Part shown: positions 1 to 64,000 of the stretch, one piece after another
Layout of the letters: each line of letters begins with the position of its first letter
Numbering within the stretch: position 1 is the stretch's first letter
Assembly: GCA_038150265.1 (NCBI GenBank)
Contig: JAYOTF010000005.1
Span: 46,469 to 110,468, forward strand
Direction: 5' to 3'
DNA from: Deltaproteobacteria bacterium
GTDB taxonomy: Bacteria > SAR324 > NAC60-12
Length of the DNA: 64,000 nucleotides
The notes under the pieces: generated by a model
Seen by the model: the letters and a program-made list of their open reading frames with translations, nothing else
Database searches by the model: none
What the model was told of the DNA's origin: nothing
Program-made: the position numbers and the translations under genes

Positions 1-529
1 AGTGCAGCATCGACAGCCCGGGGGAGGACGTCTTGGGGCTCTCAATGACCACCTTGCCCCGGAAGCGTGGGTCGGTGAGGTCTTCCAGGGTCCGGGGCGG
101 CTCCTGAAGCGTTTCCGAGTCATAGACAAAGGCGATGTAGCCATAGTCGAAGGGCGTGACCCGGTGTTCCGGATCCAGCTGCAAGGCTTCCGGAACCCGA
201 TCCAGGTGCGGAGACCGGTACGGCTCCCAGAGGTCGTAGCGGAAGGACTTGGCCAACTCGCTGTCGTTGACGCCGAGGAGGACATCGGCCCGGGGGTTGT
301 TTTTCTCCAGAATGACTCGGCTCAGCACCGACCCGGAGTCTCCGGGGGCAATGACCTGAACGGAGCACCCGCACTGCGCTTCAAAGGCCTTGAAGACCAC
401 CGGACCCGGACCCCACTCGGTGTTGAAGGAGTCGTAGGTATAGACCACCAGGTCCTGGGCTTGAGCCGAAAAGGCGGCGAGGGACAAAAAGACGCTGGCG
501 CACCAGCGCAGCAGAGGACGTTTCAACAT
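1..529 (-). CDS. thiB: Thiamine ABC transporter substrate-binding protein (ThiB/TbpA-like), N-terminal part; gene continues past the window start
   Basis: Minus-strand translation from ATG (complement of 527-529) gives MLKRPLLRWCASVFLSLAAFSAQAQDLVVYTYDSFNTEWGPGPVVFKAFEAQCGCSV..., a signal peptide plus the TbpA-type VYTYDSF..WGPGP motif. A TPP riboswitch lies upstream. Confidence 0.8.
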   Translation of the reverse strand, partial: MLKRPLLRWCASVFLSLAAFSAQAQDLVVYTYDSFNTEWGPGPVVFKAFEAQCGCSVQVIAPGDSGSVLSRVILEKNNPRADVLLGVNDSELAKSFRYDLWEPYRSPHLDRVPEALQLDPEHRVTPFDYGYIAFVYDSETLQEPPRTLEDLTDPRFRGKVVIESPKTSSPGLSMLH

Positions 530-659
530 CAGCGTGTTCCTTGATGAAATGGTATCAAACGGAGCCCGAAGCTTGGGACTCGGATCACGCTTCGATGGGA
601 GAGAAAAGGGCTGGAAGGTTCCGAAGAAGCAGAGGCACCCCGGGAAGGGGGGTGGTGCG

Positions 660-745
660 GAACGTCGTTTTCCTGCGCCGGCATTACCCGGATCAGGTTC
701 CAAGGGTGTTCTCTCAGGCAATGCGCAGGCATCACCACCCCTAAC
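660..745 (-). ncRNA. TPP (thiamine pyrophosphate) riboswitch, THI element, in the 5' leader of thiB
   Basis: Minus-strand sequence GGGGUGGUGAUGCCUGCGCAUUGCCUGAGAGAACACCCUUGGAACCUGAUCCGGGUAAUGCCGGCGCAGGAAAACG. It aligns motif-for-motif with the E. coli thiM aptamer (GGGGUGCCC..GGCUGAGA..ACCC..CACCUGAUCUGGAUAAUGCCAGCGUAGGGAA). Confidence 0.85.
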
Positions 746-769
746 GAAGCTACCAGTAGCTTATCCAGA

Positions 770-1918
770 TCACTTGAGGTTTGTCAACGGCTCATCCAGG
801 CCGGGAATCTTCCAGGTGGTGACGCCAAAATCGGTCCGCATGCGCTTGTAGGGCAGGCGAATCTGGATGCAGGTGCCGCCGAGGTAGGGAGAGTCGTCGT
901 CGGCCTCAATGGTTCCCTGATGCTCCTCGACGATCATGCGGCAGACGGTCAGGCCGAGGCCGGCGCCATCGCGGGCCGCCTTGGTGGAAAAGAAGGGCTC
1001 AAAGATCGTCTCCTGAATCGGTCCGGAGAGGCCGGGGCCGCTGTCTTCAATGGTGAGGAGGATGCCGTTTTCTTCAGCCTCAAGCTCCACACGGATGGCG
1101 GGCTCATGAAGGTTCAGGGCCGCCTCGCAGGCGTTCTTGAGGACGTGGTACAGCACCTGCCGGATCAGCTGCTGATTGCCTTCCACCTTCAGGTCCTGAT
1201 CCGGAGCTTCCCAGAGGATTTCCACCTCGGAGAAGGGGCCCCGGAGGCGCTCGAGTGAGTCGTCAATGAGCTCCGTGAGGGTCACCGATTCTCCCCACTT
1301 GGAGCTGGTATCCTTGGAAACAAGGAGGATCTTCTCAATGACCGTCTTGATGTGTTCGGCGGCCTGTTCAATTTTTTCGAGGCTGATCTGGTCATCCTCT
1401 TCCAGCTCGGCCTTGAGGGGTTCCAGCTCCTTGAGGGACAGCATGATGGTTGCTGTGGGGGTATTGATGTGATGGGCGAGCTGCTGCGCGATCTCGCCGA
1501 GTGCCTCCATTTTGCTGCGCTTGAGCTTTTGCTCATGGGCTTCCCGGATGGCCGTCAGGTTCCGGACCGTGGTCAGCAGCTCATGAGGGCCGAGCGCCTG
1601 CATGCGGGCTTCAAACCAGCGCTGCTGCCCTCCGACATCAAGGGTGTAGGTGTAGCTGTAGATCTCCCCTGTGGCCAGCGCTTCCTGGGCGGCCTGGTCC
1701 CACGCCTCACAGTGCTCCTGGCTGAGCCACTGCGTCTTGTTGGTCCCGACGATGTCGCTTGCGGCCCCCAGCAGGTCCGGATGATCTGGAGTGAGGACTT
1801 CCAGAAAGTCGCCCTGGGCACTCATGCGGAAGACGAGGTCGGGCATCAGGCGGAGCAGGGCGCGGTAGGCCTGGTCGTGGGGAAGGGGGTTCAGCTGGGC
1901 AGAACGTGTTTCAGTCAT
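770..1918 (-). CDS. Sensor histidine kinase (PAS sensor, HisKA, HATPase_c); no cognate response regulator adjacent
   Basis: H-box HHINTPTATIMLSL. G-boxes DSGPGLSGPIQETIFEPFFSTKAARDGAGLGLTVCRMIVEEHQGTIE. Intact 382-aa ORF. Confidence 0.85.
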   Translation of the reverse strand: MTETRSAQLNPLPHDQAYRALLRLMPDLVFRMSAQGDFLEVLTPDHPDLLGAASDIVGTNKTQWLSQEHCEAWDQAAQEALATGEIYSYTYTLDVGGQQRWFEARMQALGPHELLTTVRNLTAIREAHEQKLKRSKMEALGEIAQQLAHHINTPTATIMLSLKELEPLKAELEEDDQISLEKIEQAAEHIKTVIEKILLVSKDTSSKWGESVTLTELIDDSLERLRGPFSEVEILWEAPDQDLKVEGNQQLIRQVLYHVLKNACEAALNLHEPAIRVELEAEENGILLTIEDSGPGLSGPIQETIFEPFFSTKAARDGAGLGLTVCRMIVEEHQGTIEADDDSPYLGGTCIQIRLPYKRMRTDFGVTTWKIPGLDEPLTNLK

Positions 1919-1933
1919 CGGCTTCTCCCGTGG

Positions 1934-2773
1934 TCATGAGCTTGACTCCAGCAGAGAGGGGAGCCACTCGGCGCTGGTTCCTTGTAAGAAAAGCCCGCCC
2001 GCTCGGACAATTTTTTCGACGAATTCATGAGCCTCCGGATCAATCACGATCATCGGGATGCGTGAGGCGGCATAATCGACAAACTGGTTGGGCAGGAAGA
2101 GGGTGCCGCTGCACCCTGCAATGAGCAGCAGGTCCGCTTCCCCCAGCCACGTCAGGGCTTCATCGAGCCGGTAGTGTTGGCTGCTCTGGTAGTACTCATC
2201 AAACCAGAGGACGTGAGGGCGCATGCCTTCGCCACAGTGCGTGCAGCGCATGAGGGGATCTTCAAAGACTTCGAGGCTGGTGTCTTGCGTCAGGAAGTCC
2301 CAGGGAATTTCCACCCGTTCATCAGGGCATCCGCGGCCGGTGTCTTCAAACTCCGGAGTCGCTTGCACGCACCGCATCCAGCAGATGGATCCATGAATTT
2401 CAATGGTTTGGCTGACCTGATTTCCTGCCTCAAGGTGCAGGTTGTCGACGTTTTGAGTGACCAATCGAAAGCGATCCTGAAGGCGTTGCTCGGCCTTGAC
2501 GAGGGCTCGGTGTCCGGGATTGGGCTGAGCGCCTCGGCACTTTTGAAATCGATGCCGGTACCAGTCCCAAACGACCAGAGGACTGTGGTGAAAAAATGAA
2601 GCTGTGGCCATTTCCTCGGGAGCATAGTTTTGACTCCCAACGGTCCAGAACCCATCGTGTCCGCGGAAGGTGGGAATGCCCGATTCCGCAGACACCCCGG
2701 CTCCGGTGAGGCAGAGGAGGGTTCCTTTTTCCTGGACGGACCGAATCAGGTTTTGGGCAAGCTCCAGAGGCAT
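1934..2773 (-). CDS. NAD-dependent protein deacylase, sirtuin (CobB/Sir2 family)
   Basis: GAGVSAESGIPTFRG Rossmann motif, QNVDNLH and HGS catalytic signature. Zn-ribbon CxxC...CxxC (CWMRC ... CTHCG). Length 279 aa is typical of CobB. Confidence 0.85.
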   Translation of the reverse strand: MPLELAQNLIRSVQEKGTLLCLTGAGVSAESGIPTFRGHDGFWTVGSQNYAPEEMATASFFHHSPLVVWDWYRHRFQKCRGAQPNPGHRALVKAEQRLQDRFRLVTQNVDNLHLEAGNQVSQTIEIHGSICWMRCVQATPEFEDTGRGCPDERVEIPWDFLTQDTSLEVFEDPLMRCTHCGEGMRPHVLWFDEYYQSSQHYRLDEALTWLGEADLLLIAGCSGTLFLPNQFVDYAASRIPMIVIDPEAHEFVEKIVRAGGLFLQGTSAEWLPSLLESSS

Positions 2774-2978
2774 GACGTACGGTGAAATTCAGAGAAGAGA
2801 GGATTGATTGAACCTGATGAATTCAGCATAGAACTAAACGACACAGGGTTTCTTTACAAGCAAAATGCAGTGTTTTTTGGATAAAAATTCTTAAAACGAT
2901 TTAAGCGCAGAGAAGTGAGGGGAAAGTGGGAGGTGGGGAGTGGGAGAGAGGCGCCGGAGGACCCGACGCCTCAGAGGG

Positions 2979-3833
2979 TTACGCGCCTACTTGCAGGAGC
3001 GCACGCTTGGTGAAGACGCGTGCCATGGCACGGCGGTAGTCTTCGCTGACAGACCAGTCGCTGAGGACGTCCTTGCCTTGGGTCGCCTGATCGGCTGCGG
3101 CTTTGGCCGAAGCGTCATTGACGGCCTGACCCTTGAGGGCATTTTCCACACCGGCATCGCGGAAGGCGGAGTGACCGACGCCACTGAAGCCGACCCGGAT
3201 GTCTGAGCAGGTGCCTCCGGACTTGTCCATGGCGACCGCAACGCCAACGTACGGGTACCGGGAAGCCGGCTGGGCGTACTTGACGTAGCAGGAGTTGGCA
3301 TTGGCCGCATCGGTGGGAATGCGGATTTCCACCAGCAGCTCTCCGGGCTGGACAGCGGTCTCCCACAGGTCCACGAAGTACTCGCTGGCCGGCACCACAC
3401 GCTCGCCACCAGCGCCCTTGATGACCATGCTGGCGTTCAGGGCCAGCACGGCACCCGGGTAATCGGCGGCCGGATCGGAGTGAGCCAGGGCCCCCCCGAT
3501 GGTGCCACGGTTGCGGACCTGGACATCGCCAATGGCCCCAGCGGCCTGGCTCAGCGCCGGAGCTTTTTGCTGAACGACGCTGGAGGATTCCAGCATCCAG
3601 TGGGTGGCCATGGCGCCAACAGCGATGTGATCGCCCTTGTCGTTGATGTACTTCAGGCCTTCGATGCCACCGAGGTCAATCAGCCGCTCCGGGGTCGCCA
3701 GGCGAAGCTTCATGGCTGGGACCAGGCTGTGGCCACCGGCCAGGATTTTGGCGTCCTCGCCATATTGCTGCATGAGCGCAATGGCTTCATCCACGCTGGA
3801 CGCCCGATGATAGTCAAATGAGGTAGGAACCAT
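2979..3833 (-). CDS. Molybdenum hydroxylase FAD-binding subunit (CoxM/CutM-like)
   Basis: N-terminus MVPTSFDYHRASSVDEAIALMQQYGEDAKILAGGHSLVPAMKLR, typical of CO-DH/xanthine-DH medium subunits. Third gene of an S-L-M operon. Confidence 0.85.
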   Translation of the reverse strand: MVPTSFDYHRASSVDEAIALMQQYGEDAKILAGGHSLVPAMKLRLATPERLIDLGGIEGLKYINDKGDHIAVGAMATHWMLESSSVVQQKAPALSQAAGAIGDVQVRNRGTIGGALAHSDPAADYPGAVLALNASMVIKGAGGERVVPASEYFVDLWETAVQPGELLVEIRIPTDAANANSCYVKYAQPASRYPYVGVAVAMDKSGGTCSDIRVGFSGVGHSAFRDAGVENALKGQAVNDASAKAAADQATQGKDVLSDWSVSEDYRRAMARVFTKRALLQVGA

Positions 3834-3921
3834 AAGAAATTCTCCTTTGTCTCAGGTTTCCGTCGCCCCTTCCTGCCGGTCATTCATGCAGCAAGGGGCC
3901 GATCGGGGTTCAGGTTGTGGA

Positions 3922-6285
3922 TCAGGAAGCGCTGTTGATGGCAGCCCAGACCTTTTGCGGGGTCAGGGGCATGGCCAGATCGCTCACTCCCAGCGGGCGC
4001 AGCGCATCCACCACCGCGTTCACAATGGCCGGAGTGGAGCCGATGCAGCCGGCTTCTCCAGCACCCTTGGCACCCAGCGGGTTGTGCGGGCACGGGGTGA
4101 CGTTGCCGTCCACCTCAAAGGAGATCAGGTCATCTGCACGAGGCATGGCGTAATCCAGGAAGGTGCCGGTGGTGAGCTGACCACTTTCGTCATACACTGC
4201 GCCTTCCAGCAACGCCTGACCAATGCCCTGGGCCAGACCGCCGTGAATTTGGCCTTCCACGATCATCGGGTTGACGATGTTTCCGACGTCATCGACCGCG
4301 ACGAAGCGCTTGATGGTCGTCTTGCCGGTTTCCGGATCGACTTCCACAACGGCAATGTAGGTGCCGAAGGGGTAGGTGAAGTTGGCCGGATCATAGAAGC
4401 TGTTGAACTCGATTCCGGGCTCCAGGCCTTCCGGGAAGTTGTGCGGGACGTAGGACGCGAGGGCGACTTCGCCGAAGCTGATCGACTTGTCGGTGCCCTT
4501 CACGGTCCAGCTGCCGTCGGCAAACTCGAGGTCCTGCTCCGACGCCTCCAGGAGGTGTGCCGCCACCTTGGCGCCTTTTTCCTTCACCTTCTCCAGGGCG
4601 CCCACGATGGCGCTTCCGCCGACCGCAAGGCTCCGGGATCCGTAGGTGCCCATGCCGAAGGGGACCTGCTCGGTGTCACCGTGGATGATCTCGACGTTGC
4701 TCATGTCAATGCCAAGGTGATCGGCCACCACCTGAGCAAAGGTGGTGTCGTGTCCCTGACCGTGGGAGTGGCTTCCGGTGTAGACCGACACCATGCCGGT
4801 CGGTTGCACACGGACGTTGGCGCTCTCAAAGAGTCCGGCCCGTGCCCCGAGGGAGCCCACCACCGCCGACGGCGCGATGCCGCAGGCTTCGATGTAGGAC
4901 GAGAAGCCAATGCCGATGTAGCGGCCTTGCTTGCGGGCTTCTTCCTGCTCCTTGCGCAGCTCGTCGTAGCCGATGATGTCCAGGGCCTTGCGCATGGCTG
5001 CTTCGTAGTTGCCGCTGTCGTACTGCAGGGCCACCTGGGTCTGGTACCCCGGTTGGTCCACCCCGTCAAAGGCCGGAATGAAGTTCTTCATGCGCAGCTC
5101 CGCCGGGTCCATGCCCATCTCGGCAGCAGCGGTGTCCATGAGCCGCTCCAGCAGGTAGGTGGCTTCCGGACGTCCGGCCCCCCGGTAGGCGTCCACAGCA
5201 GTGGTGTTGGTGAACACGGCGTTCACACTGACGTACACTGCCGGTGTGGTGTACTGTCCCTGCAGCAGGGTTCCATACAGGTAGGTGGGCACTGCCGTGG
5301 AGAAGGTGGACAGGTACGCGCCAATGTTGGCATCGGTGTGCACCTTGAGCGCCGTCAGCTTGCCGTCGGCATCAAAGCCCATCTGAGCCGTGGTGTGGTG
5401 GTCGCGTCCGTGTGCATCGGTGACAAACGCTTCGCTGCGCTCGGAGGTCCACTTGATCGGGCGTCCAATCTGCTTGGAGGCCCAGGTGACGAGGGCTTCT
5501 TCGGTGTAGTGATAGATCTTGCTGCCGAAGCCGCCACCGACGTCTTTGGCCACCACACGGACCTTGTGCTCGGGAATGCCAAGCACAAAGGCACACATCA
5601 GCAGGCGAATCACGTGCGGATTCTGCGAGGACGTGTAGAGCGTGTAATTGTCGCGAGACGCGTCGTAGTCGCCGATGTAGCTGCGTGGCTCAATCGGGTT
5701 CGGCACCAGACGCTGGTTGCGGATCTTCATGGAGGTGACGTGAGCGGCTTTGGCCAGCCCTTCGTCAGCCGCCGACGCATCTCCGAGTTCCCAGTCAAAG
5801 ACGAGGTTGTCCGGAAGCTCGTCGTGCACCTTTGCTGCACCCGGCTTGAGGGCATCCACCGATTCCACCACCACGGGCAGCTCCTCGTAGTCCACTTCAA
5901 TCAGGTCTGCCGCATCACGGGCCTGAGCCTTGGTTTCGGCAATGACCACGGCCACGCTGTCGCCCACGTGTCGGACCTTGTCGTGTACCAGCAGCGGGTG
6001 CTTGGGCTCCCGCATGGTCTCTCCGCTCTTGAAGTTGACCTGCCAGCCGCAGGGCACTCCGTTGACTTCCTGGACGTCTGCTCCCGTAAAGACGGCCACC
6101 ACTCCAGGGGCTGCCTTGGCGGCAGAGGTGTCAATGCTCTTGATGCGGGCGTGAGCCAGCTGGCTGCGCAGGATGTACGCGTGCGTCATGCGGTGCAGCA
6201 CAATGTCGTCGGTGTAGGTGCCCTTTCCGGTAATAAACCGTTGGTCCTCTACCCGCTTAATCGCTTGTCCAATGTATTTGCCCAT
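3922..6285 (-). CDS. Molybdopterin-binding large subunit of a form-II CoxL-like / xanthine dehydrogenase family enzyme
   Basis: Start ATG at 6285 with AAGGAGG RBS ([22 protein letters not shown]...). Active-site loop reads AYRGAGR (form II), not AYxCSFR of bona fide CO dehydrogenases. Confidence 0.9.
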
Positions 6286-6295
6286 GAATTCCTCC

Positions 6296-6757
6296 TTATG
6301 CGGACTGGTCAGCGGCCCACTGAACGGCCTTGACGATGTTGTCGTATCCCGTGCAGCGGCAGAAGTTTCCTTCGAGCGCATGCCGGATTTCTTGTTCGGA
6401 AGGCTTGGGGTTGCGTTGGAGCAACTGCCAGGAACTCATGATCATCCCCGGGGTGCAGTAGCCACACTGCAAGCCATGCTTCTCGCGGAAGCCCTCTTGA
6501 AGGGGGTGGAGCGTTCCGTTGGAAGCCAGCCCTTCAATCGTGGTGATTTCTGCGCCATCGCACTGCACAGCCAACAGGGTGCAGGACTTGACGGATTCGC
6601 CATTGACAACAATGGTGCAGGCCCCACAGCTGCTGGTATCACAGCCAACGTGGGTGCCGGTCAAACTGAGGTTTTCGCGCAAAAACTGCACGAGCAGGGT
6701 TCGTGGCTCGACGTCTTGGGAGACAGTCGCGCCGTTGACGGTCATCGTGACTTGCAT
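6296..6757 (-). CDS. (2Fe-2S)-binding small subunit (CoxS-like)
   Basis: MQVTMTVNG start with AAGGAGGA RBS. Cys motifs CDTSSCGAC and CGYCTPG..CRCTGY. Confidence 0.9.
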
Positions 6758-6864
6758 GGTGGGTCCTCCTTCTAATTTGGGAGAGAGGGTTAAGGCGCCT
6801 CGTGAGAGCAGAAAGCGCGAATGTGATAGCACGCGGTGCTACCGAAAGTCAATGATTCCGAGTG

Positions 6865-6893
6865 TTGACACCCGAAAAGCCCTTGGCTAAGGT
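6865..6893 (+). promoter_or_regulatory. Candidate sigma-70 promoter (TTGACA-17-TAAGGT) upstream of hypothetical gene 6926
   Basis: Exact TTGACA hexamer, 17-nt spacer, weak -10. Confidence 0.25.
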
Positions 6894-6925
6894 GAGTCCG
6901 CACCTTAGACCGCACAGGAGGGTTT

Positions 6926-7354
6926 GTGACGCATCGTTACCGAAAATGGTTCTTCCTCACTGCGACCTGCTGGAGCCTGACCCTGGGAACCGGCACCGCC
7001 CAGCCGGCTTCAGGCAACACCCCTGCCGCCCAGCGGCACGCCGACTTTGCCTGGGAGCGCCTCCGGGGGTGGGAACTGCAGTCCGTGGAAGCGACCTTCG
7101 AAGGCTTCGTCTGCGTGACCACCCTCAAGGGAGGAGTCGGGTTCCGACGCAAGGTCCTCCAGCAGCAGGAGGAGGCGCGCCAGCTGTTTTCCGACCTCCG
7201 GGCCCATGCGATTGAAGCCTCTGGAAGTGTCGGGTGTGTGGTCTATGCCTCCAGTCAGGGCCGGCAGTTTGCGGAGGCGGCGGTCCGGAGCTTCCTGGAT
7301 CGGAGCAAGAGCATGGTCTACTTCTATGGGGCGGCGCCCCAGGTGCAGCCGTGA
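6926..7354 (+). CDS. Hypothetical secreted protein
   Basis: Signal-peptide-like N-terminus MTHRYRKWFFLTATCWSLTLGTGTAQP. Strong GC3 codon bias consistent with coding. No recognisable domain. Confidence 0.45.
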   Translation: MTHRYRKWFFLTATCWSLTLGTGTAQPASGNTPAAQRHADFAWERLRGWELQSVEATFEGFVCVTTLKGGVGFRRKVLQQQEEARQLFSDLRAHAIEASGSVGCVVYASSQGRQFAEAAVRSFLDRSKSMVYFYGAAPQVQP

Positions 7355-7362
7355 AGGGGCCG

Positions 7363-7935
7363 CTAGCTCCGAGGCACCGGAGCCACCGCTTCCATGGGCA
7401 ACCCGGCTGCTTCCCAGGCCTCAATTCCGTCCTTGAACCAGGCGATGTGCGAGTAGCCCATTTCGGAGACACGCTTGACGGCGTTCCAGGACATCCAGCA
7501 ATTTGCTGTGCAGTAGAACACAATCCGGACCTCCGGATCAACAGCTGTTTGCGTCCTCATGAAATCCGAAAGGTAATTGAGCCACTCGGGGAGCAAGTCG
7601 CCGTGTCCAACGTTGGGAAGCCAGTAGCTGCCCGCAATGGCACGGTGGGGCTCGTCCCAGATGAAGCGCCCACTTCGGAACAGGGTGGGCTGAACGTCCA
7701 CCAGCACCAGCGGCTTCCCGTCCTGCCGCATGGCTTCCAGTTCCGCGACATGAACGGTCGCACCGCCTTCCGCCGCTTCTGGGGTCGGAAAGCTGTAGTG
7801 CATGATCCGGTAGCCATCGATGGTGAAGTATTCGTCTTCCCAATCATCCGAGGCTCCGGTATCCTGCGACCAAGCCGTGCTGCTCAGCAGCACTACTCCT
7901 AAAACTCCCACCACGAACCGCCTCATGAAACTCAT
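7363..7935 (-). CDS. PQQ-dependent catabolism-associated CXXCW-motif protein (rhodanese-like domain)
   Basis: Signal peptide MSFMRRFVVGVLGVVLLSSTAWSQ. Motif YCTANCWMSWNAVKRV (CxxCW). Alternative start at 7926. Confidence 0.8.
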   Translation of the reverse strand: MSFMRRFVVGVLGVVLLSSTAWSQDTGASDDWEDEYFTIDGYRIMHYSFPTPEAAEGGATVHVAELEAMRQDGKPLVLVDVQPTLFRSGRFIWDEPHRAIAGSYWLPNVGHGDLLPEWLNYLSDFMRTQTAVDPEVRIVFYCTANCWMSWNAVKRVSEMGYSHIAWFKDGIEAWEAAGLPMEAVAPVPRS

Positions 7936-8485
7936 CTTTGCCTTTTTTGTGTTTGTGCTGCTTGGCACACCAGCCGTCCTCCAGGCGGAAGGAGGAACGG
8001 AAAATACGGGGGTTGCCGCCCTGAAGGCCTATGCGGTCTTCAAAATGGGACGCTACGAAGAGTCCCTGGCCATGTGGCAAGCGCTCTCGGATCAGGGCAA
8101 CACCACCGCCATGATCAACCTTGCCAACCAGTACGAAAAGGGCCTAGGGACCCCGAAGGACCTCGATCAGTCCACCTTCTGGCTCACCAGGGCGGCGGAT
8201 CTGGGAGATCCGGTGGCGCAGTTGAACCTTGGCCTGGCCTATGAAGAAGGCCTCGGGGTGGAAAAGAACAACCGCACGGCTGCTCAGTACTTCCGGAAGG
8301 CAGCGGAGCAAGGCGACCGCGACGCTCAGTTCAACCTCGGTGTGATGCTGGCCACCAATTATGGAACCGACGCTCCTCCGGATGCGACGACTGTTGCCGA
8401 GGCCCGACGCTGGCTGACGGCAGCCAAAGAGGCCCGTCATCCGGACGCCGGTACCTTCTTGCAACTGCTTCCGCAGGAGCCGTGA
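7927..8485 (+). CDS. Sel1/TPR-repeat periplasmic protein
   Basis: Signal peptide MKLIFAFFVFVLLGTPAVLQA. Repeated Sel1-like blocks (AMINLANQYEKGLGTPKDLDQSTFWLTRAADLGDPVAQLNLGLAYEEGLGVEKN...). Confidence 0.75.
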
Positions 8486-9478
8486 TCAGCCTTCGGGCAG
8501 CACCCGGACCCCCCACGGGAAGCGTCCCACCTTGATGGACTTGAGCACCTTCAGGTCCTCCACGTCAATCACCGACACATCGCCACTGACCCCGTTGGTG
8601 GTGAGCAGCCGTTTTCCGTCGGGCGTGAGGTCCATGTGCCACACGCGCCGTCCCACCAGCAGGTACTTTTCCACTTCATAGGTTTCCGTGTTGACGACGG
8701 CCACGTGGTTGGCCGGCCCCAGGGCCACAAAGGCGAGGGTCTCATCCTGGTTGAAGCGGATGCCCACGGGCTGAATGCGGTTGGGGTGGATGCCCCGGAT
8801 CTTGAAGCCGAACTCCTTGACGGGTTCCTGCGTGGCCACATCAATCACGTGAATGGTCCCGCCGATCTCAGCCGAAGCCCAGACCAGGTTGCGGGTGTGC
8901 ATGAACTCCACGTGCCGGGGACGCTGTCCCACGAGTGTGTTGTGGACCAACTCCCGGGTTTCGGTGTTGATCCAGTGCAGCATGTTGGTGGTTTCAGACG
9001 TGTTGATCGCCCACTTGCCGTCTGGACTCACCGCCATGCCTTCCGGCTCCACGCCCACGTCAATCTGAGCCAGCACCTCCCGGGTTTCAGTATCGACAAC
9101 GGTGGCAATGTTGTCGTTCTCATTGGAAATGTAGAGGTCCCGGTTGTTGGGGTGCAGGGCAAACTGTTCCGGATCCTCTCCAGAGGGCAGGTTGTGGGTG
9201 ATCGTCCGGGTGGCGACATCCAGCACCTGCACGGTGTTGTCATCGCTGGCACAGATGAACAGGTGCTTGAAGTCCTTGCTGAAGATGATGCCCCGTGGAC
9301 GCAGCCCAACGGGAATCGTTTCGACCAGCTCGAGGGTCTTGAGGTCGATGACCGACAGGGTGTTGTCCTTCTCATTGGAAACCCACGCGGTTTGAGCCAG
9401 CGTCCATCCGGCTGAGCTGAGCCCCAGCACGCCCAGCACCCCCACTTTCCAGAGCTTAATCATCGTCTTCCTCGTCAA
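8486..9478 (-). CDS. PQQ-dependent catabolism-associated beta-propeller protein (YVTN repeat family)
   Basis: Signal peptide followed by repeated blocks: VSNEKDNTLSVIDLKTLELVETIPVG, YISNENDNIATVVDTETREV, FVALGPANHVAVVNTETYEV. Confidence 0.8.
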   Translation of the reverse strand: MTRKTMIKLWKVGVLGVLGLSSAGWTLAQTAWVSNEKDNTLSVIDLKTLELVETIPVGLRPRGIIFSKDFKHLFICASDDNTVQVLDVATRTITHNLPSGEDPEQFALHPNNRDLYISNENDNIATVVDTETREVLAQIDVGVEPEGMAVSPDGKWAINTSETTNMLHWINTETRELVHNTLVGQRPRHVEFMHTRNLVWASAEIGGTIHVIDVATQEPVKEFGFKIRGIHPNRIQPVGIRFNQDETLAFVALGPANHVAVVNTETYEVEKYLLVGRRVWHMDLTPDGKRLLTTNGVSGDVSVIDVEDLKVLKSIKVGRFPWGVRVLPEG

Positions 9479-9884
9479 ATTTGGATTTCTCTTCGTTCAG
9501 GACGCCGGCTTCAATGACGGCCTCGGCAATTCCTGCCTGGGCAACAATGCCGTCCCACGGCATGCCTGCGCGCCACTCGCCCTCATACATCGCCATGTCG
9601 GCACTGGCTTCCAGGCAGAGGCCTGAGGCAATTTCGGGATCGACCTCTTCCACCTCATCGGCTTCGACCGCCGCACAGATTTCCAGGCTTCCATAAAAGT
9701 ACCCCACGCCCTGGCCGTGAGGGACCCCGTCCTGGTCCTCTCCTTCGTACTCGGCCAGGTAGGCGTCCGGAAGCTCGGGTGTCCAGGTGAGGTCTTCGGT
9801 CAGGTAGAGTGAGTTGGCCAAGGTGGCTCCCGGCAGCAAACAGGTGCCCAGAAGCCCGATCAACAGAGAAGCAGTCGGTCTCAT
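9456..9884 (-). CDS. Hypothetical secreted protein with acidic C-terminus
   Basis: Start ATG overlaps upstream gene stop (ATGA coupling at 9881-9884). Signal peptide MRPTASLLIGLLGTCLLPGATLA. Ends ...EEKSKFDEEDDD. Confidence 0.5.
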   Translation of the reverse strand: MRPTASLLIGLLGTCLLPGATLANSLYLTEDLTWTPELPDAYLAEYEGEDQDGVPHGQGVGYFYGSLEICAAVEADEVEEVDPEIASGLCLEASADMAMYEGEWRAGMPWDGIVAQAGIAEAVIEAGVLNEEKSKFDEEDDD

Positions 9885-11059
9885 TGAAAGGCAGTACATT
9901 GGGATTCAGGTTGATCAAAGCCCAGGGTATCCAGCTCCGTTTTCGGGTGCAAAAACCCCTGTTGCGGAGACGTGGAAACGAGGGCACGTGGATGAACCAG
10001 CGGGATGGTCTGACGCAACTGGCCGTTCCAGGACCGGAAGTTCAGGCTCAGCCCCTTGAAGCCGGCAATCTTGAGCTGATCGCCAAGGAGGTACGTCCGG
10101 AGCGTTGTCGGGTCGGCGGCCTTGGTGCGAGTGACCGCCTCGCCGATGGCCCGCATCGCCACCCAGGCGGCATAATCCCGGGCCCGCATGTCACGGTCGG
10201 CGAGGCGCTGAAAGCGTTCCTGCAGCTGCACGGCGCCCCACTGCTCCACCACGCGGTCCCAGGTGGTGGCCACGAGTCCCTGAGTTCCCGCGACTGGGCG
10301 GGGGTCTCGGGTGTGGTAGGGCAGGTATTCGCCAAAGTCTCCGATTTCATCGGCCACGACGAGGATGTCGTACTCCTCTGGAATTTGCGTGAACAGGGGG
10401 AATTCCTGCTGCGCCAGCCGGCGCATGTCCGAGTCGAAGGTCCATTGCTTCTCGGCAACAATCTTGATGCCATACCGCTTGGCTGTCCGCTTGAGGGACG
10501 CGACGTAGAGCCGGTCGCCCGGCTTGTTTCCGGAGATGAGGAACCAGCGCTTCCACTTCATGGCAAGCAGGTACTGCCCGAGCGCATCAGTGAGCATGGC
10601 GCGGCTGGGCAGGGTGTGCAGCAGGTTGGCCTGGCACTGTTCCTCGCGGAGGGCATTTTCCGGGGCTCCCGCATTGAAAAGCAGCACATCGGAGCCGGTG
10701 GCCAATTCGGCTGCGCGTTGGGTTTCTGCCGCCGGTGCATTGAGAACCAGGTACTGGGTTCCGGAGGCAAGGACCTCCTGAACCGCAGCCTCCCAGTCTC
10801 CGCCAGTGGGAACCACGACTTCCTGCAACGTGTAGCTTTGTCCGAGAAAGCGTCCGGAGGCGAGGTTGTCCTGAATGCCAAGCCGAGCCCCCTGGAGGCC
10901 GAGGTCTTCTGGAACTTCATCCAGGTTGGAAAGCACCGGGGGGCGTTCCACTTGTTGCTCCAGGTACGTGACTGCGACCTCGAGTTTGGAGTTCGATTGC
11001 CCCCAGCCGGGAGCGGCGAGAACCATCAGAGCAGTGATCAGGAGGAGACGGAGCTTCAT
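9881..11059 (-). CDS. ABC-type periplasmic substrate-binding protein, PQQ-dependent alcohol dehydrogenase system (LivK-like fold)
   Basis: Signal peptide MKLRLLLITALMVLAAPGWGQ. About 390 aa of type-I PBP architecture. Embedded in the quinoprotein locus. Confidence 0.8.
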   Translation of the reverse strand: MKLRLLLITALMVLAAPGWGQSNSKLEVAVTYLEQQVERPPVLSNLDEVPEDLGLQGARLGIQDNLASGRFLGQSYTLQEVVVPTGGDWEAAVQEVLASGTQYLVLNAPAAETQRAAELATGSDVLLFNAGAPENALREEQCQANLLHTLPSRAMLTDALGQYLLAMKWKRWFLISGNKPGDRLYVASLKRTAKRYGIKIVAEKQWTFDSDMRRLAQQEFPLFTQIPEEYDILVVADEIGDFGEYLPYHTRDPRPVAGTQGLVATTWDRVVEQWGAVQLQERFQRLADRDMRARDYAAWVAMRAIGEAVTRTKAADPTTLRTYLLGDQLKIAGFKGLSLNFRSWNGQLRQTIPLVHPRALVSTSPQQGFLHPKTELDTLGFDQPESQCTAFQ

Positions 11060-11997
11060 TGCGGCGTCTGGATCAGAGAAAAGGTTTGGGCTTCGTATTT
11101 GGGATAAAGGTGAACCACGGAGCGTGCCAGCTCTTCCCGGAAGAGGGCAATGCTTTCAAACTCCTTGGGTGTGGGAGTTTGCATGACCTCGTTCATGTTC
11201 CGTCCCTTCATGCTGGCCCGCGCAAAGACCTCATGAAGCCACTGCAGGTGCTTCTGCGTCTGCTGGATGGGGCGGGTATCGGTGGCCGTTTCGCCATGTC
11301 CGGGCACCAGGAGGGTGAAGGGGAGCTGTTCCAACTCCTTGAGCGATTCCAGCCAGGCCGCAATCTGCGCATGCGGGGTCGCCAGGGCCCGGTTGTGGAA
11401 GACAATGTCTCCGGCAAACAGCACACCGGTGGTTTCATCAAAGATCGCCAGGTCGGCGCTCGTGTGGCCATGCAGGGCGATCAGGCGCAGGCGGTGCCCG
11501 CCAAACTCAACAGTCCCCGGAGCAAGCGTGTGTTGGGGAAGCCGCACATCGGTTCCCTGCATCGGGGCGCCGACGAGGCGGTAGAGGTTGTCCAGAAAGC
11601 CGGGGCCCTGCGTCTTGAGGCCCTCAATGGTCTTCGGAAGCGCATGGAGCTGATCGGCGTCAAAGGCCTGGTTGCCAAAGGCATGATCCGGGTGGTGGTG
11701 GGTGATCCAGACCTGCCAGATGGGCTGATCCGTCACCGTGGCAATGGCCTCCCGGAGCGCCTCGCCATAGAGCTTCGAGGGGCCGGAGTCGATCACGAGC
11801 ACCCCCTCCGGAGTGGTCACGAAGGAGATGTTGACAATGTTGCCGTGATTCTCCCGAGCGAGCCCCTCCTTTTTGCCAAACAGCACATACGTGTCCGGCG
11901 CCACCTGCTGGGGCTTGAGGTCGTAGAAGGACTTGCTCCAGCCAGGACTTGGCAGGAACAGCAGGCTGATCAGGCAGAGGCGGAGCAGCGGCATCAT
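11056..11997 (-). CDS. Quinoprotein relay system zinc metallohydrolase (MBL fold)
   Basis: Signal peptide MMPLLRLCLISLLFLPSPGWS. MBL motif WITHHHPDHAFG, plus later His/Asp ligands (HGHTSAD, GHG). Confidence 0.8.
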   Translation of the reverse strand: MMPLLRLCLISLLFLPSPGWSKSFYDLKPQQVAPDTYVLFGKKEGLARENHGNIVNISFVTTPEGVLVIDSGPSKLYGEALREAIATVTDQPIWQVWITHHHPDHAFGNQAFDADQLHALPKTIEGLKTQGPGFLDNLYRLVGAPMQGTDVRLPQHTLAPGTVEFGGHRLRLIALHGHTSADLAIFDETTGVLFAGDIVFHNRALATPHAQIAAWLESLKELEQLPFTLLVPGHGETATDTRPIQQTQKHLQWLHEVFARASMKGRNMNEVMQTPTPKEFESIALFREELARSVVHLYPKYEAQTFSLIQTPQ

Positions 11998-12800
11998 TGC
12001 ATGGGAAACTGTGAAGCCAGCAGGTCCGGAAGGCGCGTTTGGGATTCAATCACGCCTTCGACCTGGAGGCCATTGTTGTCACGGAAGGTGACCCGGTAGC
12101 CGGACTCAGCGTGGTGCGGATCCAGCGTCAGGGTGGGATTTTCCGCAACGGGCTCATGGAGGCGCAGGCGTCCGAGCAACTCGTCAGTGCTGGCCTCTCG
12201 AACTTCCACCGTTTCAATGATGAAGACGGGGATGCCGTCACTGAGTCCGGTGTCCATGGGGTGCATCAGGCGCACACGCAGGCGGTCGGTGGAGTCGTTT
12301 TCCGGCCAGACCTGTCCCCAGAGCTCGCCGTAGTGGTCCTCCCACGAGGCAATCTGCTGGCCGACGCTGGGCGTGGTGCAGCCTCCTCCTGCCGCATCGA
12401 TGTAGGCTCCACCCACGTGCCAGACGCCATCGGTGGTGCGCATGGCAGCTCGGACCACGGTGCCCTGCTGGACCTTGAGGCGTACGGAAATCGAGGGATC
12501 GGCGTGAACGGGCTCATACGAGAGGACCCGGATGATCGGGTTGAGGTCTGCCATGATCCGGACTTCCTCCACCTGGCCGTCTCCCCTCCAGTAGGCACTG
12601 ACGGGGACCTGCATGCTGTCTTCTGCAGAGGCAGGAAGCAGCACCTCTACCTGCGAGTCAAAGGCCACTGGGCCTCCGTCCAGGTGGTGCTCATGCACGT
12701 ACTCCCACATGGGGGACTGGTAGGGGTCTTCCGGGACAGCGGCCCACGCGGTCAGGCCTCCTAGCAGGGCCACCGTGGTGGCCAGGAACGATTTGATCAT
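11994..12800 (-). CDS. Quinoprotein dehydrogenase-associated SoxYZ-like carrier (SoxY-SoxZ fusion architecture)
   Basis: Secreted 268-aa protein with internal AAGGGCTTPS (SoxY-type GGCGG-like carrier-cysteine motif at the domain junction). 4-nt overlaps with both neighbours. Confidence 0.65.
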   Translation of the reverse strand: MIKSFLATTVALLGGLTAWAAVPEDPYQSPMWEYVHEHHLDGGPVAFDSQVEVLLPASAEDSMQVPVSAYWRGDGQVEEVRIMADLNPIIRVLSYEPVHADPSISVRLKVQQGTVVRAAMRTTDGVWHVGGAYIDAAGGGCTTPSVGQQIASWEDHYGELWGQVWPENDSTDRLRVRLMHPMDTGLSDGIPVFIIETVEVREASTDELLGRLRLHEPVAENPTLTLDPHHAESGYRVTFRDNNGLQVEGVIESQTRLPDLLASQFPMQ

Positions 12801-13516
12801 GCTTCCTCCTTATCAGGTGCGGAAAAGGTAAGCTCGCGACGCAACTCGGCCAGAAACTCGGCGTTTCGGTGTTCCCGAGGCTGGGTCAGGTGAGTCTCGT
12901 GTACAATGCCCCGGGCTTCCGGGCTGAAGAACAGGACTCGGTCGGCCAACTCCAGCGCCTCGTTGAGGTCGTGGGTGACAAAGAGCACCGCGCACTGGCG
13001 TTCCTCCCACAGCTCAAGGAGCAGGCGGCGGAGCAAAGCCGCGTTTTCTTCATCAAGTGAAACAAATGGCTCATCAAGCAGCAACAGGTCCGGCTGAATC
13101 GAGAACGCGCGGGCCAGCGAAACGCGACGGGCCATGCCCAGTGAGAGGTCTCCGGGATACGCCTGTCGGTAGTCGAGCAGGCCCATGCGCTTCAGGTAGC
13201 GGAGCGGGCGGTCGCTGGACCGTTCTTCCGGAGGCAGCACCAGCCGGAGGTTCTGCTCAATGGTCCGCCATGGCAGCAGCGTGGGCTCTTGAAAGACATA
13301 CGCCAGCCGCTGCTCAGGCGCTTGGTCAAAGCGGCCCTCGAAGTGCGGGTCAATGCCGGCGATGAGGTTCAAGAGGGTCGTCTTGCCACACCCGGAAGGG
13401 CCTGAGAGGGCAATGAACTCCCCTGGTGCCACGGTGATGGAAACATTTTCCAAAACCACCCGGGGAGGCTCGCCTGCGCGTCCCGGAAAGGCCTTGCGTT
13501 CCAGATCAATCTGCAA
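12797..13516 (-). CDS. ABC transporter ATP-binding protein (PQQ-ADH system transporter)
   Basis: Walker A GPSGCGKTT, signature LSLGMARRVSLARA, Walker B LLLLDEPFVSLDE. Confidence 0.9.
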   Translation of the reverse strand: MQIDLERKAFPGRAGEPPRVVLENVSITVAPGEFIALSGPSGCGKTTLLNLIAGIDPHFEGRFDQAPEQRLAYVFQEPTLLPWRTIEQNLRLVLPPEERSSDRPLRYLKRMGLLDYRQAYPGDLSLGMARRVSLARAFSIQPDLLLLDEPFVSLDEENAALLRRLLLELWEERQCAVLFVTHDLNEALELADRVLFFSPEARGIVHETHLTQPREHRNAEFLAELRRELTFSAPDKEEA

Positions 13517-13528
13517 CTGCCCTCACTT

Positions 13529-14281
13529 TCATGCTGGAACCGCCTTCCAGCGATTGGACCAGCGCTCAAGGGGTTGCAGGATCTGCCACTCAATCAACTG
13601 GACAACGACAATAAAAGCCGCACTGTAGGCCAGGATGCCGGCAACGTCAAATAGCTGGAAGTACGCGTGGAGCTGAAAGCCGACGCCGTTGCTGCGTCCG
13701 AGTAGCTCGACGACCAGGACGATCTTCCAGATGAGCGCCAGTCCGGAACGCGCTGCTGCGGCAAGGTAGGGAGCCAGTTGGGGCAGCAGGATGTGCCAAA
13801 AGCGGTCGGCCCAGGAGAGGCGGTAGCTGATGGCCAGCGCGTTGAACTGCGGGTTGAAGCTCCGGGCGCCTTCCCGCAGGATCACGGTGACGTTCGGGAC
13901 CTTGTTCAGGATGACGGCCAGCAACGCCGCTGCTTCCACCAGCCCCATGCTGAGGTAGCAGAGAATGATGGTCACCAATGCAGGGACGTTGAGCAGGATG
14001 ACCAGCCAGAGGTCCAGAGTGGAGTTGACTCGCTCGGAGCGCCCCATGGCAACCCCGATGAGGCTTCCGGTGAACATGGCAATCACAAAGCAGATCAGCA
14101 CGCGCTTGAGGGTGATGCCGAGGTGCCACCAAAGCTCCCCGCTCTGGGCTTCTTCCCAGAGTACCTCAAGGGTCTTGCCTGGGGTGGGCAAAAACGGAAT
14201 CCACTGTCCAGAGGCAGCCAGGTGCCACGCTCCGACAATCAGCAGTAAGGATCCCCACGCACCCCAGCTATGCTGCTTCAT
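13529..14281 (-). CDS. ABC transporter permease (NitT/TauT-type)
   Basis: Six predicted TM segments, binding-protein-dependent permease fold. Confidence 0.85.
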   Translation of the reverse strand: MKQHSWGAWGSLLLIVGAWHLAASGQWIPFLPTPGKTLEVLWEEAQSGELWWHLGITLKRVLICFVIAMFTGSLIGVAMGRSERVNSTLDLWLVILLNVPALVTIILCYLSMGLVEAAALLAVILNKVPNVTVILREGARSFNPQFNALAISYRLSWADRFWHILLPQLAPYLAAAARSGLALIWKIVLVVELLGRSNGVGFQLHAYFQLFDVAGILAYSAAFIVVVQLIEWQILQPLERWSNRWKAVPA

Positions 14282-15261
14282 GACTCGACGTCAGCCACTC
14301 CCCAGAAGGTGCCTTCGGCCAGCTGCGTGCTGTCGCCAATGAGCTTCTTGCCACCCAGTTTTCCCAAAATCCGGAAGAGCTTTTTGGCATCCCGGACCCC
14401 GGCTGCTGTGACGGGTTGGGGGGTGCCTTCGAGGTAACCCCGCTTGAGCTGCTCAAATTCCGCATCGTTCCTGGTTCCCATCTTGGGACGGAGCGAAGTC
14501 CAGGCGTCCGGATTGCGAGCGAGCAGGTCCTTGGCGCTGGTGGAGGCCTGAACCATCCCGGCGACTGCTTCAGGGTTGGCCTTGGCCCAGTCTTCCATGA
14601 AGATGTACCCCAGCATCGGCACCTGCTCCGTGATGCCAAGCTGAGGAGCAACGTCGGTCAGGTTCATCAGGCGCTTCATGCCGGCCGCCTCAAGCTTGGC
14701 GGCAAAGTGCCAGTAGGTGATCACGGCGTCGACGCGTCCAGCCTGCAGCTCCTTGCTCAGCAGCGGCGGTGCGCCAAAGACCTTCTCGATGGAATTGAGA
14801 TCCAGGTTGTCCTGCTGCCCAAGGGCCTGCAGCATGAGCCAGCCCTTGGAGAGGGCGCCACCGACCACTCCGAGCTTCTTCCCTTCGAGGTCCTTGACGG
14901 AGGTGATGCCCGAGTCCGGACGGATCATCAGGCCACCGACCGAGGACGAGTAGGGGACAAAGCTAAAGGCGTGGCCCTGGTCGCGCATCCGGGAAACCCA
15001 CATCCAGTCGGCAACCGCAACATCGGCAGCGCCCTGCTGAACGGCCATCCGGGTGGCACCAATGTCGGCGAGTTCCAGAATCTCCAACTCAATGCCGGCC
15101 TGGCGGTCCAGTCCGTTTTCCACAATGGCATTCAACTCCCAGTTGACCGTACCGGTTTTGGTACTGGCAACGCGAACCGTGGTTGCGGCGGCGGCAGAGC
15201 TCAGCAAGAGGCCTGAGACGGCAACCGCCAGAAATCGTTTAATCAGCATCGTTCTCCTCAT
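14278..15261 (-). CDS. ABC transporter substrate-binding protein (NMT1/NitT/TauT family)
   Basis: Signal peptide MLIKRFLAVAVSGLLLSSAAAA. About 320-aa periplasmic SBP immediately upstream of the permease and ATPase. Confidence 0.8.
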   Translation of the reverse strand: MRRTMLIKRFLAVAVSGLLLSSAAAATTVRVASTKTGTVNWELNAIVENGLDRQAGIELEILELADIGATRMAVQQGAADVAVADWMWVSRMRDQGHAFSFVPYSSSVGGLMIRPDSGITSVKDLEGKKLGVVGGALSKGWLMLQALGQQDNLDLNSIEKVFGAPPLLSKELQAGRVDAVITYWHFAAKLEAAGMKRLMNLTDVAPQLGITEQVPMLGYIFMEDWAKANPEAVAGMVQASTSAKDLLARNPDAWTSLRPKMGTRNDAEFEQLKRGYLEGTPQPVTAAGVRDAKKLFRILGKLGGKKLIGDSTQLAEGTFWGVADVES

Positions 15262-16202
15262 TCAGGGTTCAGGTACTCCGGAAGCCGGTAGGTCATGCCG
15301 TATTGGGCATAGATCTTCTCCATGGTGCCGTCATTCACCATTTGAGTTACCTGGTCTTCCAACGCATAGCCGAGGTCACGAGAGTCCTGCCGGACGGCCA
15401 TTCCGATGTCCCATTCGGTCCGCGGTTCAGCCATTTCGTAGGTGCACTCCGCCTCAATTTCAACTTTTGAGGTCCAGTCTTTTTTGATGTCGGGGCAGCG
15501 GATCACGCGTTGAGGAGTGAGAAGCCCGGCGAGAGGGGGCTGGAACACGTTGATGTTCTCGGTCTCCGAGAGCATGCTTTCCACAGGGCCGGATAGGCCC
15601 ATGACGGCGGCGACCTCTCCGGTGCGGAGCGCGTCCGTTGCTGCAGTCAGGTTGGGGTAGCGGACAATGCCGCGGTTGAGGCGTCCCCCAAACATGCCGG
15701 ACAGGATGAAGTCCGGAATGCTGTCCAGTTCCACACCCACCTTCTCATACATGAAGATGGCGTAATTGGGGAACGACTCAATCTTGCGGACGTCGTGCGC
15801 CAGCAAGAAGGTTTCAGACTGGTAGGGGGCCGTGATGACGACGAGCTCGTTCCGGAGGGCAAACTCCAGATCAAAGGGGATGCGGAGCATGAAGTCCGCC
15901 ACCTCCCAGTTCCGGATGGCGTTGCCTTTTCCAACAGCCACCCGCAGGTCGGCATCCACGTTTTCCCCGGCCTCATGCCAGTGCCAGCGGGGCTCCACCC
16001 CGAGCCGTCGGGCGATCTCTCGCCCAATCTCGACATCAGAGCCTCGCGGTTCCCCATTCTCCTGATAGGAAAAGGGGGGGAAGTCGGTGTACACGGCAAT
16101 GGAGATGTACCCCGACTCCATGACGTCATCCAGCAAGCGGGCACTGGCCGAACTGAGTGAGACCAGTAACGCCGCGAGGATGCAGAACGCTTTATTCCAC
16201 AT
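15258..16202 (-). CDS. Quinoprotein dehydrogenase-associated periplasmic solute-binding protein (XoxJ/MoxJ-like, SBP family 3)
   Basis: Start MWNKAFCILAALLVSLSSASA at 16202. Family-3 SBP features. Directly downstream of the cytochrome gene. Confidence 0.75.
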   Translation of the reverse strand: MWNKAFCILAALLVSLSSASARLLDDVMESGYISIAVYTDFPPFSYQENGEPRGSDVEIGREIARRLGVEPRWHWHEAGENVDADLRVAVGKGNAIRNWEVADFMLRIPFDLEFALRNELVVITAPYQSETFLLAHDVRKIESFPNYAIFMYEKVGVELDSIPDFILSGMFGGRLNRGIVRYPNLTAATDALRTGEVAAVMGLSGPVESMLSETENINVFQPPLAGLLTPQRVIRCPDIKKDWTSKVEIEAECTYEMAEPRTEWDIGMAVRQDSRDLGYALEDQVTQMVNDGTMEKIYAQYGMTYRLPEYLNPE

Positions 16203-16611
16203 GGACCGTATCCAGCCAGCTGCGGATCGCCCACATGGCTTCTTGGCTAAAGACCTCTTCAAAGGCCGGCATGTAGGTCATCCCGTTGCGGATGACCCCG
16301 TTGCGGATGCGCATCAGGAACCACTCGTCGCCTTCCATCCCCACCGGCAGCATGCGCAGGTCGGGGGCAATGCCGCCCGAGATGGCCTCAAGGCCGTGGC
16401 AGCGGGCGCAGTTTTGGTTGTAGGCCGAGGCGCCAATTTCAATGGCCCGCTCGTTTCCGCGGTAGGGGTTTTCATCCAGCCACTCGTCACCCAAAGGCTC
16501 CAGGCCACTGGTGTCGACCAACTGCGGAGTGACATCGCCATGGGAGAAAGCTGAGCCCGTCCATCCGACGAGGCCAATGAAGAGAGCAAATGCGCTAACA
16601 ATGAGTCTCAT
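16192..16611 (-). CDS. Cytochrome c550 (PedF/ExaB-type electron acceptor of the PQQ dehydrogenase)
   Basis: Signal peptide MRLIVSAFALFIGLVGWTGSAFS. Single haem motif CARCHG. About 139 aa. Confidence 0.8.
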   Translation of the reverse strand: MRLIVSAFALFIGLVGWTGSAFSHGDVTPQLVDTSGLEPLGDEWLDENPYRGNERAIEIGASAYNQNCARCHGLEAISGGIAPDLRMLPVGMEGDEWFLMRIRNGVIRNGMTYMPAFEEVFSQEAMWAIRSWLDTVHVE

Positions 16612-16714
16612 GATCCATCCAAAAATTGGGGGTTTGGAGTCTGGCAACGTGGAGGAGGCGGAGGCGGGACCGGTCATGAGCTTCCGCGTCTCCATGCTGA
16701 CGAAGGTTCCGGTG

Positions 16715-16762
16715 TCTGGGAAGAAAACCAGGGAATGAAAGGGAGGAGCCGAAGCTCCTCCC
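16715..16762 (-). terminator. Intrinsic terminator/attenuator between the PQQ dehydrogenase gene and the cytochrome gene
   Basis: On the minus-strand RNA: GGGAGGAGC-UUCG-GCUCCUCCC (9-bp GC stem, UUCG tetraloop) followed by UUUCAUUCCCUGGUUUUCUUCC. Confidence 0.55.
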
Positions 16763-16768
16763 GGGAAC

Positions 16769-18556
16769 TCAGTTGCTGCCGAGTTGCAGCGTGTCCTTCT
16801 GGTTGTTGTAGGTGCTCAGCTTCGGAAGCTTGAAGGTCCAGACCATGCCACCCTGGTTGAGGTAGTTGACGGTCTTGGCGACTTCACCGCCCCACAGCGG
16901 AACGGCTCCGCCCCATCCGGACACGACGGTGACGTACTGCTCACCGTCCATGCGCCAGGTGACGGGGGATCCGACGATTCCGGAACCGGTCTGGAACTTC
17001 CAGAGGGTCTCACCGGTCTCATCATCAACCGCCATGAATTGGCCTTCCGGAGTTCCGTAGAACACCAGTCCTCCACCCGTGGTCAGCACGCCACCCCACA
17101 GCGGAGCGTTGTTGCGCTTTTCCCACTTGATGTCACCCGTGCGGGGATCGATCGCCTTGAGGGCGCCGATGTAGTCCTCATGCAGCGGCTTGATGGTGAA
17201 GCCGGCTCCGAGGTAAGCCGCACCTTTTTTGTAGGTGACGGGCTCGTTCCAGAGGTCCATCGCCCAGGAGTTGGACGGCACGTAGAAGTTGCCGGTGCGC
17301 TGGCTGTAGGCCATCGGCATCCAGTTCTTTCCACCGAGGAAGGACGGGTAGACCACGATCGGCTCACCCTTGTCCTGGCCGGCCGGATTTCCGGGGCGCA
17401 GCTGGTTCGGAAGCGGACGGCAGTTTTCGTCCAGTCCCTCGGTCCAGTTCACTTCCACAAACGGAAGGGCGCGGATGCACTTGCCGTTCTCACGGTTGAG
17501 GACGTAGAAGTGTCCGTTTCGGTCGGCCTTGGCGCCGGCCTTGATGGTGCGACCGGTCTTGGGGTCGATGTAGTCAAAGGAGACGAACTCGTTGACGCCA
17601 TCATAGTCCCAGTGGTCATTCGGAGTGCCCTGGAAGTGCCACTTGATGACGCCGGTGTTGACGTCGATGGCGAGGGTGGAGGTGCTGTAGAGGTTGTCCC
17701 CCTTGCGCAGGTACGCGTTCCAGGGAGCCGGGTTGCCGGTTCCGAAGAAGGCGAGGCCGGTGTCCGGGTCGTAGGTGCCGCCCAGCCAGGTGGCTGCGCC
17801 GCCGAACTTCCACATTTCACCCGGCCAGGTCTTGCCTGCGGCACCACCCGTGATGCCGTTGTCCTTGCCGTTCAGGGTGCCCATGTGGCCCTCAACGGTG
17901 GGGCGGGACCAGACCAGCTCACCGGTGTTGACGTCACGAGCCTCAACTTTTCCGACAATGCCGAATTCACCCCCGGACACTCCGGTGATGACCATGCTGT
18001 TGACGACCAGCGGAGCGGCGGTGTAGGAGTACCCGGCTTTGTAGTCTCCCAGCTTCTTGCTCCAGACGACCTTCCCGGTTTTCTTGTTCAGCGCCACGAG
18101 CTTGGCATCCAGGGTGCCGAAGATCACCTTGTCTCCGCTCAGAGCGGCGCCACGGTTGACCACGTCACAGCACGGCATGATGCCGTCTGGGAGGCGAGCC
18201 TCGTACTGCCACAGCTCCTCTCCCGTCCGGGCATCGACCGCGAACAGGCGAGAGTAGGAAGCGGTGACGTACATCACGCCATCTTCGATGAGCGGCTGGG
18301 TTTCCTGTCCACGCTGCTTCTCACCGCCAAAGGAGAAGGCCCAGGCGGGGAGCAGGTTTTGGACGTTGTCCTTGTTGATGTCGGTCAGCGGACTGTAGCG
18401 CTGGCCTTGCGGTCCCAGTCCGGTCCCCAGAACGTCCTCAACGCTGTTTTGGTCATTGAGGATTTCGGCGTCCGTGGTGGCCAGAGCTGGCCCGGCTGGA
18501 AGCGCGAGGAGTGCTGCTGCGGCCAGGCCGAAGTAGCTCATGTTTCGTTTTTTCAT
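16769..18556 (-). CDS. PQQ-dependent alcohol dehydrogenase, lanthanide-dependent type (PedH/ExaF/XoxF-like)
   Basis: Signal peptide, vicinal CC ([10 protein letters not shown]), propeller W-motifs. WDYDG (catalytic Asp plus the extra Asp diagnostic of Ln coordination). 595 aa. Confidence 0.95.
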
Positions 18557-18758
18557 CGGTTGTGCCCCCGTGAAAAGGTTTTGAGTCAGTCAAAAGTGGG
18601 CAAGGTGCCCCTTGGTTTCCCTGGGAGACGCCCAAGCACCGGTCGCTCCGGAACGTCTCACCACTACCCAGAAACCCGAACCCTCGGGCTTGCAGGTACA
18701 TCCGTCCCTCCCGAAGCAGGGACTTTGACAGGGGGACAGATTAGCGCCCCCCAAGATA

Positions 18759-18775
18759 GAATGCTTGCTGCATTC
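18759..18775. promoter_or_regulatory. Palindrome GAATGC-N5-GCATTC about 200 bp upstream of the PQQ dehydrogenase start
   Basis: Perfect 6-bp arms with 5-nt spacer. No flanking U-tract, so not an intrinsic terminator. Candidate regulator site. Confidence 0.3.
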
Positions 18776-18825
18776 TCCAAAAAAATAGAAGTATTGTACC
18801 GCTCCCGGTGAGCTCATTGGCGTTT

Positions 18826-19788
18826 TCAGGCAAGCGCACGCGCCTGCTGCCGCTGGGGGTCCAGGACCCGAAACGCCTGACGCTGGCGCGCCTGGAACTG
18901 CTTCGGGGTGACGCCCTTGATGCTCTTGAAGAGGTTGATGAAGTAGCTCACTGAGGTGAAGCCCATCATGAAGCAGACCTCTGTGACCGAGTGGTCCGGG
19001 TGCTGCAGCAACTGACAGGCGCGGTCGATGCGGAGCTGGTTGATGTACTGAACGGGCGTGAAGCCGAATTCATTCTTGAAGCACCGGAAGAGGTTGGTCT
19101 TGCTCATCCCTGCGTGCTTGGCCAGTTCCTCAATGGAAATGGCGCGGTGCAGGTTCTTCTTGATGAACTCAGCCGCCTCGGAGAGGCTGTGACAGGGTGC
19201 ATGCTGGCTACTGTTCCAGAGCCACCTCGACGAGGCATCAAACTGCAGCATCCGGATCACCAGCTCCATGACCTTGACGTCAATGAGCTTGTCCCGAAGC
19301 GGGTGATTTTCGGTGAACACGGTCACCAGGTTGGCCACAATGCCTTCAATCTGGACCGAGTTGCGAAAGTGGTACTGGTTGTTCGGGTCGTAGCGCCACT
19401 CTCCCGATTCCTCTGCCCGAGGCATCTGCTCATTCATCCGTCCCACAATCTGCTGGACCTTCTGGGTGTCGATCTCCACCGTCAGGCACTTGGTCGGTTG
19501 CTCCAGCTGAGCTTCCGGGAAATCGATGTGGATTTCCTCACCGGGAGGCACCACCAGAGACTCTCCGGGCAAAAAGTCGAAGAGTGGATAGCTTTTGAAG
19601 TGGATGACCTTGCGGCCTGTGACCATGCCGCAGTACAGAGGATTGGAAGAACTGAGCGCGACCCGCTCGGCACGCTGGTAGGTGTCATAGACCGAAAACT
19701 CCGTGTCTTCGCCTCCGAAGACGGTCCGGTTCTCGATCAACTTCAACGGTTTGTGGGTCCGCTGGATGCGCTGAAGTTGTTGTTCCAT
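18826..19788 (-). CDS. AraC-family transcriptional regulator
   Basis: Start MEQQLQ at 19788 with GGAGGTG RBS. C-terminal AraC HTH (AGMSKTNLFRCFKNEFGFTPVQYINQLRIDRACQLL). Confidence 0.9.
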   Translation of the reverse strand: MEQQLQRIQRTHKPLKLIENRTVFGGEDTEFSVYDTYQRAERVALSSSNPLYCGMVTGRKVIHFKSYPLFDFLPGESLVVPPGEEIHIDFPEAQLEQPTKCLTVEIDTQKVQQIVGRMNEQMPRAEESGEWRYDPNNQYHFRNSVQIEGIVANLVTVFTENHPLRDKLIDVKVMELVIRMLQFDASSRWLWNSSQHAPCHSLSEAAEFIKKNLHRAISIEELAKHAGMSKTNLFRCFKNEFGFTPVQYINQLRIDRACQLLQHPDHSVTEVCFMMGFTSVSYFINLFKSIKGVTPKQFQARQRQAFRVLDPQRQQARALA

Positions 19789-20053
19789 GTACACCTCCGT
19801 GACCTTCCCAAGTGCGGGCCCCATGCCACTCACTTGGCGTCGGACACACTAGTGACTCGCCCTCGTCATGTCAAGCCGAACCCCCACCAGAGTCCCTATA
19901 TTTTTCCCAGCCGCCGTCGCCATTTCGCTTCCGCATTTTCCTCCTCTTTCCTACACTCTTTTTCCTGGTTCTCACGTAGGGAACCTCCTTCAGGCATTTC
20001 TGGTCGGAGCCTGGTGTTTGGAGGCCTTCCCCCATCCTCATCCTGGAGCCTGT

Positions 20054-20701
20054 GTGTCAACAACACTTGTGATTGGAAACAAAAACTACTCCTCCTGGTC
20101 TCTGCGCCCCTGGCTGTTCCTCCGGCACTTTGAGGTCCCCTTTGCCGAAGTGCGGATTCCTCTGGATGAGCCGGAAACGGCGAGGCGCATCCGGGAGTAC
20201 AGTGCCGCGGGGAAGGTTCCGGTGCTGCTGCATGACGGGCGGACGGTCTGGGAGTCGCTGGCGATTCTGGAGTACAGCAATGAGCAGTGGGACCTGAAGG
20301 GGCTGCCCGAGGCTCCGGAGGCTCGGGCGGTGTGCCGCTCGGTGTGTGCCGAAATGCACAGCGGCTTCTCAGCCCTCCGGAATGCGCTCCCCATGAATTG
20401 CCGCCGAAGAGTCCCCGATTTCGCGCTCCCTGAAGCCGTGCAGCAGGACGTGACGCGCATTCAGCAGGTCTGGCAGGAGTGTCGGGACGCCTTCGGGAGT
20501 GCTGGGCCGTGGCTGTTTGGCACCTTCAGCATGGCAGATGCGATGTTTGCGCCTGTGGCCTCACGCTTTCAGACGTATGGCGTCGCACTGGAAAATGAGG
20601 CAAGGCGGTACGTCGAGACGGTGCTGGGACACCCGGCGATGCAGGAGTGGGAGGCTGCCGCGCAGGCAGAGTCTGAGGTGGTTGAGGCAGAAGAGGTCTG
20701 A
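20054..20701 (+). CDS. Glutathione S-transferase family protein
   Basis: GTG start giving (M)STTLVIGNKNYSSWSLRPW. GST N- and C-terminal folds. Longer ORF from 19868 judged unlikely. Confidence 0.75.
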   Translation: MSTTLVIGNKNYSSWSLRPWLFLRHFEVPFAEVRIPLDEPETARRIREYSAAGKVPVLLHDGRTVWESLAILEYSNEQWDLKGLPEAPEARAVCRSVCAEMHSGFSALRNALPMNCRRRVPDFALPEAVQQDVTRIQQVWQECRDAFGSAGPWLFGTFSMADAMFAPVASRFQTYGVALENEARRYVETVLGHPAMQEWEAAAQAESEVVEAEEV

Positions 20702-20744
20702 GGGAGGAAACTGAAGAACCGCCACCGTCTGTGCCCACGGCGGA
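20702..20744 (-). terminator. Possible terminator hairpin between convergent GST and OM-protein genes
   Basis: CCGCCACCGTCTGTGCCCACGGCGG GC-rich hairpin. Minus-strand tail UUCUUCAGUUUCC. Confidence 0.3.
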
Positions 20745-20768
20745 GGCTCCTCAGTTGAAGCGGCTCGG

Positions 20769-21392
20769 TTACTTGAACAGGTAGCCGAAACCAATGGAGG
20801 TTACCGAAAACTTCGCGTCGTAGGTATCTCCAGGAGTTCCAGTAAAGATGTCGCTGGTCTCAACTTCGACGTCGAAGCTTCTCTGTCCCAGCATCAACTC
20901 CCAATTTTCCCCAACGACAATGCCGAGGTTCACGAAGTAGGACTGGTTGCGCTTGGACGTGCTCTCATAAAGGGCAGCATAGTCGGTACCGTTGATTTGG
21001 TAGGTATCGAGGGACGCATCGCCGAACACGGTCATGCCCAGGGTGAGGTTGACGCTCTCTCCCAACGTGTAGGAAACATCCAACCCACCCCCAGAGACGG
21101 CGATTTCGCTCGTCGTCAACTCTTGGGTAATTCTGACCGTACCGGAGCCAACTCCGAGACCAATTCCATTGGCAAAGACAAAGGACAACTCTGCTCCACT
21201 CGTACTCGTGTCCCAACCGGTGACCTGGGTCAGGTCCGTGGTGTTGCCGGAAGTGTCTGTCTGATTGTACTCAGTGGCCGTTCCGGCTCCGAGCAGCAGC
21301 CGGAACCGTGAGTTGTCGACCGCAAAGGCGGTGCTGGCAAACAGTGTTGCCACACCCAAGGCCGCCAGTGCTTTCAGGCCTCTTGATTTCAT
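20769..21392 (-). CDS. Outer-membrane beta-barrel protein (small porin/OmpW-like architecture)
   Basis: Signal peptide MKSRGLKALAALGVATLFASTAFA. Alternating-hydrophobic beta-strand pattern. C-terminal aromatic GFGYLFK. Confidence 0.6.
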   Translation of the reverse strand: MKSRGLKALAALGVATLFASTAFAVDNSRFRLLLGAGTATEYNQTDTSGNTTDLTQVTGWDTSTSGAELSFVFANGIGLGVGSGTVRITQELTTSEIAVSGGGLDVSYTLGESVNLTLGMTVFGDASLDTYQINGTDYAALYESTSKRNQSYFVNLGIVVGENWELMLGQRSFDVEVETSDIFTGTPGDTYDAKFSVTSIGFGYLFK

Positions 21393-21556
21393 AAGCTTCT
21401 CCTGATTGAGAAATCTGTTGCAAACTCCGTAGAGCTGTCACTGGAATCCAGTTGATTGAAGGTGCGTCCATGCCCTTTGCGTATCGGCAGACTGTCAGAA
21501 AACTTGAGCGGATTTCGGGGGGAGAAGCGGGGAGTGCGCGAGGGGAAGGCAGGGAA

Positions 21557-21577
21557 GAGGAGCCGGGAGGGCTCCTC
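21557..21577 (-). terminator. Terminator-like hairpin downstream of the thioredoxin-like gene
   Basis: GAGGAGCC-gggag-GGCTCCTC 8-bp stem followed on minus strand by a U/C-rich tract. Confidence 0.3.
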
Positions 21578-21589
21578 AGGAAAGGGGGA

Positions 21590-22615
21590 TTATTGTCCGG
21601 ATGCCTCGCGGAGCCGGGCGGAGCGTTCGTCGATGTAGCGCTGGAATTCCGGCTGCGTCGTGTAGGCTTCGTTGAGGACGTACTCAAGAGCAGTTTGGAC
21701 GTGGAAGCCGCGTAGGTAGCTGTCCATCCGGAAGGTCTCTTCCTGCGAGCCCTGAGCGTAGAGCAAAATGGTGGGGAAGTAGTTCAGGCTGAGGGAATCC
21801 ACCCATTTTCGGACGGTTGTTTTTTGTCCGTCAGGGAGCGTGATGGCGTCATCGGAGAGCGCGTCAAAGCGGACCGCGTGATAATTTTTCAGGAACTCGT
21901 GGGTGCCTTTTTGGCTGAAGGCCCCTTGCTGCATGCGCAAGCAGTCCTCACAGCTCCGGGTTTCCAGAAAGACCGCAAGGGGCTTGTCTCCAACCAGGGT
22001 GTCGAGCGCGGTAGTCTGTTCGAAAAAAGGCTGGGGGTAGAGTTCTCCCTCAGGGCGTCGGTACTCCGCCAGCGCGTCTTCCGAGACCCCTGCGGTCTGA
22101 GCGAGCAGGCGGAGGAAGGGCTTGGGCGGGCGGTAGCCGTTGATGCGCAGCTTGGGGTTTTCCAGGTCGGGCGTATCGAGGATGAGGATGGTCGGCGTGT
22201 ACTGAACCTTGAGGTGAATCGCAAAGTCCTTCTCGCTCATGGTGCTTCCATCCGGAAGCGTCACCTCACGGTCGCCCCGCAGGTTGAAGGAGACCACGTC
22301 GAAGTGCTCCTGCACAAAGTCTCGAATGTCCGGGGCCGACAGATTCTTCTGGGCCATGGCCATGCAGTACGGACACCCTTCCTGCCAGAAGTACAGCATC
22401 AGCTGCTTGTCGGATTCCACCGCCTCAGCGACGTCTTCATCGACAATCAAGAAGCTGTCTTTGAACCAGTAGGGGTTTTCAAAGGCGGAACCCACGCCTC
22501 CCTGGATGAACTCATCCTGGTTGCCCGATTGGGCACTGGAGAGAGCAGGCAGCCCGAGGAGGAACAGGCCCCCCAGAAGCCAATGAGGCCACTTGAGCGA
22601 TGCTGAGAAGATCAT
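21590..22615 (-). CDS. Periplasmic thioredoxin-fold protein with two Trx-like domains
   Basis: Signal peptide MIFSASLKWPHWLLGGLFLLGLPALSSA. CxxC motifs CPYC and CEDC. Start could alternatively be 22657. Confidence 0.75.
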   Translation of the reverse strand: MIFSASLKWPHWLLGGLFLLGLPALSSAQSGNQDEFIQGGVGSAFENPYWFKDSFLIVDEDVAEAVESDKQLMLYFWQEGCPYCMAMAQKNLSAPDIRDFVQEHFDVVSFNLRGDREVTLPDGSTMSEKDFAIHLKVQYTPTILILDTPDLENPKLRINGYRPPKPFLRLLAQTAGVSEDALAEYRRPEGELYPQPFFEQTTALDTLVGDKPLAVFLETRSCEDCLRMQQGAFSQKGTHEFLKNYHAVRFDALSDDAITLPDGQKTTVRKWVDSLSLNYFPTILLYAQGSQEETFRMDSYLRGFHVQTALEYVLNEAYTTQPEFQRYIDERSARLREASGQ

Positions 22616-23104
22616 GATCGAAAACTCCAATCTCAGAGGAAAATCAGGCGGACGCACCGCCGACTAAACGGGAAGAGCCTCCAAGATTTCAAGGTTTTCG
22701 TGGGGTTGTCAATGAAAAAGCGCCAAGGGCGTCAGGAAGGATTCATGAGGAGGGAGGCTCCGGAAGGGAGCCAAGAGGGCCTTCCGGAGGGGTGAGCGAT
22801 CAATGCTGCTCTTGGGTGCCGTGGGTCTGCTTCCACGCAAGGTAAGCCGCTTGTGCGTCATAGGCGTTGCGGTACTCGGTGCGGAAGTAGTTCTTCATCG
22901 CCAGTTCGTTGTTTCGGGTAGGGCTCAGCCAGTTCAGAATTTTCATTGTGTGATCTCAGATTTGAGTGTCCCGACATCCCTCGGGAAGGAAGAGCCAAAC
23001 CAATTGGCCCTTGTTACTAAATCAATTTAGCGCTGGTTTTATACAAACTCAAACCTGTTTTTGTAACAATAGTTGCTTTTATTTGGAATGAAACGAATGG
23101 GAGG

Positions 23105-23141
23105 CGCCTTCTCCGGAGGCAGCTCTTCAAGGCGCCAAACG
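23105..23141 (-). terminator. Hairpin GGCGCCTT-N18-AAGGCGCC immediately downstream of the SDR gene
   Basis: 8-bp perfect stem. Imperfect U-tract on minus strand (UUCGUUUCAUUCC). Confidence 0.35.
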
Positions 23142-23158
23142 GTGGAAAGTGGCTCCCT

Positions 23159-23932
23159 TCAGGGCTCAATGCGTTGGCCGTCCCAGGCGAAGCAGGCGCC
23201 GCTGTCTTCAGGAGTCAGCCCAGCCAGAACCTGATACTGCTGCGCAACAGAAAATTCCGGGGTGAACAGCCCTCCTTCGGGAACCAGCGTCTGAAACGGC
23301 TGGGAAAGCGCGCTGTCCACGGTTCCGGGGTGAAGGCCGACGACGATCGCTTTCCTGGAGCGCCGTCGGATTTCAATGGAAGCCGTTCGGATGAGCATGT
23401 TGAGCGCGGCTTTGGACGCCCGGTAGGCATACCAGCCTCCAAGCCGGTTATCGGAGATGCTGCCGATGCGAGCAGACAGGGCGGCGACGAGGCTCCTTTC
23501 GTTTCGAGGCATCAGCGGAACAAAGTGCTTGAGCACCAGCAGGGGACCGATGGTGTTGACGCGAAAGACCTCCTCCAGCGCCGCTGGATTCACCTCCTTC
23601 AGGCTCCGTTCCGGATGCAATTCTGACCCCTGGTGCAAGATGCCGGTGGCAATGATCAGGCAGTGAAGGGGGCCTTCGATCTGGGCAGCTGCGGCGGCGA
23701 GGCTGGCTTCGTCGGTCACCTTGAGGGAAACGGAGCGCACCTTGGGGTGCGTGAAGGCGGCGCCCGCTCGAGAACCGGCCCAGACCGCGGTGACCTGTTC
23801 ATCCTGGGCCAGCCGTTCCACCCACGCCTGCCCAATGGCTCCGGAGGCTCCAATGACGGCGGCGTGGATTCCGCCAGTGGGCGCGTCTTCCTGCGGGAAC
23901 AGGTCAGCAGGGGGATGTTCCGAAACACTCAT
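23159..23932 (-). CDS. Short-chain dehydrogenase/reductase (SDR family)
   Basis: Start MSVSEHP at 23932. GASGAIG cofactor motif. YRASK catalytic pair. Confidence 0.8.
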   Translation of the reverse strand: MSVSEHPPADLFPQEDAPTGGIHAAVIGASGAIGQAWVERLAQDEQVTAVWAGSRAGAAFTHPKVRSVSLKVTDEASLAAAAAQIEGPLHCLIIATGILHQGSELHPERSLKEVNPAALEEVFRVNTIGPLLVLKHFVPLMPRNERSLVAALSARIGSISDNRLGGWYAYRASKAALNMLIRTASIEIRRRSRKAIVVGLHPGTVDSALSQPFQTLVPEGGLFTPEFSVAQQYQVLAGLTPEDSGACFAWDGQRIEP

Positions 23933-24211
23933 GGTTGTCTCCGTTGGAAGATGAGGAAAAAAGAGCGACATGCTCAGCGGACCGAGTGGGAGCGTCTGCT
24001 GAAGCAACTCCAGGTCGTGCTTTCGTGGCCAGGAAGGCGCTGCGGAAAGCCCGAAGGAAGCACACCGCGACACGTGATTGGGGGAAAGAATCGGGGGGCT
24101 TTTTCATGTTTCTTGAAGATATGTCTTGAAACGCGATTTATTAAATCACATTTTATAGCCCTTCTTGCTTCCTGAAGAAGGAGGCTCAATTTTTCAGACT
24201 TGAGGAGAAAC

Positions 24212-25204
24212 ATGATCAAGCTCAACAAATGGCTTCGCGCTTTCCTGTTCGCCTCGGCTTCTTTGATTTGGGCCGGCACCGGAATGGCACAAGACTGCCC
24301 TCGGGGCGATCTTGACAGTCGTTTTTGTGACCGGAACGGCGACTTGGTGGCTGATGCTCCGGCAGATTCAGGAGACTGGGTCAATCCGAACACCCTGATC
24401 TTTGCGTACACTCCGGTGGAGGACCCTGCGGTCTACAAAACGGCTTGGTCGGACTTTCTCACCCACATGGAGGAGGTGACGGGCAAGAAGGTCATCTTCT
24501 TCCCGGTTCAATCGAATGCCGCTCAGATCGAGGCGATGCGTTCCGGACGGTTGCACATTGCGGGCTTCAACACGGGCTCCAACCCCTTGGCGGTCAACTG
24601 CGCGGGCTTTGTCCCGTTCACGATCATGGCCAGCCTGGACGGGCACTTTGGTTACGAGATGGAGATCATCACGTATCCCGGAAGCGGAATCAAGGAGGTG
24701 GCCGACCTCAAGGGCCGTCAATTGGCGTTCACCTCACCGACTTCGAACTCGGGCTTCAAGGCCCCGTCTGCGATCCTCAAGGCCGAGTTTGACCTGCTTC
24801 CGGACCGCGACTTTGACACGGCCTTCTCGGGAAAGCATGATAACTCAATCCTCGGGGTTGCCAACAAGGACTATGACGCCGCGTCGATTGCCAACTCCGT
24901 CAAGTCTCGCATGATCCTCCGGGAGGTCATTCAGGAAGATGACGTCATCACGATCTACAAGTCCCAGACGTTCCCGACGACCGGGTTTGGTCACGTTTAC
25001 AACCTGGATCCGACGCTGGCCGCCAAGGTGCGCGATGCCTTCTTCAGCTTTGAGTGGGACCGTCCGGATGGCACCCCAACCACACTGAAGGAAGAGTTTT
25101 CCAAGTCCAACGAGGGGCAATTCATTCCGATTACCTACCAGGAGCACTGGGCGGTCATCCGGACCATTGACAAAGCCAATGGGGTCTCCTACGCCTGCAA
25201 GTAA
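24212..25204 (+). CDS. phnD: Phosphonate ABC transporter substrate-binding protein
   Basis: ATG at 24212 with GAGGAG RBS. Signal peptide MIKLNKWLRAFLFASASLIWAGTGMA. PhnD-family sequence, followed by phnC and two phnE. Confidence 0.85.
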   Translation: MIKLNKWLRAFLFASASLIWAGTGMAQDCPRGDLDSRFCDRNGDLVADAPADSGDWVNPNTLIFAYTPVEDPAVYKTAWSDFLTHMEEVTGKKVIFFPVQSNAAQIEAMRSGRLHIAGFNTGSNPLAVNCAGFVPFTIMASLDGHFGYEMEIITYPGSGIKEVADLKGRQLAFTSPTSNSGFKAPSAILKAEFDLLPDRDFDTAFSGKHDNSILGVANKDYDAASIANSVKSRMILREVIQEDDVITIYKSQTFPTTGFGHVYNLDPTLAAKVRDAFFSFEWDRPDGTPTTLKEEFSKSNEGQFIPITYQEHWAVIRTIDKANGVSYACK

Positions 25205-25216
25205 CCTCTAAAACGA

Positions 25217-25234
25217 GTCCGCCTTCGGGCGGAC
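25217..25234 (+). promoter_or_regulatory. Intercistronic stem-loop between phnD and phnC
   Basis: GTCCGCC-TTCG-GGCGGAC: 7-bp stem with UUCG tetraloop, no U-tract. Typical SBP-distal mRNA-stabilising hairpin. Confidence 0.5.
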
Positions 25235-25249
25235 GGCCTCCAATGCTTC

Positions 25250-26059
25250 ATGCTTGAACTGAAACAACTGGTCAAACGGTACCGAACCGGAGACCAGGCC
25301 CTCAAAGGGGTCGACCTGGTGGTGCCGGCGGGCCAGGTTCTGGCCCTCATTGGCCCCTCGGGTGCCGGAAAGTCCACCCTGATCCGCTGCATCAATCGAC
25401 TGGTGGAACCCACTTCTGGCGCCGTGCTGCTCCATGGAGAGAACCTCACCCGGTTGCGTGGCAACAGCCTCCGGAAGGCCCGGCGACGCATCGGGATGAT
25501 CTTCCAGGAGTATGCGCTGGTGGAGCGCCTCAGTGTGATGGAAAACGTGCTCTCCGGGCGACTGGGGTACGTTGGGTTCTGGAACAGCTACTTCCGTCGC
25601 TTTCCTCAAACGGATGTGGACACCGCGTTTTCGCTGCTGGAACGCGTGGGGCTGGACCACATGGCAGACAAACGGGCCGACGAACTCTCCGGCGGGCAAC
25701 GGCAACGGGTGGGCATCGCCCGAGCGCTGATCCAGAATCCGGAGCTGCTCCTGGTGGATGAGCCGACGGCGAGCCTGGACCCCAAGACGTCTCGGCAGAT
25801 CATGCGCCTGATCACGGAGCTGTGTACCGAGCGGAAGCTGGCGGCGATCATCAACATCCATGACGTGGCGCTGGCACAGATGTTTTCGGAACGCATCGTC
25901 GGGCTTCAGGCCGGAGCCGTGGTGTACGATGGCTCGCCCGATGGACTGGTTCCGGAGGTGCTGACCCAGATCTATGGAGAAGAGGACTGGACCGCCGTCC
26001 GGAAGAAGAAGGCCGCAGCGGCTGCCGCGGATCCCAATGAGCTGGAGGATCAACTGTGA
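25250..26059 (+). CDS. phnC: Phosphonate ABC transporter ATP-binding protein
   Basis: [43 protein letters not shown]. Walker A/B. PhnC-type N-terminus. Confidence 0.9.
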
Positions 26060-26850
26060 CCGCCTCACGTACGTGGAAGCGCAAGCCCCTGATTGAGAAT
26101 CCGACGCTGCGGTGGAGCCTGCTGCTGGGCACAGCGCTTTACCTGGTCCTGGCCGTGGGCTCGGTGGAGGTCAACTGGACCCGTGTTTACGAAGGCCTGG
26201 ACCGTGGGGCGAAGTTTCTGACCGCATTTGCCCAGCCCAACTTCTCGGGACGCTGGCAGGACATTTCGGAGGGGCTGCTGGAGAGTCTGGTCATGACGGT
26301 GGTCTCCACCGGAATTGGCATTGTGATCTCGCTGCCCATTGCCTTGGGAGCATCCCGGAACCTGGCGCCGTTGCCCATTTACCTGCTGTGCCGGTCGATC
26401 ATCACGCTGTCCCGGACCTTTCAGGAGGTGATCATTGCGATCCTCTTTGTGGCCATCTTCGGGTTTGGGCCCTTTGCGGGGGTGCTGACGATTTCGTTTG
26501 CGACCATTGGCTTCCTGGCCAAGTTGCTGGCGGAGGCAATTGAGAACATTGAGGCGAGTCAGGCCGAGGCCATCCGTTCAACGGGGGCCCGCTGGTGGCA
26601 GTGGCTGAATTATGGCATCCAGCCACAGGTGATGCCGCGCTTCATTGGCCTGTCTCTCTACCGTCTGGACATCAACTTCCGCGAGTCGGCCGTGGTCGGG
26701 CTCGTGGGGGCCGGAGGCATTGGAGCCACGCTCAACACCGCCTTTGACCGCTACGAGTTTGACACCGCAGCGGCGATTCTGATTCTGATCATTGGCATTG
26801 TGATGTTCGCCGAGTACTCGTCCAGTGCCATTCGCAAGCGGGTGCAGTGA
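26056..26850 (+). CDS. phnE: Phosphonate ABC transporter permease
   Basis: PhnE-type permease, 4-nt overlap with phnC. Confidence 0.85.
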
Positions 26851-27665
26851 TGCCAGTTGAACTCAAGGGAACTACCCAGGTCTGGAAGTACCGGAACCGC
26901 AAGGAGCAGCTCACCAGCTGGGCGCTCTGGTTCTTCGGCACGCTGCTGTTTCTCTGGTGCTGGCAGCTCGTCTCTGAAAAAACGGAGTGGTTCTTTGTCC
27001 TGGATGCTCCGAACATTGCGGCAGACATTGGGTCGCGGATGCTGCCTCCGCGCTGGAGCTACCTGGATCAGCTCTGGGAGCCGCTTTGGGACACCCTGAA
27101 CATCGCCACGCTGGGAACGCTGCTGTCGCTCGTCCTGGCGGTTCCGGTGGCGTTTCTGGCCGCTCGGAACACGTCTCCGAGTCCCACGCTGCTGCGTCCG
27201 GTGGCCTTGCTGATCATTGTCTCCTCGCGTTCCATCAACTCCCTGATCTGGTCGCTGCTGCTGGTCTCCATTCTGGGGCCGGGTGTGCTGGCAGGGATCA
27301 TTGCGATTGCCCTGCGCTCCATTGGCTTTGTCGCCAAGCTGCTGTACGAGGCGATTGAGGAGATTGATGAGTCGCAGGTGGAAGCGATCACCTCAACCGG
27401 AGCCGGCCGTTCGCAGGTCATTGCCTTCGGAATTGTGCCCCAGATCCTTCCGACCTTCGTGGGCGTGTCGGTGTTCCGCTGGGACATCAACATTCGTGAG
27501 TCCACGGTGCTGGGGCTGGTTGGAGCCGGAGGCATCGGCTTGCAGCTTCAGGCGTCCCTGAACGTGCTGGCGTGGCCTCAGGTGACCCTGATCCTCTTGA
27601 GCATTCTCCTGACTGTGGTGCTCAGCGAATGGCTTTCGGCAAAAGCCCGCCACGCGATCATCTGA
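26847..27665 (+). CDS. phnE: Phosphonate ABC transporter permease (second PhnE)
   Basis: Paralogous to the preceding permease. 4-nt overlap. Confidence 0.85.
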   Translation: MMPVELKGTTQVWKYRNRKEQLTSWALWFFGTLLFLWCWQLVSEKTEWFFVLDAPNIAADIGSRMLPPRWSYLDQLWEPLWDTLNIATLGTLLSLVLAVPVAFLAARNTSPSPTLLRPVALLIIVSSRSINSLIWSLLLVSILGPGVLAGIIAIALRSIGFVAKLLYEAIEEIDESQVEAITSTGAGRSQVIAFGIVPQILPTFVGVSVFRWDINIRESTVLGLVGAGGIGLQLQASLNVLAWPQVTLILLSILLTVVLSEWLSAKARHAII

Positions 27666-27668
27666 CCC

Positions 27669-28322
27669 ATGCAGGCCTTCTCCCTCTTCCGGAAGCAGCG
27701 ACACGTTGAGGACCTGCTGCAGCACCTGCTCCGCAGCCTCGAAGACCTCGCCCTGAACTTTCGGGAGGCGATGGCGGACTACCTCAACGTCCAGCTGGAC
27801 TCGTGTCAGCAGCGCGCCCAAGAGGTGGATCGGCTGGAGTCGGAGCTGGATGAACTGCACCGCAAGATTCAGCTGCTGCTGCTCCGGGAGGCGCTGATGC
27901 CCGACTCCCGGGACGACGTGTTGCGGCTGCTGACGAAGCTGGATCGCATTCCCGGGCAGTGTCGGCATTCCCTGAAGGAGGTCCTGCTGGAACGCCCCCC
28001 CCTGCCTCCGGACTTTCAAGTGCCGTTGCTCCGGCTACTTGACAAGACGCACGCCAGCATCCGGGCCCTCAGCGCAACCATTGATGCCCTTTTTTCGGAC
28101 TTGCGGTCGGTCCGCCGGAATGCCGAGGAGGTGGCCCGTCAGGAAAGTGAAGTGGACCGGGTGGAGCAGGAGCTGCTGCAGCGCGTCTTTCAGGATGAGA
28201 CCCTGGAGCTGGCCCGGCAGTTTCAGTACAAGTCCTTCTTGCAGCGGCTGGGGGGCATTTCGGATCTGGCGGAAGACGTTGCCGATGAGGCGCTGCTGGT
28301 TGCCACCAAGCGACTCGCCTGA
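27669..28322 (+). CDS. DUF47 (TIGR00153) PhoU-like phosphate-transport regulator-related protein
   Basis: Helical 217-aa protein directly after phnE. DUF47 proteins usually pair with PiT transporters. Confidence 0.65.
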   Translation: MQAFSLFRKQRHVEDLLQHLLRSLEDLALNFREAMADYLNVQLDSCQQRAQEVDRLESELDELHRKIQLLLLREALMPDSRDDVLRLLTKLDRIPGQCRHSLKEVLLERPPLPPDFQVPLLRLLDKTHASIRALSATIDALFSDLRSVRRNAEEVARQESEVDRVEQELLQRVFQDETLELARQFQYKSFLQRLGGISDLAEDVADEALLVATKRLA

Positions 28323-28324
28323 GG

Positions 28325-29377
28325 CTAGGGCGCGACGACCGGAATCGCAAAGACGTTTTGCAGGAAGTGCAGCCCCAGAAAGCACAGGAGCCCGGCCGCC
28401 ACAGGAGTCAGGAACCAGCCCATCACCACACGCCCCACCGTTCCCCAGTTCACCTCTCGTCCTCCTCGCAGCAGCCCCACCCCCAAAATGGCTCCCAGAA
28501 TGGCCTGAGAGCTGGAAACGGGGACCAGCGGAAGCGAAGGCAGCCCGTGTGCGACCAGCCACTGCTTGAGGCTGGTGGAAGCAAACAGCAGCAGGACCAG
28601 CGAGTGGGCACTCACGCAGACCCACGCGGCCAGAGGCGAGAGGGGCGCCACGCCGCTGCCAATGAGTTTCATCGTCTGCTTGGAGTAGGTGAGGACCCCG
28701 GAAGCAATCGCGCCTCCTCCGACGAGGAGCAAGAGGTCCAGGGCGGTCATGGTCGTGTTCCCCCAGGTGACTTCGGAAAAGGGCTGGGTGGGCAGAAAGA
28801 CACCGACGACGTTGGCGATGTTGTTGGCCCCCAGGCTGTAGGCGCCAACGGCTCCGGAGAGGAGCAGCGCGACGCGGGTGTAGGCGTCGAGCCGGATGAG
28901 TCCAATGGGGTAGTGCCGGACCCAGAGCCGGGCAAGGAGCATCATTCCGGCGGCAAAGCCGGCAGCAAGGAGCGGGCTGATGCCCCATGTGGCCACAATC
29001 TTGAGGAGGACTCCGGAATCGGTCTCGATCCCGGCAAAGACATTCCACCCCACAATGGCGCCAATCAGCGCCTGCGTGGTGGAAACCTGAATGCCGGTCC
29101 GGATCATGGAAAACACCGTCAGGGCCGACGCAAGCGCAACCATGAAGGCGCCTCCAAGCGCATCGACGCTTCCCAGGGCGCCGAGGTTCCGGACCACGCC
29201 TTCTCCACTGAAGACCGCGCCCAGGACGACAAACACGCTACAGATCACAGCGGCCGTGCCAAAGCGGATCATGCGACTGCCAACGGCCGTGCCAAAGACG
29301 TTGGCTGCGTCGTTTGCCCCCAGGGACCACCCGAGGAAGAGCCCGCTGCTCAGCAGAATGAGGGATTCCAGCGCCAT
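28325..29377 (-). CDS. pit: Inorganic phosphate transporter, PiT family
   Basis: N-terminal GANDAANVFGTAVG motif, repeated in the C-terminal half (GANNIANVVGVF). Confidence 0.9.
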   Translation of the reverse strand: MALESLILLSSGLFLGWSLGANDAANVFGTAVGSRMIRFGTAAVICSVFVVLGAVFSGEGVVRNLGALGSVDALGGAFMVALASALTVFSMIRTGIQVSTTQALIGAIVGWNVFAGIETDSGVLLKIVATWGISPLLAAGFAAGMMLLARLWVRHYPIGLIRLDAYTRVALLLSGAVGAYSLGANNIANVVGVFLPTQPFSEVTWGNTTMTALDLLLLVGGGAIASGVLTYSKQTMKLIGSGVAPLSPLAAWVCVSAHSLVLLLFASTSLKQWLVAHGLPSLPLVPVSSSQAILGAILGVGLLRGGREVNWGTVGRVVMGWFLTPVAAGLLCFLGLHFLQNVFAIPVVAP

Positions 29378-29383
29378 GGGGCC

Positions 29384-30442
29384 TCAGTCGCGGACCAGGC
29401 TGACCCCGCGACGCTTGAGCTGAAGGTGCACCTCCGTTCCGGCTTCATGCACCGCCTCCATGAGTGGATCCATCACAAAAAGCTCGCCCAACGGGGTCTC
29501 AACGGTGTAGTCCATGTGCCCACCCAGGTAGGTGGCCTTGCGCACGGTTCCGGGAATGCCCGGCTCGGTGGGAGGCTGCAGCCGGATTGCTTCTGGGCGG
29601 ATGGCCACCGTCACGGAGCCCGACAAGAGGCCCTGATGCGGAAGCACCAGGGAGAGGTCGGCGAGCTGAACGGTTCCGGTGTCTCCCACGGCCACTTCGA
29701 GCTGCCCGGTCACCAGGTTGGAGTCTCCAATGAAGTCGGCCACAAAGCGGCTTTGCGGGGTCTCGTAAAGCTGATGCGGTGTGCCTTCCTGCGCAATGAC
29801 GGCTTCCTTCATGACAATGATCCGGTCTGAGACGGCGAGGGCCTCTTCCTGGTCGTGAGTGACGTACACAACCGTGAGGTTGAGTTCCTGCTGCAGGTCC
29901 CGGATCTCTTCACGGACGTGGCGCCGGAGCTTGGCATCGAGGTTGGAGAGGGGCTCATCAAAGAGCAAAACCTCGGGCTCCAGTACCAGCGCCCGGGCCA
30001 CAGCGACGCGTTGCTGCTGCCCTCCGGAGAGTTCGCTGGGAAGTCGCTGCTCGTATCCGGAAAGTCCAACCAGCTTGAGCCCCGCCTGCGCGCGCTCCTC
30101 CACCTCTGGTTTCGGCAGCTTGGACATGGTGAGGCCGTACCCCACATTCTGCATCACCGACATGTGGGGGAAGAGGGCGTAGGACTGGAACACCATGCTG
30201 ACGTCCCGGTCGGTCGCAGGAAGCCGAGTCACGTCTCGTCCGCCAATGAGGATCTTTCCGGAGGTGGCCATTTCGAGCCCGGCGATCATCCGGAGCGTGG
30301 TCGTTTTGCCACATCCGGATGGCCCAAGCAGGGTCACGAGTTCGCCACTCTGGATCTGAAAGCTCACGTCTCGGACCGCCTTCACGGTTCCGAAGGCCTT
30401 GGTCACGTTTTGAAACTCAACGGCAGTGCCCGATGAGGTCAT
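29384..30442 (-). CDS. ABC transporter ATP-binding protein with C-terminal TOBE domain (FbpC/PotA-like)
   Basis: Walker A GPSGCGKTT, LSGGQQQRVAVARAL, LLFDEPLSNLD. Confidence 0.9.
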   Translation of the reverse strand: MTSSGTAVEFQNVTKAFGTVKAVRDVSFQIQSGELVTLLGPSGCGKTTTLRMIAGLEMATSGKILIGGRDVTRLPATDRDVSMVFQSYALFPHMSVMQNVGYGLTMSKLPKPEVEERAQAGLKLVGLSGYEQRLPSELSGGQQQRVAVARALVLEPEVLLFDEPLSNLDAKLRRHVREEIRDLQQELNLTVVYVTHDQEEALAVSDRIIVMKEAVIAQEGTPHQLYETPQSRFVADFIGDSNLVTGQLEVAVGDTGTVQLADLSLVLPHQGLLSGSVTVAIRPEAIRLQPPTEPGIPGTVRKATYLGGHMDYTVETPLGELFVMDPLMEAVHEAGTEVHLQLKRRGVSLVRD

Positions 30443-32703
30443 CCTGCTCCTCCTAAATTGACGGTTTCTGAGTGGCGTCGCCCCAATTGACGCTTGCCGA
30501 CAGCGGCCTGAATCAGTCCAATCACGAGGAGCATGACCACGATCAGGACAGACGAGTAGGCGATGGCGAGTCCGTAGTCGGCATTTTCCACACGACCCAG
30601 GATGTATGAGGTGGCCATGTCGTAGTCAGCGCTGACAAGAAAGATGACGGCACTGATGGCGGTCATGGCGCGGACAAAGCTGAAGACGAGCGCGGCAATC
30701 AAGGCTGGGCGCAGCAGCGGCAGCAGAATCTTGCGCAAGGTGGTTCCGGAAGGAGCCCCCAGGGTGAGCGAGGCTTCATCCAGGCTGGGGTCCAGCTGGG
30801 CCATGGACGCCACACCGGCCCGGATGCCTGTGGGCATGTTCCGAAAGATGAAGCACACCACGAGGATGACTCCGGTTCCAGTGATTTCGACCGGAGGCAC
30901 ATTGAAGGCGAGGATGTAACCGATGCCGATGATGGTGCCGGGAATGGCAAAGCTGAGCATGGTCACAAACTCAAAGACGTCTTTGCCGGCAAAGCGCTGG
31001 CGGGTCAGCAGCCATGCCGTCAGCAGCCCCAGCCCAGCAGTGAGGGGCGCCGAGATTCCGGAGATCTGGAGGGTGGTCCAGAACGAGTTCCAGGCCGCCC
31101 CCTGCCACATGAGCCCGAATTCGTCAGACCACCCCAGCGCAAAGGCATCCGCGTAGTGCTTGAGGGTGAAGTTGTGCTTGTAGCCCCACGATTCGACAAA
31201 GCCTCCAAAGAGGATCATTCCATACAGCGTGACACTCAGCACAACAAACGGAGCGGCGATGGAGCCAATGCCCCAGAGCACCCGCCGTGGCAACTGGACC
31301 GGAACCCCCGCGTCTCCCTTGCCGGTGACGCTGACGTAAGACTTCTGACCCAGCCAGCGGCGCTGAATCCAGAAGGTCGTCAGGGTGAAGCCAAGGAGCA
31401 CCAGCGCCAGCACGGCTGCCATGCCCTGATCGCTTTGAGCACCGGCAATGGCAAAAAAGATCTGGGTGGAAAGCACCTCGTAACTGCCTCCGAGCACCAG
31501 TGGGTTTCCAAAGTCGGCCAGGCTTTCAATGAACCCCAGCAAAAAGGCGTTGGCGATGCCGGGACGCATCAGGGGCAGGGACACGGTCCGGAAGGTCTCC
31601 CACTTGCTCGCCCGGAGCGTCTGGGCGGCTTCTTCCATTGAGGGGCTGACTCCTTCCACCACACCAATGAGCACCATGAAGGCGATGGGGGTGAAGGCCA
31701 TGGTTTGGGCAAACCAGACGCCTGGGAGGCCGTACACCCAACGGCTGGGAGGAATGTCGAAGGCCCAATGCAGAAAGCTGTTGAAGGCTCCGGCTCGTCC
31801 GAAGAGGAGAATGATGGCCAGGCCAATCACGAATGGTGGCGTGATGATGGGCAACAGGGTCACTGCCCGGATGGCCTTCTTGCCCTGAACCCCTGTCCGG
31901 GTGACCAGCAGCGCAAAGGCCAGGCCCAGCACCGTTGTGGTGGCTCCCACCAGGACCGCCAGCCAGAGCGAGTTCCAGGCGACGCCGCAGCTCAGCTCCG
32001 AGTACAGGCACCGCAGCTGCCAGATGCGTGGTGACGTGAGCTTTTCGGCAAACAGTGCCAGAGAAAGCTGGTCGTCTTCATTGAGAAGCGCACTGAAGAG
32101 GATGCGGGAGACGGGGTAGAAGATGAACAGGGCCACCAGCACGAGGTTGAGCCCAATGGTTCCGGTGACAAAACCGTCTCCCTGAACACCGCCTCTGAGC
32201 GACCACCCCTGGGTAAACAGGAACAGGAAGCACGCGGCAACCAGCAAGGCTCCGTAGCCCATGCCCTCTTGAGCCGGTCCGGGGCTGCCCAGCCAGGCCA
32301 GCAGCCACTCGCCGTTCCAGCCCCGTAACCCGATGGCGAAGCCCTGCAGGAAGAGCCAGAAGAGCCCGGCGCCTCCACAGAAACGGAGCATCCGGGAAAC
32401 CGAGGGATGCGTGCGCGGACGCCAGACCACGCTGAAGGGCAACGCGAGCAGCACCAGCAGCGGCACCAGCCACACCCGGTCAAACCAGAGGATCTGGAGC
32501 ACTCCGGGAGCGTACTCGTCATCCCAGGGCCAGCCATCGCTGACCCAGATGAAGCTCCAGAAGCCGTCATACGCGTGGTACCAGGGCAGGATCAGGATTC
32601 CGAACCAGCCCAGGCCCAGCCAGAAGAGAAGGGTGTGGCGGAAAAGAGAGGCGCCTCCGGCTCCACGAATGCGGAGGGAGGCGCTTGCACTGGAAGAGGT
32701 CAC
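30439..32703 (-). CDS. Fused two-domain ABC transporter permease (FbpB/iron(III)-type)
   Basis: 754 aa with two tandem binding-protein-dependent permease domains. 4-nt overlaps with the ATPase and SBP genes. Confidence 0.85.
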   Translation of the reverse strand: MTSSSASASLRIRGAGGASLFRHTLLFWLGLGWFGILILPWYHAYDGFWSFIWVSDGWPWDDEYAPGVLQILWFDRVWLVPLLVLLALPFSVVWRPRTHPSVSRMLRFCGGAGLFWLFLQGFAIGLRGWNGEWLLAWLGSPGPAQEGMGYGALLVAACFLFLFTQGWSLRGGVQGDGFVTGTIGLNLVLVALFIFYPVSRILFSALLNEDDQLSLALFAEKLTSPRIWQLRCLYSELSCGVAWNSLWLAVLVGATTTVLGLAFALLVTRTGVQGKKAIRAVTLLPIITPPFVIGLAIILLFGRAGAFNSFLHWAFDIPPSRWVYGLPGVWFAQTMAFTPIAFMVLIGVVEGVSPSMEEAAQTLRASKWETFRTVSLPLMRPGIANAFLLGFIESLADFGNPLVLGGSYEVLSTQIFFAIAGAQSDQGMAAVLALVLLGFTLTTFWIQRRWLGQKSYVSVTGKGDAGVPVQLPRRVLWGIGSIAAPFVVLSVTLYGMILFGGFVESWGYKHNFTLKHYADAFALGWSDEFGLMWQGAAWNSFWTTLQISGISAPLTAGLGLLTAWLLTRQRFAGKDVFEFVTMLSFAIPGTIIGIGYILAFNVPPVEITGTGVILVVCFIFRNMPTGIRAGVASMAQLDPSLDEASLTLGAPSGTTLRKILLPLLRPALIAALVFSFVRAMTAISAVIFLVSADYDMATSYILGRVENADYGLAIAYSSVLIVVMLLVIGLIQAAVGKRQLGRRHSETVNLGGAG

Positions 32704-33725
32704 CGGGGCAGTGTGGAGACCTCGTTATCCCACTTGGCCAACAGGCGGGAGCGCTCATCTTTGGAACCGTACTTGGCGTGGTCATAGTCAATGACCTTCA
32801 CCGAGTCCAAATCAGGTGCTTCGCTGGGGACGGTGGCGTTCTTGTTGGAGGGCACCTGGTAGGCTCCGACAGATGCTGCCAGGCTCTGGGCTTCAGCCGA
32901 GAGGGCAAAGTCGTAGAACTTCCTGGCGCTTTCCTGGTTCCGGGCCCCCTTGATGATGCTCATGGACCCAATCTCGTAGCCGGTTCCTTCACAAGGGGCA
33001 ACCGTTGCGATCGGCATGCCCTTGACCGCTTGGGTAACGGCGTCATGCATGAAAACGATTCCCACCGTGGTCTCGCCCTTTGCTGCCGCCTTGATCGGTG
33101 CAGAGCCGGACTTGGTGTACTGGCTCACGTTTCGGTGAAGCTGCTTCATGAAGTTGAAGCCCTCTTCTTCCCCAAAGAGCTGGACCATGGTGGCCAGAGT
33201 CGTGTAGGAGGTTCCGGAGGTGTTAGGGTTCGCAATCTGAACTTCTCCCTTCAGCGCTGGGCTGAGGAGGTCCTTCCAGCACTTCGGAGCCGGGACGTTC
33301 TTTTGGGCCAGCAATTCCTTGTTGTAGCCAAAGCCAAGACCGCCCATGTAGATGCCGACGGTTTTGCCCCCGGTTGCCTGATGCGGGGTGACCGCCCAGC
33401 CATTGAGCTGCGACATCATCGGAGAGGTGTAGGCCTCAGTGAGCCCCTCTTCGGCAGCTTGCAGGTGTGGGTCACCGGTTCCTCCCCACCACACGTCTCC
33501 CTTCGGATTCGAGCGCTCGGCCTTGATCTTCGCCAATGTTTCTCCAGAACTCATCCGCGTCATTGACACCTTGATCCCGGTTTGCTGCTCAAAGGTGTTC
33601 ACCATCAATTCACACCACTCAATCTGAGGGCTGCAGTAGAGGGTGAGGCGGTCAGCAGCCTGGGCCGATGCTCCCAGCAACAAGGCTCCCGCGAGGGCAC
33701 CGAAACTCTTGGTCCATTGCTTCAT
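32700..33725 (-). CDS. ABC transporter periplasmic substrate-binding protein (SBP family 1, Fe3+/FbpA-like)
   Basis: Start MKQWTKSFGALAGALLLGASAQA at 33725 with GGGAGA RBS. Continues ADRLTLYCSPQIEWCELMVNTFEQQTGIKV. Confidence 0.8.
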   Translation of the reverse strand: MKQWTKSFGALAGALLLGASAQAADRLTLYCSPQIEWCELMVNTFEQQTGIKVSMTRMSSGETLAKIKAERSNPKGDVWWGGTGDPHLQAAEEGLTEAYTSPMMSQLNGWAVTPHQATGGKTVGIYMGGLGFGYNKELLAQKNVPAPKCWKDLLSPALKGEVQIANPNTSGTSYTTLATMVQLFGEEEGFNFMKQLHRNVSQYTKSGSAPIKAAAKGETTVGIVFMHDAVTQAVKGMPIATVAPCEGTGYEIGSMSIIKGARNQESARKFYDFALSAEAQSLAASVGAYQVPSNKNATVPSEAPDLDSVKVIDYDHAKYGSKDERSRLLAKWDNEVSTLPR

Positions 33726-33815
33726 CACGTTTTTCTCCCTTTCTAAAAGTGAGGTTGGGGGGATCCCCGAAAAACCAGAAAGGAGAGAATTTGATTTCAA
33801 TTGAGTCACATTTCA

Positions 33816-33834
33816 AGGCCTATTTTTGTTGCAC
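33816..33834. promoter_or_regulatory. Near-palindrome TTGTTGCACGTGCgAACAA upstream of the Fe-type ABC operon
   Basis: 9-bp inverted repeat around a CACGTG core about 90 nt upstream of the SBP start. Confidence 0.3.
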
Positions 33835-33899
33835 GTGCGAACAAAACGCCGGACCTTGAGGCAAAATGAGGGAAGAGGGCAGGGAAAAAAAGTGGGGAT

Positions 33900-34208
33900 T
33901 CAGTAGGCGAGAACCGACTCGCGCACCAGTCCGGTGCGCATCCGGAAGCGGCGTCCCTTGCGTCCTGGTGCTCCCTGGCCGTTGATGCGTTCCAGGATGC
34001 CTTTGGCTTCCAGGTCGCTGAGAACGCGGGAGACGTGTTCTCGTGCGCAGCCCAGCATTTCAGCGGTCTGGGACACGTGCAGCTGCACCTCACCGTTGTC
34101 TTGCAGGGACTTCATGCAGAAGAGCAGCACCTGCAGCTTCTTGGTGGCCCCCAACTCTTCGGAGAGCGCCAGAAGTTCGGACAGGTTGATTTCAATGTAC
34201 TGAGACAC
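33900..34208 (-). CDS. Small winged-helix/HTH transcriptional regulator
   Basis: HTH-like segment VSQTAEMLGCAREHVSRVLSDLEAKGILERI. 102 aa. Divergent from an SDR gene. Confidence 0.5.
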   Translation of the reverse strand: MSQYIEINLSELLALSEELGATKKLQVLLFCMKSLQDNGEVQLHVSQTAEMLGCAREHVSRVLSDLEAKGILERINGQGAPGRKGRRFRMRTGLVRESVLAY

Positions 34209-34458
34209 AGGCGGAGTTCGGACAGAAGTAAAATCAAACAGGTCCTACCTTAAGCCGCCTCTGTTAGCTTATGATTAAGAGATCTGTGAAGTTGCATTTA
34301 TTTTCGGAGCTCTGCTCTTCTTGCCTGGGGGCTCTGCCACGGCTCCCGTTTCACCCGGGTCCCATGGTGAAGCTCAGGCTGCTTTTGAACTTGGCCCTCC
34401 ACGCCAGAGTTCTTATGCTGGCCCGGACTTTTTGATGAACCCTTGTTGGCAAAGAAAC

Positions 34459-35220
34459 ATGACAGCAGCAGAGAAGCGAGTGGCCCTGGTGACCGGAGCC
34501 GGATCAGGAATTGGACGAGCCGCCGCCCTGGCTCTTCAGGGAGAAGGCTACCACGTCTTCCTCACGGGGCGGCGGGAGGACGCGCTGCAGGCGACCGCAG
34601 CGGAAGCTCAGGCCTCCGGAGGCGCTGTGCATTGTGTTCCGGCTGATGTCGCGTCACCAGAGGAGGTGAGCCGCCTGTTTCAGCAAATTCAGGAAACGTA
34701 CGGACGCCTGGATGTCCTCTTCAACAACGCAGGAGTGGGAGCGCCACCGGTGGGGTTTGACGAGCTGACATTTGAGGACTGGAAGCGGGTGGTGGACATC
34801 AACCTCAACGGCGCCTTTCTCTGCGCCCAGGCGGCCTTCCGGATGATGCGGGAGCAGACGCCGCAGGGTGGGCGCATCATCAACAATGGCTCCATTTCGG
34901 CACAGGTTCCGCGTCCGAATTCGGCTCCCTACACGGCGACCAAGCACGCCATCACCGGCCTCACCCGGAGCCTTTCGCTGGATGGGCGCCCCTACCGGAT
35001 TGCCTGCAGTCAGTTGGATATCGGAAACGCGGAGACGCCGATGACGGCACGGATGAAGGACGGGGTGCCTCAGGCCAACGGAACCCGGCAACCCGAGCCG
35101 GTGATGGGGGTGCAGCATGTGGCCGACAGCGTGGTGCTGATGGCCAACCTGCCGCTGGAGGCGAATGTGCAGTTCATGACCCTGATGGCCACGAATATGC
35201 CCTTCATTGGGCGGGGTTAA
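34459..35220 (+). CDS. Short-chain dehydrogenase/reductase (SDR)
   Basis: Start [34 protein letters not shown] catalytic motif. Confidence 0.85.
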
Positions 35221-35234
35221 CGCTGGGCCGGACG

Positions 35235-36236
35235 CTAGGGAAGGACCGGAAGGCGGGTGGTCACCATCTTGATGTACTGAGAGCGCTCAAATGCCGCCGG
35301 ATTGTCCCCATGGAGGTGGCTGAGGCTTCCTTGCATCTGCTTGACCGACTCATACTCGTGGCGCTCCATCCACTCCACCAGGTCGCTTTTGATTTGTTCC
35401 AGGTGGGCCATGCCGTTCCAGAACAGCGCGGAGGCCATCATGGTCACCTTCGCCCCAACCATCAACAGCTTCAGGACGTCCTCGTGGCTGTGAATGCCAC
35501 TGGTGGCAGCAAAGTCGACCCCAATCTTTCCATACAGCAGCCCGATCCAGGTCAGCGGAAGCCGATGCTCTTCTGAGGACGAGAGCACCACCTTGGGCTT
35601 CAGGGTCAGCTCATCCAGGTCCACATCTGGCTGGTAGAAGCGGTTGAAGAGCACGAGCGCGTTGGCCCCGGCGCCTTCCAGTCGGCGGGCGACGTTGCCG
35701 AAGTTGGTGTAAAACGGGCTCAGCTTCACAGCAAGGGGAATCCGGGTTTGATCCCGGACGGTCCAGACGATGTTTTGCAGGGCCTGCTCCATCCCCTCGG
35801 CGCTCCGGTCCAGGTCGGTGGGCACCGAGTACACATTCAGCTCCAGCGCATCGGCGCCGGCCTGCTCAATTTCCTGGGCCAGTCGGGTCCACCCGCCGTT
35901 GGTTTCCCCATTGAGGCTGGCAATGACTGGAATGCCAAGGCGTTGCTTGGCGCGCATGATCAGCTCCAGGTACTCCTCAGGTCCCACCTGCAACTCTGGG
36001 TGCTCCGGAAAGTAACTGGTGGCCTCGGCATGACTCTCAGCGGTGTGGCTGAGGTGGAGGTCCAGAAAGCGCCCCTCATGAGCGAGTTGCTCCTCAAACA
36101 GCGAGGGCAGGACGATTGCTCCGGCTCCGGCATCTTCAAGCCTCAGCAGGTTGTCCAGCTTCTCCGTCAGAGGAGACGCTGAAGGCACAAGCGGGGAGCT
36201 GAGTTCCATCCCCAGGTAGTGGGTGCTCAAGTCCAT
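35235..36236 (-). CDS. Dihydroorotate dehydrogenase-like (PyrD family) protein encoded immediately downstream of PFOR
   Basis: ATG at 36236 with AGGAGTG RBS overlapping the PFOR stop. TIM-barrel PyrD-like sequence. Confidence 0.75.
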   Translation of the reverse strand: MDLSTHYLGMELSSPLVPSASPLTEKLDNLLRLEDAGAGAIVLPSLFEEQLAHEGRFLDLHLSHTAESHAEATSYFPEHPELQVGPEEYLELIMRAKQRLGIPVIASLNGETNGGWTRLAQEIEQAGADALELNVYSVPTDLDRSAEGMEQALQNIVWTVRDQTRIPLAVKLSPFYTNFGNVARRLEGAGANALVLFNRFYQPDVDLDELTLKPKVVLSSSEEHRLPLTWIGLLYGKIGVDFAATSGIHSHEDVLKLLMVGAKVTMMASALFWNGMAHLEQIKSDLVEWMERHEYESVKQMQGSLSHLHGDNPAAFERSQYIKMVTTRLPVLP

Positions 36237-36241
36237 GATGC

Positions 36242-39200
36242 TCACTCCTGTTCAGGTTGTTGCGGAGCTGGCTCGGGAATCCAGCCAGCGAGGTGCTCAT
36301 AGAAGCGTTGCCGTTCGTTGAGGCCCACCTCTGCGACCTGTTGCAGGTGTTTGGCGGTGTCCGGATCCGTCTGTCGGAGCATGCGGTAGCGGTTTTCCAA
36401 ATCCTGGAACTGGCTGAGGTGAACGCCTGAGGGCTTGGAGTCCAGCTGCAGCGGTGGCTGGTGCAGGGCAATGCGCCGAGGATCAAAGCGGTACAGGGGC
36501 CAGCTTCCAGACTGCACCAGAGCCTTTTGGTGCTGCATCCCGGTGGTCATGTCAATGCCGTGGGCAATGCAGTGGCTGTAGGCAATGATCAGCGACGGTC
36601 CCGGATACGACTCGGCCTCAAGGAAGGCCCGGAGCGTGTGAGTATCCTTCGCGCCCATGGCCACGCTGGCGACATAGACGCTGCCGTAGCTCATTGCCAT
36701 CATGCCCAGGTCCTTCTTCGCCTGCACCTTTCCTCCCATGGCAAACTTGGCCACGGCGCCCATCGGGGTGGATTTCGACTTCTGGCCACCAGTGTTGGAA
36801 TACACCTCGGTGTCGAGCACCAGCACATTGACGTCTCGGCCACTGGCAAGCACATGATCGAGTCCCCCAAAGCCAATGTCGTAAGCCCAGCCGTCTCCGC
36901 CGATGATCCACACACTCCGGCGGACCAGCGTCTCGGCAAGGGATTCAAGCCGGCGGGCCTGAGGCGTTTGCAGGGCCTGCAGCTTCTGCCGGAGTTGCGT
37001 CACGCGTTCTCGCTGCTCATGGATGCCGGCTTCGGTGCTCTGATCGGCTTCCAGGAGGGCCTGGACCCAGGTGTCTCCGAGCTCCGGAGCGAGTTGCTTC
37101 ACCAGGGTGGTGGCCGTCTGCTGCTGCTGATCAAGGGTGACCCGGAAGCCCAGGCCAAATTCGGCGTTGTCTTCAAAGAGGGAGTTGGACCACGCGGGTC
37201 CGCGTCCTTCCGGAGTCTGTGCCCACGGCGTGGTGGGCAGGTTTCCGCCGTAAATGGAGGAGCACCCGGTGGCATTTGCCACAACCATGCGGTCTCCAAA
37301 TAACTGAGACGCCAGCTTGACGTACGGGGTTTCTCCACATCCTGAACAGGCTCCGGAGAACTCGAACAGCGGCTGCTGAAACTGCTGCTGCGGAATCTTT
37401 CCGGCATCAATTCGGAGGCGGTCGGTCTCCGGAAGCGCGGTGAAGAACTTCCAATGGGCCGCCGAGGCTTCCCGTAGTGGCGCCTGTGGCTTCATGTTGA
37501 TGGCCTTGAACTTGGTCTGCGACTTGTTCTTCGCGGGGCAGACATCGACACAGAGGCCGCAGCCGGTGCAGTCTTCTGGAGCAACAGCGAGCACATACTG
37601 CGCTCCTTCCCAAGTGCGGTCACGTGCTGGAACAGAGAGGAAGCCTGCTGGTGCCGCGTCCAGCGCTTGGGGCTCCACGACCTTGGCGCGGATGACCGCG
37701 TGCGGACAGACCATCAGGCACTTGTTGCACTGAATGCAGGTCTTCGGGTCCCAGACCGGGATCTCGGCCGCAAGGTTGCGCTTTTCCCACTGGGCGGTTG
37801 CGGTTGGGAAGGTGCCGTCTTCCGGAAGCGCGCTGACTGGAAGCTGGTTTCCGCCATCGGCAATGATGCACCCCAGCACGTTTTTGACAAAATCCGGAGC
37901 CTCTTCCGGAACGGCAGGCTTGAACGCCAGACGACTGCTGACCGTCTCCGGAAGCGGCACCTCGTGCACGGCCTGCATGGCTGCTTCGAGGGCCTTCAGG
38001 TTTTGCTCAACAACCGCAGTTCCCTTCGAGGCATAGGTCTTCTTGACGGCGTTCTGAATGGCTTCGCGGGCCTGTTCTTCCGGAAGCACGCCACTGACCT
38101 TGAAGAAGGCCGCCTGCATGACCGTGTTGATGCGACGTCCCATGCCCACCTCCCGGGCAATGCGCTCCGCGTCAATGACGGTGAAGCGCATCCGCTTTTC
38201 CAACAGCTGCTCCTGAAGGGGACGCGGCAGGTGGTTCCAGGCGGCTTCCGGAGCATCTGGCGTGTTCAGCAGGAAGGTGGCTCCCGGAAGGGCCGAGGCA
38301 AGGACGTTGTGACGCTCCAGGAAGACGGGCTGGTGACAGCCAATGAAGTTGGCCTGCTCAATCAGGTACGGCGCTCGGATGGGCTCGGGTCCGAAGCGCA
38401 GGTGCGAGATGGTCATGGCTCCGGATTTCTTGGAGTCGTAGACGAAGTAGGCCTGAGCAAAGTGTCCGTCAAGGTCGCCGATGATCTTGATGCTGTTTTT
38501 GTTGGCCCCAACGGTTCCATCCGAGCCGAGGCCGTAGAAGATGGCCCGGAAGGTGTCTGGAGACTCAATGCGGAAGGACTCGTCCACGCTCAGGCTCAGG
38601 TGGGTGAGGTCGTCATCAATGCCCACGGTGAAGGGGTGCCGAGGTGAGTCGTCATGGAGGTGGTCGAGGGTGGCCTTGACCATCGCCGGGGTAAACTCCT
38701 TGGACGAAAGCCCGTAGCGTCCGCCCACCACCTGAGGTGCGTGCTCCCGCCAGCCCTGGCGGACGGCCTCGGGAAGCGCGGCGGCGACATCCAGAAACAG
38801 GGGCTCTCCCAACGCCCCCGGCTCCTTTGTTCGGTCGAGGACCGCCAGCTTCTGGACCGTCTTGGGAAGAACGGCAGCAAACCGCTGGACGTCGAAGGGG
38901 CGGTAGAGACGCACAGTGACCACTCCGACACGATCTCCCTGTGCCTGGAGGTACCGGACGGTTTCCCGCGCCGTTTCCGCCCCTGATCCCATGAGCACCA
39001 GGACGCGCTCGGCTTCCGGGTGCCCGGTGTACTCAAAGACCTGGTAGGCGCGGCCCGTTAGCTCAGCAAAGCGGTCCATGACCTGCTGGACGGTTTCCGG
39101 AACCTGTTGGTAGAAACGATTGGAGGCTTCCCGGGCCTGAAAGAAGACATCCGGGTTCTGGGCGGTTCCGCGCAGTACCGGGTGTTCCGGAGAAAGAGCG

Positions 39201-39814
39201 CGCTCGCGATGGGCCTGAATGGCCGACTCGGAGACCAGCTGCTCAAGAACCTCGTTGGGAAGGCGTTCGGAGGAGTTGAGCTCGTGCGAGGTCCGGAAGC
39301 CATCAAAGAAGTGCAGCACCGGCACTCGGGAAAGCAGCGTGGCCGCATGAGCAAGGGCGGCATGGTCTGCCGCTTCCTGGACGCTTCCGGAGGCCAGCAT
39401 GGTCCAGCCAGCAGGACGCATGGCCATCACGTCGGAGTGGTCTCCGAAGATCGAGAGGGCATGTGTGGCAACCGAGCGGGCGGCCACGTGGATGACGGCT
39501 GGAGTGAGTTCGCCTGCAATCTTGTACAGGTTGGGAAGCATCAGGAGCAGGCCCTGCGACGCCGTAAACGTCGTGGCGAGTGCCCCGGTTTGCAGGGCGC
39601 CATGAAGCGCTCCGGCAGCTCCTCCTTCGCTTTGCATTTCCACAACATCCGGACGTCCGCCCCAGATGTTGTCGCGTTGACCGGCGCTCCAGGTGTCTGC
39701 CCACTCTCCCATCGGCGAAGATGGGGTAATGGGGTAGATGCAGACCACCTCACTCAGCCGGTAGGCGACATCAGCGACTGCTTCGTTGCCATCAAGAATG
39801 TGATGTGTGCCCAT
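36242..39814 (-). CDS. nifJ: Pyruvate:ferredoxin (flavodoxin) oxidoreductase, single-polypeptide type
   Basis: 1190 aa. Ferredoxin-type clusters CIQCNKCLMVCPHAV and CTGCGLCVDVCPAKN. TPP-binding C-terminal domain (GGDGWAYDIGFGGLDH). Confidence 0.95.
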   Translation of the reverse strand: MGTHHILDGNEAVADVAYRLSEVVCIYPITPSSPMGEWADTWSAGQRDNIWGGRPDVVEMQSEGGAAGALHGALQTGALATTFTASQGLLLMLPNLYKIAGELTPAVIHVAARSVATHALSIFGDHSDVMAMRPAGWTMLASGSVQEAADHAALAHAATLLSRVPVLHFFDGFRTSHELNSSERLPNEVLEQLVSESAIQAHRERALSPEHPVLRGTAQNPDVFFQAREASNRFYQQVPETVQQVMDRFAELTGRAYQVFEYTGHPEAERVLVLMGSGAETARETVRYLQAQGDRVGVVTVRLYRPFDVQRFAAVLPKTVQKLAVLDRTKEPGALGEPLFLDVAAALPEAVRQGWREHAPQVVGGRYGLSSKEFTPAMVKATLDHLHDDSPRHPFTVGIDDDLTHLSLSVDESFRIESPDTFRAIFYGLGSDGTVGANKNSIKIIGDLDGHFAQAYFVYDSKKSGAMTISHLRFGPEPIRAPYLIEQANFIGCHQPVFLERHNVLASALPGATFLLNTPDAPEAAWNHLPRPLQEQLLEKRMRFTVIDAERIAREVGMGRRINTVMQAAFFKVSGVLPEEQAREAIQNAVKKTYASKGTAVVEQNLKALEAAMQAVHEVPLPETVSSRLAFKPAVPEEAPDFVKNVLGCIIADGGNQLPVSALPEDGTFPTATAQWEKRNLAAEIPVWDPKTCIQCNKCLMVCPHAVIRAKVVEPQALDAAPAGFLSVPARDRTWEGAQYVLAVAPEDCTGCGLCVDVCPAKNKSQTKFKAINMKPQAPLREASAAHWKFFTALPETDRLRIDAGKIPQQQFQQPLFEFSGACSGCGETPYVKLASQLFGDRMVVANATGCSSIYGGNLPTTPWAQTPEGRGPAWSNSLFEDNAEFGLGFRVTLDQQQQTATTLVKQLAPELGDTWVQALLEADQSTEAGIHEQRERVTQLRQKLQALQTPQARRLESLAETLVRRSVWIIGGDGWAYDIGFGGLDHVLASGRDVNVLVLDTEVYSNTGGQKSKSTPMGAVAKFAMGGKVQAKKDLGMMAMSYGSVYVASVAMGAKDTHTLRAFLEAESYPGPSLIIAYSHCIAHGIDMTTGMQHQKALVQSGSWPLYRFDPRRIALHQPPLQLDSKPSGVHLSQFQDLENRYRMLRQTDPDTAKHLQQVAEVGLNERQRFYEHLAGWIPEPAPQQPEQE

Positions 39815-39849
39815 GAATTTTCTCCGAAACGGGTGTGGGTCAGCCTCGT

Positions 39850-39912
39850 TTCAAAGTATTCAAAAACTCAAACATTCCAGCCATTCGTAAATAGACGTAA
39901 GGTTGGCTGGAA
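39850..39912 (-). terminator. Terminator-like hairpin about 60 nt upstream of the PFOR start codon
   Basis: Perfect 9-bp stem TTCCAGCCA/TGGCTGGAA with 19-nt loop. On the minus strand followed by UGUUUGAGUUUUUGAAUACUUUGA. Confidence 0.4.
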
Positions 39913-40282
39913 TGAAACGGGGCGCGTTCAGCAGGTGGGCTGCTGGGAGAAGGACAGAGCGGGGGAGGCTGGAACGGAGGTGGACTTGCGGAATTTTTCC
40001 GAGTGCGAAGGTTCTCCTCCATGCCGGGACGGAATCCCAGAGGCCAGGGAACGTCCCGCCAACTGAAGCAGTGAGCGGCGACTGAAGTTCAACATGTGTG
40101 TGATACCTATTTCAAGTATGAGTAATCGAATCTGACGACACCTAATTATGACGGTCAAATGTTTAGATTGATTGAGCGCTCCGTTGCATCCCTGCAAAAA
40201 GGGGCAACCGCAGGAGCCAGAGGATGTTGGATGCTCTAGCAGAGGGCGTGCCAAATGAGGCGGAGGCGAGGGAACCGAAGGG

Positions 40283-41839
40283 TCAGGTCATCCCGGTCAT
40301 CATGCGGCCGATTTGCTCGACACTGGCGTCAGACCGGGGCAGGACGCCCACGATGCGTCCGTCAAAAAGAACGGCAATGCGATCGGAGAGGAGCATGAGC
40401 TCATCCAGATCTTCCGAGATCCACAACACCGCCAATCCTTCCTCCCGTCCGGCTCCGATGGATTCTCGAATGAAGCGGGTGGCATGAATATCCAGTCCGC
40501 GTGTGGGCTGACAGGCCAGCAGCACCTTGAGGGGGCGAGAGGTCTCTCTCGCGAGGATGACCTTCTGCATGTTTCCCCCAGAGAGCAGGCCCACCCGGGT
40601 CTTTTCAGAGGGAGCCCGGACATCGAACTCTCCCATTTTTTCATGACCATACTGCTGAATGGCTCTGTGCTGCAGCAGGGCATTTTGGAAAAATTGGGAA
40701 TTTTGAAAATCCCGGAGCAGGAAGTTTTCGGCAATGGACATTCCGGAAGCCACTCCAAATTTTTTCCGGTCTTCAGGAATGTAGCCCACGCCCCGCTGAA
40801 TGAGGTCGTTGACCTCTGGAGGCGCCAGCGTTTCGCCTTCAAACTGGAAGCGTCCGGAGGTGAGGGGGCGCAGGCCACAGAGGACCTCTGCCAACTCGCG
40901 CTGTCCATTTCCTGAAACTCCAGCCATGCCCAGCACCTCGCCGGCACGAAGCTCAAGGGAGACCCCCTTTAGCGCCGGGTGTCCCAAGTCGTTGACCGCA
41001 TGAACCGCCTCAAGGGAGACAACGATGCGGCCCTGCTCGGATTCGGTGGGCTGCTGGGCCACTTGCTCCGCCTGAGCCTCTTGAAGGACCACGGCTTCAT
41101 CGGCATCAAGCTGTGCCTTGGGGGCGTTGCCCATCATCCAGGAGGCCAGGGCCTCCGGCGTGGTGTCTTCGCGCTGCAGCGTGGTCATCAGGCGCCCATG
41201 GTGAATGACGGTGATCCGGTGCGAAAGCGCCATCACCTCCTTCATCTTGTGGGAAATGAAGAGCAGGGACTGCCCCTCCTGACTCATCCGCTGCATGATG
41301 CGGTAGAGCGCTTCAGACTCCTGAGGCGTCAAGACAGCGGTCGGCTCGTCCAGGATCAGGACCTGGGCTCCTCGGTACAGCACCTTGATGATTTCCACAC
41401 GCTGCTGCTCGCCCACGGAGAGGTCTCGGACGCGGCGAGTTGGGTCGACCTCAAGGTTGTAGCGCTCGCTGATTTCCCGGATCTCCTGGTTGACCTTCCG
41501 GAAGTCGAGGGCCTGGGCGCCGGGCTGGCCGAGAATGATGTTTTCAGCGACCGTGTGGTTCCGGACCAGCATGAAGTGCTGAAAGACCATGCCGATGCCG
41601 TGCTCAATGGCCTGCCGGGGATTCCGGAAGAGAACGGGCTTGCCATGGATGCGGATCTCTCCCTCGTCGGGAGCATAGAGCCCGGCAATGATGCTCATCA
41701 GCGTGGACTTGCCGGCACCGTTTTCTCCAAGGATCGTGTGGATTTCTCCGGCTCGCAGATCCAGGTCGATGTGATCGTTGGCAAGAACTCCGGGAAAGGC
41801 TTTGGTGATCCCCTGAAGTTCCAACACAGGAGGCGTCAT
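40283..41839 (-). CDS. ABC transporter ATP-binding protein with two nucleotide-binding domains (CUT2/ribose-nucleoside type)
   Basis: Two Walker A (GENGAGKST; GVSGNGQRE) and two signature/Walker B sets. No permease or SBP gene adjacent. Confidence 0.9.
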   Translation of the reverse strand: MTPPVLELQGITKAFPGVLANDHIDLDLRAGEIHTILGENGAGKSTLMSIIAGLYAPDEGEIRIHGKPVLFRNPRQAIEHGIGMVFQHFMLVRNHTVAENIILGQPGAQALDFRKVNQEIREISERYNLEVDPTRRVRDLSVGEQQRVEIIKVLYRGAQVLILDEPTAVLTPQESEALYRIMQRMSQEGQSLLFISHKMKEVMALSHRITVIHHGRLMTTLQREDTTPEALASWMMGNAPKAQLDADEAVVLQEAQAEQVAQQPTESEQGRIVVSLEAVHAVNDLGHPALKGVSLELRAGEVLGMAGVSGNGQRELAEVLCGLRPLTSGRFQFEGETLAPPEVNDLIQRGVGYIPEDRKKFGVASGMSIAENFLLRDFQNSQFFQNALLQHRAIQQYGHEKMGEFDVRAPSEKTRVGLLSGGNMQKVILARETSRPLKVLLACQPTRGLDIHATRFIRESIGAGREEGLAVLWISEDLDELMLLSDRIAVLFDGRIVGVLPRSDASVEQIGRMMTGMT

Positions 41840-41845
41840 GGATGC

Positions 41846-42202
41846 TTAGCTGCCGCGATAGGTCGTGAATCCAAAAGGACTGAGCAGGAGGGGGATGTGG
41901 TAGTGCTGATCGGGGTGTTCCAGGTGGAAGCGGATGTCGACTTCAGGATAGAAGCTGGACTGGCCCAGTTGCTCGAAGTAGGGGGCCACCGCAAAGCGCA
42001 TGCGGTAGATGCCCGGGGGCAATTCAGTCTCCGGAGGCAGCAGGTCAGTGACCCGGCCATCGGCGTTGGTGAGGCCTTCTGCAAGAACCTCCCAGTGCTT
42101 CTGATCGCTCTTGAGGCGACTGAGGGAGACGGACACTCCTGCAGCCGGACGGCCCAGGGCGGTATCCAGAATGTGCGTGGTGATCGGACTGATCGCGCTC
42201 AT
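41846..42202 (-). CDS. 5-hydroxyisourate hydrolase (transthyretin-like, HIUase)
   Basis: 118 aa ending in the diagnostic YRGS tetrapeptide. HILDTALGRPAAGV near N-terminus. GGAG RBS. Confidence 0.85.
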   Translation of the reverse strand: MSAISPITTHILDTALGRPAAGVSVSLSRLKSDQKHWEVLAEGLTNADGRVTDLLPPETELPPGIYRMRFAVAPYFEQLGQSSFYPEVDIRFHLEHPDQHYHIPLLLSPFGFTTYRGS

Positions 42203-42364
42203 GAGGAACTCCAGAAGGTTTCAGGGGCACAGCCAAAACAGCTCTATACCTTGCGCCTCTTGTCCTCAATCCTCAAGCGGATTCCATGGCATCCCTGAGA
42301 TCGTCGTCCCCCCACTCCTCAAAGAGAAGCAGGGGGAACTGGCGATGACTCATGGAAGTCTGTC

Positions 42365-43972
42365 TTAGCCCGCGGAGCCCTGGACGAGTCCGAGGACCGA
42401 GCGAGGCACCTGGTTGGCCTGAGCCACCATGGCCGTGCTGGCTTGCAGCATGATTTGGTCACTGGTGAGCTTCGACATCGTCTCGGCCACATCAGCATCC
42501 CGAATCATGGATTCCGCGTTGGTCAGGTTTTCCTCGGCAATCTTGAGGCTCTCCAGGTTGGCCTCCAGTGCGTTTTTCTGGAAACCGCCCAACTGGGCCC
42601 GGAATTGCGACACCTCGTCAATGACGCTTTCCACGATCCGACCGGCATCCAGGGCACCCTGGGTGGAGGTCACATCCACGTCGGCCAGGCTTTCAAACCC
42701 ACTCTTGTTGGGAATGCCCTGACCCAGTCGACGGGACCGAACGTCAATGAAGGAGAACGACGGGGTGAACTCGTTGTTCGGGTGCACCGGGAACTCCTTG
42801 GACTGCTGGGAGATGTGCAGGTACCCTTCGACGGGGCCGCCAACGACTTCCTCGTTGCTTTCTTCCACAAACTCCACACCCACCTGGGCTCCCTTCTCGT
42901 CAAAGACCGGAACCTCCTTGAGGCCGATTTCGCGAGTGTAGGCCACGGTGGCGCCACTGGCAGCGGTGCCTTCCAGAGCCGTCAGCAGCTGACCACGTCC
43001 CAGGGCGACTTCACCGTTGATGGTGCCCTCGACGTTTTTGCCGGGAGAGGCCAGTTCCGCGACGTTGGCTTCTTGCGAAAGCACCCCGGCGATGGAGCTG
43101 GTGACCGAGAAGGACGGCTCATCTCCAAACTGGTTGTGCCGGACCATCAACTCGCCGTTGGGGGTCTCAAACACGTAGGTGTCGGTTCCAGCCGCATCCA
43201 TCTCCTTTTGCAGAGCAAAGGTGATGATGCCCCGGATCTGAGAGCTCGCTTCCTGAGCCGTGAAGCGGTCGGGCGCAGCATCGTGATTCTTCAGAATCTG
43301 GGCAATGTCCTTGGCAATCTGCCCCTCACGCGTGTCCAGAGTGGCGTTCTTGCCGCCCTCGCTGATCACAATGAAGAGGCCGTTCCGGATGTTGTCCGTA
43401 TTGATGACGGTGGTGCCCCGGACCTGAGCCTGGGTGCCGACTTGGGTGATGTCGATGTTCCAGCCCGACTCCGGAGAGTTCGGAGTGGAGGACTCGGCCG
43501 ACACAAAGCGCAGGTGGTCACCGACGGTGACGCCGTTGGCGCCCATGCTGCCGTCCAGCAGACGCTTGCCGTTGAATTCCGTGTTGCGGGCAATCCGGTC
43601 CATGGTGCTCAACAGGTGCTCAATTTCCATTTGGTCAGCCTGGAGCATGTCCGGATCATTGACGGCCTCGTTGGCCGCGTGAACCGTCAGCTGCTTCAAC
43701 CGAACGAGGATGCCACTGACTTCATTCAGGGCTCCTTCTGCGGTTTGAACCAGCGAAACCGAAGTGGAGGCGTTATTGTAGGCTTGCTGCAAGCCCACAA
43801 TGTGCCCGCGCAATCGCTCGGAGGCAATGAGCGACGCAGGGCCGTCCGCTCCGCGGTTGATTTTTGTTCCCGAGCTCAGTTGCTCGATTCCACCCTTCAC
43901 TCGATCGAAATTGCTGCTGGCATGCCGCAACGTCGTGAGGGAGGTGGGGTTTTGTCGAATTGTCATCGCCAT
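42365..43972 (-). CDS. fliC: Flagellin
   Basis: Start MAMTIRQ with AAGGAG RBS. Conserved N-terminal (LSSGTKINRGADGPASLIASERLR) and C-terminal (QANQVPRSVLGLVQ) flagellin helices around a variable central region. Confidence 0.85.
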   Translation of the reverse strand: MAMTIRQNPTSLTTLRHASSNFDRVKGGIEQLSSGTKINRGADGPASLIASERLRGHIVGLQQAYNNASTSVSLVQTAEGALNEVSGILVRLKQLTVHAANEAVNDPDMLQADQMEIEHLLSTMDRIARNTEFNGKRLLDGSMGANGVTVGDHLRFVSAESSTPNSPESGWNIDITQVGTQAQVRGTTVINTDNIRNGLFIVISEGGKNATLDTREGQIAKDIAQILKNHDAAPDRFTAQEASSQIRGIITFALQKEMDAAGTDTYVFETPNGELMVRHNQFGDEPSFSVTSSIAGVLSQEANVAELASPGKNVEGTINGEVALGRGQLLTALEGTAASGATVAYTREIGLKEVPVFDEKGAQVGVEFVEESNEEVVGGPVEGYLHISQQSKEFPVHPNNEFTPSFSFIDVRSRRLGQGIPNKSGFESLADVDVTSTQGALDAGRIVESVIDEVSQFRAQLGGFQKNALEANLESLKIAEENLTNAESMIRDADVAETMSKLTSDQIMLQASTAMVAQANQVPRSVLGLVQGSAG

Positions 43973-44042
43973 GATGGACTCCTTGGTGGTACAAGTGAAA
44001 AACACTCTTCGGCAACGCTACCGTCGAGCGCTCTTGGGTCCA

Positions 44043-44069
44043 ACATCGGCAGTCGGGGGGAAAACTTTA
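44043..44069 (-). promoter_or_regulatory. Sigma-28 (FliA)-type promoter upstream of flagellin
   Basis: Minus strand reads TAAA-N15-GCCGATGT (consensus TAAA-N15-GCCGATAA) about 75-95 nt upstream of the fliC ATG. Confidence 0.5.
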
Positions 44070-44158
44070 GCGCAGAAACCGATTCGGGTGAAAAAACTTC
44101 AGAATCCGGAGGTCCGGTGAGGAAAGCGGGAAAACCAGAGGGGGGCTTCCCCGGAAGC

Positions 44159-44905
44159 TCAGAAGAAGAGGCTCTTGCCGAGGCCGAGCACACAGAGGCT
44201 GAGGAGGAGGATCAGGGTCAGGCGTCGGAAGGATTCCGGAGGGGCGGAGACAAAGCGCCGGTTCCCCAGCCACACCCCGATCACCAGCGCCGGAAGGAAG
44301 GCCAGCACCCGCAAGGCGATGTCCCAGGAAAGCAGCTGCTGGGTACCGAGCCAGGAAACGGCATAAAGCTCTCCGGCAAACAGGTAGGCCACCAGCGTCG
44401 CACGAGACGTGGCCACCCCGGCCGGAGTCGCCAGGAAGAGCAGGACCACCGGAAGCCCTCCGACCGCCGCAAGGCCATTGGTGAAGCCCGAGACCATGCC
44501 GGTGCCAACGGTAAAGGCCCGTCCGCCGCCTTTTTCGAGGCGGATGCCCTTGAGCAGGAGGAGCGCGCAGATGAGGATCACCCCATAAACAAGGGGGCGG
44601 ACCGAGGCGTCATCCAGCACCGCCAGCGCCAGGATGCCCAGTGGCATGGCCAAGGCGGCTCCCACGCCCAGCTCGCCCACCCGGCGCCAGTCCACCTCTC
44701 GCCACACCAGCGGAAGGAGGTGGAGGCTGGCGACAATCTCCATGAGGAAGGCCGAGGGCACCACCTCCGCCGGAGGCAGCACCAGCGAATGCGTGGCCAC
44801 CACAAGCGCGGAGAAGCCAAAGCCCGTGTAGCCCCGGACGACCCCGGCTCCCAACACCACGAGCCAGCATCCGGCCAATGCTTCCCACGAAAGTCCGGCC
44901 CACAT
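44159..44905 (-). CDS. TauE/SafE family sulfite/anion exporter-like membrane protein
   Basis: Eight hydrophobic segments with internal duplication. Gly-rich motifs typical of TauE. Confidence 0.8.
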   Translation of the reverse strand: MWAGLSWEALAGCWLVVLGAGVVRGYTGFGFSALVVATHSLVLPPAEVVPSAFLMEIVASLHLLPLVWREVDWRRVGELGVGAALAMPLGILALAVLDDASVRPLVYGVILICALLLLKGIRLEKGGGRAFTVGTGMVSGFTNGLAAVGGLPVVLLFLATPAGVATSRATLVAYLFAGELYAVSWLGTQQLLSWDIALRVLAFLPALVIGVWLGNRRFVSAPPESFRRLTLILLLSLCVLGLGKSLFF

Positions 44906-44929
44906 GAGATTCCTTTTTTCAGTAAGAGG

Positions 44930-45196
44930 TCAGGAAGAAGGCGGGTCTTCCGCATCCCGCAGCTCAAGGTAGCGACGCTGCAGGAGGAGTTTCTGTTGCT
45001 GGTAGTCCTTCTTTCCGAGGCGTCCGAGCTGGTAGTCGTCTTCCAACTCGCTGAGTGCTGCCAGGAGGGACTCGGCTTCGTTGAACTCGGTCTGCTCCTG
45101 GCGGAGCAGGTAGTTCTGCAGTCCAGAAAAGAACAGGGGGTACGCGATGATCGCAATGGTCACCACACTCAGCACAAGGGCTGCGAGCAACGTCAT
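44930..45196 (-). CDS. Small membrane-anchored hypothetical protein
   Basis: One N-terminal TM helix (LLAALVLSVVTIAIIAYPLFF) then a charged helical tail. 4-nt overlap with the Mini-III gene. Confidence 0.4.
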   Translation of the reverse strand: MTLLAALVLSVVTIAIIAYPLFFSGLQNYLLRQEQTEFNEAESLLAALSELEDDYQLGRLGKKDYQQQKLLLQRRYLELRDAEDPPSS

Positions 45197-45618
45197 GACG
45201 CTTTGGAGAGAGAGGTCGGCGTGAGGAAAGGAGCCAGCACTTCCTGAGCTTCCGGAAGCGCCAGCAGTTCAGTCAGGCGAGTGCGGTGCGCCTCCAGGTG
45301 CCAGAATCCCACCAGGCACTCGAATCCGGTGGCGGCTCGGTATTCCTTGACCGTGGCATGCTTGGGAACGGAAGCCGGGCGCAGGTTCCGTCCGCGTCGA
45401 AACACGGCCAGCTCCGCTTCAGAGAGCTGGGGCAACAGGGTCTGAACCAGTTGAGACTGCGTCTGGCACCGAACCAGACCAATCACTCGGCGTGAAACCT
45501 CGGCGGGCGTCTGGAAGCGCGCGAGGACTTGCTCCCGGCACCAGGTTTCATAAAGCGCATCGCCGAGGTAGGAGAGGGCAAAAACGGAAGCCGAATCCGT
45601 GGTCAGAGCGCGCGCCAT
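45193..45618 (-). CDS. Mini-ribonuclease III (MrnC-like)
   Basis: LSYLGDALYETWCREQVL and RGRNLRPASVPKHATVKEYRAATGFECLVGFWHL align with the B. subtilis MrnC signature blocks. Confidence 0.8.
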   Translation of the reverse strand: MARALTTDSASVFALSYLGDALYETWCREQVLARFQTPAEVSRRVIGLVRCQTQSQLVQTLLPQLSEAELAVFRRGRNLRPASVPKHATVKEYRAATGFECLVGFWHLEAHRTRLTELLALPEAQEVLAPFLTPTSLSKAS

Positions 45619-46169
45619 TCCGGATCCGAGGCGCAGATGATGCGGCTTTGACGAACCCGGAACATGCCGTTCGGGACCACGCGCTCATGCACAATCTCTG
45701 TTTCAGCATCATCCTGACGCCGCACGCCGAAGCTGCCGTCTGTCCGGAGGATGATTTCTGCTCCCGGAAGGGCATAGAAGGTCTGGCTGCCTCGGTCAAT
45801 CACGGCCGGACGTGGAATCTCAGGACGAGGCTCACGAGGAGGACGGGCCTCGCGAGGGGGGCGCTCACGCTCCGGATCCTCTGCAGGCTGGACCTGCTGG
45901 ATCGGCAGCTCGTTCCAGTTGTCCGGAAGCTCGGAGCCCGCTCGAAGCAGGCAGACCGCCCGATCCGGACCTTCTCCCACGGAGTGGCTCTCCAGTCCAT
46001 AGTCGGTGCCGAGCTTGTGGAGCAGGCGCCGCCGGTACGAGTTCATCGGCTCAAAGCGCAAAACGGTCTCTTCCGTCTCCAGAAAACGATTGATGCTCTG
46101 ATCGGCTTGTTCAATCAGCGTCTGTTCCACTTCGCTGATTTCCGTGTCTTGAAAAAGGTGAGCCTTCAT
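45603..46169 (-). CDS. R3H-domain protein with Pro/Arg-rich linker
   Basis: N-terminal R3H-like segment (SYRRRLLHKLGTDYGLESHSVGEGPDRAV). Low-complexity PEDPERERPPREARPPREPRPEIPRP. Confidence 0.6.
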   Translation of the reverse strand: MKAHLFQDTEISEVEQTLIEQADQSINRFLETEETVLRFEPMNSYRRRLLHKLGTDYGLESHSVGEGPDRAVCLLRAGSELPDNWNELPIQQVQPAEDPERERPPREARPPREPRPEIPRPAVIDRGSQTFYALPGAEIILRTDGSFGVRRQDDAETEIVHERVVPNGMFRVRQSRIICASDPEWRAL

Positions 46170-46181
46170 GAATTTGAATTC

Positions 46182-48626
46182 TTATGAGGGAATCGAGGTC
46201 CCGGAGGGGACGTCAAAGTTTTGTTGAGGAATAAGGGAGGTGTCGGGCTCAGCCGCCGCTTCCTCCTTGGGATCCACCACGGGGCTGGGGAAATGCTCCA
46301 GCGCGTGGTGAAGGACTTCATCCAGGGTCTGGACCGGAATGATCTCCAGCGCGTCCTTGATCTCGTTGGGGATTTCCTGAAGGTCCTTCCGGTTCTTTTC
46401 AGGAATGAGCACCTTCTGACTCAGGCCACGCTTGGCGGCCAGGAGCTTTTCCTTGAGGCCACCGATTGGGAGGACCTTGCCCCGGAGGGTGACTTCTCCG
46501 GTCATGGCCACTTCTCGGCAAACCGGAATGCCGGTGAAGGCGCTGACGAGCGAGGTGCTGATGGTGACGCCTGCAGAGGGGCCGTCCTTGGGAACCGCCC
46601 CTTCGGGAACGTGGACGTGGATGTCGCACTCCTTGAACGCAGACGAGTAAATGCCAAGACGGTTGCCGTTGGTCCGGACGTAAGTCAGGGCCGCCTGCGC
46701 AGACTCCTTCATCACGTCTCCGAGCTTTCCGGTCAACTGGAGCTTGCCCACGCCTTTCATGAGGCTGACCTCGGTGATGAGCATTTCGCCTCCGGCCTGC
46801 GTCCAGGCGAGTCCGGCGGTGGTGCCCACCTCGTTCTTCTCTTCTGCCCGATGGTGCTTGTACTTGGGCACCCCCAGCAGGTCGTTGACCCGCTTCGGTG
46901 TGACCACGTACTTCTTCTTTTCCTTGGACCGGACGAGCTGGGTGGCCACCTTGCGGCAAGCCTTGGCGATCTCGCGCTCCAGGTTCCGGACGCCTGCTTC
47001 GCGCGTGTAGCGCTGAATGATTTCGGTGAGGGCGGCAGACTGAAACTGGATCTGCTTGCCGGTCAGGCCGTTTTCTTCCATCTGCTTGGGAAGCAGGTGC
47101 TGCTGGGCAATGTGTTCCTTTTCCAGCTCGGTGTAGCCCGAAAGCTGGATGACTTCCATCCGGTCCTTCAGGGCGCGGGGAATGTTTTGCGCGACGTTGG
47201 CGGTGCAGAAGAAGAGGACGTCTGACAGGTCGAACTCCACCTCCAGGTAGTGATCCATGAAGGTGCTGTTCTGTTCCGGATCCAGGACCTCCAGCAGGGC
47301 GGCCGCAGGATCGCCCATCACCCCGCGGGTCATCTTGTCGATCTCGTCAAGCAGCAGCAGCGGGTTCCGGCTCTTGCTCTTGCGCAACGACTGCACGATT
47401 TTTCCCGGAAGGGCCCCGACGTAAGTCCGGCGGTGTCCGCGGATTTCGGCTTCGTCCCGGACGCCTCCGAGGCTGATGCGGGAGAACTTGCGGCCCAGGG
47501 CTTCAGCGACGGAGCGGGCCAGGGACGTCTTCCCGACCCCAGGCGGGCCGACGAGGCAGATGATGGGGCCCTTCATCTTGCCGACCTGCTTGGCGACAGC
47601 AAGGTACTCGATGATGCGCTCCTTGATCTTTTCCAGGCCGTAGTGCCGGTCGTTGAGCACCTGCTCGGCGTGGTTGAGGTCGAAGCAATCCTCGGTACGC
47701 TCCTCCCAGGGCATGGACACCAGCCAGTCCAGGTAGTTCCGGACCACGTTGGCTTCTGCCGACATGGGGGGCATCATCCGGAGCTTCTTCAGCTCCTTCT
47801 CTGCGGTCTCCTTGGCTTCCTTGCTGAGGGGGACGTCTTCAATCTTCTGGGTGTACTCCTCAATCTCCGCCTTCCCGTCGTCTCCCTGTCCGAGTTCCTT
47901 CTGGATGGCCTTGATCTGTTCATTGAGGTAGTACTCCTTCTGCGTTCGTCCAATCTGTCCCTGAACGCGTTCCTTGAGCTTGCGCTCCACCTTCTTGAAC
48001 TCGCTTTCCTCCAGCATGCGTTCAAAGACGATCTGGAGCCGCTCTGCCGGGTCGGCATTTTCCAGCAGGGCCTGCTTCTTGTCGAGGTTCATGTTCAGGA
48101 GCGGGGCAATGCGGTCGGCGAGCCGGTGCGGGGGCTCGGCATCAATCCCCAGCTTCTCCACGCCTTCGGTGTGCCGCTTGACCTCCTTGAGGTAGCGCTT
48201 GAACTCGCTCCGGACGTTCTTGCTCAGGGCAATGATCGCTGGCGTTTGCACCGGCGCCTCGTGGATGGGCTCCACCGTGGCGGCGTAGTGCGGCCCATCG
48301 AGGCGGACATCCAGGAGCTTTCCACGCATCTGAGCCTCAAACAGGGCCTTGATGGTGCCGTTATGGAGCCGCATGATCTGCAGCACCTTGCCGATGGTTC
48401 CCACCTTGAACAGGTTTTCCGGCTGGGGGTCTTCCACCAGCGGATCTTCCTGGGCGACCACGAAGATCTGACGGTCTCCGTTGAGGGCTTTTTCCAGCGC
48501 GGCAATGGACAGGGGGCGCCCAATGAAGAACGGGGCCGTCATGTGCGGAAACACCACAATGTCCCGCATGGGCAGCATGGGCAAAAACAGCTGAGGGGGC
48601 AGTGAGGAGTTAGGATCAGAGGTCAT
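46182..48626 (-). CDS. lon: ATP-dependent protease Lon
   Basis: N-domain [18 protein letters not shown]+ GPPGVGKTS. Protease domain with PKDGPSAG active-site serine motif. Confidence 0.95.
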
Positions 48627-48746
48627 CCGAGTCTCCGTAAATCTTGGGGTCGCAAGGAGTGATGTGTTTGGAACGGATCGCTGGCAGAAATGTTATTCAA
48701 ACGAAAAGAGTAACGTTCCGGTTAGGAAAGAGCAAGGCTCGGGCAA

Positions 48747-49061
48747 TCAAGGCACCTGCGGGGTGGCCAGAACCTCCACACAGGTTTGCCCTCCGGAGGA
48801 GCTGCGGCCAATTTCCTTGAAGCGGGGGAGGTACCGCTCATTGCCGACGACACTCCGCAGGTGGAAGGCGGCCGTGTTTTCGGCCGCTCGCCGTGCTTCC
48901 TGAGGATCCAGCGCACAGGCGCGTCCCCGGACGGTGGCATCAAGGCCTCCCTTGTCGGCAACTTCGTAGCGGGGGTCGAAGGTGCTGCGGAACAAATCAC
49001 TGGAGTTGCTGCTGCAGGCTCCGAGCAAGCCGACGCTGAGGAAGATCACAATCAATCGCAT
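48747..49061 (-). CDS. Hypothetical lipoprotein
   Basis: Lipobox MRLIVIFLSVGLLGAC. Confidence 0.45.
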   Translation of the reverse strand: MRLIVIFLSVGLLGACSSNSSDLFRSTFDPRYEVADKGGLDATVRGRACALDPQEARRAAENTAAFHLRSVVGNERYLPRFKEIGRSSSGGQTCVEVLATPQVP

Positions 49062-49177
49062 GGTTTTGCCATTCCGCCGAGGGTAAGTTAACGTAACACG
49101 TCTGGAGCATCCTGGCGGATGCCCCCTTCAGGACTTCCACAAATGTTCAACAACCCTGCCACCACGAGAGACGTCGC

Positions 49178-50458
49178 ATGCAGATGAAGCACTCTTCTGA
49201 ACTTTTCCTCCGCGCCCAGCAACGCATTCCCGGCGGAGTCAACAGCCCGGTCCGCGCCTTCCGAGCGGTCGGCGGGAAGCCTCTGTTCATTCAGCGGGCC
49301 TCGGGGTCCAAGCTGTTTGATGTGGACGGGAACGAGTACATCGACTACATCGGTTCGTGGGGGCCCATGCTCCTGGGGCATTGCAACCCCGAGGTCACTC
49401 AGGCGGTGCAGGACGCGCTTCAGTTCGGAACCTCCTTTGGCGCGCCCACGCCCGGAGAGATCACCATTGCCGAGCAGATCTGTGACGCCGTTCCCAGCGT
49501 GGAAATGGTCCGGCTGGTGAACTCCGGAACCGAGGCCACCATGGGAGCCCTGCGGGTGGCCCGAGGGTACACGGGGCGCGACAAGGTCCTGAAGTTTGAG
49601 GGCTGCTACCATGGCAGCGTCGATTCGTTGCTGGTCAAGGCCGGCTCCGGCGCCATGACCCTGGGGCTCCCGGATTCTCCAGGGGTGCCCAGCTCGTACA
49701 CGGAGCACACCCTGCTGGCCGAGTTCAACAACCTCGAGTCTGTGGCCGATGCGGTGGACGCCCATCCGGGAGAAGTGGCGGCCATCATCCTGGAGCCGGT
49801 TCCGGGGAATATGGGGATGCTGCAGCCGGAACACGGCTTCCTCCAGGGCCTGCGGGAACTCTGTGACCGGGAAGGCATCGTGCTGATCTTTGATGAGGTC
49901 ATGAGTGGCTTCCGGGTCGACTTTGGTGGGGCTCAAGCGCTTTTGGGAATCATGCCCGACCTGACCACCTTTGGGAAGGTGATTGGAGGAGGGCTTCCAG
50001 TGGGCGCGTATGGAGGACGTCAGGACATCATGGCGGTTGTGGCGCCGTCGGGTCCGGTGTACCAGGCCGGCACGCTCTCTGGGAATCCCCTTGCGGTGGC
50101 AGCGGGGAGCGCCATGTTGCGGCAACTCAAGGAGCTCAATCCGTATTCGGATCTTGCCCGCAAGACCAACTGGCTCCTCAGTGAGCTTCAGGACGCGTGT
50201 CAGAAGGTGGGAGTGCCGGTGCAAACCTGTGCCATGGGGGGCATGTTTGGGTTCTTCTTCTCCGAAAAACCGGTCCGGAACTACCAGGATGCGCTGCAGA
50301 CCGATACTCAACGCTTCTCCACCTTCTTCCGGAAGATGCTGGAGCAGGGCGTTTACCTGGCACCCTCTGCGTTTGAGTCGCTCTTCCTGTCAACCACCCA
50401 CAGCGAGGAGGATCTGGAAAAAACGGCTGCCGCGTTCCGGGTGGCGTTGCAGGCTTAA
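49178..50458 (+). CDS. hemL: Glutamate-1-semialdehyde 2,1-aminomutase
   Basis: RIPGGVNSPVRAF N-terminal motif. PLP-lysine region. 426 aa. Confidence 0.95.
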   Translation: MQMKHSSELFLRAQQRIPGGVNSPVRAFRAVGGKPLFIQRASGSKLFDVDGNEYIDYIGSWGPMLLGHCNPEVTQAVQDALQFGTSFGAPTPGEITIAEQICDAVPSVEMVRLVNSGTEATMGALRVARGYTGRDKVLKFEGCYHGSVDSLLVKAGSGAMTLGLPDSPGVPSSYTEHTLLAEFNNLESVADAVDAHPGEVAAIILEPVPGNMGMLQPEHGFLQGLRELCDREGIVLIFDEVMSGFRVDFGGAQALLGIMPDLTTFGKVIGGGLPVGAYGGRQDIMAVVAPSGPVYQAGTLSGNPLAVAAGSAMLRQLKELNPYSDLARKTNWLLSELQDACQKVGVPVQTCAMGGMFGFFFSEKPVRNYQDALQTDTQRFSTFFRKMLEQGVYLAPSAFESLFLSTTHSEEDLEKTAAAFRVALQA

Positions 50459-50754
50459 CGCTTGCGCTCATCGGGGTGAGTGATTTCGGTAATCCTCACG
50501 CCAAAGTGATCATTCACGACCACGACCTCGCCCCGGGCAATGAGACGGTCGCCGGCCAGGACCTCAACGGGCTCCCCTGCGACCTTTTCCAAATCCACCA
50601 GGCTTCCGGTTTTCCAGGACATGACTTCCCGGAGCGGGACCTGGGCACGTCCAATTTCAACCTCAAGGGTCTGGGGCACGTCCATCACAAAACGGAGGCG
50701 CTCCACCAGGTTTTCGGCATCCGAATCGGTTTTTTGTGGGACTAAATCATTCAT
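50455..50754 (-). CDS. FliN-family (SpoA domain) flagellar switch / type III secretion C-ring-like protein, solitary
   Basis: VPQTLEVEIGRAQVPLREVMSWKTGSLVDLEKVAGEPVEVLAGDRLIARGEVVVVNDHFGVRITEI matches the FliN C-terminal domain. Confidence 0.7.
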   Translation of the reverse strand: MNDLVPQKTDSDAENLVERLRFVMDVPQTLEVEIGRAQVPLREVMSWKTGSLVDLEKVAGEPVEVLAGDRLIARGEVVVVNDHFGVRITEITHPDERKR

Positions 50755-50792
50755 GGGCGTGTTCCTCTTTCAGAGACCGGTTCGTTTCCCCC

Positions 50793-50821
50793 TTGCAACT
50801 CGGGCTGAAACTGGATTTAAT
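50793..50821 (+). promoter_or_regulatory. Candidate sigma-70 promoter for tatA (TTGCAA-17-TTTAAT)
   Basis: Good -10, 17-nt spacer, about 45 nt upstream of the tatA ATG. Confidence 0.35.
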
Positions 50822-50866
50822 TGCTGCTTTCGAATTCACCGTTGACCCTGTCATTTTTGGAGAATC

Positions 50867-51058
50867 ATGTTTGGTCTTGGACTGCCGGAATTACTTGTCA
50901 TCCTTGGAATTGTCGTCCTGCTTTTTGGGGCAAAGCGTCTCCCGATGATCGGAGATGGCCTCGGTTCCATGATCACCAACTTTAAGAAGGCTCGGGCCAA
51001 GGAGCAAATTGATGGTCCGGCTGAAGAGAAGCCTGCGACGGAGCGCGAAGCAAGTTAA
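50867..51058 (+). CDS. tatA: Twin-arginine translocase subunit TatA/E
   Basis: [28 protein letters not shown] plus amphipathic helix. Confidence 0.85.
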
Positions 51059-51064
51059 GTCCGC

Positions 51065-51505
51065 TTAACGCTTGGCTTGGGGCTGAATGACGAGGTTGAG
51101 GCTCACGCCCAGCTCCTTCAGCCTCGCAATGACGGGGACCAGCGCCCCGTACCGCGCGTTTTCGTCGGCTTCCAGGTCGACCTGCCACGGCTCCTTCTCC
51201 TTCTCGGTCCACGTCCGGACCCGCTCCTGGAAGATCCGCTGACTCTCCTCGTCGCTGCTGAGTCCAATCCTCGCATCGTCCACATACAGCACCCCCTCCT
51301 TGTCCACGACCACCCGCAGAGGCTCCTCCATGGGTTTGATCTTGTCCTGACTGAACTGGTCCTGAGGCAGGTCCACCTGAATGGCGTGATTGATGATCGG
51401 GGCGGTCACCATGAAAATGACCAGCAGCACCAGCAGCACGTCCACAAAGGGCGTGACGTTGATTTCACTGAGAGACTCGTTCTCTTGAAACGGTGAGCTG
51501 CTCAT
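51065..51505 (-). CDS. ExbD/TolR biopolymer transport protein
   Basis: SEINVTPFVDVLLVLLVIFMV TM region. Start assumed at MSSSPFQ, overlapping the upstream gene by about 41 nt. Confidence 0.8.
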   Translation of the reverse strand: MSSSPFQENESLSEINVTPFVDVLLVLLVIFMVTAPIINHAIQVDLPQDQFSQDKIKPMEEPLRVVVDKEGVLYVDDARIGLSSDEESQRIFQERVRTWTEKEKEPWQVDLEADENARYGALVPVIARLKELGVSLNLVIQPQAKR

Positions 51506-52193
51506 GAAGGATCCACTCCAGGCGGTTGGAAAGCTCCGAGCCAAAGTCTCGCATGGCGTTGCCCTGGAGGCGGACTCGGTTGCGGTAATGATTGTATCCC
51601 ATCAGGGCCGGAATCGCGGCCAGCAGTCCCGCTGCGGTGGCAATCAGGGCTTCGGAAATTCCGGGAGCGACGGCTGCCAGGCTGGTGACGCCTGAGACAC
51701 CGATGCTCTGGAAGGAGTCGATGATGCCCAAGACGGTGCCAAAGAGGCCAATGAAGGGGGAGGCGCTGGAGATGGTGGCCAGCAGGTTCAGTTGCTGCTC
51801 CAGTGTGGAGAGCTGCTCCAGGATGCCTCGGTCCGTGAGACGCTGCAGGCGGACCGTGATGTGAGGAAGCATCGTGGGGCCAATGCCCTTGTCCCGCGCC
51901 CGACGCGAGGACTCAACCGCTTCCTGGTAGGTGCTTTCAAAGATGGAACGGAAGGGAGACTCCGGAAGCTCCTTGACCTGGTGGATGATCTCTTTCATCC
52001 GGATGTCTTCCTCAAACGCCTCCCAGAACAGCAGGTTCCCCTGCTGAACCTTCTTCAGCTGACGAGACTTGCGGATGATGATGGCCCAGGAAAGGCAGGA
52101 GAGGAGCAGCAGGAGCAGCAGAATGAGCTGCCCCATGATGCTGCCACCCAGCACCATCCCCACAAGACCGTGATCTTCAATTAACTCAGGCAT
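51465..52193 (-). CDS. MotA/TolQ/ExbB proton-channel protein
   Basis: Three TM segments. 242 aa. Confidence 0.85.
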   Translation of the reverse strand: MPELIEDHGLVGMVLGGSIMGQLILLLLLLLSCLSWAIIIRKSRQLKKVQQGNLLFWEAFEEDIRMKEIIHQVKELPESPFRSIFESTYQEAVESSRRARDKGIGPTMLPHITVRLQRLTDRGILEQLSTLEQQLNLLATISSASPFIGLFGTVLGIIDSFQSIGVSGVTSLAAVAPGISEALIATAAGLLAAIPALMGYNHYRNRVRLQGNAMRDFGSELSNRLEWILHEQLTVSRERVSQ

Positions 52194-52228
52194 TGTGTGT
52201 CGGGAGGTGCTGAGGCGTCAGGGAAGGA

Positions 52229-53017
52229 TTAGAGGCGAGTGAACTCAACTCGGCGGTTCTGGGACCAGGCCGACTCATTGCTTCCGGAAGCGACCGGACG
52301 CTCTTCGCCGAAGCTGATCATGGTCAGCTGCTGAGGGGTGGCCCCCAGGCGCACCAGGTAGTCGTAAACGGTACGGGCGCGGCGCTCTCCCAACGCGAGG
52401 TTGTATTCATTGGTGCCTCGCTCGTCACAGTGGCCTTCCAGCTGAATCCGCACTCCCGGATTTTCCTGCATCCACGCGAAGTTTCGGCGAATGGTGGCCT
52501 CAAACTCCGGTCGCAGCTCGCTCTTGTCGTAGTCGAAGTACACAATTTCCAAGTCTGCCATGGCCATGGAGGGCTCTTCCACAGGAGCAGCGAGGATCAC
52601 CGCCGGCTCACGAGGAGGAAGAACTTCTGCCGGGGCATCATCGACACGAGCCATCAACTGCTCGGCCTCTTCCTGAGCTTCTGCCGTCGGAGCTGTTTCA
52701 ATCAGGTTCTGGACGGTCTCTTTGACCGCAGTTTGTGTCTGCTCGACCGATCGGGTCGGAGGCTCAGGCTGCGGTGCCGGTTGGGGCTCAGGCTTCGGAG
52801 CAGGTGCTGGTTTCGGAGCAGGTGCTGGTTTCGGAGCAGGTGCCTTGACCGCTTCCTCTACTTGCGCAACAACTTTTTCTGCCTCGGTTTTGGCTTCTGC
52901 TGCGACTTCTTCTGTTTGCTCAGGTTCGGGAGCAACTTCAGCAGACTTCTTGGCACAGCCGGTGACGACCAGGCTGATTGCCATGAGAAGGTAAATCAAA
53001 ATAAGCGATTTTCGCAT
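52229..53017 (-). CDS. OmpA-family peptidoglycan-associated lipoprotein (Pal-like) with APKPAP linker
   Basis: Lipobox MRKSLILIYLLMAISLVVTGC. C-terminal OmpA domain (NEYNLALGERRARTVYDYL, RRVEFTRL). Confidence 0.8.
   Translation of the reverse strand: MRKSLILIYLLMAISLVVTGCAKKSAEVAPEPEQTEEVAAEAKTEAEKVVAQVEEAVKAPAPKPAPAPKPAPAPKPEPQPAPQPEPPTRSVEQTQTAVKETVQNLIETAPTAEAQEEAEQLMARVDDAPAEVLPPREPAVILAAPVEEPSMAMADLEIVYFDYDKSELRPEFEATIRRNFAWMQENPGVRIQLEGHCDERGTNEYNLALGERRARTVYDYLVRLGATPQQLTMISFGEERPVASGSNESAWSQNRRVEFTRL
52787..52843. repeat. 18-bp tandem repeat (about 3 copies) encoding the APAPKP linker of the Pal-like protein
   Basis: aggtgctggtttcggagc repeated head-to-tail on the plus strand. Confidence 0.6.
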
Positions 53018-53179
53018 GATTTTTGAGTCGAGTGAGCGGTTGAGGAAATTTGGGGAAGCCTGGACCGAAGACCTGGGAGACACTTTCGGATTTGGCCAAA
53101 GCATCCTTTTTACCGGTTTAACCACCGATTGTCAATGCAAACTCCTTTTTCCGGTAAAGTGTTTTTGCGTTGAGTCCCC

Positions 53180-53210
53180 CAGACACTCATTGTACAAAAT
53201 TTTTGTACAA
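53180..53210 (+). promoter_or_regulatory. Promoter with perfect 21-bp operator palindrome TTGTACAAAA-T-TTTTGTACAA upstream of the acyl-CoA dehydrogenase gene
   Basis: Palindrome at 53190-53210. Its 3' half contains TACAAT (-10) about 28 nt before the ATG. Confidence 0.5.
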
Positions 53211-53237
53211 TTTTGCCACCTTAGCGAAGGATTTCTC

Positions 53238-54437
53238 ATGCCTGATTTTTCGGTCGATCCCTCCACCGCCGCCTTTGTCCACCGGCTCCGTGAGTTTGTG
53301 GACACGCACTTGATTCCGTTGGAGGACCAGCCGGATGCGTATGATGAAGGCGAGAATTTAGCTGAACCTCACCTGTCCCGCCTCCGGAGCCTGGCCCGGG
53401 AATCAGGGCTTTGGGCCCTGCAGATGCCCACGGCTCGGGGCGGGCAAGGCTTTTCGGTTTCTGCGATGGCGGTGTGTTATGAGGCAATGAACCGCAGCCT
53501 CTTCGGACCCGTGGTGTTCAACTGTGCGGCTCCGGATGACGGAAACATGATCCTGCTGGAACGCGTGGGGACCGAAGCTCAAAAGGAGCGCTGGCTCCAG
53601 CCGATTATTGACGGGAAGGTGCGGTCTGCCTTTGCCATGACGGAACCGGCCCCCGGAGCCGGCTCCGATCCTGCGGGGGCGATGAAGACCACGGCCACCC
53701 GTGAAGGAGACGAATGGGTCATTCAGGGACGGAAGTGGTACATCACCGGGGCCGGAGTGGCCCAGCACTTCATTCTCATTGCCCGGACTTCAGATCATCC
53801 GCGCAAGGGCCTGACGGCGTTTCTGTTTGATCGGGACGATCCCGGATGGGAGATCGTGCGGCGGATTCCGATACTGGGGCCCGAGGAGCATGGCGGACAC
53901 TGTGAGCTTCAGTTTGACGGCCTCCGGATTCCAGATGCCAACCGACTGATGGAGGTGGGGGATGGGCTCAAGGCCACCCAGATCCGCTTGGGCACCGCCC
54001 GTCTGACTCACTGCATGCGCTGGTTGGGGCTGGCGAAACGCTCCCTGGAAATTGCCCGGGGGTACATTCAGGAACGGCAGGCCTTTGGGCAGACGCTGGC
54101 AGAACATGAAGGCGTGCAGTGGATGCTGGGAGAAGCCGCCATGCAGATCCAGGTGGGACGCCTGCTCACCCGTCAGGCGGCCTGGAAGCTCGACCAGGGG
54201 GACTTTGCCCGCAAGGAGGTTTCCATGGCCAAGATCGCGGTGGCCGACACCCTCCACCACGCGGTGGACACCGCCATTCAGCTCTGTGGCGCCCGCGGGT
54301 ATTCCAAAGATACGGTGCTGGAGTGGATCTACCGCTACGCACGGCAGGCTCGGCTTGTGGATGGGGCGTCCGAGGTGCACAAGATGGTGCTGGCGCGGAA
54401 CTACCTTCAGGAAGGCGACGACTTCTGGGGGATCTGA
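53238..54437 (+). CDS. Acyl-CoA dehydrogenase
   Basis: ATG at 53238 with AAGGA RBS. ACAD N-, middle and C-terminal domains. 400 aa. Confidence 0.9.
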   Translation: MPDFSVDPSTAAFVHRLREFVDTHLIPLEDQPDAYDEGENLAEPHLSRLRSLARESGLWALQMPTARGGQGFSVSAMAVCYEAMNRSLFGPVVFNCAAPDDGNMILLERVGTEAQKERWLQPIIDGKVRSAFAMTEPAPGAGSDPAGAMKTTATREGDEWVIQGRKWYITGAGVAQHFILIARTSDHPRKGLTAFLFDRDDPGWEIVRRIPILGPEEHGGHCELQFDGLRIPDANRLMEVGDGLKATQIRLGTARLTHCMRWLGLAKRSLEIARGYIQERQAFGQTLAEHEGVQWMLGEAAMQIQVGRLLTRQAAWKLDQGDFARKEVSMAKIAVADTLHHAVDTAIQLCGARGYSKDTVLEWIYRYARQARLVDGASEVHKMVLARNYLQEGDDFWGI

Positions 54438-55426
54438 GGGCCCGGAAACCGACACCGGACCGAGTGATGCTCAGAGCCCTCCAGCGGAGGAAGGGCCGCT
54501 TGGCAGACCGGCTGGGCCCGGGGGCATCGGTCCTGAAACCGGCACCCCAGGGGAAGCTCCAGCAGCGTCGGGACCGTTCCGGGGATGTTGTACAGGCGCT
54601 CCTCCTGCCCAAGGTGGTGCTGAGCAGAGGGGATGGCCTGCATCAGCCCCTGCGTGTAGGGGTGCTGCGGGTCATCAAACAGCGCCTCGACCTCTGCCTC
54701 TTCCACCACATCACCTGCATACATGACGGCCACCCGGTCAGCCATCTCGGCAATCACGCCCAGGTCATGAGTGATCATCAAAATCGCAGTCCCGTACTTT
54801 TGCTGCAGCTCGCGCATCAGGTCCAGGATCTGCGCCTGAATCGTCACATCCAGCGCGGTGGTGGGCTCGTCGGCAATGAGCAGATCCGGCTCGCAGGCGA
54901 GGGCCATGGCGATCATCACCCGCTGTCGCATGCCGCCACTGAGCTCGTGCGGAAACCGGCGGAGCTGATCTGCCGGATTGGGGAGGCCCACTTCCTGAAG
55001 CCAGTGGATGGCCTGCTGCTCGGCTGCCGCAGGACTCAGCTTCTGATGAAGCCGGAGGGGCTCCATCATCTGAGTGCCAATGGACAGCACCGGGTTGAGC
55101 CCCGTCATCGGATCCTGAAAGATCATGGCGATCCGGTTGCCGCGAACCTGGCGGATCCGGCGTGCGCCTGCCTGAAGCAGGTCCTCTCCTTCCAGACGGA
55201 CCTGCCCACCCAGAATGCGTCCGGGCTCTTCGATCAGCTGCATGATCGCCAGAGACGTCACACTCTTGCCACATCCGGACTCCCCCACCAGGCCCAGCAC
55301 CTCGCCGCGATGGAGCGTCAGGTTGAGCCCGTTGATGGCGCGCGCCACGCCTTGCCGGAGGAAGAACGCGACTTCCAGGCCCCGGACTTCCAGGAGGGGA
55401 GAGGGAGAATCAGCAACAGGGGTCAT
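54407..55426 (-). CDS. Oligopeptide/dipeptide-type ABC transporter ATP-binding protein (DppD/OppD-like), orphan
   Basis: GESGCGKS Walker [17 protein letters not shown]-terminal oligopeptide-ABC extension with Cys cluster. Confidence 0.85.
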
Positions 55427-55545
55427 AGGTACTTTTCACAGATTCGGGGGAAGTCCCGCTTATCGCACCAATCGTAAAAGCGACCGCTCCCGCTGCATCC
55501 GGACAGGAACAGCAGCAGCAGGCTCAGGCCGATCCAGCGCCTCAT
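55426..55545 (-). CDS. Possible small lipoprotein (39 aa) translationally coupled to the upstream GT28 gene
   Basis: ATG overlaps upstream stop (ATGA). GGAG RBS. MRRWIGLSLLLLFLSGCSGSGRFYDWCDKRDFPRICEKY has a lipobox. Confidence 0.3.
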
Positions 55546-56603
55546 CGGGCACACTCCTGCACCAGGTGCGCAAAGGCTTCCAGGCCTCCCGGCGGAAGCA
55601 GGTCCGCCAGCCGGTTGCCACAGGCGCCGGGAGTGCGTTCGGCAAGGAAGGCCTCCCACCAGTCGCCTCCGGAAGTTGCGAGCTGTTGCTGCTCCAGCAG
55701 CACCCCGGCCTCGTGTTCTGCGACCCATGCGGCATTTTCCAGCTGATGAGAGTGAGGGAGGGGAACGAGAACCGTGTCCTTGCGCAAAGCCGCCAGCTCC
55801 CCGAGGATTCCCATGCCGGCGCGGGTCATCACCACATCGGCACAAGCGAGCAGGTCCCCCATCCCGGTGTGCACAAACTCCAGCGCCTGGTAGCCCGGAA
55901 GCGTGAGGTCGGTGGCCCGTCCGCTGCCCGTCAGGTGCACCACCTCATGGGTCTGGGTCCAGCGCTCCACCCAGGGGCGGATGGCTTCGTTGAGGCCCAC
56001 GGCGCCCTGACCGCCTCCGGTGATCACCAGCACAGGACGATCGGGCGGCAACCGAAATCGCTCCCTTCCTGCCTGAGCGGAGGCACGAAGGACTTCTGGA
56101 CGAACCACCGGGCCAATGCGAACCCTGCGGGCCGGACGTGAGAAGCCGTGGAGGGGATCGGGGTAGTGAGCCAGCGCTGTCGCGGCAGGGGCCATCAGGC
56201 GGTTGGCGAGTCCGGGGCGAACGTCCATCTGCAGCAGCACCTGTGGAATGCCCAGCCCCCTGGCCGCCCAGGCGACGGGGACGCTGACGAAGCTTCCGGC
56301 AGAAACGAGGACGTTGGGGCGGAACTCCCGGAGCCACTGTGCCCCTTGCCAGGCGCCTTTGAGGATGCGTCCGAGGTCGGTGACGTTCTGCCAGCTCCAG
56401 TAGCGCCGGAGCTTGCCTGAGGGAATGGGGTGAAAGGGAAGGCCTGCCTGTTCGACCATGGAGCGTTCCGGACCCGTCTCGCTTCCGAGGAAGAGGACCT
56501 CAGGCGGTTCCGGAAGGGTTTCCTGGAGGTGACGAGCGAGAGCAAGGAGGGGGGCGGTGGGCCCTCCGGAGCCTCCGCCGGTGAGCAGCAGCCGCAACGG
56601 CAT
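55542..56603 (-). CDS. MurG-family glycosyltransferase (GT28)
   Basis: LLTGGGSGGPTAP G-loop (GGTGGH-like but His replaced by Pro). C-terminal UDP-sugar binding region. Confidence 0.7.
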   Translation of the reverse strand: MPLRLLLTGGGSGGPTAPLLALARHLQETLPEPPEVLFLGSETGPERSMVEQAGLPFHPIPSGKLRRYWSWQNVTDLGRILKGAWQGAQWLREFRPNVLVSAGSFVSVPVAWAARGLGIPQVLLQMDVRPGLANRLMAPAATALAHYPDPLHGFSRPARRVRIGPVVRPEVLRASAQAGRERFRLPPDRPVLVITGGGQGAVGLNEAIRPWVERWTQTHEVVHLTGSGRATDLTLPGYQALEFVHTGMGDLLACADVVMTRAGMGILGELAALRKDTVLVPLPHSHQLENAAWVAEHEAGVLLEQQQLATSGGDWWEAFLAERTPGACGNRLADLLPPGGLEAFAHLVQECAR

Positions 56604-56608
56604 GAGGA

Positions 56609-57106
56609 TTAGCTGCGGCTGAGTGTGATCCTGGGCTCACGGATGACGGTTTTCTGGACCTCCCGAGGGGTGCCTTCGCGCAAGATCTTCACCGAGCGCA
56701 ACTCGGATCCGACCTTCAGCTGGGGAAGCAGCTCTTCGCCTGAGACGACCCGCCCCACCACGGGGCAGGTGCCGTCCAGGTGCGGAAGGGCTTCCAGGGC
56801 AATGAAAAACTCGCCACCGTTGTCCTGGGCTTCCGGGCTCAGGCCCACCATGCCGGCAGTGTCGAAGTGACGCCGGGGAGAGGGCTCTTGCTCCACACGG
56901 TACCCACAGCCTTCTCCAGCAGCCGTCTGACCAAAGTGCAGGCGCATCTGGGGAGCACCGCTGAAGAACTTCTGGCTGGTGTAAAATCCCTGCTCAGCCA
57001 ACTCCAGGAGGCTTGCCACTGCGTTGGGAGCATCGGCCTCATACAGCACGACCTCCAGGCGTCCGTGCTCAGTGTCCAGGGCGATTTTGGGCAAAGTGTT
57101 CGACAT
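56609..57106 (-). CDS. Peptidyl-prolyl cis-trans isomerase, cyclophilin type
   Basis: Cyclophilin fold motifs (FFIALEALPHLDGTCPVVGRVVSG). Confidence 0.9.
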   Translation of the reverse strand: MSNTLPKIALDTEHGRLEVVLYEADAPNAVASLLELAEQGFYTSQKFFSGAPQMRLHFGQTAAGEGCGYRVEQEPSPRRHFDTAGMVGLSPEAQDNGGEFFIALEALPHLDGTCPVVGRVVSGEELLPQLKVGSELRSVKILREGTPREVQKTVIREPRITLSRS

Positions 57107-57294
57107 GGTTGTTTCTTCAGAGGAGAGGGCGTTGCGGAGCCAGGAGTTGGGGAAAACGGTTCTTGTGTCGATCTGGAATTGCAGACCGACCCGGAATCTG
57201 CTGAAATCAGCGCACAGGTATCGGAACCTAATGACCTTACCAAACCTGTTATACAGGCTGGAAGCAGAAAATCAATCTATTGCAGGAGATTCCC

Positions 57295-57663
57295 ATGTCA
57301 ATCCTTTATGTGGACCACAACCTGGAACGCATGCAGGCCCTCAAGGAAAAACTGGAAGGGTGCTGTGAGGTGGAGTATGCGCCCAACGGCTGGGAAGGAC
57401 TGGGGGCAGCGATGATGTACAAGCCGCAGCTGGTGGTCCTGAACCTGATGGCAGAGGTGATGACGGGGCTGGAGATGCTCCGCTTGCTCCGGACGGAAGA
57501 CGCGCTGACCTCGCTGCCAGTGCTGGTGTTTACCGATCCGGAAAATGAGGAAGCGCACCGCTTGGCGCAGGAGCTGGGCTGCACGGCCCTGCTGGACTCT
57601 GCCGAACTCGACACCCTGGTGGGCGGAGTTCAGCAGTACCTTCCGGCACCGGCAGCAACCTGA
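57295..57663 (+). CDS. Stand-alone receiver (REC) domain protein lacking the phospho-acceptor aspartate (pseudo-receiver)
   Basis: ILYVDHN (acidic pair DD replaced by DH). QLVVLNLMAEVMTG (Asn at the D57-equivalent). Conserved Thr present, Lys-equivalent absent. Confidence 0.7.
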   Translation: MSILYVDHNLERMQALKEKLEGCCEVEYAPNGWEGLGAAMMYKPQLVVLNLMAEVMTGLEMLRLLRTEDALTSLPVLVFTDPENEEAHRLAQELGCTALLDSAELDTLVGGVQQYLPAPAAT

Positions 57664-57718
57664 ATCACAGGGCCTTGCTCAATGGACCTCAGGTCTCGGG
57701 GCAAGGCACCCAGCAGGG

Positions 57719-57985
57719 TCAGGCCGAGGCCTGGTTGGCAGCCACAGTCAGGCGGGACTTGTAGCGTGCCGCAGTGCGGTGGTGGAGGATGCCCTTGGTG
57801 ACCATCTTGTCGATCACCTTGTGCGTTTGGGGCAGCTCGCTCTGAATCTGCTCAGCGGCTCCGTTGTCCATGGTGCTCCGGAACTTCTTGAGGGAGGTGC
57901 GCAGGGTCGAGCGCAGGGAGCGGTTCCGGGCGGTGCGCTTGGCCGTTTGGCGGATGCGCTTTTTTGCTGACTTATGATGGGCCAT
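57719..57985 (-). CDS. rpsT: 30S ribosomal protein S20
   Basis: MAHHKSAKKRIRQTAKRTARNRSLRS... Confidence 0.9.
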   Translation of the reverse strand: MAHHKSAKKRIRQTAKRTARNRSLRSTLRTSLKKFRSTMDNGAAEQIQSELPQTHKVIDKMVTKGILHHRTAARYKSRLTVAANQASA

Positions 57986-58003
57986 GCGTCTCTTTTTCTC
58001 AGG

Positions 58004-58357
58004 TTAGAACGCGTTGACGATGTGCTCCAGAACCGGTTGGGGCTCTGTGAGCTGCACAGAAATAACATCAAACCGGGGCTGACGGTGGGTCAGGCCCTGT
58101 TGATCAAGGTACAGCAGCCCCAGTTGACGGAGCTTGCGGATCTTGCGGGGGTTCACCGAAAGCGACGGGTGAACCTGACTGCCGGAGCGGGTCTTCACTT
58201 CACAGAAGACGAGATACTCGCCTGCTTCCGCGACGATGTCAATCTCTCCCAGCCGGCACCGAAAGTTTCGGGCGCGGATGCGGTACCCCTGCTGCTGCAG
58301 AAACGCGGCAGCGTAGTCCTCTCCTGCTTTTCCCAGACGCTGACGCGCTTCGGTCAT
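58004..58357 (-). CDS. YraN-family (UPF0102) predicted endonuclease
   Basis: GEDYAAAFLQQQGYRIRARNFRCRLGEIDIVAEAGEYLVFCEVKTR. Confidence 0.8.
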   Translation of the reverse strand: MTEARQRLGKAGEDYAAAFLQQQGYRIRARNFRCRLGEIDIVAEAGEYLVFCEVKTRSGSQVHPSLSVNPRKIRKLRQLGLLYLDQQGLTHRQPRFDVISVQLTEPQPVLEHIVNAF

Positions 58358-58992
58358 AGCAGACTCAGTTGCTCCGGTCGCGGGCGACTCCGGAAGGTCT
58401 TCCGATGAATCGGGCTCAGGCCATGGGCCTGAATGGCCTGTCGGTGCTCACGGGTCGGGTACCCGAGGTGTCGGTCAAAGCCCCACTGCGGGTAACGGCG
58501 GGCGTAAACGCGCATCAGCCGGTCGTGCACCACCTTGGCCAGAATGGAAGCGGCCGCAATGCTGAGGGAGCGGGCATCTCCCTTGACCACCGTCTCGCCC
58601 GGAAGCTCAGTGGGCGGGTACCGGTTGCCGTCAATCAAGGCGTAGTCCGGACGAGGCGTGAGCCCATCGAGGCTGGCGGCCATGGCCTGCAGCGTGGCTG
58701 CAAGGATGTTGCTCTCATCAATGGCCTGCGCGGAGACCACGATGATCTTGTGTCCCTGAGCTTCCTTCCGGATGATGGAAAACAACCGCTCCCGTTCTTC
58801 CGGGGTCAGCTGCTTGGAGTCGTTCAGGGGGTGCGTGAGGTCCCACTGAGAACCGAGCACCACGGCGCTGACGACCAACGGTCCTGCCAGGGGTCCGCGT
58901 CCGGCCTCATCGACCCCCGCAACCTGAAGGAAGCCCCGCTGCTGAGCCTGGGCCTCCAGTTCCAGCGTGGGCTTACTTGCCAGCTTGGGCAA
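58354..58992 (-). CDS. rnhB: Ribonuclease HII
   Basis: [23 protein letters not shown]. Confidence 0.9.
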
Positions 58993-59359
58993 GGCGCGCG
59001 ATGCGGCTGTTCATGCGCTCCTTGATGCGAGCCGCCTTGCCCTTGCGATCGCGCAGGTAGTACAGCTTGGCCCGGCGGACCCGGCCTTCGCGCATCACCA
59101 CGATGCTTTCAATGCGCGGAGAGTGCAGCGGGAAGATCCGTTCCACTCCGTAACCCTGGGTGACCTTGCGGACGGTGAAGGTGGCCTTGGCGTTGTTCGG
59201 ACCGCAGTGCCGACCGATGACAATGCCCTCGTAGGCCTGGATGCGCTCTTTGTTTCCCTCGGTCACGCGATAATTGACGCGCACGGTGCAGCCCACCCGG
59301 AAGTCCGGAAGGTTGTCGCGAAGCTGGGATTGCTCCACAATTTCCATCAACGTAGCCAT
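58973..59359 (-). CDS. rplS: 50S ribosomal protein L19
   Basis: Conserved L19 sequence. Downstream of trmD. Confidence 0.9.
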
Positions 59360-59371
59360 TTTCGTTTTCAG

Positions 59372-60064
59372 CTAGGGTTTGAGTAGATCCGGGCGTCGCT
59401 GCGCGGTACGTTGCTTCGCCTGATCTCGCCGCCATGCGGCGATGCGTTGGTGATTGCCTGAAAGCAGCACTTCTGGAACCTTCAGGCCTCGAAATTCGGG
59501 GGGACGCGTGTATTGAGGAAACTCAAGCAACGCCTCCGAAAAGGATTCTTGTACGCTGGAGTCGGCATTTCCCAACACCCCGGGAACCAACCGCCCCACT
59601 GCCTCCAGGAGGGTCAGGGCAATGACTTCTCCACCCAGGCAGATGAAGTCGCCTCCTGAAATTTCTTCATCCACAAAGGTCCGGATCCGCTCATCGAATC
59701 CCTCGTACCGTCCGCAGATGAGGACCAGCGTTTCGTCGCGCTGACTCAACTCCCGGGCCTTGGCCTGGTGAAAGGGCTCGCCCTGAGGAGTCAGCAAAAT
59801 CTTGTGAACCGCACGTCCGTGCTGGGCGTTGCGCTCTTCGCAGTCCTGAAGCGCCTCCCAGATGGGCTCGGTCCGCAGCACCATTCCGGGGCCGCCCCCG
59901 TAGGGCTCGTCATCCACCTGCTGGTGCTTGCCCCGTCCAAAACGTCGGAAGGGGTTGAGCGTCACCTCCAGGTGCTCGTTCGCCAGGGCCCGACTCAGCA
60001 ATCCTTCCTGAAGAAAGGGCTGAAAGAACTCCGGAAACAGGGTCAGGACTTCAAACCGCAGCAT
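59372..60064 (-). CDS. trmD: tRNA (guanine37-N1)-methyltransferase
   Basis: MLRFEVLTLFPEFF... SPOUT fold. Confidence 0.95.
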   Translation of the reverse strand: MLRFEVLTLFPEFFQPFLQEGLLSRALANEHLEVTLNPFRRFGRGKHQQVDDEPYGGGPGMVLRTEPIWEALQDCEERNAQHGRAVHKILLTPQGEPFHQAKARELSQRDETLVLICGRYEGFDERIRTFVDEEISGGDFICLGGEVIALTLLEAVGRLVPGVLGNADSSVQESFSEALLEFPQYTRPPEFRGLKVPEVLLSGNHQRIAAWRRDQAKQRTAQRRPDLLKP

Positions 60065-60603
60065 CAGGTGTCCTCTTCCCCCAGCAGGCCGGGGATGGGG
60101 TCAATGACGACACGGCGTTCGTGAACATTGACCTCCTTGACGATTTCCGGAATGGCCGGGACCAGGAATTCGCCGGTTTCGGTCTGGACCTCATACACGT
60201 CGTTGGCGCCGGTTTCGAGGATGCCCTTGAGGACCCCGAGCTTGGCACCCGTGAGGTCGAAGACGTCACAGCCGTAGAGCTGATACTGGAAGAATTCCCC
60301 TTCTGCCAGCGGCTTGAGGGCGTCATCTGGAATCAGCAACCGGGCCCGTTTGAAGGACTCGGCGGCGGTGCGGTCTTCCAGGCCTTGCAGCGCGAGCAAC
60401 CAGTGGTGGTGCCGCCACACAAAGCTTTCGATCTCATGGTAGTGAAGGGTCTCCTCCTTTTCGAGGAAGACGCCTTCCAGATCAAGGTAGTACTCCGGAT
60501 CGTCTGTGAGAGGAGCCACCTTCAGTTCCCCCCGGAGCCCATGGGCGCCGATGACGGTTCCGAGCCAGGTCAGCTCGTCATAATCCCGCAGGCGTTCCGG
60601 CAC
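60064..60603 (-). CDS. rimM: 16S rRNA processing protein RimM
   Basis: LGTVIGAHGLRGELKV. PRC barrel. Confidence 0.85.
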   Translation of the reverse strand: MPERLRDYDELTWLGTVIGAHGLRGELKVAPLTDDPEYYLDLEGVFLEKEETLHYHEIESFVWRHHHWLLALQGLEDRTAAESFKRARLLIPDDALKPLAEGEFFQYQLYGCDVFDLTGAKLGVLKGILETGANDVYEVQTETGEFLVPAIPEIVKEVNVHERRVVIDPIPGLLGEEDT

Positions 60604-60609
60604 CGGAGG

Positions 60610-60849
60610 TCAGCCCTGCTCAGCCTGCTTCATGAGGCGCTGAACCCGGTCCGTCGGCTGTGCGCCCACGGAGACCCAGTACTTGGCGCGCTCCATGTCG
60701 ATGTCAAAGCGGTTCTCGTCCACCATCGGGTTGTAGAAGCCAATGCGCTCAATGAAGCGGCCTTCACGCTTGTTGCGCGAGTCGATCACCACAATGCGGT
60801 AGTAGGGGCGTTTTTTGGCTCCGCCCCGAGCCAGTCGGATTTTGACCAT
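60610..60849 (-). CDS. rpsP: 30S ribosomal protein S16
   Basis: [34 protein letters not shown]. Confidence 0.95.
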
Positions 60850-60904
60850 TTAACTCAGTCAGGTAACAAGGGTTGAGACTTCCAGGAAGCCGTTGCATGC
60901 GCCC

Positions 60905-62245
60905 TTAGCGGGGCATCATGTTCTGCATCATCCGCATCGCCTTGCCGGGATCGGACGTACGGGAAAGCTTGGACATCATCTTGCGCATCTGCGCAAACTG
61001 CTTGAGCAGGCGGTTGATCTCACTCACCTGCACCCCGCTTCCCTTGGCAATGCGCGCCCGTCGGGAGCCGTTGATGATGTTCGGGTGCTGACGCTCCTTC
61101 ATGGTCATGGAGGAGATGATGGCCTCAATCCGGACCAGTTGCTTGTCGTCGACATTCGCATTCTTCAGAGCGCCGGCGTTCATGCCGGGGAGCATGCCCA
61201 GGAGGTCCTTGATCGACCCCATCTTCCGCATCGTCCGCAGCTGATCCCGGAAGTCGTCTAGCGAAAACTCATTCTTCTTGAGCTTCTGCTGAACCTGCAG
61301 CGCCGATTTTTCGTCATAGGCCGTCCCGACTTTCTCAATCAGCGAAAGCATGTCGCCCATGCCAAGGATGCGGGAGGCAATCCGTCCGGGGTGGAAGGGC
61401 TCCAGCGCATCCAGCTTCTCACCCGTGGTGATGTACTTGATGGGCTTTTGCGTGATCGCCCGGATGGACAGCGCGGCCCCGCCTCGGGCGTCTCCGTCCA
61501 TCTTGGTCAGCACAATGCCCGAGACATTGAGCCGCTCGTCAAACCCGCGGGCCACGTTCACGGCTTCCTGACCGGTCATCGCGTCAGCGACAAAGAGGAT
61601 CTCCTGAGGCTTCACGGCGGCTTTGACCCGCTCCAGCTCGGCCATCAGGGCTTCGTCGATCTGCAGGCGTCCGGCGGTGTCAATGAGGACCACGTTCGCG
61701 CCCTGCGCCTGCGCCTCCGCAAGGCCGGACCGGACAATGTCCACCGGGTCCATATCGGTCCGCGAAGCAAAGACCGGCACCTGAAGCGTCCGGGCCAGCA
61801 CATGCAGCTGCTCAATGGCCGCAGGCCGGTAGATGTCAGCCGGGATCAGGTACGGCTTGCGTCCCTGAGACTGCGCCAGCTTGGCCAGCTTCCCCGTGGT
61901 GGTGGTCTTTCCGGAGCCCTGCAGGCCCACCATCATCGTCAGGAGGAGGTCGTGCTCCTTGAAGTCGAGCCCCACGCCTTCGCCGCCCATCATGTCCGTC
62001 AGTTCTTCGTTGACGATCTTGATGAACTGCTGTCCGGGGCTGAGGCTGCCTTGCACCTCTTCGCCAATGGCCCGGGACTGAACGGAGCGCAGAAACGCCT
62101 TCACCACCCGGAAGTTGACGTCGGCTTCCAGCAGCGCCATTTTGACTTCATTGAGGGTGCCCTTGATGTTGTCTTCCGTCAACCGACCCTGCCCCCGAAC
62201 CTTGCGGAGTGAGCCTGTTAATTTGGTGGAAAGTGTTTCAAACAT
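60905..62245 (-). CDS. ffh: Signal recognition particle protein Ffh
   Basis: N, G (GLQGSGKTTT) and M domains. Confidence 0.95.
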   Translation of the reverse strand: MFETLSTKLTGSLRKVRGQGRLTEDNIKGTLNEVKMALLEADVNFRVVKAFLRSVQSRAIGEEVQGSLSPGQQFIKIVNEELTDMMGGEGVGLDFKEHDLLLTMMVGLQGSGKTTTTGKLAKLAQSQGRKPYLIPADIYRPAAIEQLHVLARTLQVPVFASRTDMDPVDIVRSGLAEAQAQGANVVLIDTAGRLQIDEALMAELERVKAAVKPQEILFVADAMTGQEAVNVARGFDERLNVSGIVLTKMDGDARGGAALSIRAITQKPIKYITTGEKLDALEPFHPGRIASRILGMGDMLSLIEKVGTAYDEKSALQVQQKLKKNEFSLDDFRDQLRTMRKMGSIKDLLGMLPGMNAGALKNANVDDKQLVRIEAIISSMTMKERQHPNIINGSRRARIAKGSGVQVSEINRLLKQFAQMRKMMSKLSRTSDPGKAMRMMQNMMPR

Positions 62246-62315
62246 CGTCTTTAGCGTCCCCTAGTGGAGTCAAACTGACTATTAACTAGGATTTGAGGCG
62301 ATCTGTCAAGGTTTT

Positions 62316-64000
62316 TCAGGAAACGCTCAGGGGAGGAGCCGTTGCCTGGAGGCGGACGGCACAAAACTTAAACTCCGGGATCTTTCCAAAGGGGTCGAGC
62401 GCATCGGTGGTCAGGAGGTTGGCGGCCGCTTCATGGTAGGAAAACGCCATGTACACGCTCCCGCGTGGGACCCCCGCATCCGGACGGACCTGCGCCGTCA
62501 ATTCCCCTCGGCGAGACTGCACCCGGAGCTGCGCGTCGTCATCCGGATTCAGCTGAGCCCAGTCTTCAGGGTGGATGCTGATCACGGGAACCGGCTCCAC
62601 CGCGTCCAGCACCCGCGCCCGGCGGGTCATGCTTCCGGTGTGCCAGTGCTCCAGCTGCCGTCCGGTGACAAAGACAAAGGGGTAGGTGGCATCCGGAAGC
62701 TCATGTGCGGGCGTGAAGGTCGCCGGAACAAACTGGGCGCGCTGCGAAGGTCGGGGAAAGTGCTCCTGGAAGAGGATCGGAGCCCCCGGGTCGCCTTCCT
62801 GTTCGCAGGGGTAGGTGACGCTGTGTTCGCGCTCCAGGCGTTCCCAGGTGATGCCGGCCATGCTGGGGGTGGCCTGCCGGACTTCCGCAAAGATTGCCTC
62901 GGGTCCGGAATAGTTCCACGGCAGCCCCAGGCGCTGGGCCAGTTGCTGGAGGATCCACCAGTCCTGGCGCGCCTCTCCGGGCGGATCCAGGGCCTGACGC
63001 CCAAGCTGAACCTGCCGGTTGGTGTTGGTGAAGGTTCCGGTTTTTTCCGGAAACGCCGAGGCCGGAAGCAGGACATCGGCAAAACCGGCGGTCTCGGTGG
63101 GAAAGATGTCCTGCACCACCAGGTGCTGCAGCCGGGCCAGGGCCTCACGGGTGTGGTTCAGGTTCGGGTCCGACATGGCCGGATTCTCCCCCATGATGTA
63201 AATGCCCTGAATCGTCCCCTGGTGCACCGCCTCGGTGATCTCCACCACCGTCAATCCCGGGTTCGGATCCAGCGGGGTGTTCCAGAGGGCTTCAAAGAAC
63301 GCCCGGGCTTCTGGAGCATCCACGCGCTGGTAGTCCGGAAACACCATCGGGATGAGGCCCATGTCGGAGGCTCCCTGCACGTTGTTTTGGCCGCGCAGGG
63401 GGTGGAGCCCGGTTCCGGGACGTCCGATCTGGCCCGTCATCAGCGCCAGCGCAATCAGGCAGCGGGCGTTGTCGGTGCCATGCGTGTGCTGCGAGACCCC
63501 CATGCCCCAGAAGATGATGGAGCGCTCAGCGGTGGCGTAGCAGCGTGCCACCTCCCGGAGCGTCTCCGCAGGGATGCCACAGATCGGCGCCATGCGTTCC
63601 GGAGCATACGCCTCCAGGTTGGCGCGGAAGGCCTCAAAGTTTTCGGTACGCTCGGCGATGAAGGCTTCATCGCACCAGCCCTCGGACACAATGACATGCA
63701 TCAGGGCATTGAACAGCGCCACATCCGTTCCGGGATGAAAGTGCAGGCCATGGGTGGCATGCCGGGCCAGCTCGGTTCGACGCGGGTCAATCATCACCAG
63801 CGTCTTCCCGGCCTTGGCGGCATTCTTGAAGAAGGTCGCCGCAACTGGGTGGTTCGCCGTGGTGTTGGAGCCCACCACCACAATGACCTCAGCGTCTTCT
63901 GCGTCGGTGAACGGATTGGAAACGGCGCCGGAGCCGATTCCTTCCAACAGGGCGGCCACCGAAGAGGCATGACACAACCGGGTGCAGTGATCCACGTTGT
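62316..64000 (-). CDS. Formate dehydrogenase alpha subunit-like molybdopterin oxidoreductase, C-terminal approximately 560 aa; gene continues past the window end
   Basis: Molybdopterin oxidoreductase domains (CHASSVAALLEGIGSGA, MGENPAMSDPN) and C-terminal MopB_CT-like barrel. 5' end outside the window. Confidence 0.85.
   Translation of the reverse strand, partial: NVDHCTRLCHASSVAALLEGIGSGAVSNPFTDAEDAEVIVVVGSNTTANHPVAATFFKNAAKAGKTLVMIDPRRTELARHATHGLHFHPGTDVALFNALMHVIVSEGWCDEAFIAERTENFEAFRANLEAYAPERMAPICGIPAETLREVARCYATAERSIIFWGMGVSQHTHGTDNARCLIALALMTGQIGRPGTGLHPLRGQNNVQGASDMGLIPMVFPDYQRVDAPEARAFFEALWNTPLDPNPGLTVVEITEAVHQGTIQGIYIMGENPAMSDPNLNHTREALARLQHLVVQDIFPTETAGFADVLLPASAFPEKTGTFTNTNRQVQLGRQALDPPGEARQDWWILQQLAQRLGLPWNYSGPEAIFAEVRQATPSMAGITWERLEREHSVTYPCEQEGDPGAPILFQEHFPRPSQRAQFVPATFTPAHELPDATYPFVFVTGRQLEHWHTGSMTRRARVLDAVEPVPVISIHPEDWAQLNPDDDAQLRVQSRRGELTAQVRPDAGVPRGSVYMAFSYHEAAANLLTTDALDPFGKIPEFKFCAVRLQATAPPLSVS

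Follow-up and report, generated by a model that had tools for sequence, protein, structure and literature searches.

What does a stretch of 468 bases do between the ATG of a gene for pyruvate:ferredoxin oxidoreductase (PFOR; 36242-39814, minus strand) and the stop codon of a gene for a two-domain ABC ATPase (40283-41839, minus strand)? PFOR couples pyruvate oxidation to low-potential ferredoxin and is a key switch of anaerobic or microaerobic metabolism in many uncultured soil bacteria; to our knowledge, almost nothing is known about its regulation outside model organisms. The operon behind the gap (39815-40282) encodes PFOR and a dihydroorotate-dehydrogenase-like protein. The gap is a conserved, single-copy control region whose parts are of ordinary kinds, and it is seen only in two closely related uncultured bacteria. 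Judging from sequence comparison, the reading we prefer (probability of about 45%) is that a sigma-54-driven short structured RNA ends at a hairpin in front of PFOR (hairpin 1), which overlaps a PFOR promoter/operator, and that the PFOR leader masks the ribosome site. If true, this gives a concrete regulatory layout for the PFOR operon in an uncultured lineage, in which a sigma-54 input is combined with an operator motif, a terminator that insulates the gene, and a ribosome site that is masked. The wider relevance is limited, because the element is confined to two species-level lineages and consists of known kinds of parts.

Surroundings and composition of the gap

In the window, i.e., the whole 64-kb stretch of DNA that was analysed, the gap reaches from the ABC stop codon to the PFOR ATG, exactly as in the first-pass annotation. 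It had also been called the largest intergenic gap in a background of 63% GC; according to a crude gene call, however, 6382-6925 and 22658-23158 are longer, and the measured GC content of the window is 60.8%. The AT-rich island at 40081-40165 (no strand assigned) was described correctly, with a measured GC content of 35.3%, and its upstream part lies inside a conserved block. The island is not unusual, since 11 regions of the window, itself among them, contain an 85-nt stretch of at most 40% GC. About half of it drifts freely in sequence while retaining its AT-richness: positions 40140-40096 have 53% identity to a sister species (see below), which equals the neutral level, yet are AT-rich in both species.

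The absence of a tRNA and of any known RNA family was confirmed: the gap contains no tRNA or tmRNA gene and no relevant Rfam match. At the gathering threshold, Rfam reports no match in the region for the window and three related loci, and a permissive scan of the region (E up to 10) adds one spurious lncRNA match and nothing else. No second copy of the gap was found in the window, with blastn-short giving only chance matches of 12-14 nt, and a repeat element (REP or MITE) is ruled out by the lack of a further copy in the rest of the window. Consensus scans of the gap for sigma-70 promoters and for terminators gave no match, and neither sigma-70 nor terminator consensus matches are enriched in 40 kb of the window.

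A gap of this kind might hold an ordinary promoter only, the remainder being a decaying remnant of lost genes (e.g., permeases of the orphan ABC ATPase) with hairpins formed by chance. Among the window ORFs the ABC ATPase indeed has no adjacent permease or binding protein, inverted repeats of 9-11 bp are not beyond chance at the scale of the window, and the gap contains several overlapping ORFs of 60-108 codons, as is common in GC-rich non-coding DNA. However, a search of the 108-aa frame against 1.84 billion proteins revealed no gene remnant, returning only a sister ORF and repeat-driven eukaryotic noise, and about half of the gap retains 80-96% identity, in contrast to ~50% at neutral sites. 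The conservation pattern largely refutes this explanation, and we regard it as highly improbable.

Conservation in related genomes

The comparison turned up a single syntenic sister species (L084/85/86), with a PFOR protein that is 94% identical, while 47% of the third codon positions of the PFOR gene differ (100 of 211), as do 55 of 131 in the ABC gene; the neutral identity between the two species is about 53%. Contigs of the relatives were taken from ENA PRJEB17505 (ERZ930064, ERZ930071), ERZ23491218, and assembly GCA_965662235.1. The gap is strongly conserved with the sister species, and this conservation comes in discrete blocks, near-invariant ones alternating with freely drifting ones (33-56% identical). 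Two more distant lineages, C and D, share only the proximal ~125 nt, including the motif TRCGTNNATYTAC, and have no sigma-54 site, 55-codon ORF, long stem, or U tract. The upstream regions of PFOR are long in all four related lineages (285-481 nt). The gap may be seen as two modules of different age, a proximal one (~39940-39815) that would be ancestral to a small clade, and a distal one (40282 to ~39940) that is seen in this species and its sister only.

Two independent sequences are available for the distal module and four for the proximal one, which keeps the covariation evidence thin; L085-L090 are near-identical to lineages already compared and add no independent comparison. On the sense strand, the consensus fold is significant in comparison with column-shuffled alignments (z = −5.0 for the proximal and −3.0 for the distal module), and downstream of the sigma-54 site it is stronger in sense (z = −3.0) than in antisense (z = −1.7). 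Some pairs are compensated, but the total number of compensatory pairs in the alignment does not exceed that in shuffles (P = 0.12).

Regarding wider searches, full-length PFOR gave matches in the genome collection of which those listed have 57-64% identity, and their upstream DNA does not align. The PFOR N-terminus is ~80% identical across phyla, and the protein search with it was uninformative, as the 100% identical protein was not among the matches listed. Metagenome scans by DNA pattern and by ORF alignment found no match in a collection that is incomplete; this negative is weak, because JGI contig L089 matches the DNA pattern and yet was missed. Runs of identity inside the ABC gene were rejected as hidden regulatory sites, since all coding regions compared between the two species commonly show runs of this kind (24-41 nt).

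Hairpins and promoter-like motifs next to PFOR

The perfect 9-bp stem reported in front of PFOR is real but longer. Hairpin 1 (39873-39914, minus strand) has 11 perfect pairs, CATTCCAGCCA/TGGCTGGAATG, with arms at 39904-39914 and 39873-39883 that stand 20 nt apart, as well as a 5-bp inner helix and the loop CUAUUU (−17.3 kcal/mol, z = −6.4). The U-rich tract UUUGAGUUUUU (39862-39872, minus strand; 8 U in 11 nt) lies directly after it, as previously noted; the stem itself ends 59 nt before the PFOR ATG. With a spacer of 3-30 nt, 9-bp inverted repeats number 14 in the window and 12.5 in shuffles, and an 11-bp repeat is expected 0.72 times per window, so the repeat alone is not beyond chance. For the same reason, the weight of the hairpin, the U tract, and the island comes from conservation and not from the sequence alone.

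Hairpin 1, the U tract, and a −10-like element are identical to the sister species at 56 of 59 positions, with a perfect run of 46 nt. Three bases of hairpin 1 differ, one of them an A to G change in the stem that keeps a G-U pair, and the U tract is invariant. In lineage C, the next closest, 7 of the 11 pairs form, the U tract is absent, and only sequence motifs inside or beside the hairpin are kept.

Hairpin 1 resembles intrinsic terminators, being a stable stem-loop with a U-rich tract directly behind it, placed on the transcribed strand after a co-directional unit. In contrast to typical ones, its stem is long, interrupted, and of modest G+C content (42 nt overall, with G-C pairs at 6 of 11 positions of the outer stem), GAG interrupts its U tract, its sequence is conserved far beyond what is usual for terminators, and it overlaps promoter-like motifs. 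A terminator scan that required a loop of 3-8 nt did not call it. Stem and U tract are confined to the two loci, in the window and the sister, that have a co-directional unit immediately upstream; the upstream gene of lineage C is divergent. According to the preferred reading, the PFOR promoter/operator is wrapped in these two species in the 11-bp stem and subsequent U tract, which would serve as an intrinsic terminator for RNA from upstream (the sigma-54 RNA or ABC read-through) and would insulate PFOR.

As for the promoter/operator, the loop of hairpin 1 contains the direct repeat TTACG-N5-TTACG (39886-39900, minus strand) with the core TACGTCTATTTAC at 39899-39887. Each of the four related lineages has the motif T[AG]CGTNNAT[CT]TAC ahead of PFOR, and it is found elsewhere in 1.2 Mb of fetched DNA only twice, approximately the chance number. 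A −10-like TTGAAT (39863-39858) within the conserved GAATACT (39861-39855) follows on the minus strand, the two together covering 39855-39863. The window, the sister, and lineage C have the spacing ATGGC-N18-GAATACT in common, with TAGAAT as the hexamer of lineage C; the sigma-70 scan found no consensus −35 ahead of TTGAAT. The proposed promoter/operator of the proximal module would read TRCGTNNATYTAC-G-R-ATGGC, then 18 nt, then the −10-like TTGAAT or TAGAAT. A sigma-54 site in the conserved ATGGC region was rejected by inspection, its spacing being wrong in every lineage.

The near-invariant 59-nt block could also act at the DNA level only, as operator plus promoter; in this case, the 11-bp inverted repeat would consist of two half-sites for a protein, spaced by three helical turns, and the RNA hairpin would be incidental. 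No compensatory change is seen in the 22 bases of the arms, whereas about 10 changes are expected at the neutral rate, and the constraint therefore looks sequence-specific and not merely structural. Sequence conservation extends over loop, arms, and tail alike, beyond the needs of a terminator, and CCAGC, TACGT, TAC-G-R-ATGGC, and GAATACT persist in lineage C as sequences rather than as pairs. However, the sole change in the arms (A to G) keeps the RNA pair and breaks the DNA palindrome, the inverted repeat is lost in lineage C while the core motif is kept, and a U tract right after the stem is hard to explain by DNA. A 20-bp spacer, moreover, is unusual for a dimeric site, which also counts against this explanation. 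We consider it quite unlikely.

Between the U tract and the gene lies hairpin 2 (39822-39856, minus strand), in which CUUUGAAACG pairs with CGUUUCGGAG, including the PFOR Shine-Dalgarno GGAG (39825-39822). Its stability is −13.3 kcal/mol (z = −4.0) in the window and −16.5 kcal/mol (z = −5.4) in the sister species. Between these two independent sequences one C-G pair is replaced by U-A, and the stem also takes several one-sided changes, U-G to C-G among them, without loss of pairing. The probability that the Shine-Dalgarno is paired equals 1.0 in both the window (reached by 3% of upstream shuffles) and the sister (4.5%), while lineages C and D have 0.78-0.79, which does not differ significantly from shuffles.

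Hairpin 2 is similar to known 5'-UTR hairpins that sequester the ribosome site, in that its GGAG is paired with an upstream CUUUG/CUCCG and this pairing persists through sequence change in the sister. It differs from them in that its anti-Shine-Dalgarno is perhaps outside the PFOR mRNA, depending on the start site: if transcription starts about 7 nt after TTGAAT, a position that we infer, CUUUG would be left out of the mRNA in this species. Hairpin 2 has no sequence or model similarity to the thermometer families of Rfam (fourU or ROSE type) and does not suggest a thermometer, since the sister stem is fully Watson-Crick and more stable. In the preferred reading, this hairpin of the PFOR 5' leader would limit or condition translation by pairing the Shine-Dalgarno.

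Sigma-54-type site, short ORF, and distal helices

The distal module begins with a sigma-54-type promoter match, TGGCACGCCCTCTGCT, at 40253-40238 within a block at 40224-40255 (minus strand) that is marked by both conservation and consensus. The match reads TGGCACG-N4-CTGCT, with GG and GC 10 nt apart, and fits 11 of the 12 positions of the TGGCACG-N4-TTGCW consensus. It is the only match of at least 11/12 on both strands of the 64 kb, whereas shuffles give 0.44. The sister species reads TGGCACACCCTCTGCT, and the block is identical at 29 of 32 positions against ~53% neutral identity; lineages C and D lack the element. The site lies 30 nt after the ABC stop and 439 nt before the PFOR ATG, with a predicted start at ~40227-40228. 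The last 27 nt of the ABC gene (GATGACC-GG-GATGACC), 30-57 nt upstream, are invariant, and such runs are common in coding sequence here. The 37 window ORFs scanned include no rpoN gene, RpoN domain, Sigma54 activator, or enhancer-binding protein. A conserved candidate sigma-54 promoter could launch RNA across the region; if it fires as we infer, the product would be a folded RNA of roughly 365 nt with a 55-codon ORF inside.

This ORF (MLNFSRRSLLQLAG...QQPTC; 39928-40095, minus strand) is of doubtful coding status, but the sister species has it unbroken and at the same length, which makes the former verdict of no credible ORF too strong. Its homologue P0242 (55 aa, 65% identical, E = 1e-10) is the only real relative among 1.84 billion representatives, and P0241, P0243, and P0244 were rejected as repeat-driven eukaryotic noise. 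One may suppose that the ORF encodes a genuine small protein, is transcribed from a promoter of its own in the AT-rich island, and has hairpin 1 as its terminator. Start and stop are kept in the sister, and no indels occur in 168 nt, unlike in the flanking non-coding stretches. The codon changes in frame comprise 11 synonymous and 19 non-synonymous ones, while the other two frames have 4 and 1 synonymous changes; when the 41 differences are scattered at random, 1.6% of trials leave the frame open and contain 11 or more synonymous codons.

Other properties of the ORF speak against a gene. A hairpin at 40049-40090 (minus strand; −17.1 kcal/mol, z = −2.65) begins 5 nt after the ATG and lies in the first 17 codons. 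The 51 nt around it are identical to the sister at 49 positions, above the conservation of PFOR synonymous sites, and in codons 1-17 only 2 of 17 synonymous sites are changed in comparison with 47% in PFOR, which indicates constraint at the nucleotide level. The variable parts of the ORF drift at the neutral rate (52-56% identity), with no codon-position bias according to a hand tally, and the last nine codons align with a lineage C sequence that is no ORF. GC by codon position equals 0.54/0.61/0.68, as opposed to 0.66/0.42/0.74 in real genes, the only ribosome-site candidate is AGG located 10 nt before the ATG, and the ORF was called as a gene in one of three sister contigs.

The ORF product has no match among Pfam and NCBIfam models, those for Tat signals included, even at E = 1-10. 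A Tat-like SRRSLLQ is present by eye, followed by LAGRSLASGIPSRH here and by LAGRSLTSEKLSRT in the sister, and Arg, Glu, and Lys occur in the would-be hydrophobic core. A Tat signal peptide or small secreted protein was rejected because of the missing model match and the charged core, and a pseudogene or Tat-signal remnant because the search found no homologue beyond the sister ORF. Overall, a small-protein gene is unlikely.

As for smaller structures of the distal module, the nested GC hairpin noted at 40175-40210 (GUUGC-CCCU...AGGG-AU-GCAAC, minus strand) is present in the window sequence, but its outer stems are lost in the sister; since both arms are altered there with no compensation, it is probably non-functional as drawn. 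What is kept is a differently registered 5-bp stem with a GNRA-type loop, UUGCA-GGGA-UGCAA (40184-40197, minus strand), which overlaps and excludes the nested hairpin; the stem is invariant, and the loop reads GGGA here and GAAA in the sister. The hairpin UGAC-C-GUC...GGU-GUC-GUCA (40133-40157, minus strand) belongs to a conserved block at 40196-40141 that is 80% identical to the sister. Two of its wobble pairs (G-U and U-G) are Watson-Crick in the sister (G-C and C-G), substitutions that fit an RNA helix on a minus-strand transcript. In the helix AUGGAGG/CCUCCGU (39974-40022, minus strand), whose loop contains the conserved GAAAAAUUCCG, four pairs are changed on both sides in the sister (CCGACGG/CCGUUGG). 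Such four double changes appear in 1.3% of shuffles that preserve the positions of variable columns (P about 0.013); this helix does not appear in the fold of the sister sequence on its own.

The first-pass annotation had suggested an attenuator or riboregulator of PFOR, a small RNA, or a nucleoid-protein binding site, the last of which would concern the AT-rich island. Conservation, the fold, the Shine-Dalgarno hairpin, and the sigma-54-like site speak for a regulatory role of this kind, and the lack of a conserved antiterminator, the absence of the stem and U tract in lineage C, and the lack of an Rfam family speak against an attenuator in particular. In the long-leader form of the attenuator, a sigma-54 leader of about 410 nt would carry hairpin 1 and the U tract as a regulated terminator and hairpin 2 as a second, translational gate, and sensing of the signal would fall to a protein, a small RNA, a ligand, or translation of the 55-codon ORF. 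The absence of a consensus sigma-70 promoter in the gap, the long upstream regions in all four lineages, the significant sense-strand fold, and the ORF stop (39930-39928), which adjoins hairpin 1 at a distance of 13 nt, are consistent with it. Leader-peptide and riboswitch attenuators likewise combine a long leader, an ORF ending shortly before a terminator-like hairpin, and a metabolic operon behind.

In contrast to those systems, no antiterminator or anti-antiterminator is conserved in the gap, and the ORF is as long as 55 codons and has no run of regulatory codons. Three candidates for an antiterminator were rejected: the third copy of TTCCAGCC (39974-39967) and the alternative pairing GCCCCGTTTCA/TGAAACGAGGC are both lost in the sister, and the direct repeat GCTGA..CCCGTTTC is not conserved. 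No mutually exclusive antiterminator structure conserved with the sister species was found. Rfam scans of the region and related loci revealed no recognisable sensor (aptamer, T-box, or protein-binding RNA motif), and lineages C and D share the proximal motif with no sigma-54 site, ORF, or terminator. The long-leader attenuator is unlikely, to about the same degree as the small-protein gene. A bolder version, in which a sigma-54-launched folded leader of ~400 nt, maybe with a translated ORF, is a new cis-regulatory RNA that gates PFOR twice (by a conditional terminator and by the hairpin masking the Shine-Dalgarno) via a ligand or protein that conveys a metabolic or redox signal, seems rather improbable.

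Sigma-54 input, which the attenuator shares with the preferred short RNA ending at hairpin 1, has a known counterpart. According to an entry listed in PMC10083551 (Charlton et al. 1993), the Klebsiella nifJ promoter is NifA/sigma-54-dependent; sigma-54 activators are also encoded in verrucomicrobial genomes (PMC5623727). The Klebsiella pneumoniae promoter has the same −24 GG / −12 GC layout upstream of a nifJ-type PFOR. Here, in contrast, the site stands 439 nt before the ATG with a terminator-like hairpin in between, it is predicted from sequence, and no upstream activator site, rpoN, or activator gene was found within the window. Among 80 PFOR loci from many phyla, eight sense sigma-54-like matches lie upstream of PFOR, compared with 1.3 ± 1.2 in shuffles, two in antisense, and 0-1 in coding sequence. 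This enrichment in other phyla, which also favours the attenuator, is about sixfold and suggests that sigma-54 control of PFOR is widespread, beyond the Klebsiella nif cluster; it may be of more general use than the locus itself.

Context, relatives and conservation of the gap

The 468-nt gap (40282-39815) lies between the genes for a two-domain ABC ATPase (40283-41839) and PFOR (pyruvate:ferredoxin oxidoreductase, 39814-36242). HIU hydrolase (41846-42202) and flagellin (42365-44005) precede the ABC gene, and a dihydroorotate-dehydrogenase-like gene (36245-35235) overlaps the PFOR stop. Since all relevant genes around it are on the minus strand, the gap flanks the ABC gene on its 3' side and PFOR on its 5' side; it is single-copy in the window. 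The first-pass annotation took it for the largest gap in the window, whereas a crude gene call gives two longer ones. The 9-bp stem reported there is real and longer than claimed, with 11 perfect pairs CATTCCAGCCA/TGGCTGGAATG and 20 nt between the arms (hairpin 1, 39873-39914); once an inner helix of 5 pairs is counted, the predicted folding energy is −17.3 kcal/mol (z = −6.4). The U-rich tract UUUGAGUUUUU (39872-39862) indeed follows the stem on the minus strand, the stem itself ending 59 nt before the PFOR ATG, and the nested hairpin at 40175-40210 is present in the window sequence. As for the AT-rich island (40081-40165), its GC content of 35.3% agrees with the value reported, while the window background is 60.8% rather than 63%; 11 regions of the window contain 85-nt stretches at or below 40% GC. 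Rfam and ARAGORN scans of the gap found nothing, in line with the annotation's view that it has no tRNA, RNase P or tmRNA signature, and terminator and sigma-70 scans make no call within it. Perfect 9-bp inverted repeats with a 3-30-nt spacer number 14 in the window vs 12.5 in shuffles, and 0.72 11-bp repeats with such spacers are expected per window by chance. On sequence alone the first-pass finding is not beyond chance, and therefore the further case rests on comparison with relatives.

Among the matches listed, a genome-collection scan reports only PFORs of 57-64% identity with unalignable upstream DNA. A large protein search for PFOR gave three clusters (100%, 82%, and 80% identity), and four lineages were assembled from their contigs and cluster members. 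Lineage A is the window; the sister species B (L084/85/86, PFOR 94% identical) is syntenic, with the ABC ATPase upstream in the same direction as in A. In lineage C (L081/82/87/88/89, 82%) the upstream gene is divergent, and in lineage D (L083/L090, 80%) it encodes a CO-dehydrogenase-type flavoprotein subunit in the same direction. Lineage B was first reached via a 55-aa homologue of an open reading frame (ORF) in the gap. Because loci inside each lineage are nearly identical, the whole gap can be compared across two independent sequences and its proximal part across four. A pattern scan of metagenome contigs gave 0 matches, yet L089 (JGI 3300063996) carries an exact one, so the collection lacks some JGI contigs and negative metagenome scans are weak evidence.

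Third codon positions differ between A and B at 100/211 sites in PFOR and 55/131 in the ABC gene, and thus unconstrained DNA is expected at about 50-55% identity; in the gap, identity of the variable parts ranges over 33-56%. Since perfect runs of 24-41 nt are common in A/B coding sequence (27 runs of at least 24 nt in about 9.5 kb), identity runs inside genes mean little; in a non-coding run each position must be held. Along the gap, the first 27 nt (40282-40256, 33% identity) are followed by a block with 29/32 identical positions (40255-40224), a stretch with indels (40223-40197, 61%), a segment at 80% (40196-40141), and one that drifts freely at 53% while keeping its AT-richness (40140-40096). 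Next come 40095-40045 (49/51 identical), 45 nt at 56%, GAAAAATTCCGCAAG (39999-39985, 13/15), 27 nt at 52%, 39957-39928 (26/30), 39927-39915 (62%), 39914-39856 (56/59, including a 46-nt perfect run), and the hairpin 2 region (77%). By this comparison about half of the gap is evidently under constraint, which excludes a decaying remnant. Judged from the aligned sequences, the gap is a real conserved, presumptively regulatory region outside every described RNA family.

Predicted sigma-54 promoter and distal module

We tentatively read the gap as two units, at a probability of about 0.45. A sigma-54 promoter would launch a folded RNA of roughly 365 nt that would end at hairpin 1, and a PFOR promoter/operator would overlap hairpin 1, its leader masking the Shine-Dalgarno sequence (SD).

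The first conserved block reads TTTGGCACGCCCTCTGCTAGAGCATCC, in which TGGCACG-N4-CTGCT agrees with the sigma-54 consensus at 11/12 positions and spaces GG and GC by exactly 10 nt. This is the sole such match on both strands of the 64 kb (0.44 in shuffles); the element in B is TGGCACACCCTCTGCT. Relative to a predicted start near 40227, the block covers promoter positions of about −27 to +4. The 600-nt upstream regions of PFOR at 80 loci spread over many phyla (L001-L080) were also surveyed for matches of at least 10/12 with GG-N10-GC. The sense strand carries 8 vs 1.3 ± 1.2 in shuffles, none of 200 shuffles reaching 8; controls give 2 (antisense strand) and 0-1 (coding sequence). Examples are TGGCACGTTCGTTGCG at −64 (L067) and TGGCATGCAATTCGCA at −97 (L017), and some sites fall within a neighbouring upstream ORF (L008 at −390, L011 at −405). 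The Klebsiella nifJ promoter is a classical NifA/sigma-54 promoter (Charlton et al. 1993, in the reference list of PMC10083551). Among the matches listed, the nearest named PFOR homologues belong to Verrucomicrobia, a phylum that encodes sigma-54 activators (PMC5623727).

The last 27 nt of the ABC gene (40283-40309, minus) are identical in the sister species. A direct repeat GATGACC-GG-GATGACC lies there, 30-57 nt upstream of the sigma-54-like element, and could be an activator site, but identity runs of similar length are common in A/B coding sequence.

Within the distal module (40282 to about 39940) a 5-bp stem keeps a GNRA loop (GGGA in the window, GAAA in B), and two wobble pairs of the helix at 40157-40133 are Watson-Crick pairs in B. 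The helix 40022-40016/39980-39974 is AUGGAGG/CCUCCGU in the window and CCGACGG/CCGUUGG in B; four double changes in one helix occur in 1.3% of shuffles that keep variable-column positions, and this helix is not chosen when B is folded alone. The consensus fold scores z = −3.0 for the sense and −1.7 for the antisense strand, and the total of compensatory pairs in the A/B alignment is not significant (P = 0.12). These substitutions are suggestive of RNA-type change, short of proof.

A 55-codon ORF (40095-39928, minus) aligns with its B counterpart without indels, and length, start, and stop are unchanged. Its changed codons comprise 11 synonymous and 19 non-synonymous ones (other frames: 4 and 1 synonymous); 1.6% of trials that place the 41 differences at random yield a frame that is open and has 11 or more synonymous codons. 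In codons 1-17, third positions changed at 2/17 vs 47% in PFOR, and a hairpin of −17.1 kcal/mol starts 5 nt after the ATG within them; by these counts the constraint there apparently acts on nucleotides. Identity in the variable parts (52-56%) is that of neutral drift, and a hand tally on the alignment gives no codon-position bias. Lineage C sequence aligns with the last 9 codons; in C this frame is closed 20 codons further upstream and lacks an ATG. GC by codon position is atypical, a protein-family search and Tat models give no match to the ORF, and the N-terminus looks Tat-like by eye but lacks the hydrophobic core. Among 1.84 billion representatives and 5.8 billion clusters the only homologue is the sister ORF. 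Translation into a functional peptide seems rather unlikely, and is a question separate from how the gap is divided into transcripts.

Proximal module and PFOR leader

In the proximal module (about 39940-39815), lineages A, B, and C have in common, in order, TGCTGA, CCAGC, TACGT-N3-AT-N-TACG-R-ATGGC, exactly 18 nt, and GAATACT (with the hexamer TTGAAT in the window and TAGAAT in C); D has TGCTGAAC and TGCGTAGATTTAC. The 13-nt core T[AG]CGTNNAT[CT]TAC occurs upstream of PFOR in 4/4 lineages; its only two further occurrences across the 1.2 Mb of fetched DNA are about as many as chance would give. Within the motif, TTACG is directly repeated at a distance of one helical turn (TTACG-N5-TTACG). Since its upstream gene is divergent, C must have its PFOR promoter in its own intergenic region, and the proximal module is the sole part of that region common to A. 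We therefore read it as a putative PFOR promoter/operator lacking a consensus −35; a leader-RNA role of the motif is conceivable.

The 11-bp stem with its U tract is limited to A and B; C forms 7/11 pairs in register with no U tract. The stem is found where a co-directional transcription unit ends just upstream, and in D, whose upstream gene is co-directional too, inspection shows another hairpin, GCCCUCAC-GAAA-GUGGGGC, immediately behind that gene. Such a distribution agrees with a terminator that would insulate PFOR from upstream transcription. The arms show 1 change in 22 bases (A to G, G-U pair kept) and no compensatory pair, a degree of sequence conservation beyond the needs of a terminator. 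Hairpin 1 also has a geometry atypical for a terminator, and canonical terminators are not enriched in the genome region examined. The main rival to the two-unit reading, and less likely than it, is one long leader driven from the sigma-54 site, in which hairpin 1 would serve as a regulated terminator. The attenuator suggested in the first pass fared poorly, as the window's candidate alternative pairings are lost in B, and a classical attenuator is thus not supported.

In hairpin 2 (39822-39856) CUUUGAAACG pairs with CGUUUCGGAG, burying the SD GGAG (−13.3 kcal/mol, z = −4.0); the B counterpart is formed by CUCCGAAUGAG and CUCAUUUCGGAG (−16.5 kcal/mol, z = −5.4). From A to B one C-G pair is replaced by U-A, and the stem survives several one-sided changes, U-G to C-G among them. 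The SD pairing probability is 1.0 in both, which 3-4.5% of shuffles reach, and 0.78-0.79 in C and D, no better than shuffles. Among the predicted helices hairpin 2 has the clearest comparative support, from very few sequences. If transcription starts about 7 nt after TTGAAT, the window anti-SD lies outside the PFOR mRNA, and hairpin 2 would silence read-through transcripts only.

The element is confined to two species-level lineages and every part is of a known kind.

Other features of the neighbourhood

The ABC ATPase (40283-41839, minus) adjoins no permease or binding-protein gene, its neighbours being HIU hydrolase and PFOR, and the sister species (L086) has the same arrangement. For the ATPase, the top-scoring NCBIfam model is 'putative B6 ABC transporter ATP-binding protein' (517 bits, short of the 670 cut-off). 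The 'dihydroorotate dehydrogenase-like protein' gene (NF005741/PRK07565, 449 bits) always follows PFOR (window, L081, L083, L085-L090), overlapping or 3-5 nt apart, as a conserved gene pair. In lineage D PFOR comes directly after a xanthine/CO-dehydrogenase-type set (Fer2_2, MoCoBD, FAD_binding_5, XdhC, CoxD/E-like); in the window HIU hydrolase is near PFOR, and 3922-6381 encodes a molybdopterin hydroxylase large subunit. PFOR and purine-catabolism-type genes are loosely associated in the clade.

A TPP riboswitch aptamer (RF00059, 653-752, minus; 69.3 bits vs a gathering score of 54.3) closely follows a histidine kinase gene (770-1918) and presumably precedes a gene running off the window edge. 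The near-palindrome TTGAAATCAA occurs twice (33791-33800 and 34186-34195, minus; 0.09 expected), flanking a small HTH ORF of ~100 aa (33900-34208, minus), called HTH_Crp_2 in the sister species. The copies, just upstream of this ORF and of an ABC-transporter solute-binding gene (32700-33809), look like a candidate operator pair of the HTH regulator.

What the first reader, a model, noticed from the sequence alone, without database searches (positions are those of the whole stretch)
53180..53210. Perfect 21-bp palindrome overlapping the -10 of the acyl-CoA dehydrogenase promoter
TTGTACAAAA-T-TTTTGTACAA is a perfect 10-1-10 inverted repeat whose right arm contains TACAAT, about 28 nt upstream of the ACAD ATG. 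This is the classic geometry of a dimeric (TetR/FadR-type) repressor operator. No regulator gene is adjacent, so the cognate repressor is encoded elsewhere.
Basis: seen in the sequence. Interest (0 to 1): 0.5.

Follow-up and report, generated by a model that had tools for sequence, protein, structure and literature searches.

The report
Operator-like palindrome before acyl-CoA dehydrogenase gene
A perfect 23-bp DNA palindrome just upstream of an acyl-CoA dehydrogenase gene is real and looks like an ordinary repressor binding site, but its regulator is not nearby and the sequence alone cannot say which protein family binds it.

Summary
The palindrome is real. It is one base longer per arm than reported: ATTGTACAAAA-T-TTTTGTACAAT, window 53189-53211, ending 26 nt before the ATG of a 399-aa acyl-CoA dehydrogenase (ACAD) gene.

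Corrections:
- The two TGTACA hexamers are 7 nt apart (centre-to-centre 13 bp), not 9.
- Support beyond chance is moderate. Some perfect palindrome with arms of at least 11 nt appeared in 5 of 40 shuffles of the window.
- It survives in the one sister species (1 change in 23), but 23% of 23-bp intergenic windows are that well conserved between the two.
- Syntenic relatives with 82% ACAD identity lack it.
- I found no second copy in the window, the related loci or the sister MAG.
- The window holds no TetR, GntR, MerR or antitoxin gene.

Across about 100 exact matches of the 19-bp core in public genomes and metagenomes, those next to a regulator gene lie directly upstream of:
- two unrelated TetR-family genes;
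- three Phd/YefM antitoxin genes;
- one XRE gene.

Best reading: an operator where a symmetric repressor blocks the ACAD promoter. TetR-type is the most plausible family, but this is not shown. It does not match the E. coli FadR site. The finding is ordinary and of low interest.

The parts
53189..53211 (.). Perfect 11-1-11 palindrome ATTGTACAAAA-T-TTTTGTACAAT, the putative operator
   Evidence: It is the longest short-loop perfect palindrome in the window. The sister species keeps it with one change, T53190 to C.
53191..53196 (.). Left TGTACA hexamer (core of the 8-bp mini-palindrome TTGTACAA, 53190-53197)
53204..53209 (.). Right TGTACA hexamer (core of TTGTACAA, 53203-53210). It is 7 nt from the left hexamer, 13 bp centre-to-centre.
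53206..53211 (+). Candidate -10 hexamer TACAAT (5 of 6 matches) with no recognisable -35 at 16-18 nt
   Evidence: Read from the sequence. The promoter scan reported nothing. Inference only.
53170..53198 (+). Alternative candidate promoter: TTGAGT (53170-53175), 17-nt spacer, TACAAA (53193-53198, inside the left arm). It scores 4+4 of 12.
   Evidence: Read from the sequence. TTGAGT is conserved in the sister species. It falls below the scan's threshold. Inference only.
53227..53231 (+). Likely ribosome-binding site AAGGA, 6 nt before the ATG
   Evidence: Read from the sequence. AAGGA is conserved in the sister species while its flanks diverge.
53238..54437 (+). Acyl-CoA dehydrogenase gene (399 aa), the presumed regulated gene
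   Evidence: Pfam N, middle and C-terminal ACAD domains. Homologues of 398-400 aa align at 99-100% coverage. It reaches no NCBIfam equivalog cut-off.
52229..53017 (-). Divergent neighbour: Pal-type OmpA-family lipoprotein (262 aa)
   Evidence: Pfam OmpA. TIGR02802 Pal scores 138 bits against a cut-off of 125. Lipobox VTGC.
53107..53135 (-). Likely promoter of the Pal-like gene: TTGACA, 17 nt, TAAAAA on the minus strand. It is separate from the palindrome.
   Evidence: It is the only spacer block conserved out to the relatives with 82% ACAD identity, L002-L004, which read TTGACA-N17-TAGAAA.

Best explanation
The palindrome is a DNA operator. A symmetric DNA-binding repressor, encoded elsewhere in the genome, binds 53189-53211. 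The repressor would be a homodimer centred on 53200, or two dimers, one on each TTGTACAA unit. The site covers both -10-like hexamers and the probable transcription start of the ACAD gene, so the bound protein keeps RNA polymerase off. Release, presumably on binding a small ligand such as an acyl-CoA, allows transcription. A TetR-family repressor is the most plausible binder.

Shown: the sequence, its symmetry, its position, its uniqueness locally, and the use of the identical sequence next to regulator genes in other organisms.

Inferred: that any protein binds here, the family of that protein, the promoter position and the ligand.
For: - It is a perfect 11-1-11 palindrome and the longest in the window.
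- It is AT-rich in a genome of about 60% G+C.
- It lies in the 220-bp spacer 26 nt before the ACAD ATG and contains the only -10-like hexamers.
- The sister species retains it with one outer change. It sits in a conserved block, 53184-53218, with much more diverged sequence immediately 3'.
- The identical 19-bp core lies at probable autoregulatory positions of two unrelated TetR genes. In L021 it is about 19 nt before the ATG. In L027 it follows TTGACT-17-TATAGT and ends 16 nt before the ATG.
- Published TetR precedent for TGTACA palindromes: the E. coli RcdA autoregulatory site TTGTGTACAttTGTACACAA (PMC3535384).
- Global symmetry extends beyond the two 8-bp units, into the AA-T-TT spacer and the outer A/T pair. 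That fits a single dyad axis.
- As RNA, the hairpin is no more stable than shuffled sequence (z = -1.1), and there is no Rfam match.
Against: - No regulator gene lies within the window.
- No second site was found: nothing at 14 or more of 20 matches in the window or sister locus, and the weaker hits in L002, L005 and L038 (up to 14 of 20) are at chance level. The exact core occurs once in the sister MAG.
- A single-target operator far from its regulator is unusual.
- Conservation is uninformative. There is only one independent comparison, and 23% of 23-bp intergenic windows do as well.
- The syntenic relatives with 82% ACAD identity lack the palindrome.
- More distant orthologues sit inside operons with no adjacent regulator.
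- No sigma-70 promoter passes a consensus scan.
- A palindrome this long somewhere in 64 kb has a chance probability of about 0.1.
Confidence: 0.5

Rival explanations
1. It is a Phd/YefM-type antitoxin operator. A type II antitoxin or toxin-antitoxin complex encoded elsewhere binds the two TGTACA hexamers. The site would be either a relic or captured toxin-antitoxin (TA) promoter now driving the ACAD gene, or a cross-regulated target.
For: - Three independent Phd/YefM antitoxin genes have exactly this 19-bp core 12-30 nt before their start. These are L022 with a PIN toxin, L050/L070 with a PIN toxin, and L069.
- L050/L070 and L069 have TATAAT abutting the palindrome; L022 has no such hexamer there.
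- Their nearest solved relative is VapB46.
- The published E. coli YefM-YoeB operator is a pair of TGTACA palindromes over the -10. Its long repeat TCATTGTACAATGA shares TCATTGTACAA with window 53186-53196 (PMC1802561).
Against: - The gene downstream is an ACAD, not an antitoxin, and there is no small ORF in between.
- tblastn finds no Phd/YefM homologue in the window or related loci.
- The published spacing is 12 bp centre-to-centre, and here it is 13.
- The abutting TATAAT seen in two of the three antitoxin groups is absent here (CTCATT).
- The relatives lacking the palindrome show no sign of a lost cassette.
Confidence: 0.12
2. It is a chance or neutrally arisen AT-rich palindrome with no dedicated binding protein. 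Its apparent conservation reflects only the short divergence time from the sister species.
For: - Arms of at least 11 nt arise in 5 of 40 shuffled windows.
- 23% of intergenic 23-mers are equally conserved.
- The next relatives lack it.
- There is no second copy and no regulator nearby.
- The exact core occurs in public genomes at roughly the number I estimate by hand for chance. The scan gave 28 stretches, several of them homologous to each other, against about 9-17 expected for an 18-base palindromic pattern in 596 Gb.
Against: - It falls in the small intergenic fraction, right at a promoter-proximal position.
- It is perfect over 23 bp and the top palindrome of the real window.
- The one substitution in the sister species is at the edge.
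- The same sequence is demonstrably positioned as an operator elsewhere.
Confidence: 0.22
3. It acts as RNA: a 10-bp A/U-rich hairpin in the ACAD 5' leader that affects stability, termination or translation.
For: The centroid fold forms the hairpin, followed by UUUUG. In other organisms the same core, extended by G+C-rich flanks, looks like a terminator: L042, L043, L045, L068, L090, L113, L019 and L111.
Against: - The fold is no better than shuffles: -10.8 against -8.2 +/- 2.3 kcal/mol, z = -1.1.
- The stem has only 2 G-C pairs per 10.
- The terminator scan found nothing.
- The hairpin does not touch the ribosome-binding site.
- There is no upstream co-directional gene to terminate.
- There is no Rfam hit.
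- If either candidate -10 is used, transcription starts inside or after the palindrome.
Confidence: 0.05
4. It is simply part of the core promoter, an AT-rich -10/UP-like region, or a site for a general nucleoid protein rather than a specific repressor.
For: It is the only strongly AT-rich stretch before the ACAD gene in DNA of about 60% G+C, and it contains TACAAA and TACAAT.
Against: A promoter has no need for perfect 23-bp dyad symmetry. Neither hexamer has a good -35.
Confidence: 0.08

Closest known systems
YefM-YoeB (Phd/YefM antitoxin) operators: paired TGTACA palindromes (Kedzierska et al. 2007, PMC1802561)
   Same: - Both have two TGTACA hexamers, each palindromic, close to or over a -10 and within 80 bp of a start codon.
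- The left unit with its flank, TCATTGTACAA, equals the left part of the E. coli long repeat.
- Three Phd/YefM-VapC-type loci found here carry the identical 19-bp core.
   Different: - The published gap is 6 bp (12 bp centre-to-centre), and here it is 7 bp (13 bp).
- The downstream gene is an acyl-CoA dehydrogenase, not an antitoxin.
- No antitoxin gene is in the window.
- Here the whole 23 bp is one perfect palindrome.
TetR-family operators, in particular the E. coli RcdA (YbjK) autoregulatory site TTGTGTACAttTGTACACAA (Shimada et al. 2012, PMC3535384), and the tetO-type odd-length palindrome
   Same: - Both are a perfect or near-perfect palindrome of about 20 bp containing TGTACA in each arm.
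- Both have a central unpaired base like tetO (tetO from memory).
- Two TetR genes in other phyla have the identical core at autoregulatory positions.
   Different: - RcdA hexamers are 2 bp apart, not 7.
- The RcdA box TTGTnnACA matches TTGTACAAA at 8 of 9 positions only.
- TetR operators usually lie beside the TetR gene, and none is in this window.
- The two TetR proteins found share only about 30% identity over 43 residues in the HTH region and are not close to RcdA.
E. coli FadR (GntR family) and Bacillus/Thermus FadR (TetR family) fatty-acid regulons
   Same: Both involve a palindromic site in front of an acyl-CoA dehydrogenase gene and a proposed acyl-CoA-responsive repressor.
   Different: - No sequence resemblance to those consensus sites. 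The consensus sequences are recalled from memory, not tested with a tool.
- No fad regulon copies were found.
- This ACAD's orthologues sit in SDR-ACAD-APH-DUF6285-POR operons rather than in beta-oxidation clusters.

Membership tests
TetR-family operator | Palindrome of about 15-30 bp with a dyad axis, able to seat a homodimer or a pair of dimers | tested here: met
   11-1-11 perfect inverted repeat at 53189-53211
TetR-family operator | Overlaps the core promoter or transcription start of the regulated gene | tested here: inconclusive
   It contains TACAAA and TACAAT, but no sigma-70 promoter passes the consensus scan. There are no transcript data.
TetR-family operator | A cognate TetR gene nearby, usually divergent or adjacent (typical, not obligatory) | tested here: not met
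   No TetR_N hit among 30 candidate ORFs in 1-46 kb. There is none in the syntenic sister locus gene list. tblastn with two TetR proteins is negative.
TetR-family operator | The same sequence is used in front of TetR genes elsewhere | tested here: met
   L021 (TetR_N + TetR_C_30) and L027/L028/L065/L091 (TetR_N) have the exact core before their start, about 19 nt in L021 and 16 nt in L027
TetR-family operator | Specific binding by a TetR protein, relieved by a ligand | not testable with these tools
   Needs EMSA or footprinting
Phd/YefM antitoxin operator | Paired TGTACA hexamers | tested here: met
   53191-53196 and 53204-53209
Phd/YefM antitoxin operator | Centre-to-centre distance of 12 bp (6-bp gap), as published | tested here: not met
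   The gap here is 7 bp, 13 bp centre-to-centre. The published value comes from PMC1802561. The three antitoxin loci found here also have 7 bp, by construction of the search pattern.
Phd/YefM antitoxin operator | Lies within about 80 bp upstream of the antitoxin gene it autoregulates | tested here: not met
   The downstream gene is a 399-aa ACAD. There is no Phd/YefM homologue in the window.
E. coli FadR (GntR-type) operator | Match to the 17-bp FadR consensus (TGGTC...GACC-type half sites; recalled from memory) | tested here: not met
   By inspection the site has no TGG/CCA elements. No tool-based consensus scan was run.
RcdA box | TTGTnnACA units, palindromic pair TTGTGTACAttTGTACACAA | tested here: not met
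   The unit here is TTGTACAAA (8 of 9). The hexamer gap is 7 against 2.
Intrinsic terminator / structured RNA | G+C-rich stem followed by a U tract, or a stability or family match | tested here: not met
   No terminator-like site, fold z = -1.1, no Rfam match
   There is none in the 64-kb window or in the related loci beyond chance. The exact core occurs once in the sister MAG held in genome contigs (L015). The window's own genome was not available as a whole.

The most novel reading that the evidence does not exclude
A toxin-antitoxin-type operator (the Phd/YefM TGTACA pair) has been captured by a metabolic gene. An antitoxin or toxin-antitoxin complex encoded elsewhere would then couple expression of an acyl-CoA dehydrogenase to the state of the TA module. 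This would be cross-regulation of metabolism by a type II antitoxin.
Probability: 0.08. Interest if true: 0.55.

Novelty: new member of a known kind. Interest (0 to 1): 0.22.

Why it matters
If it is bound by a repressor, this is one more single-gene operator in an uncultured gammaproteobacterium. That is useful for annotating the ACAD as a regulated, probably substrate-induced gene, but it changes nothing conceptually.

The more general lesson is methodological. The same 19-bp sequence serves, or appears to serve, regulators of at least three unrelated families (TetR, Phd/YefM, XRE). It also appears as coding sequence and as terminator stems. An operator's sequence and geometry therefore do not identify the regulator family.

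Tried and rejected
I replaced it with N7.
- Search for weaker copies: up to 3 mismatches, the half-site TTGTACAA, and at least 13 of 20 matches in the window, L001, L002, L005 and L038. All were at chance level.
- Phylogenetic footprinting: only two independent sequences carry the site. The conservation is not significant against the intergenic background.
- Exact-core scans of 185,579 genomes, the metagenome collection and viral contigs. These gave no further site from this clade and no ACAD-linked site elsewhere. The two viral hits repeat metagenome contigs L062 and L073, where the core lies inside long ORFs.
- Looking for the regulator: Pfam on 30 window ORFs and tblastn with TetR and antitoxin proteins. 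I found only an AraC-type and a small winged-HTH protein, neither linked to the site. The winged-HTH gene's own upstream region has no similar palindrome.
- ACAD orthologue neighbourhoods contain no conserved adjacent regulator.
- RNA readings: fold, Rfam and terminator scan were all negative.
- Restriction-site avoidance of TGTACA was rejected.
- BLAST of the site against plasmids gave only chance-level hits.
- A literature search for the exact sequence was swamped by Gateway attB primers.
- TyrR box (TGTAAA-N6-TTTACA), CRP/FNR, NtcA and MerR-type spacer promoters were considered from memory. I rejected them on spacing: the G-to-C distance is one base too long for TyrR, the total length is 19-23 bp against 14-16 bp for CRP/FNR, and no 19-20-bp-spaced -35/-10 frames the dyad.

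Full report
**What is there**

Perfect symmetry runs one pair further on each side: ATTGTACAAAA-T-TTTTGTACAAT, 53189-53211.

The element can also be read as two copies of the 8-bp palindrome TTGTACAA (53190-53197 and 53203-53210), separated by AATTT. The two TGTACA hexamers are therefore 7 nt apart, 13 bp centre-to-centre.

The downstream gene, 53238-54437 on the plus strand, is a 399-aa acyl-CoA dehydrogenase (ACAD). It has all four Pfam ACAD domains, and hundreds of homologues of 398-400 aa align at 99-100% coverage. The ATG at 53238 is therefore the real start, and 26 nt separate it from the palindrome.

The upstream gene is divergent. It is a Pal-type OmpA-family lipoprotein at 52229-53017 on the minus strand, followed by ExbB/ExbD-like genes. 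The intergenic spacer is 220 bp.

**Is it more than chance?**

The exact sequence never occurs in shuffles, but that is not the right test. I asked instead how often any perfect inverted repeat with a loop of 0-4 nt and arms of at least 11 nt appears in block-shuffled copies of the window. It appeared in 5 of 40.

So some palindrome this long somewhere in 64 kb has a probability of about 0.1.

Several facts raise confidence:
- It is the longest such palindrome in the real window. The next has 9-nt arms.
- It lies in intergenic DNA next to a start codon.
- It is an AT-rich island in DNA of about 60% G+C.
- TGTACA is not avoided in the window.

**Conservation**

The closest relatives carrying this ACAD are one sister species at 92-93% protein identity (L001, L008, L009 and L015, whose spacer sequences are identical) and a second group at 82% (L002-L004). 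Both are syntenic, with Pal next to the ACAD.

The sister species keeps cTGTACAAAATTTTTGTACAAT, one change in 23. The sequence just 3' of it, up to the ribosome-binding site, is heavily diverged.

This is weak evidence, however. The two genomes are 84% identical over 20.8 kb, intergenic DNA is 82% identical, and 195 of 840 intergenic 23-mers (23%) have at most one mismatch.

The relatives with 82% ACAD identity have no palindrome at this position. The only spacer block conserved that far is TTGACA-N17-TAAAAA/TAGAAA on the minus strand (53135-53107). I read that as the promoter of the Pal-like gene, unrelated to the palindrome.

More distant orthologues (73-78%) sit inside SDR-ACAD-(APH-DUF6285)-POR operons with no regulator nearby and no similar palindrome.

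**Promoter**

An alternative is TTGAGT (53170-53175), 17 nt, TACAAA (53193-53198). Both hexamers match 4 of 6, and TTGAGT is conserved in the sister species.

The consensus scan reports no sigma-70 promoter in 52900-53350. Both candidate -10 hexamers lie inside the palindrome, so a protein bound there would occlude either one. The promoter itself remains an inference.

**Other copies and the regulator**

I found no second site:
- Nothing in the window with up to 3 mismatches.
- Nothing at 14 or more of 20 matches in the window or sister locus. Hits of up to 14 of 20 in L002, L005 and L038 are at the level seen in shuffles.
- The exact 19-bp core occurs once in the sister MAG present in the genome collection (L015).

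I scanned 30 candidate ORFs of up to 355 aa in 1-46 kb with Pfam and used the gene calls of the syntenic sister locus for the rest. The only DNA-binding proteins are:
- an AraC-type regulator at 18826-19833;
- an orphan 102-aa winged-HTH protein at 33900-34208;
- a CheY-like receiver without an output domain.

tblastn with TetR and antitoxin queries found nothing. The cognate protein, if there is one, is encoded outside this window. The window's own genome was not available as a whole.

**What the same sequence does elsewhere**

Exact scans with TGTACAAAANTTTTGTACA returned 28 stretches in 185,579 species genomes. By my own hand estimate this is near the 9-17 expected by chance for an 18-base palindromic pattern in 596 Gb. 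Metagenomes returned 74 stretches. None is from this clade apart from the sister MAG, and none precedes another ACAD.

Many matches are coding sequence, for example the last codons of hisH in Burkholderiales (...LYKNFV...). Others are the centre of longer, G+C-flanked, terminator-like hairpins.

The matches next to regulator genes are informative:
- **TetR.** Two unrelated TetR-family genes carry the core at autoregulatory positions. One is in a betaproteobacterium (L021, TetR_N + TetR_C_30), about 19 nt before the ATG. The other is a clostridial group (L027, L028, L065, L091), where TTGACT-17-TATAGT abuts the palindrome and the ATG follows 16 nt after it.
- **Phd/YefM.** Three independent antitoxin genes carry it 12-30 nt before their ATG: L022 with a PIN toxin, L050/L070 with a PIN toxin, and L069. 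L050/L070 and L069 have TATAAT abutting the palindrome, while L022 does not. The nearest solved relative is VapB46.
- **XRE.** One XRE-DUF5753 gene, seen in L036 and L098.

The literature agrees on two of these. The E. coli YefM-YoeB operator is a pair of TGTACA palindromes 12 bp apart over the -10 (PMC1802561). The TetR-family regulator RcdA autoregulates through TTGTGTACAttTGTACACAA (PMC3535384).

So this sequence is a plausible operator, but for at least three unrelated protein families.

**Mechanism I commit to**

A symmetric repressor encoded elsewhere binds 53189-53211 and blocks RNA polymerase at the ACAD promoter. A ligand releases it. I put about 0.5 on 'specific repressor operator' for any family.

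Within that, TetR-type is the most plausible:
- The target is a metabolic gene.
- The site is a single long odd-length dyad.
- Symmetry extends beyond the two 8-bp units.
- Two TetR genes elsewhere use the same core.

A Phd/YefM antitoxin operator, captured or a relic, is a real rival at about 0.12. A functionless palindrome stands at about 0.2, given the weak statistics, the loss in the next relatives, and the absence of both a regulon and a regulator.

RNA-level roles are unlikely. The hairpin is no more stable than shuffles (z = -1.1), has 2 G-C pairs in 10, does not touch the ribosome-binding site, matches no Rfam family, and no terminator was found.

'FadR-type' is not supported. By inspection the site has none of the features of the E. 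coli FadR consensus, which I recalled from memory. The ACAD reaches no NCBIfam equivalog. Its orthologues sit in a gene set resembling the Pseudomonas lva (4-hydroxy-acid/levulinate) operon rather than fad genes (gene sets; the lva comparison is from memory).

**Verdict**

- It is an ordinary feature, a new member of a known kind, with low interest.
- The most novel reading the data allow is antitoxin-type control of a metabolic gene, at about 8% probability.

Noticed in passing
window 52794-52843 (within the Pal-like gene, 52229-53017, minus strand): A perfect 18-bp tandem repeat, 2.8 copies, encodes (APAPKP)n in a long Ala/Pro/Glu-rich linker of the Pal-type lipoprotein. The gene's length differs among relatives: 262 aa here, against called lengths of 286 and 276 aa at the two sister-species loci.
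   Followed up: partly
window 53107-53135, minus strand: TTGACA-N17-TAAAAA is the only part of the Pal-ACAD spacer conserved out to the relatives with 82% ACAD identity (TTGACA-N17-TAGAAA in L002-L004). It is probably the promoter of the Pal-like gene.
   Followed up: partly
window 33900-34208, minus strand: An orphan 102-aa protein consisting of little more than a Crp-type winged helix-turn-helix. It is divergent from a short-chain dehydrogenase gene (34321-35220). Its function is unknown, and there is no TGTACA palindrome in its upstream region.
   Followed up: partly
window 18826-19833, minus strand: An AraC_N + HTH_18 regulator next to a glutathione S-transferase-like gene (19868-20701). 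Apart from the small winged-HTH protein, it is the only transcription factor found among the ORFs scanned in the window.
   Followed up: no
L005-L007 9213-12622; L038 9214-14708: Orthologues of this ACAD (73-78% identity) sit in SDR-ACAD-APH(phosphotransferase)-DUF6285-POR operons. This gene set resembles the Pseudomonas putida lva (levulinate/4-hydroxy-acid) operon (from memory). In the window and its close relatives the ACAD stands alone between the Pal-like gene and a convergent ABC ATPase gene.
   Followed up: partly
L017, L020, L025, L029, L030, L056, L102 (Burkholderiales): The same 19-bp palindrome lies within the last codons of hisH (...LYKNFV...), just upstream of hisA. This is a conserved coding-sequence occurrence, not an operator.
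   Followed up: yes
L011 283-329; L034 and L037; L055, L064 (Chloroflexi/Anaerolineae): The core is flanked by further GTAC units (TTGTACGC-TGTACAAAAGTTTTGTACA-GCGTACAA), giving a four-unit, roughly 35-bp palindrome upstream of a membrane-protein gene. The binding protein is unknown.
   Followed up: no
L002 20146-20166: The palindrome TTTTCCAAAACGTTTTGGAAA lies beside a LacI-family gene (19029-20111, minus strand). It is a likely LacI-type operator, unrelated to the finding.
   Followed up: no
window 54407-54437: The ACAD gene and the convergent oligopeptide-type ABC ATPase gene (54407-55426, minus strand) overlap by 31 nt at their 3' ends. This ATPase has no permease or binding-protein gene beside it.
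   Followed up: no
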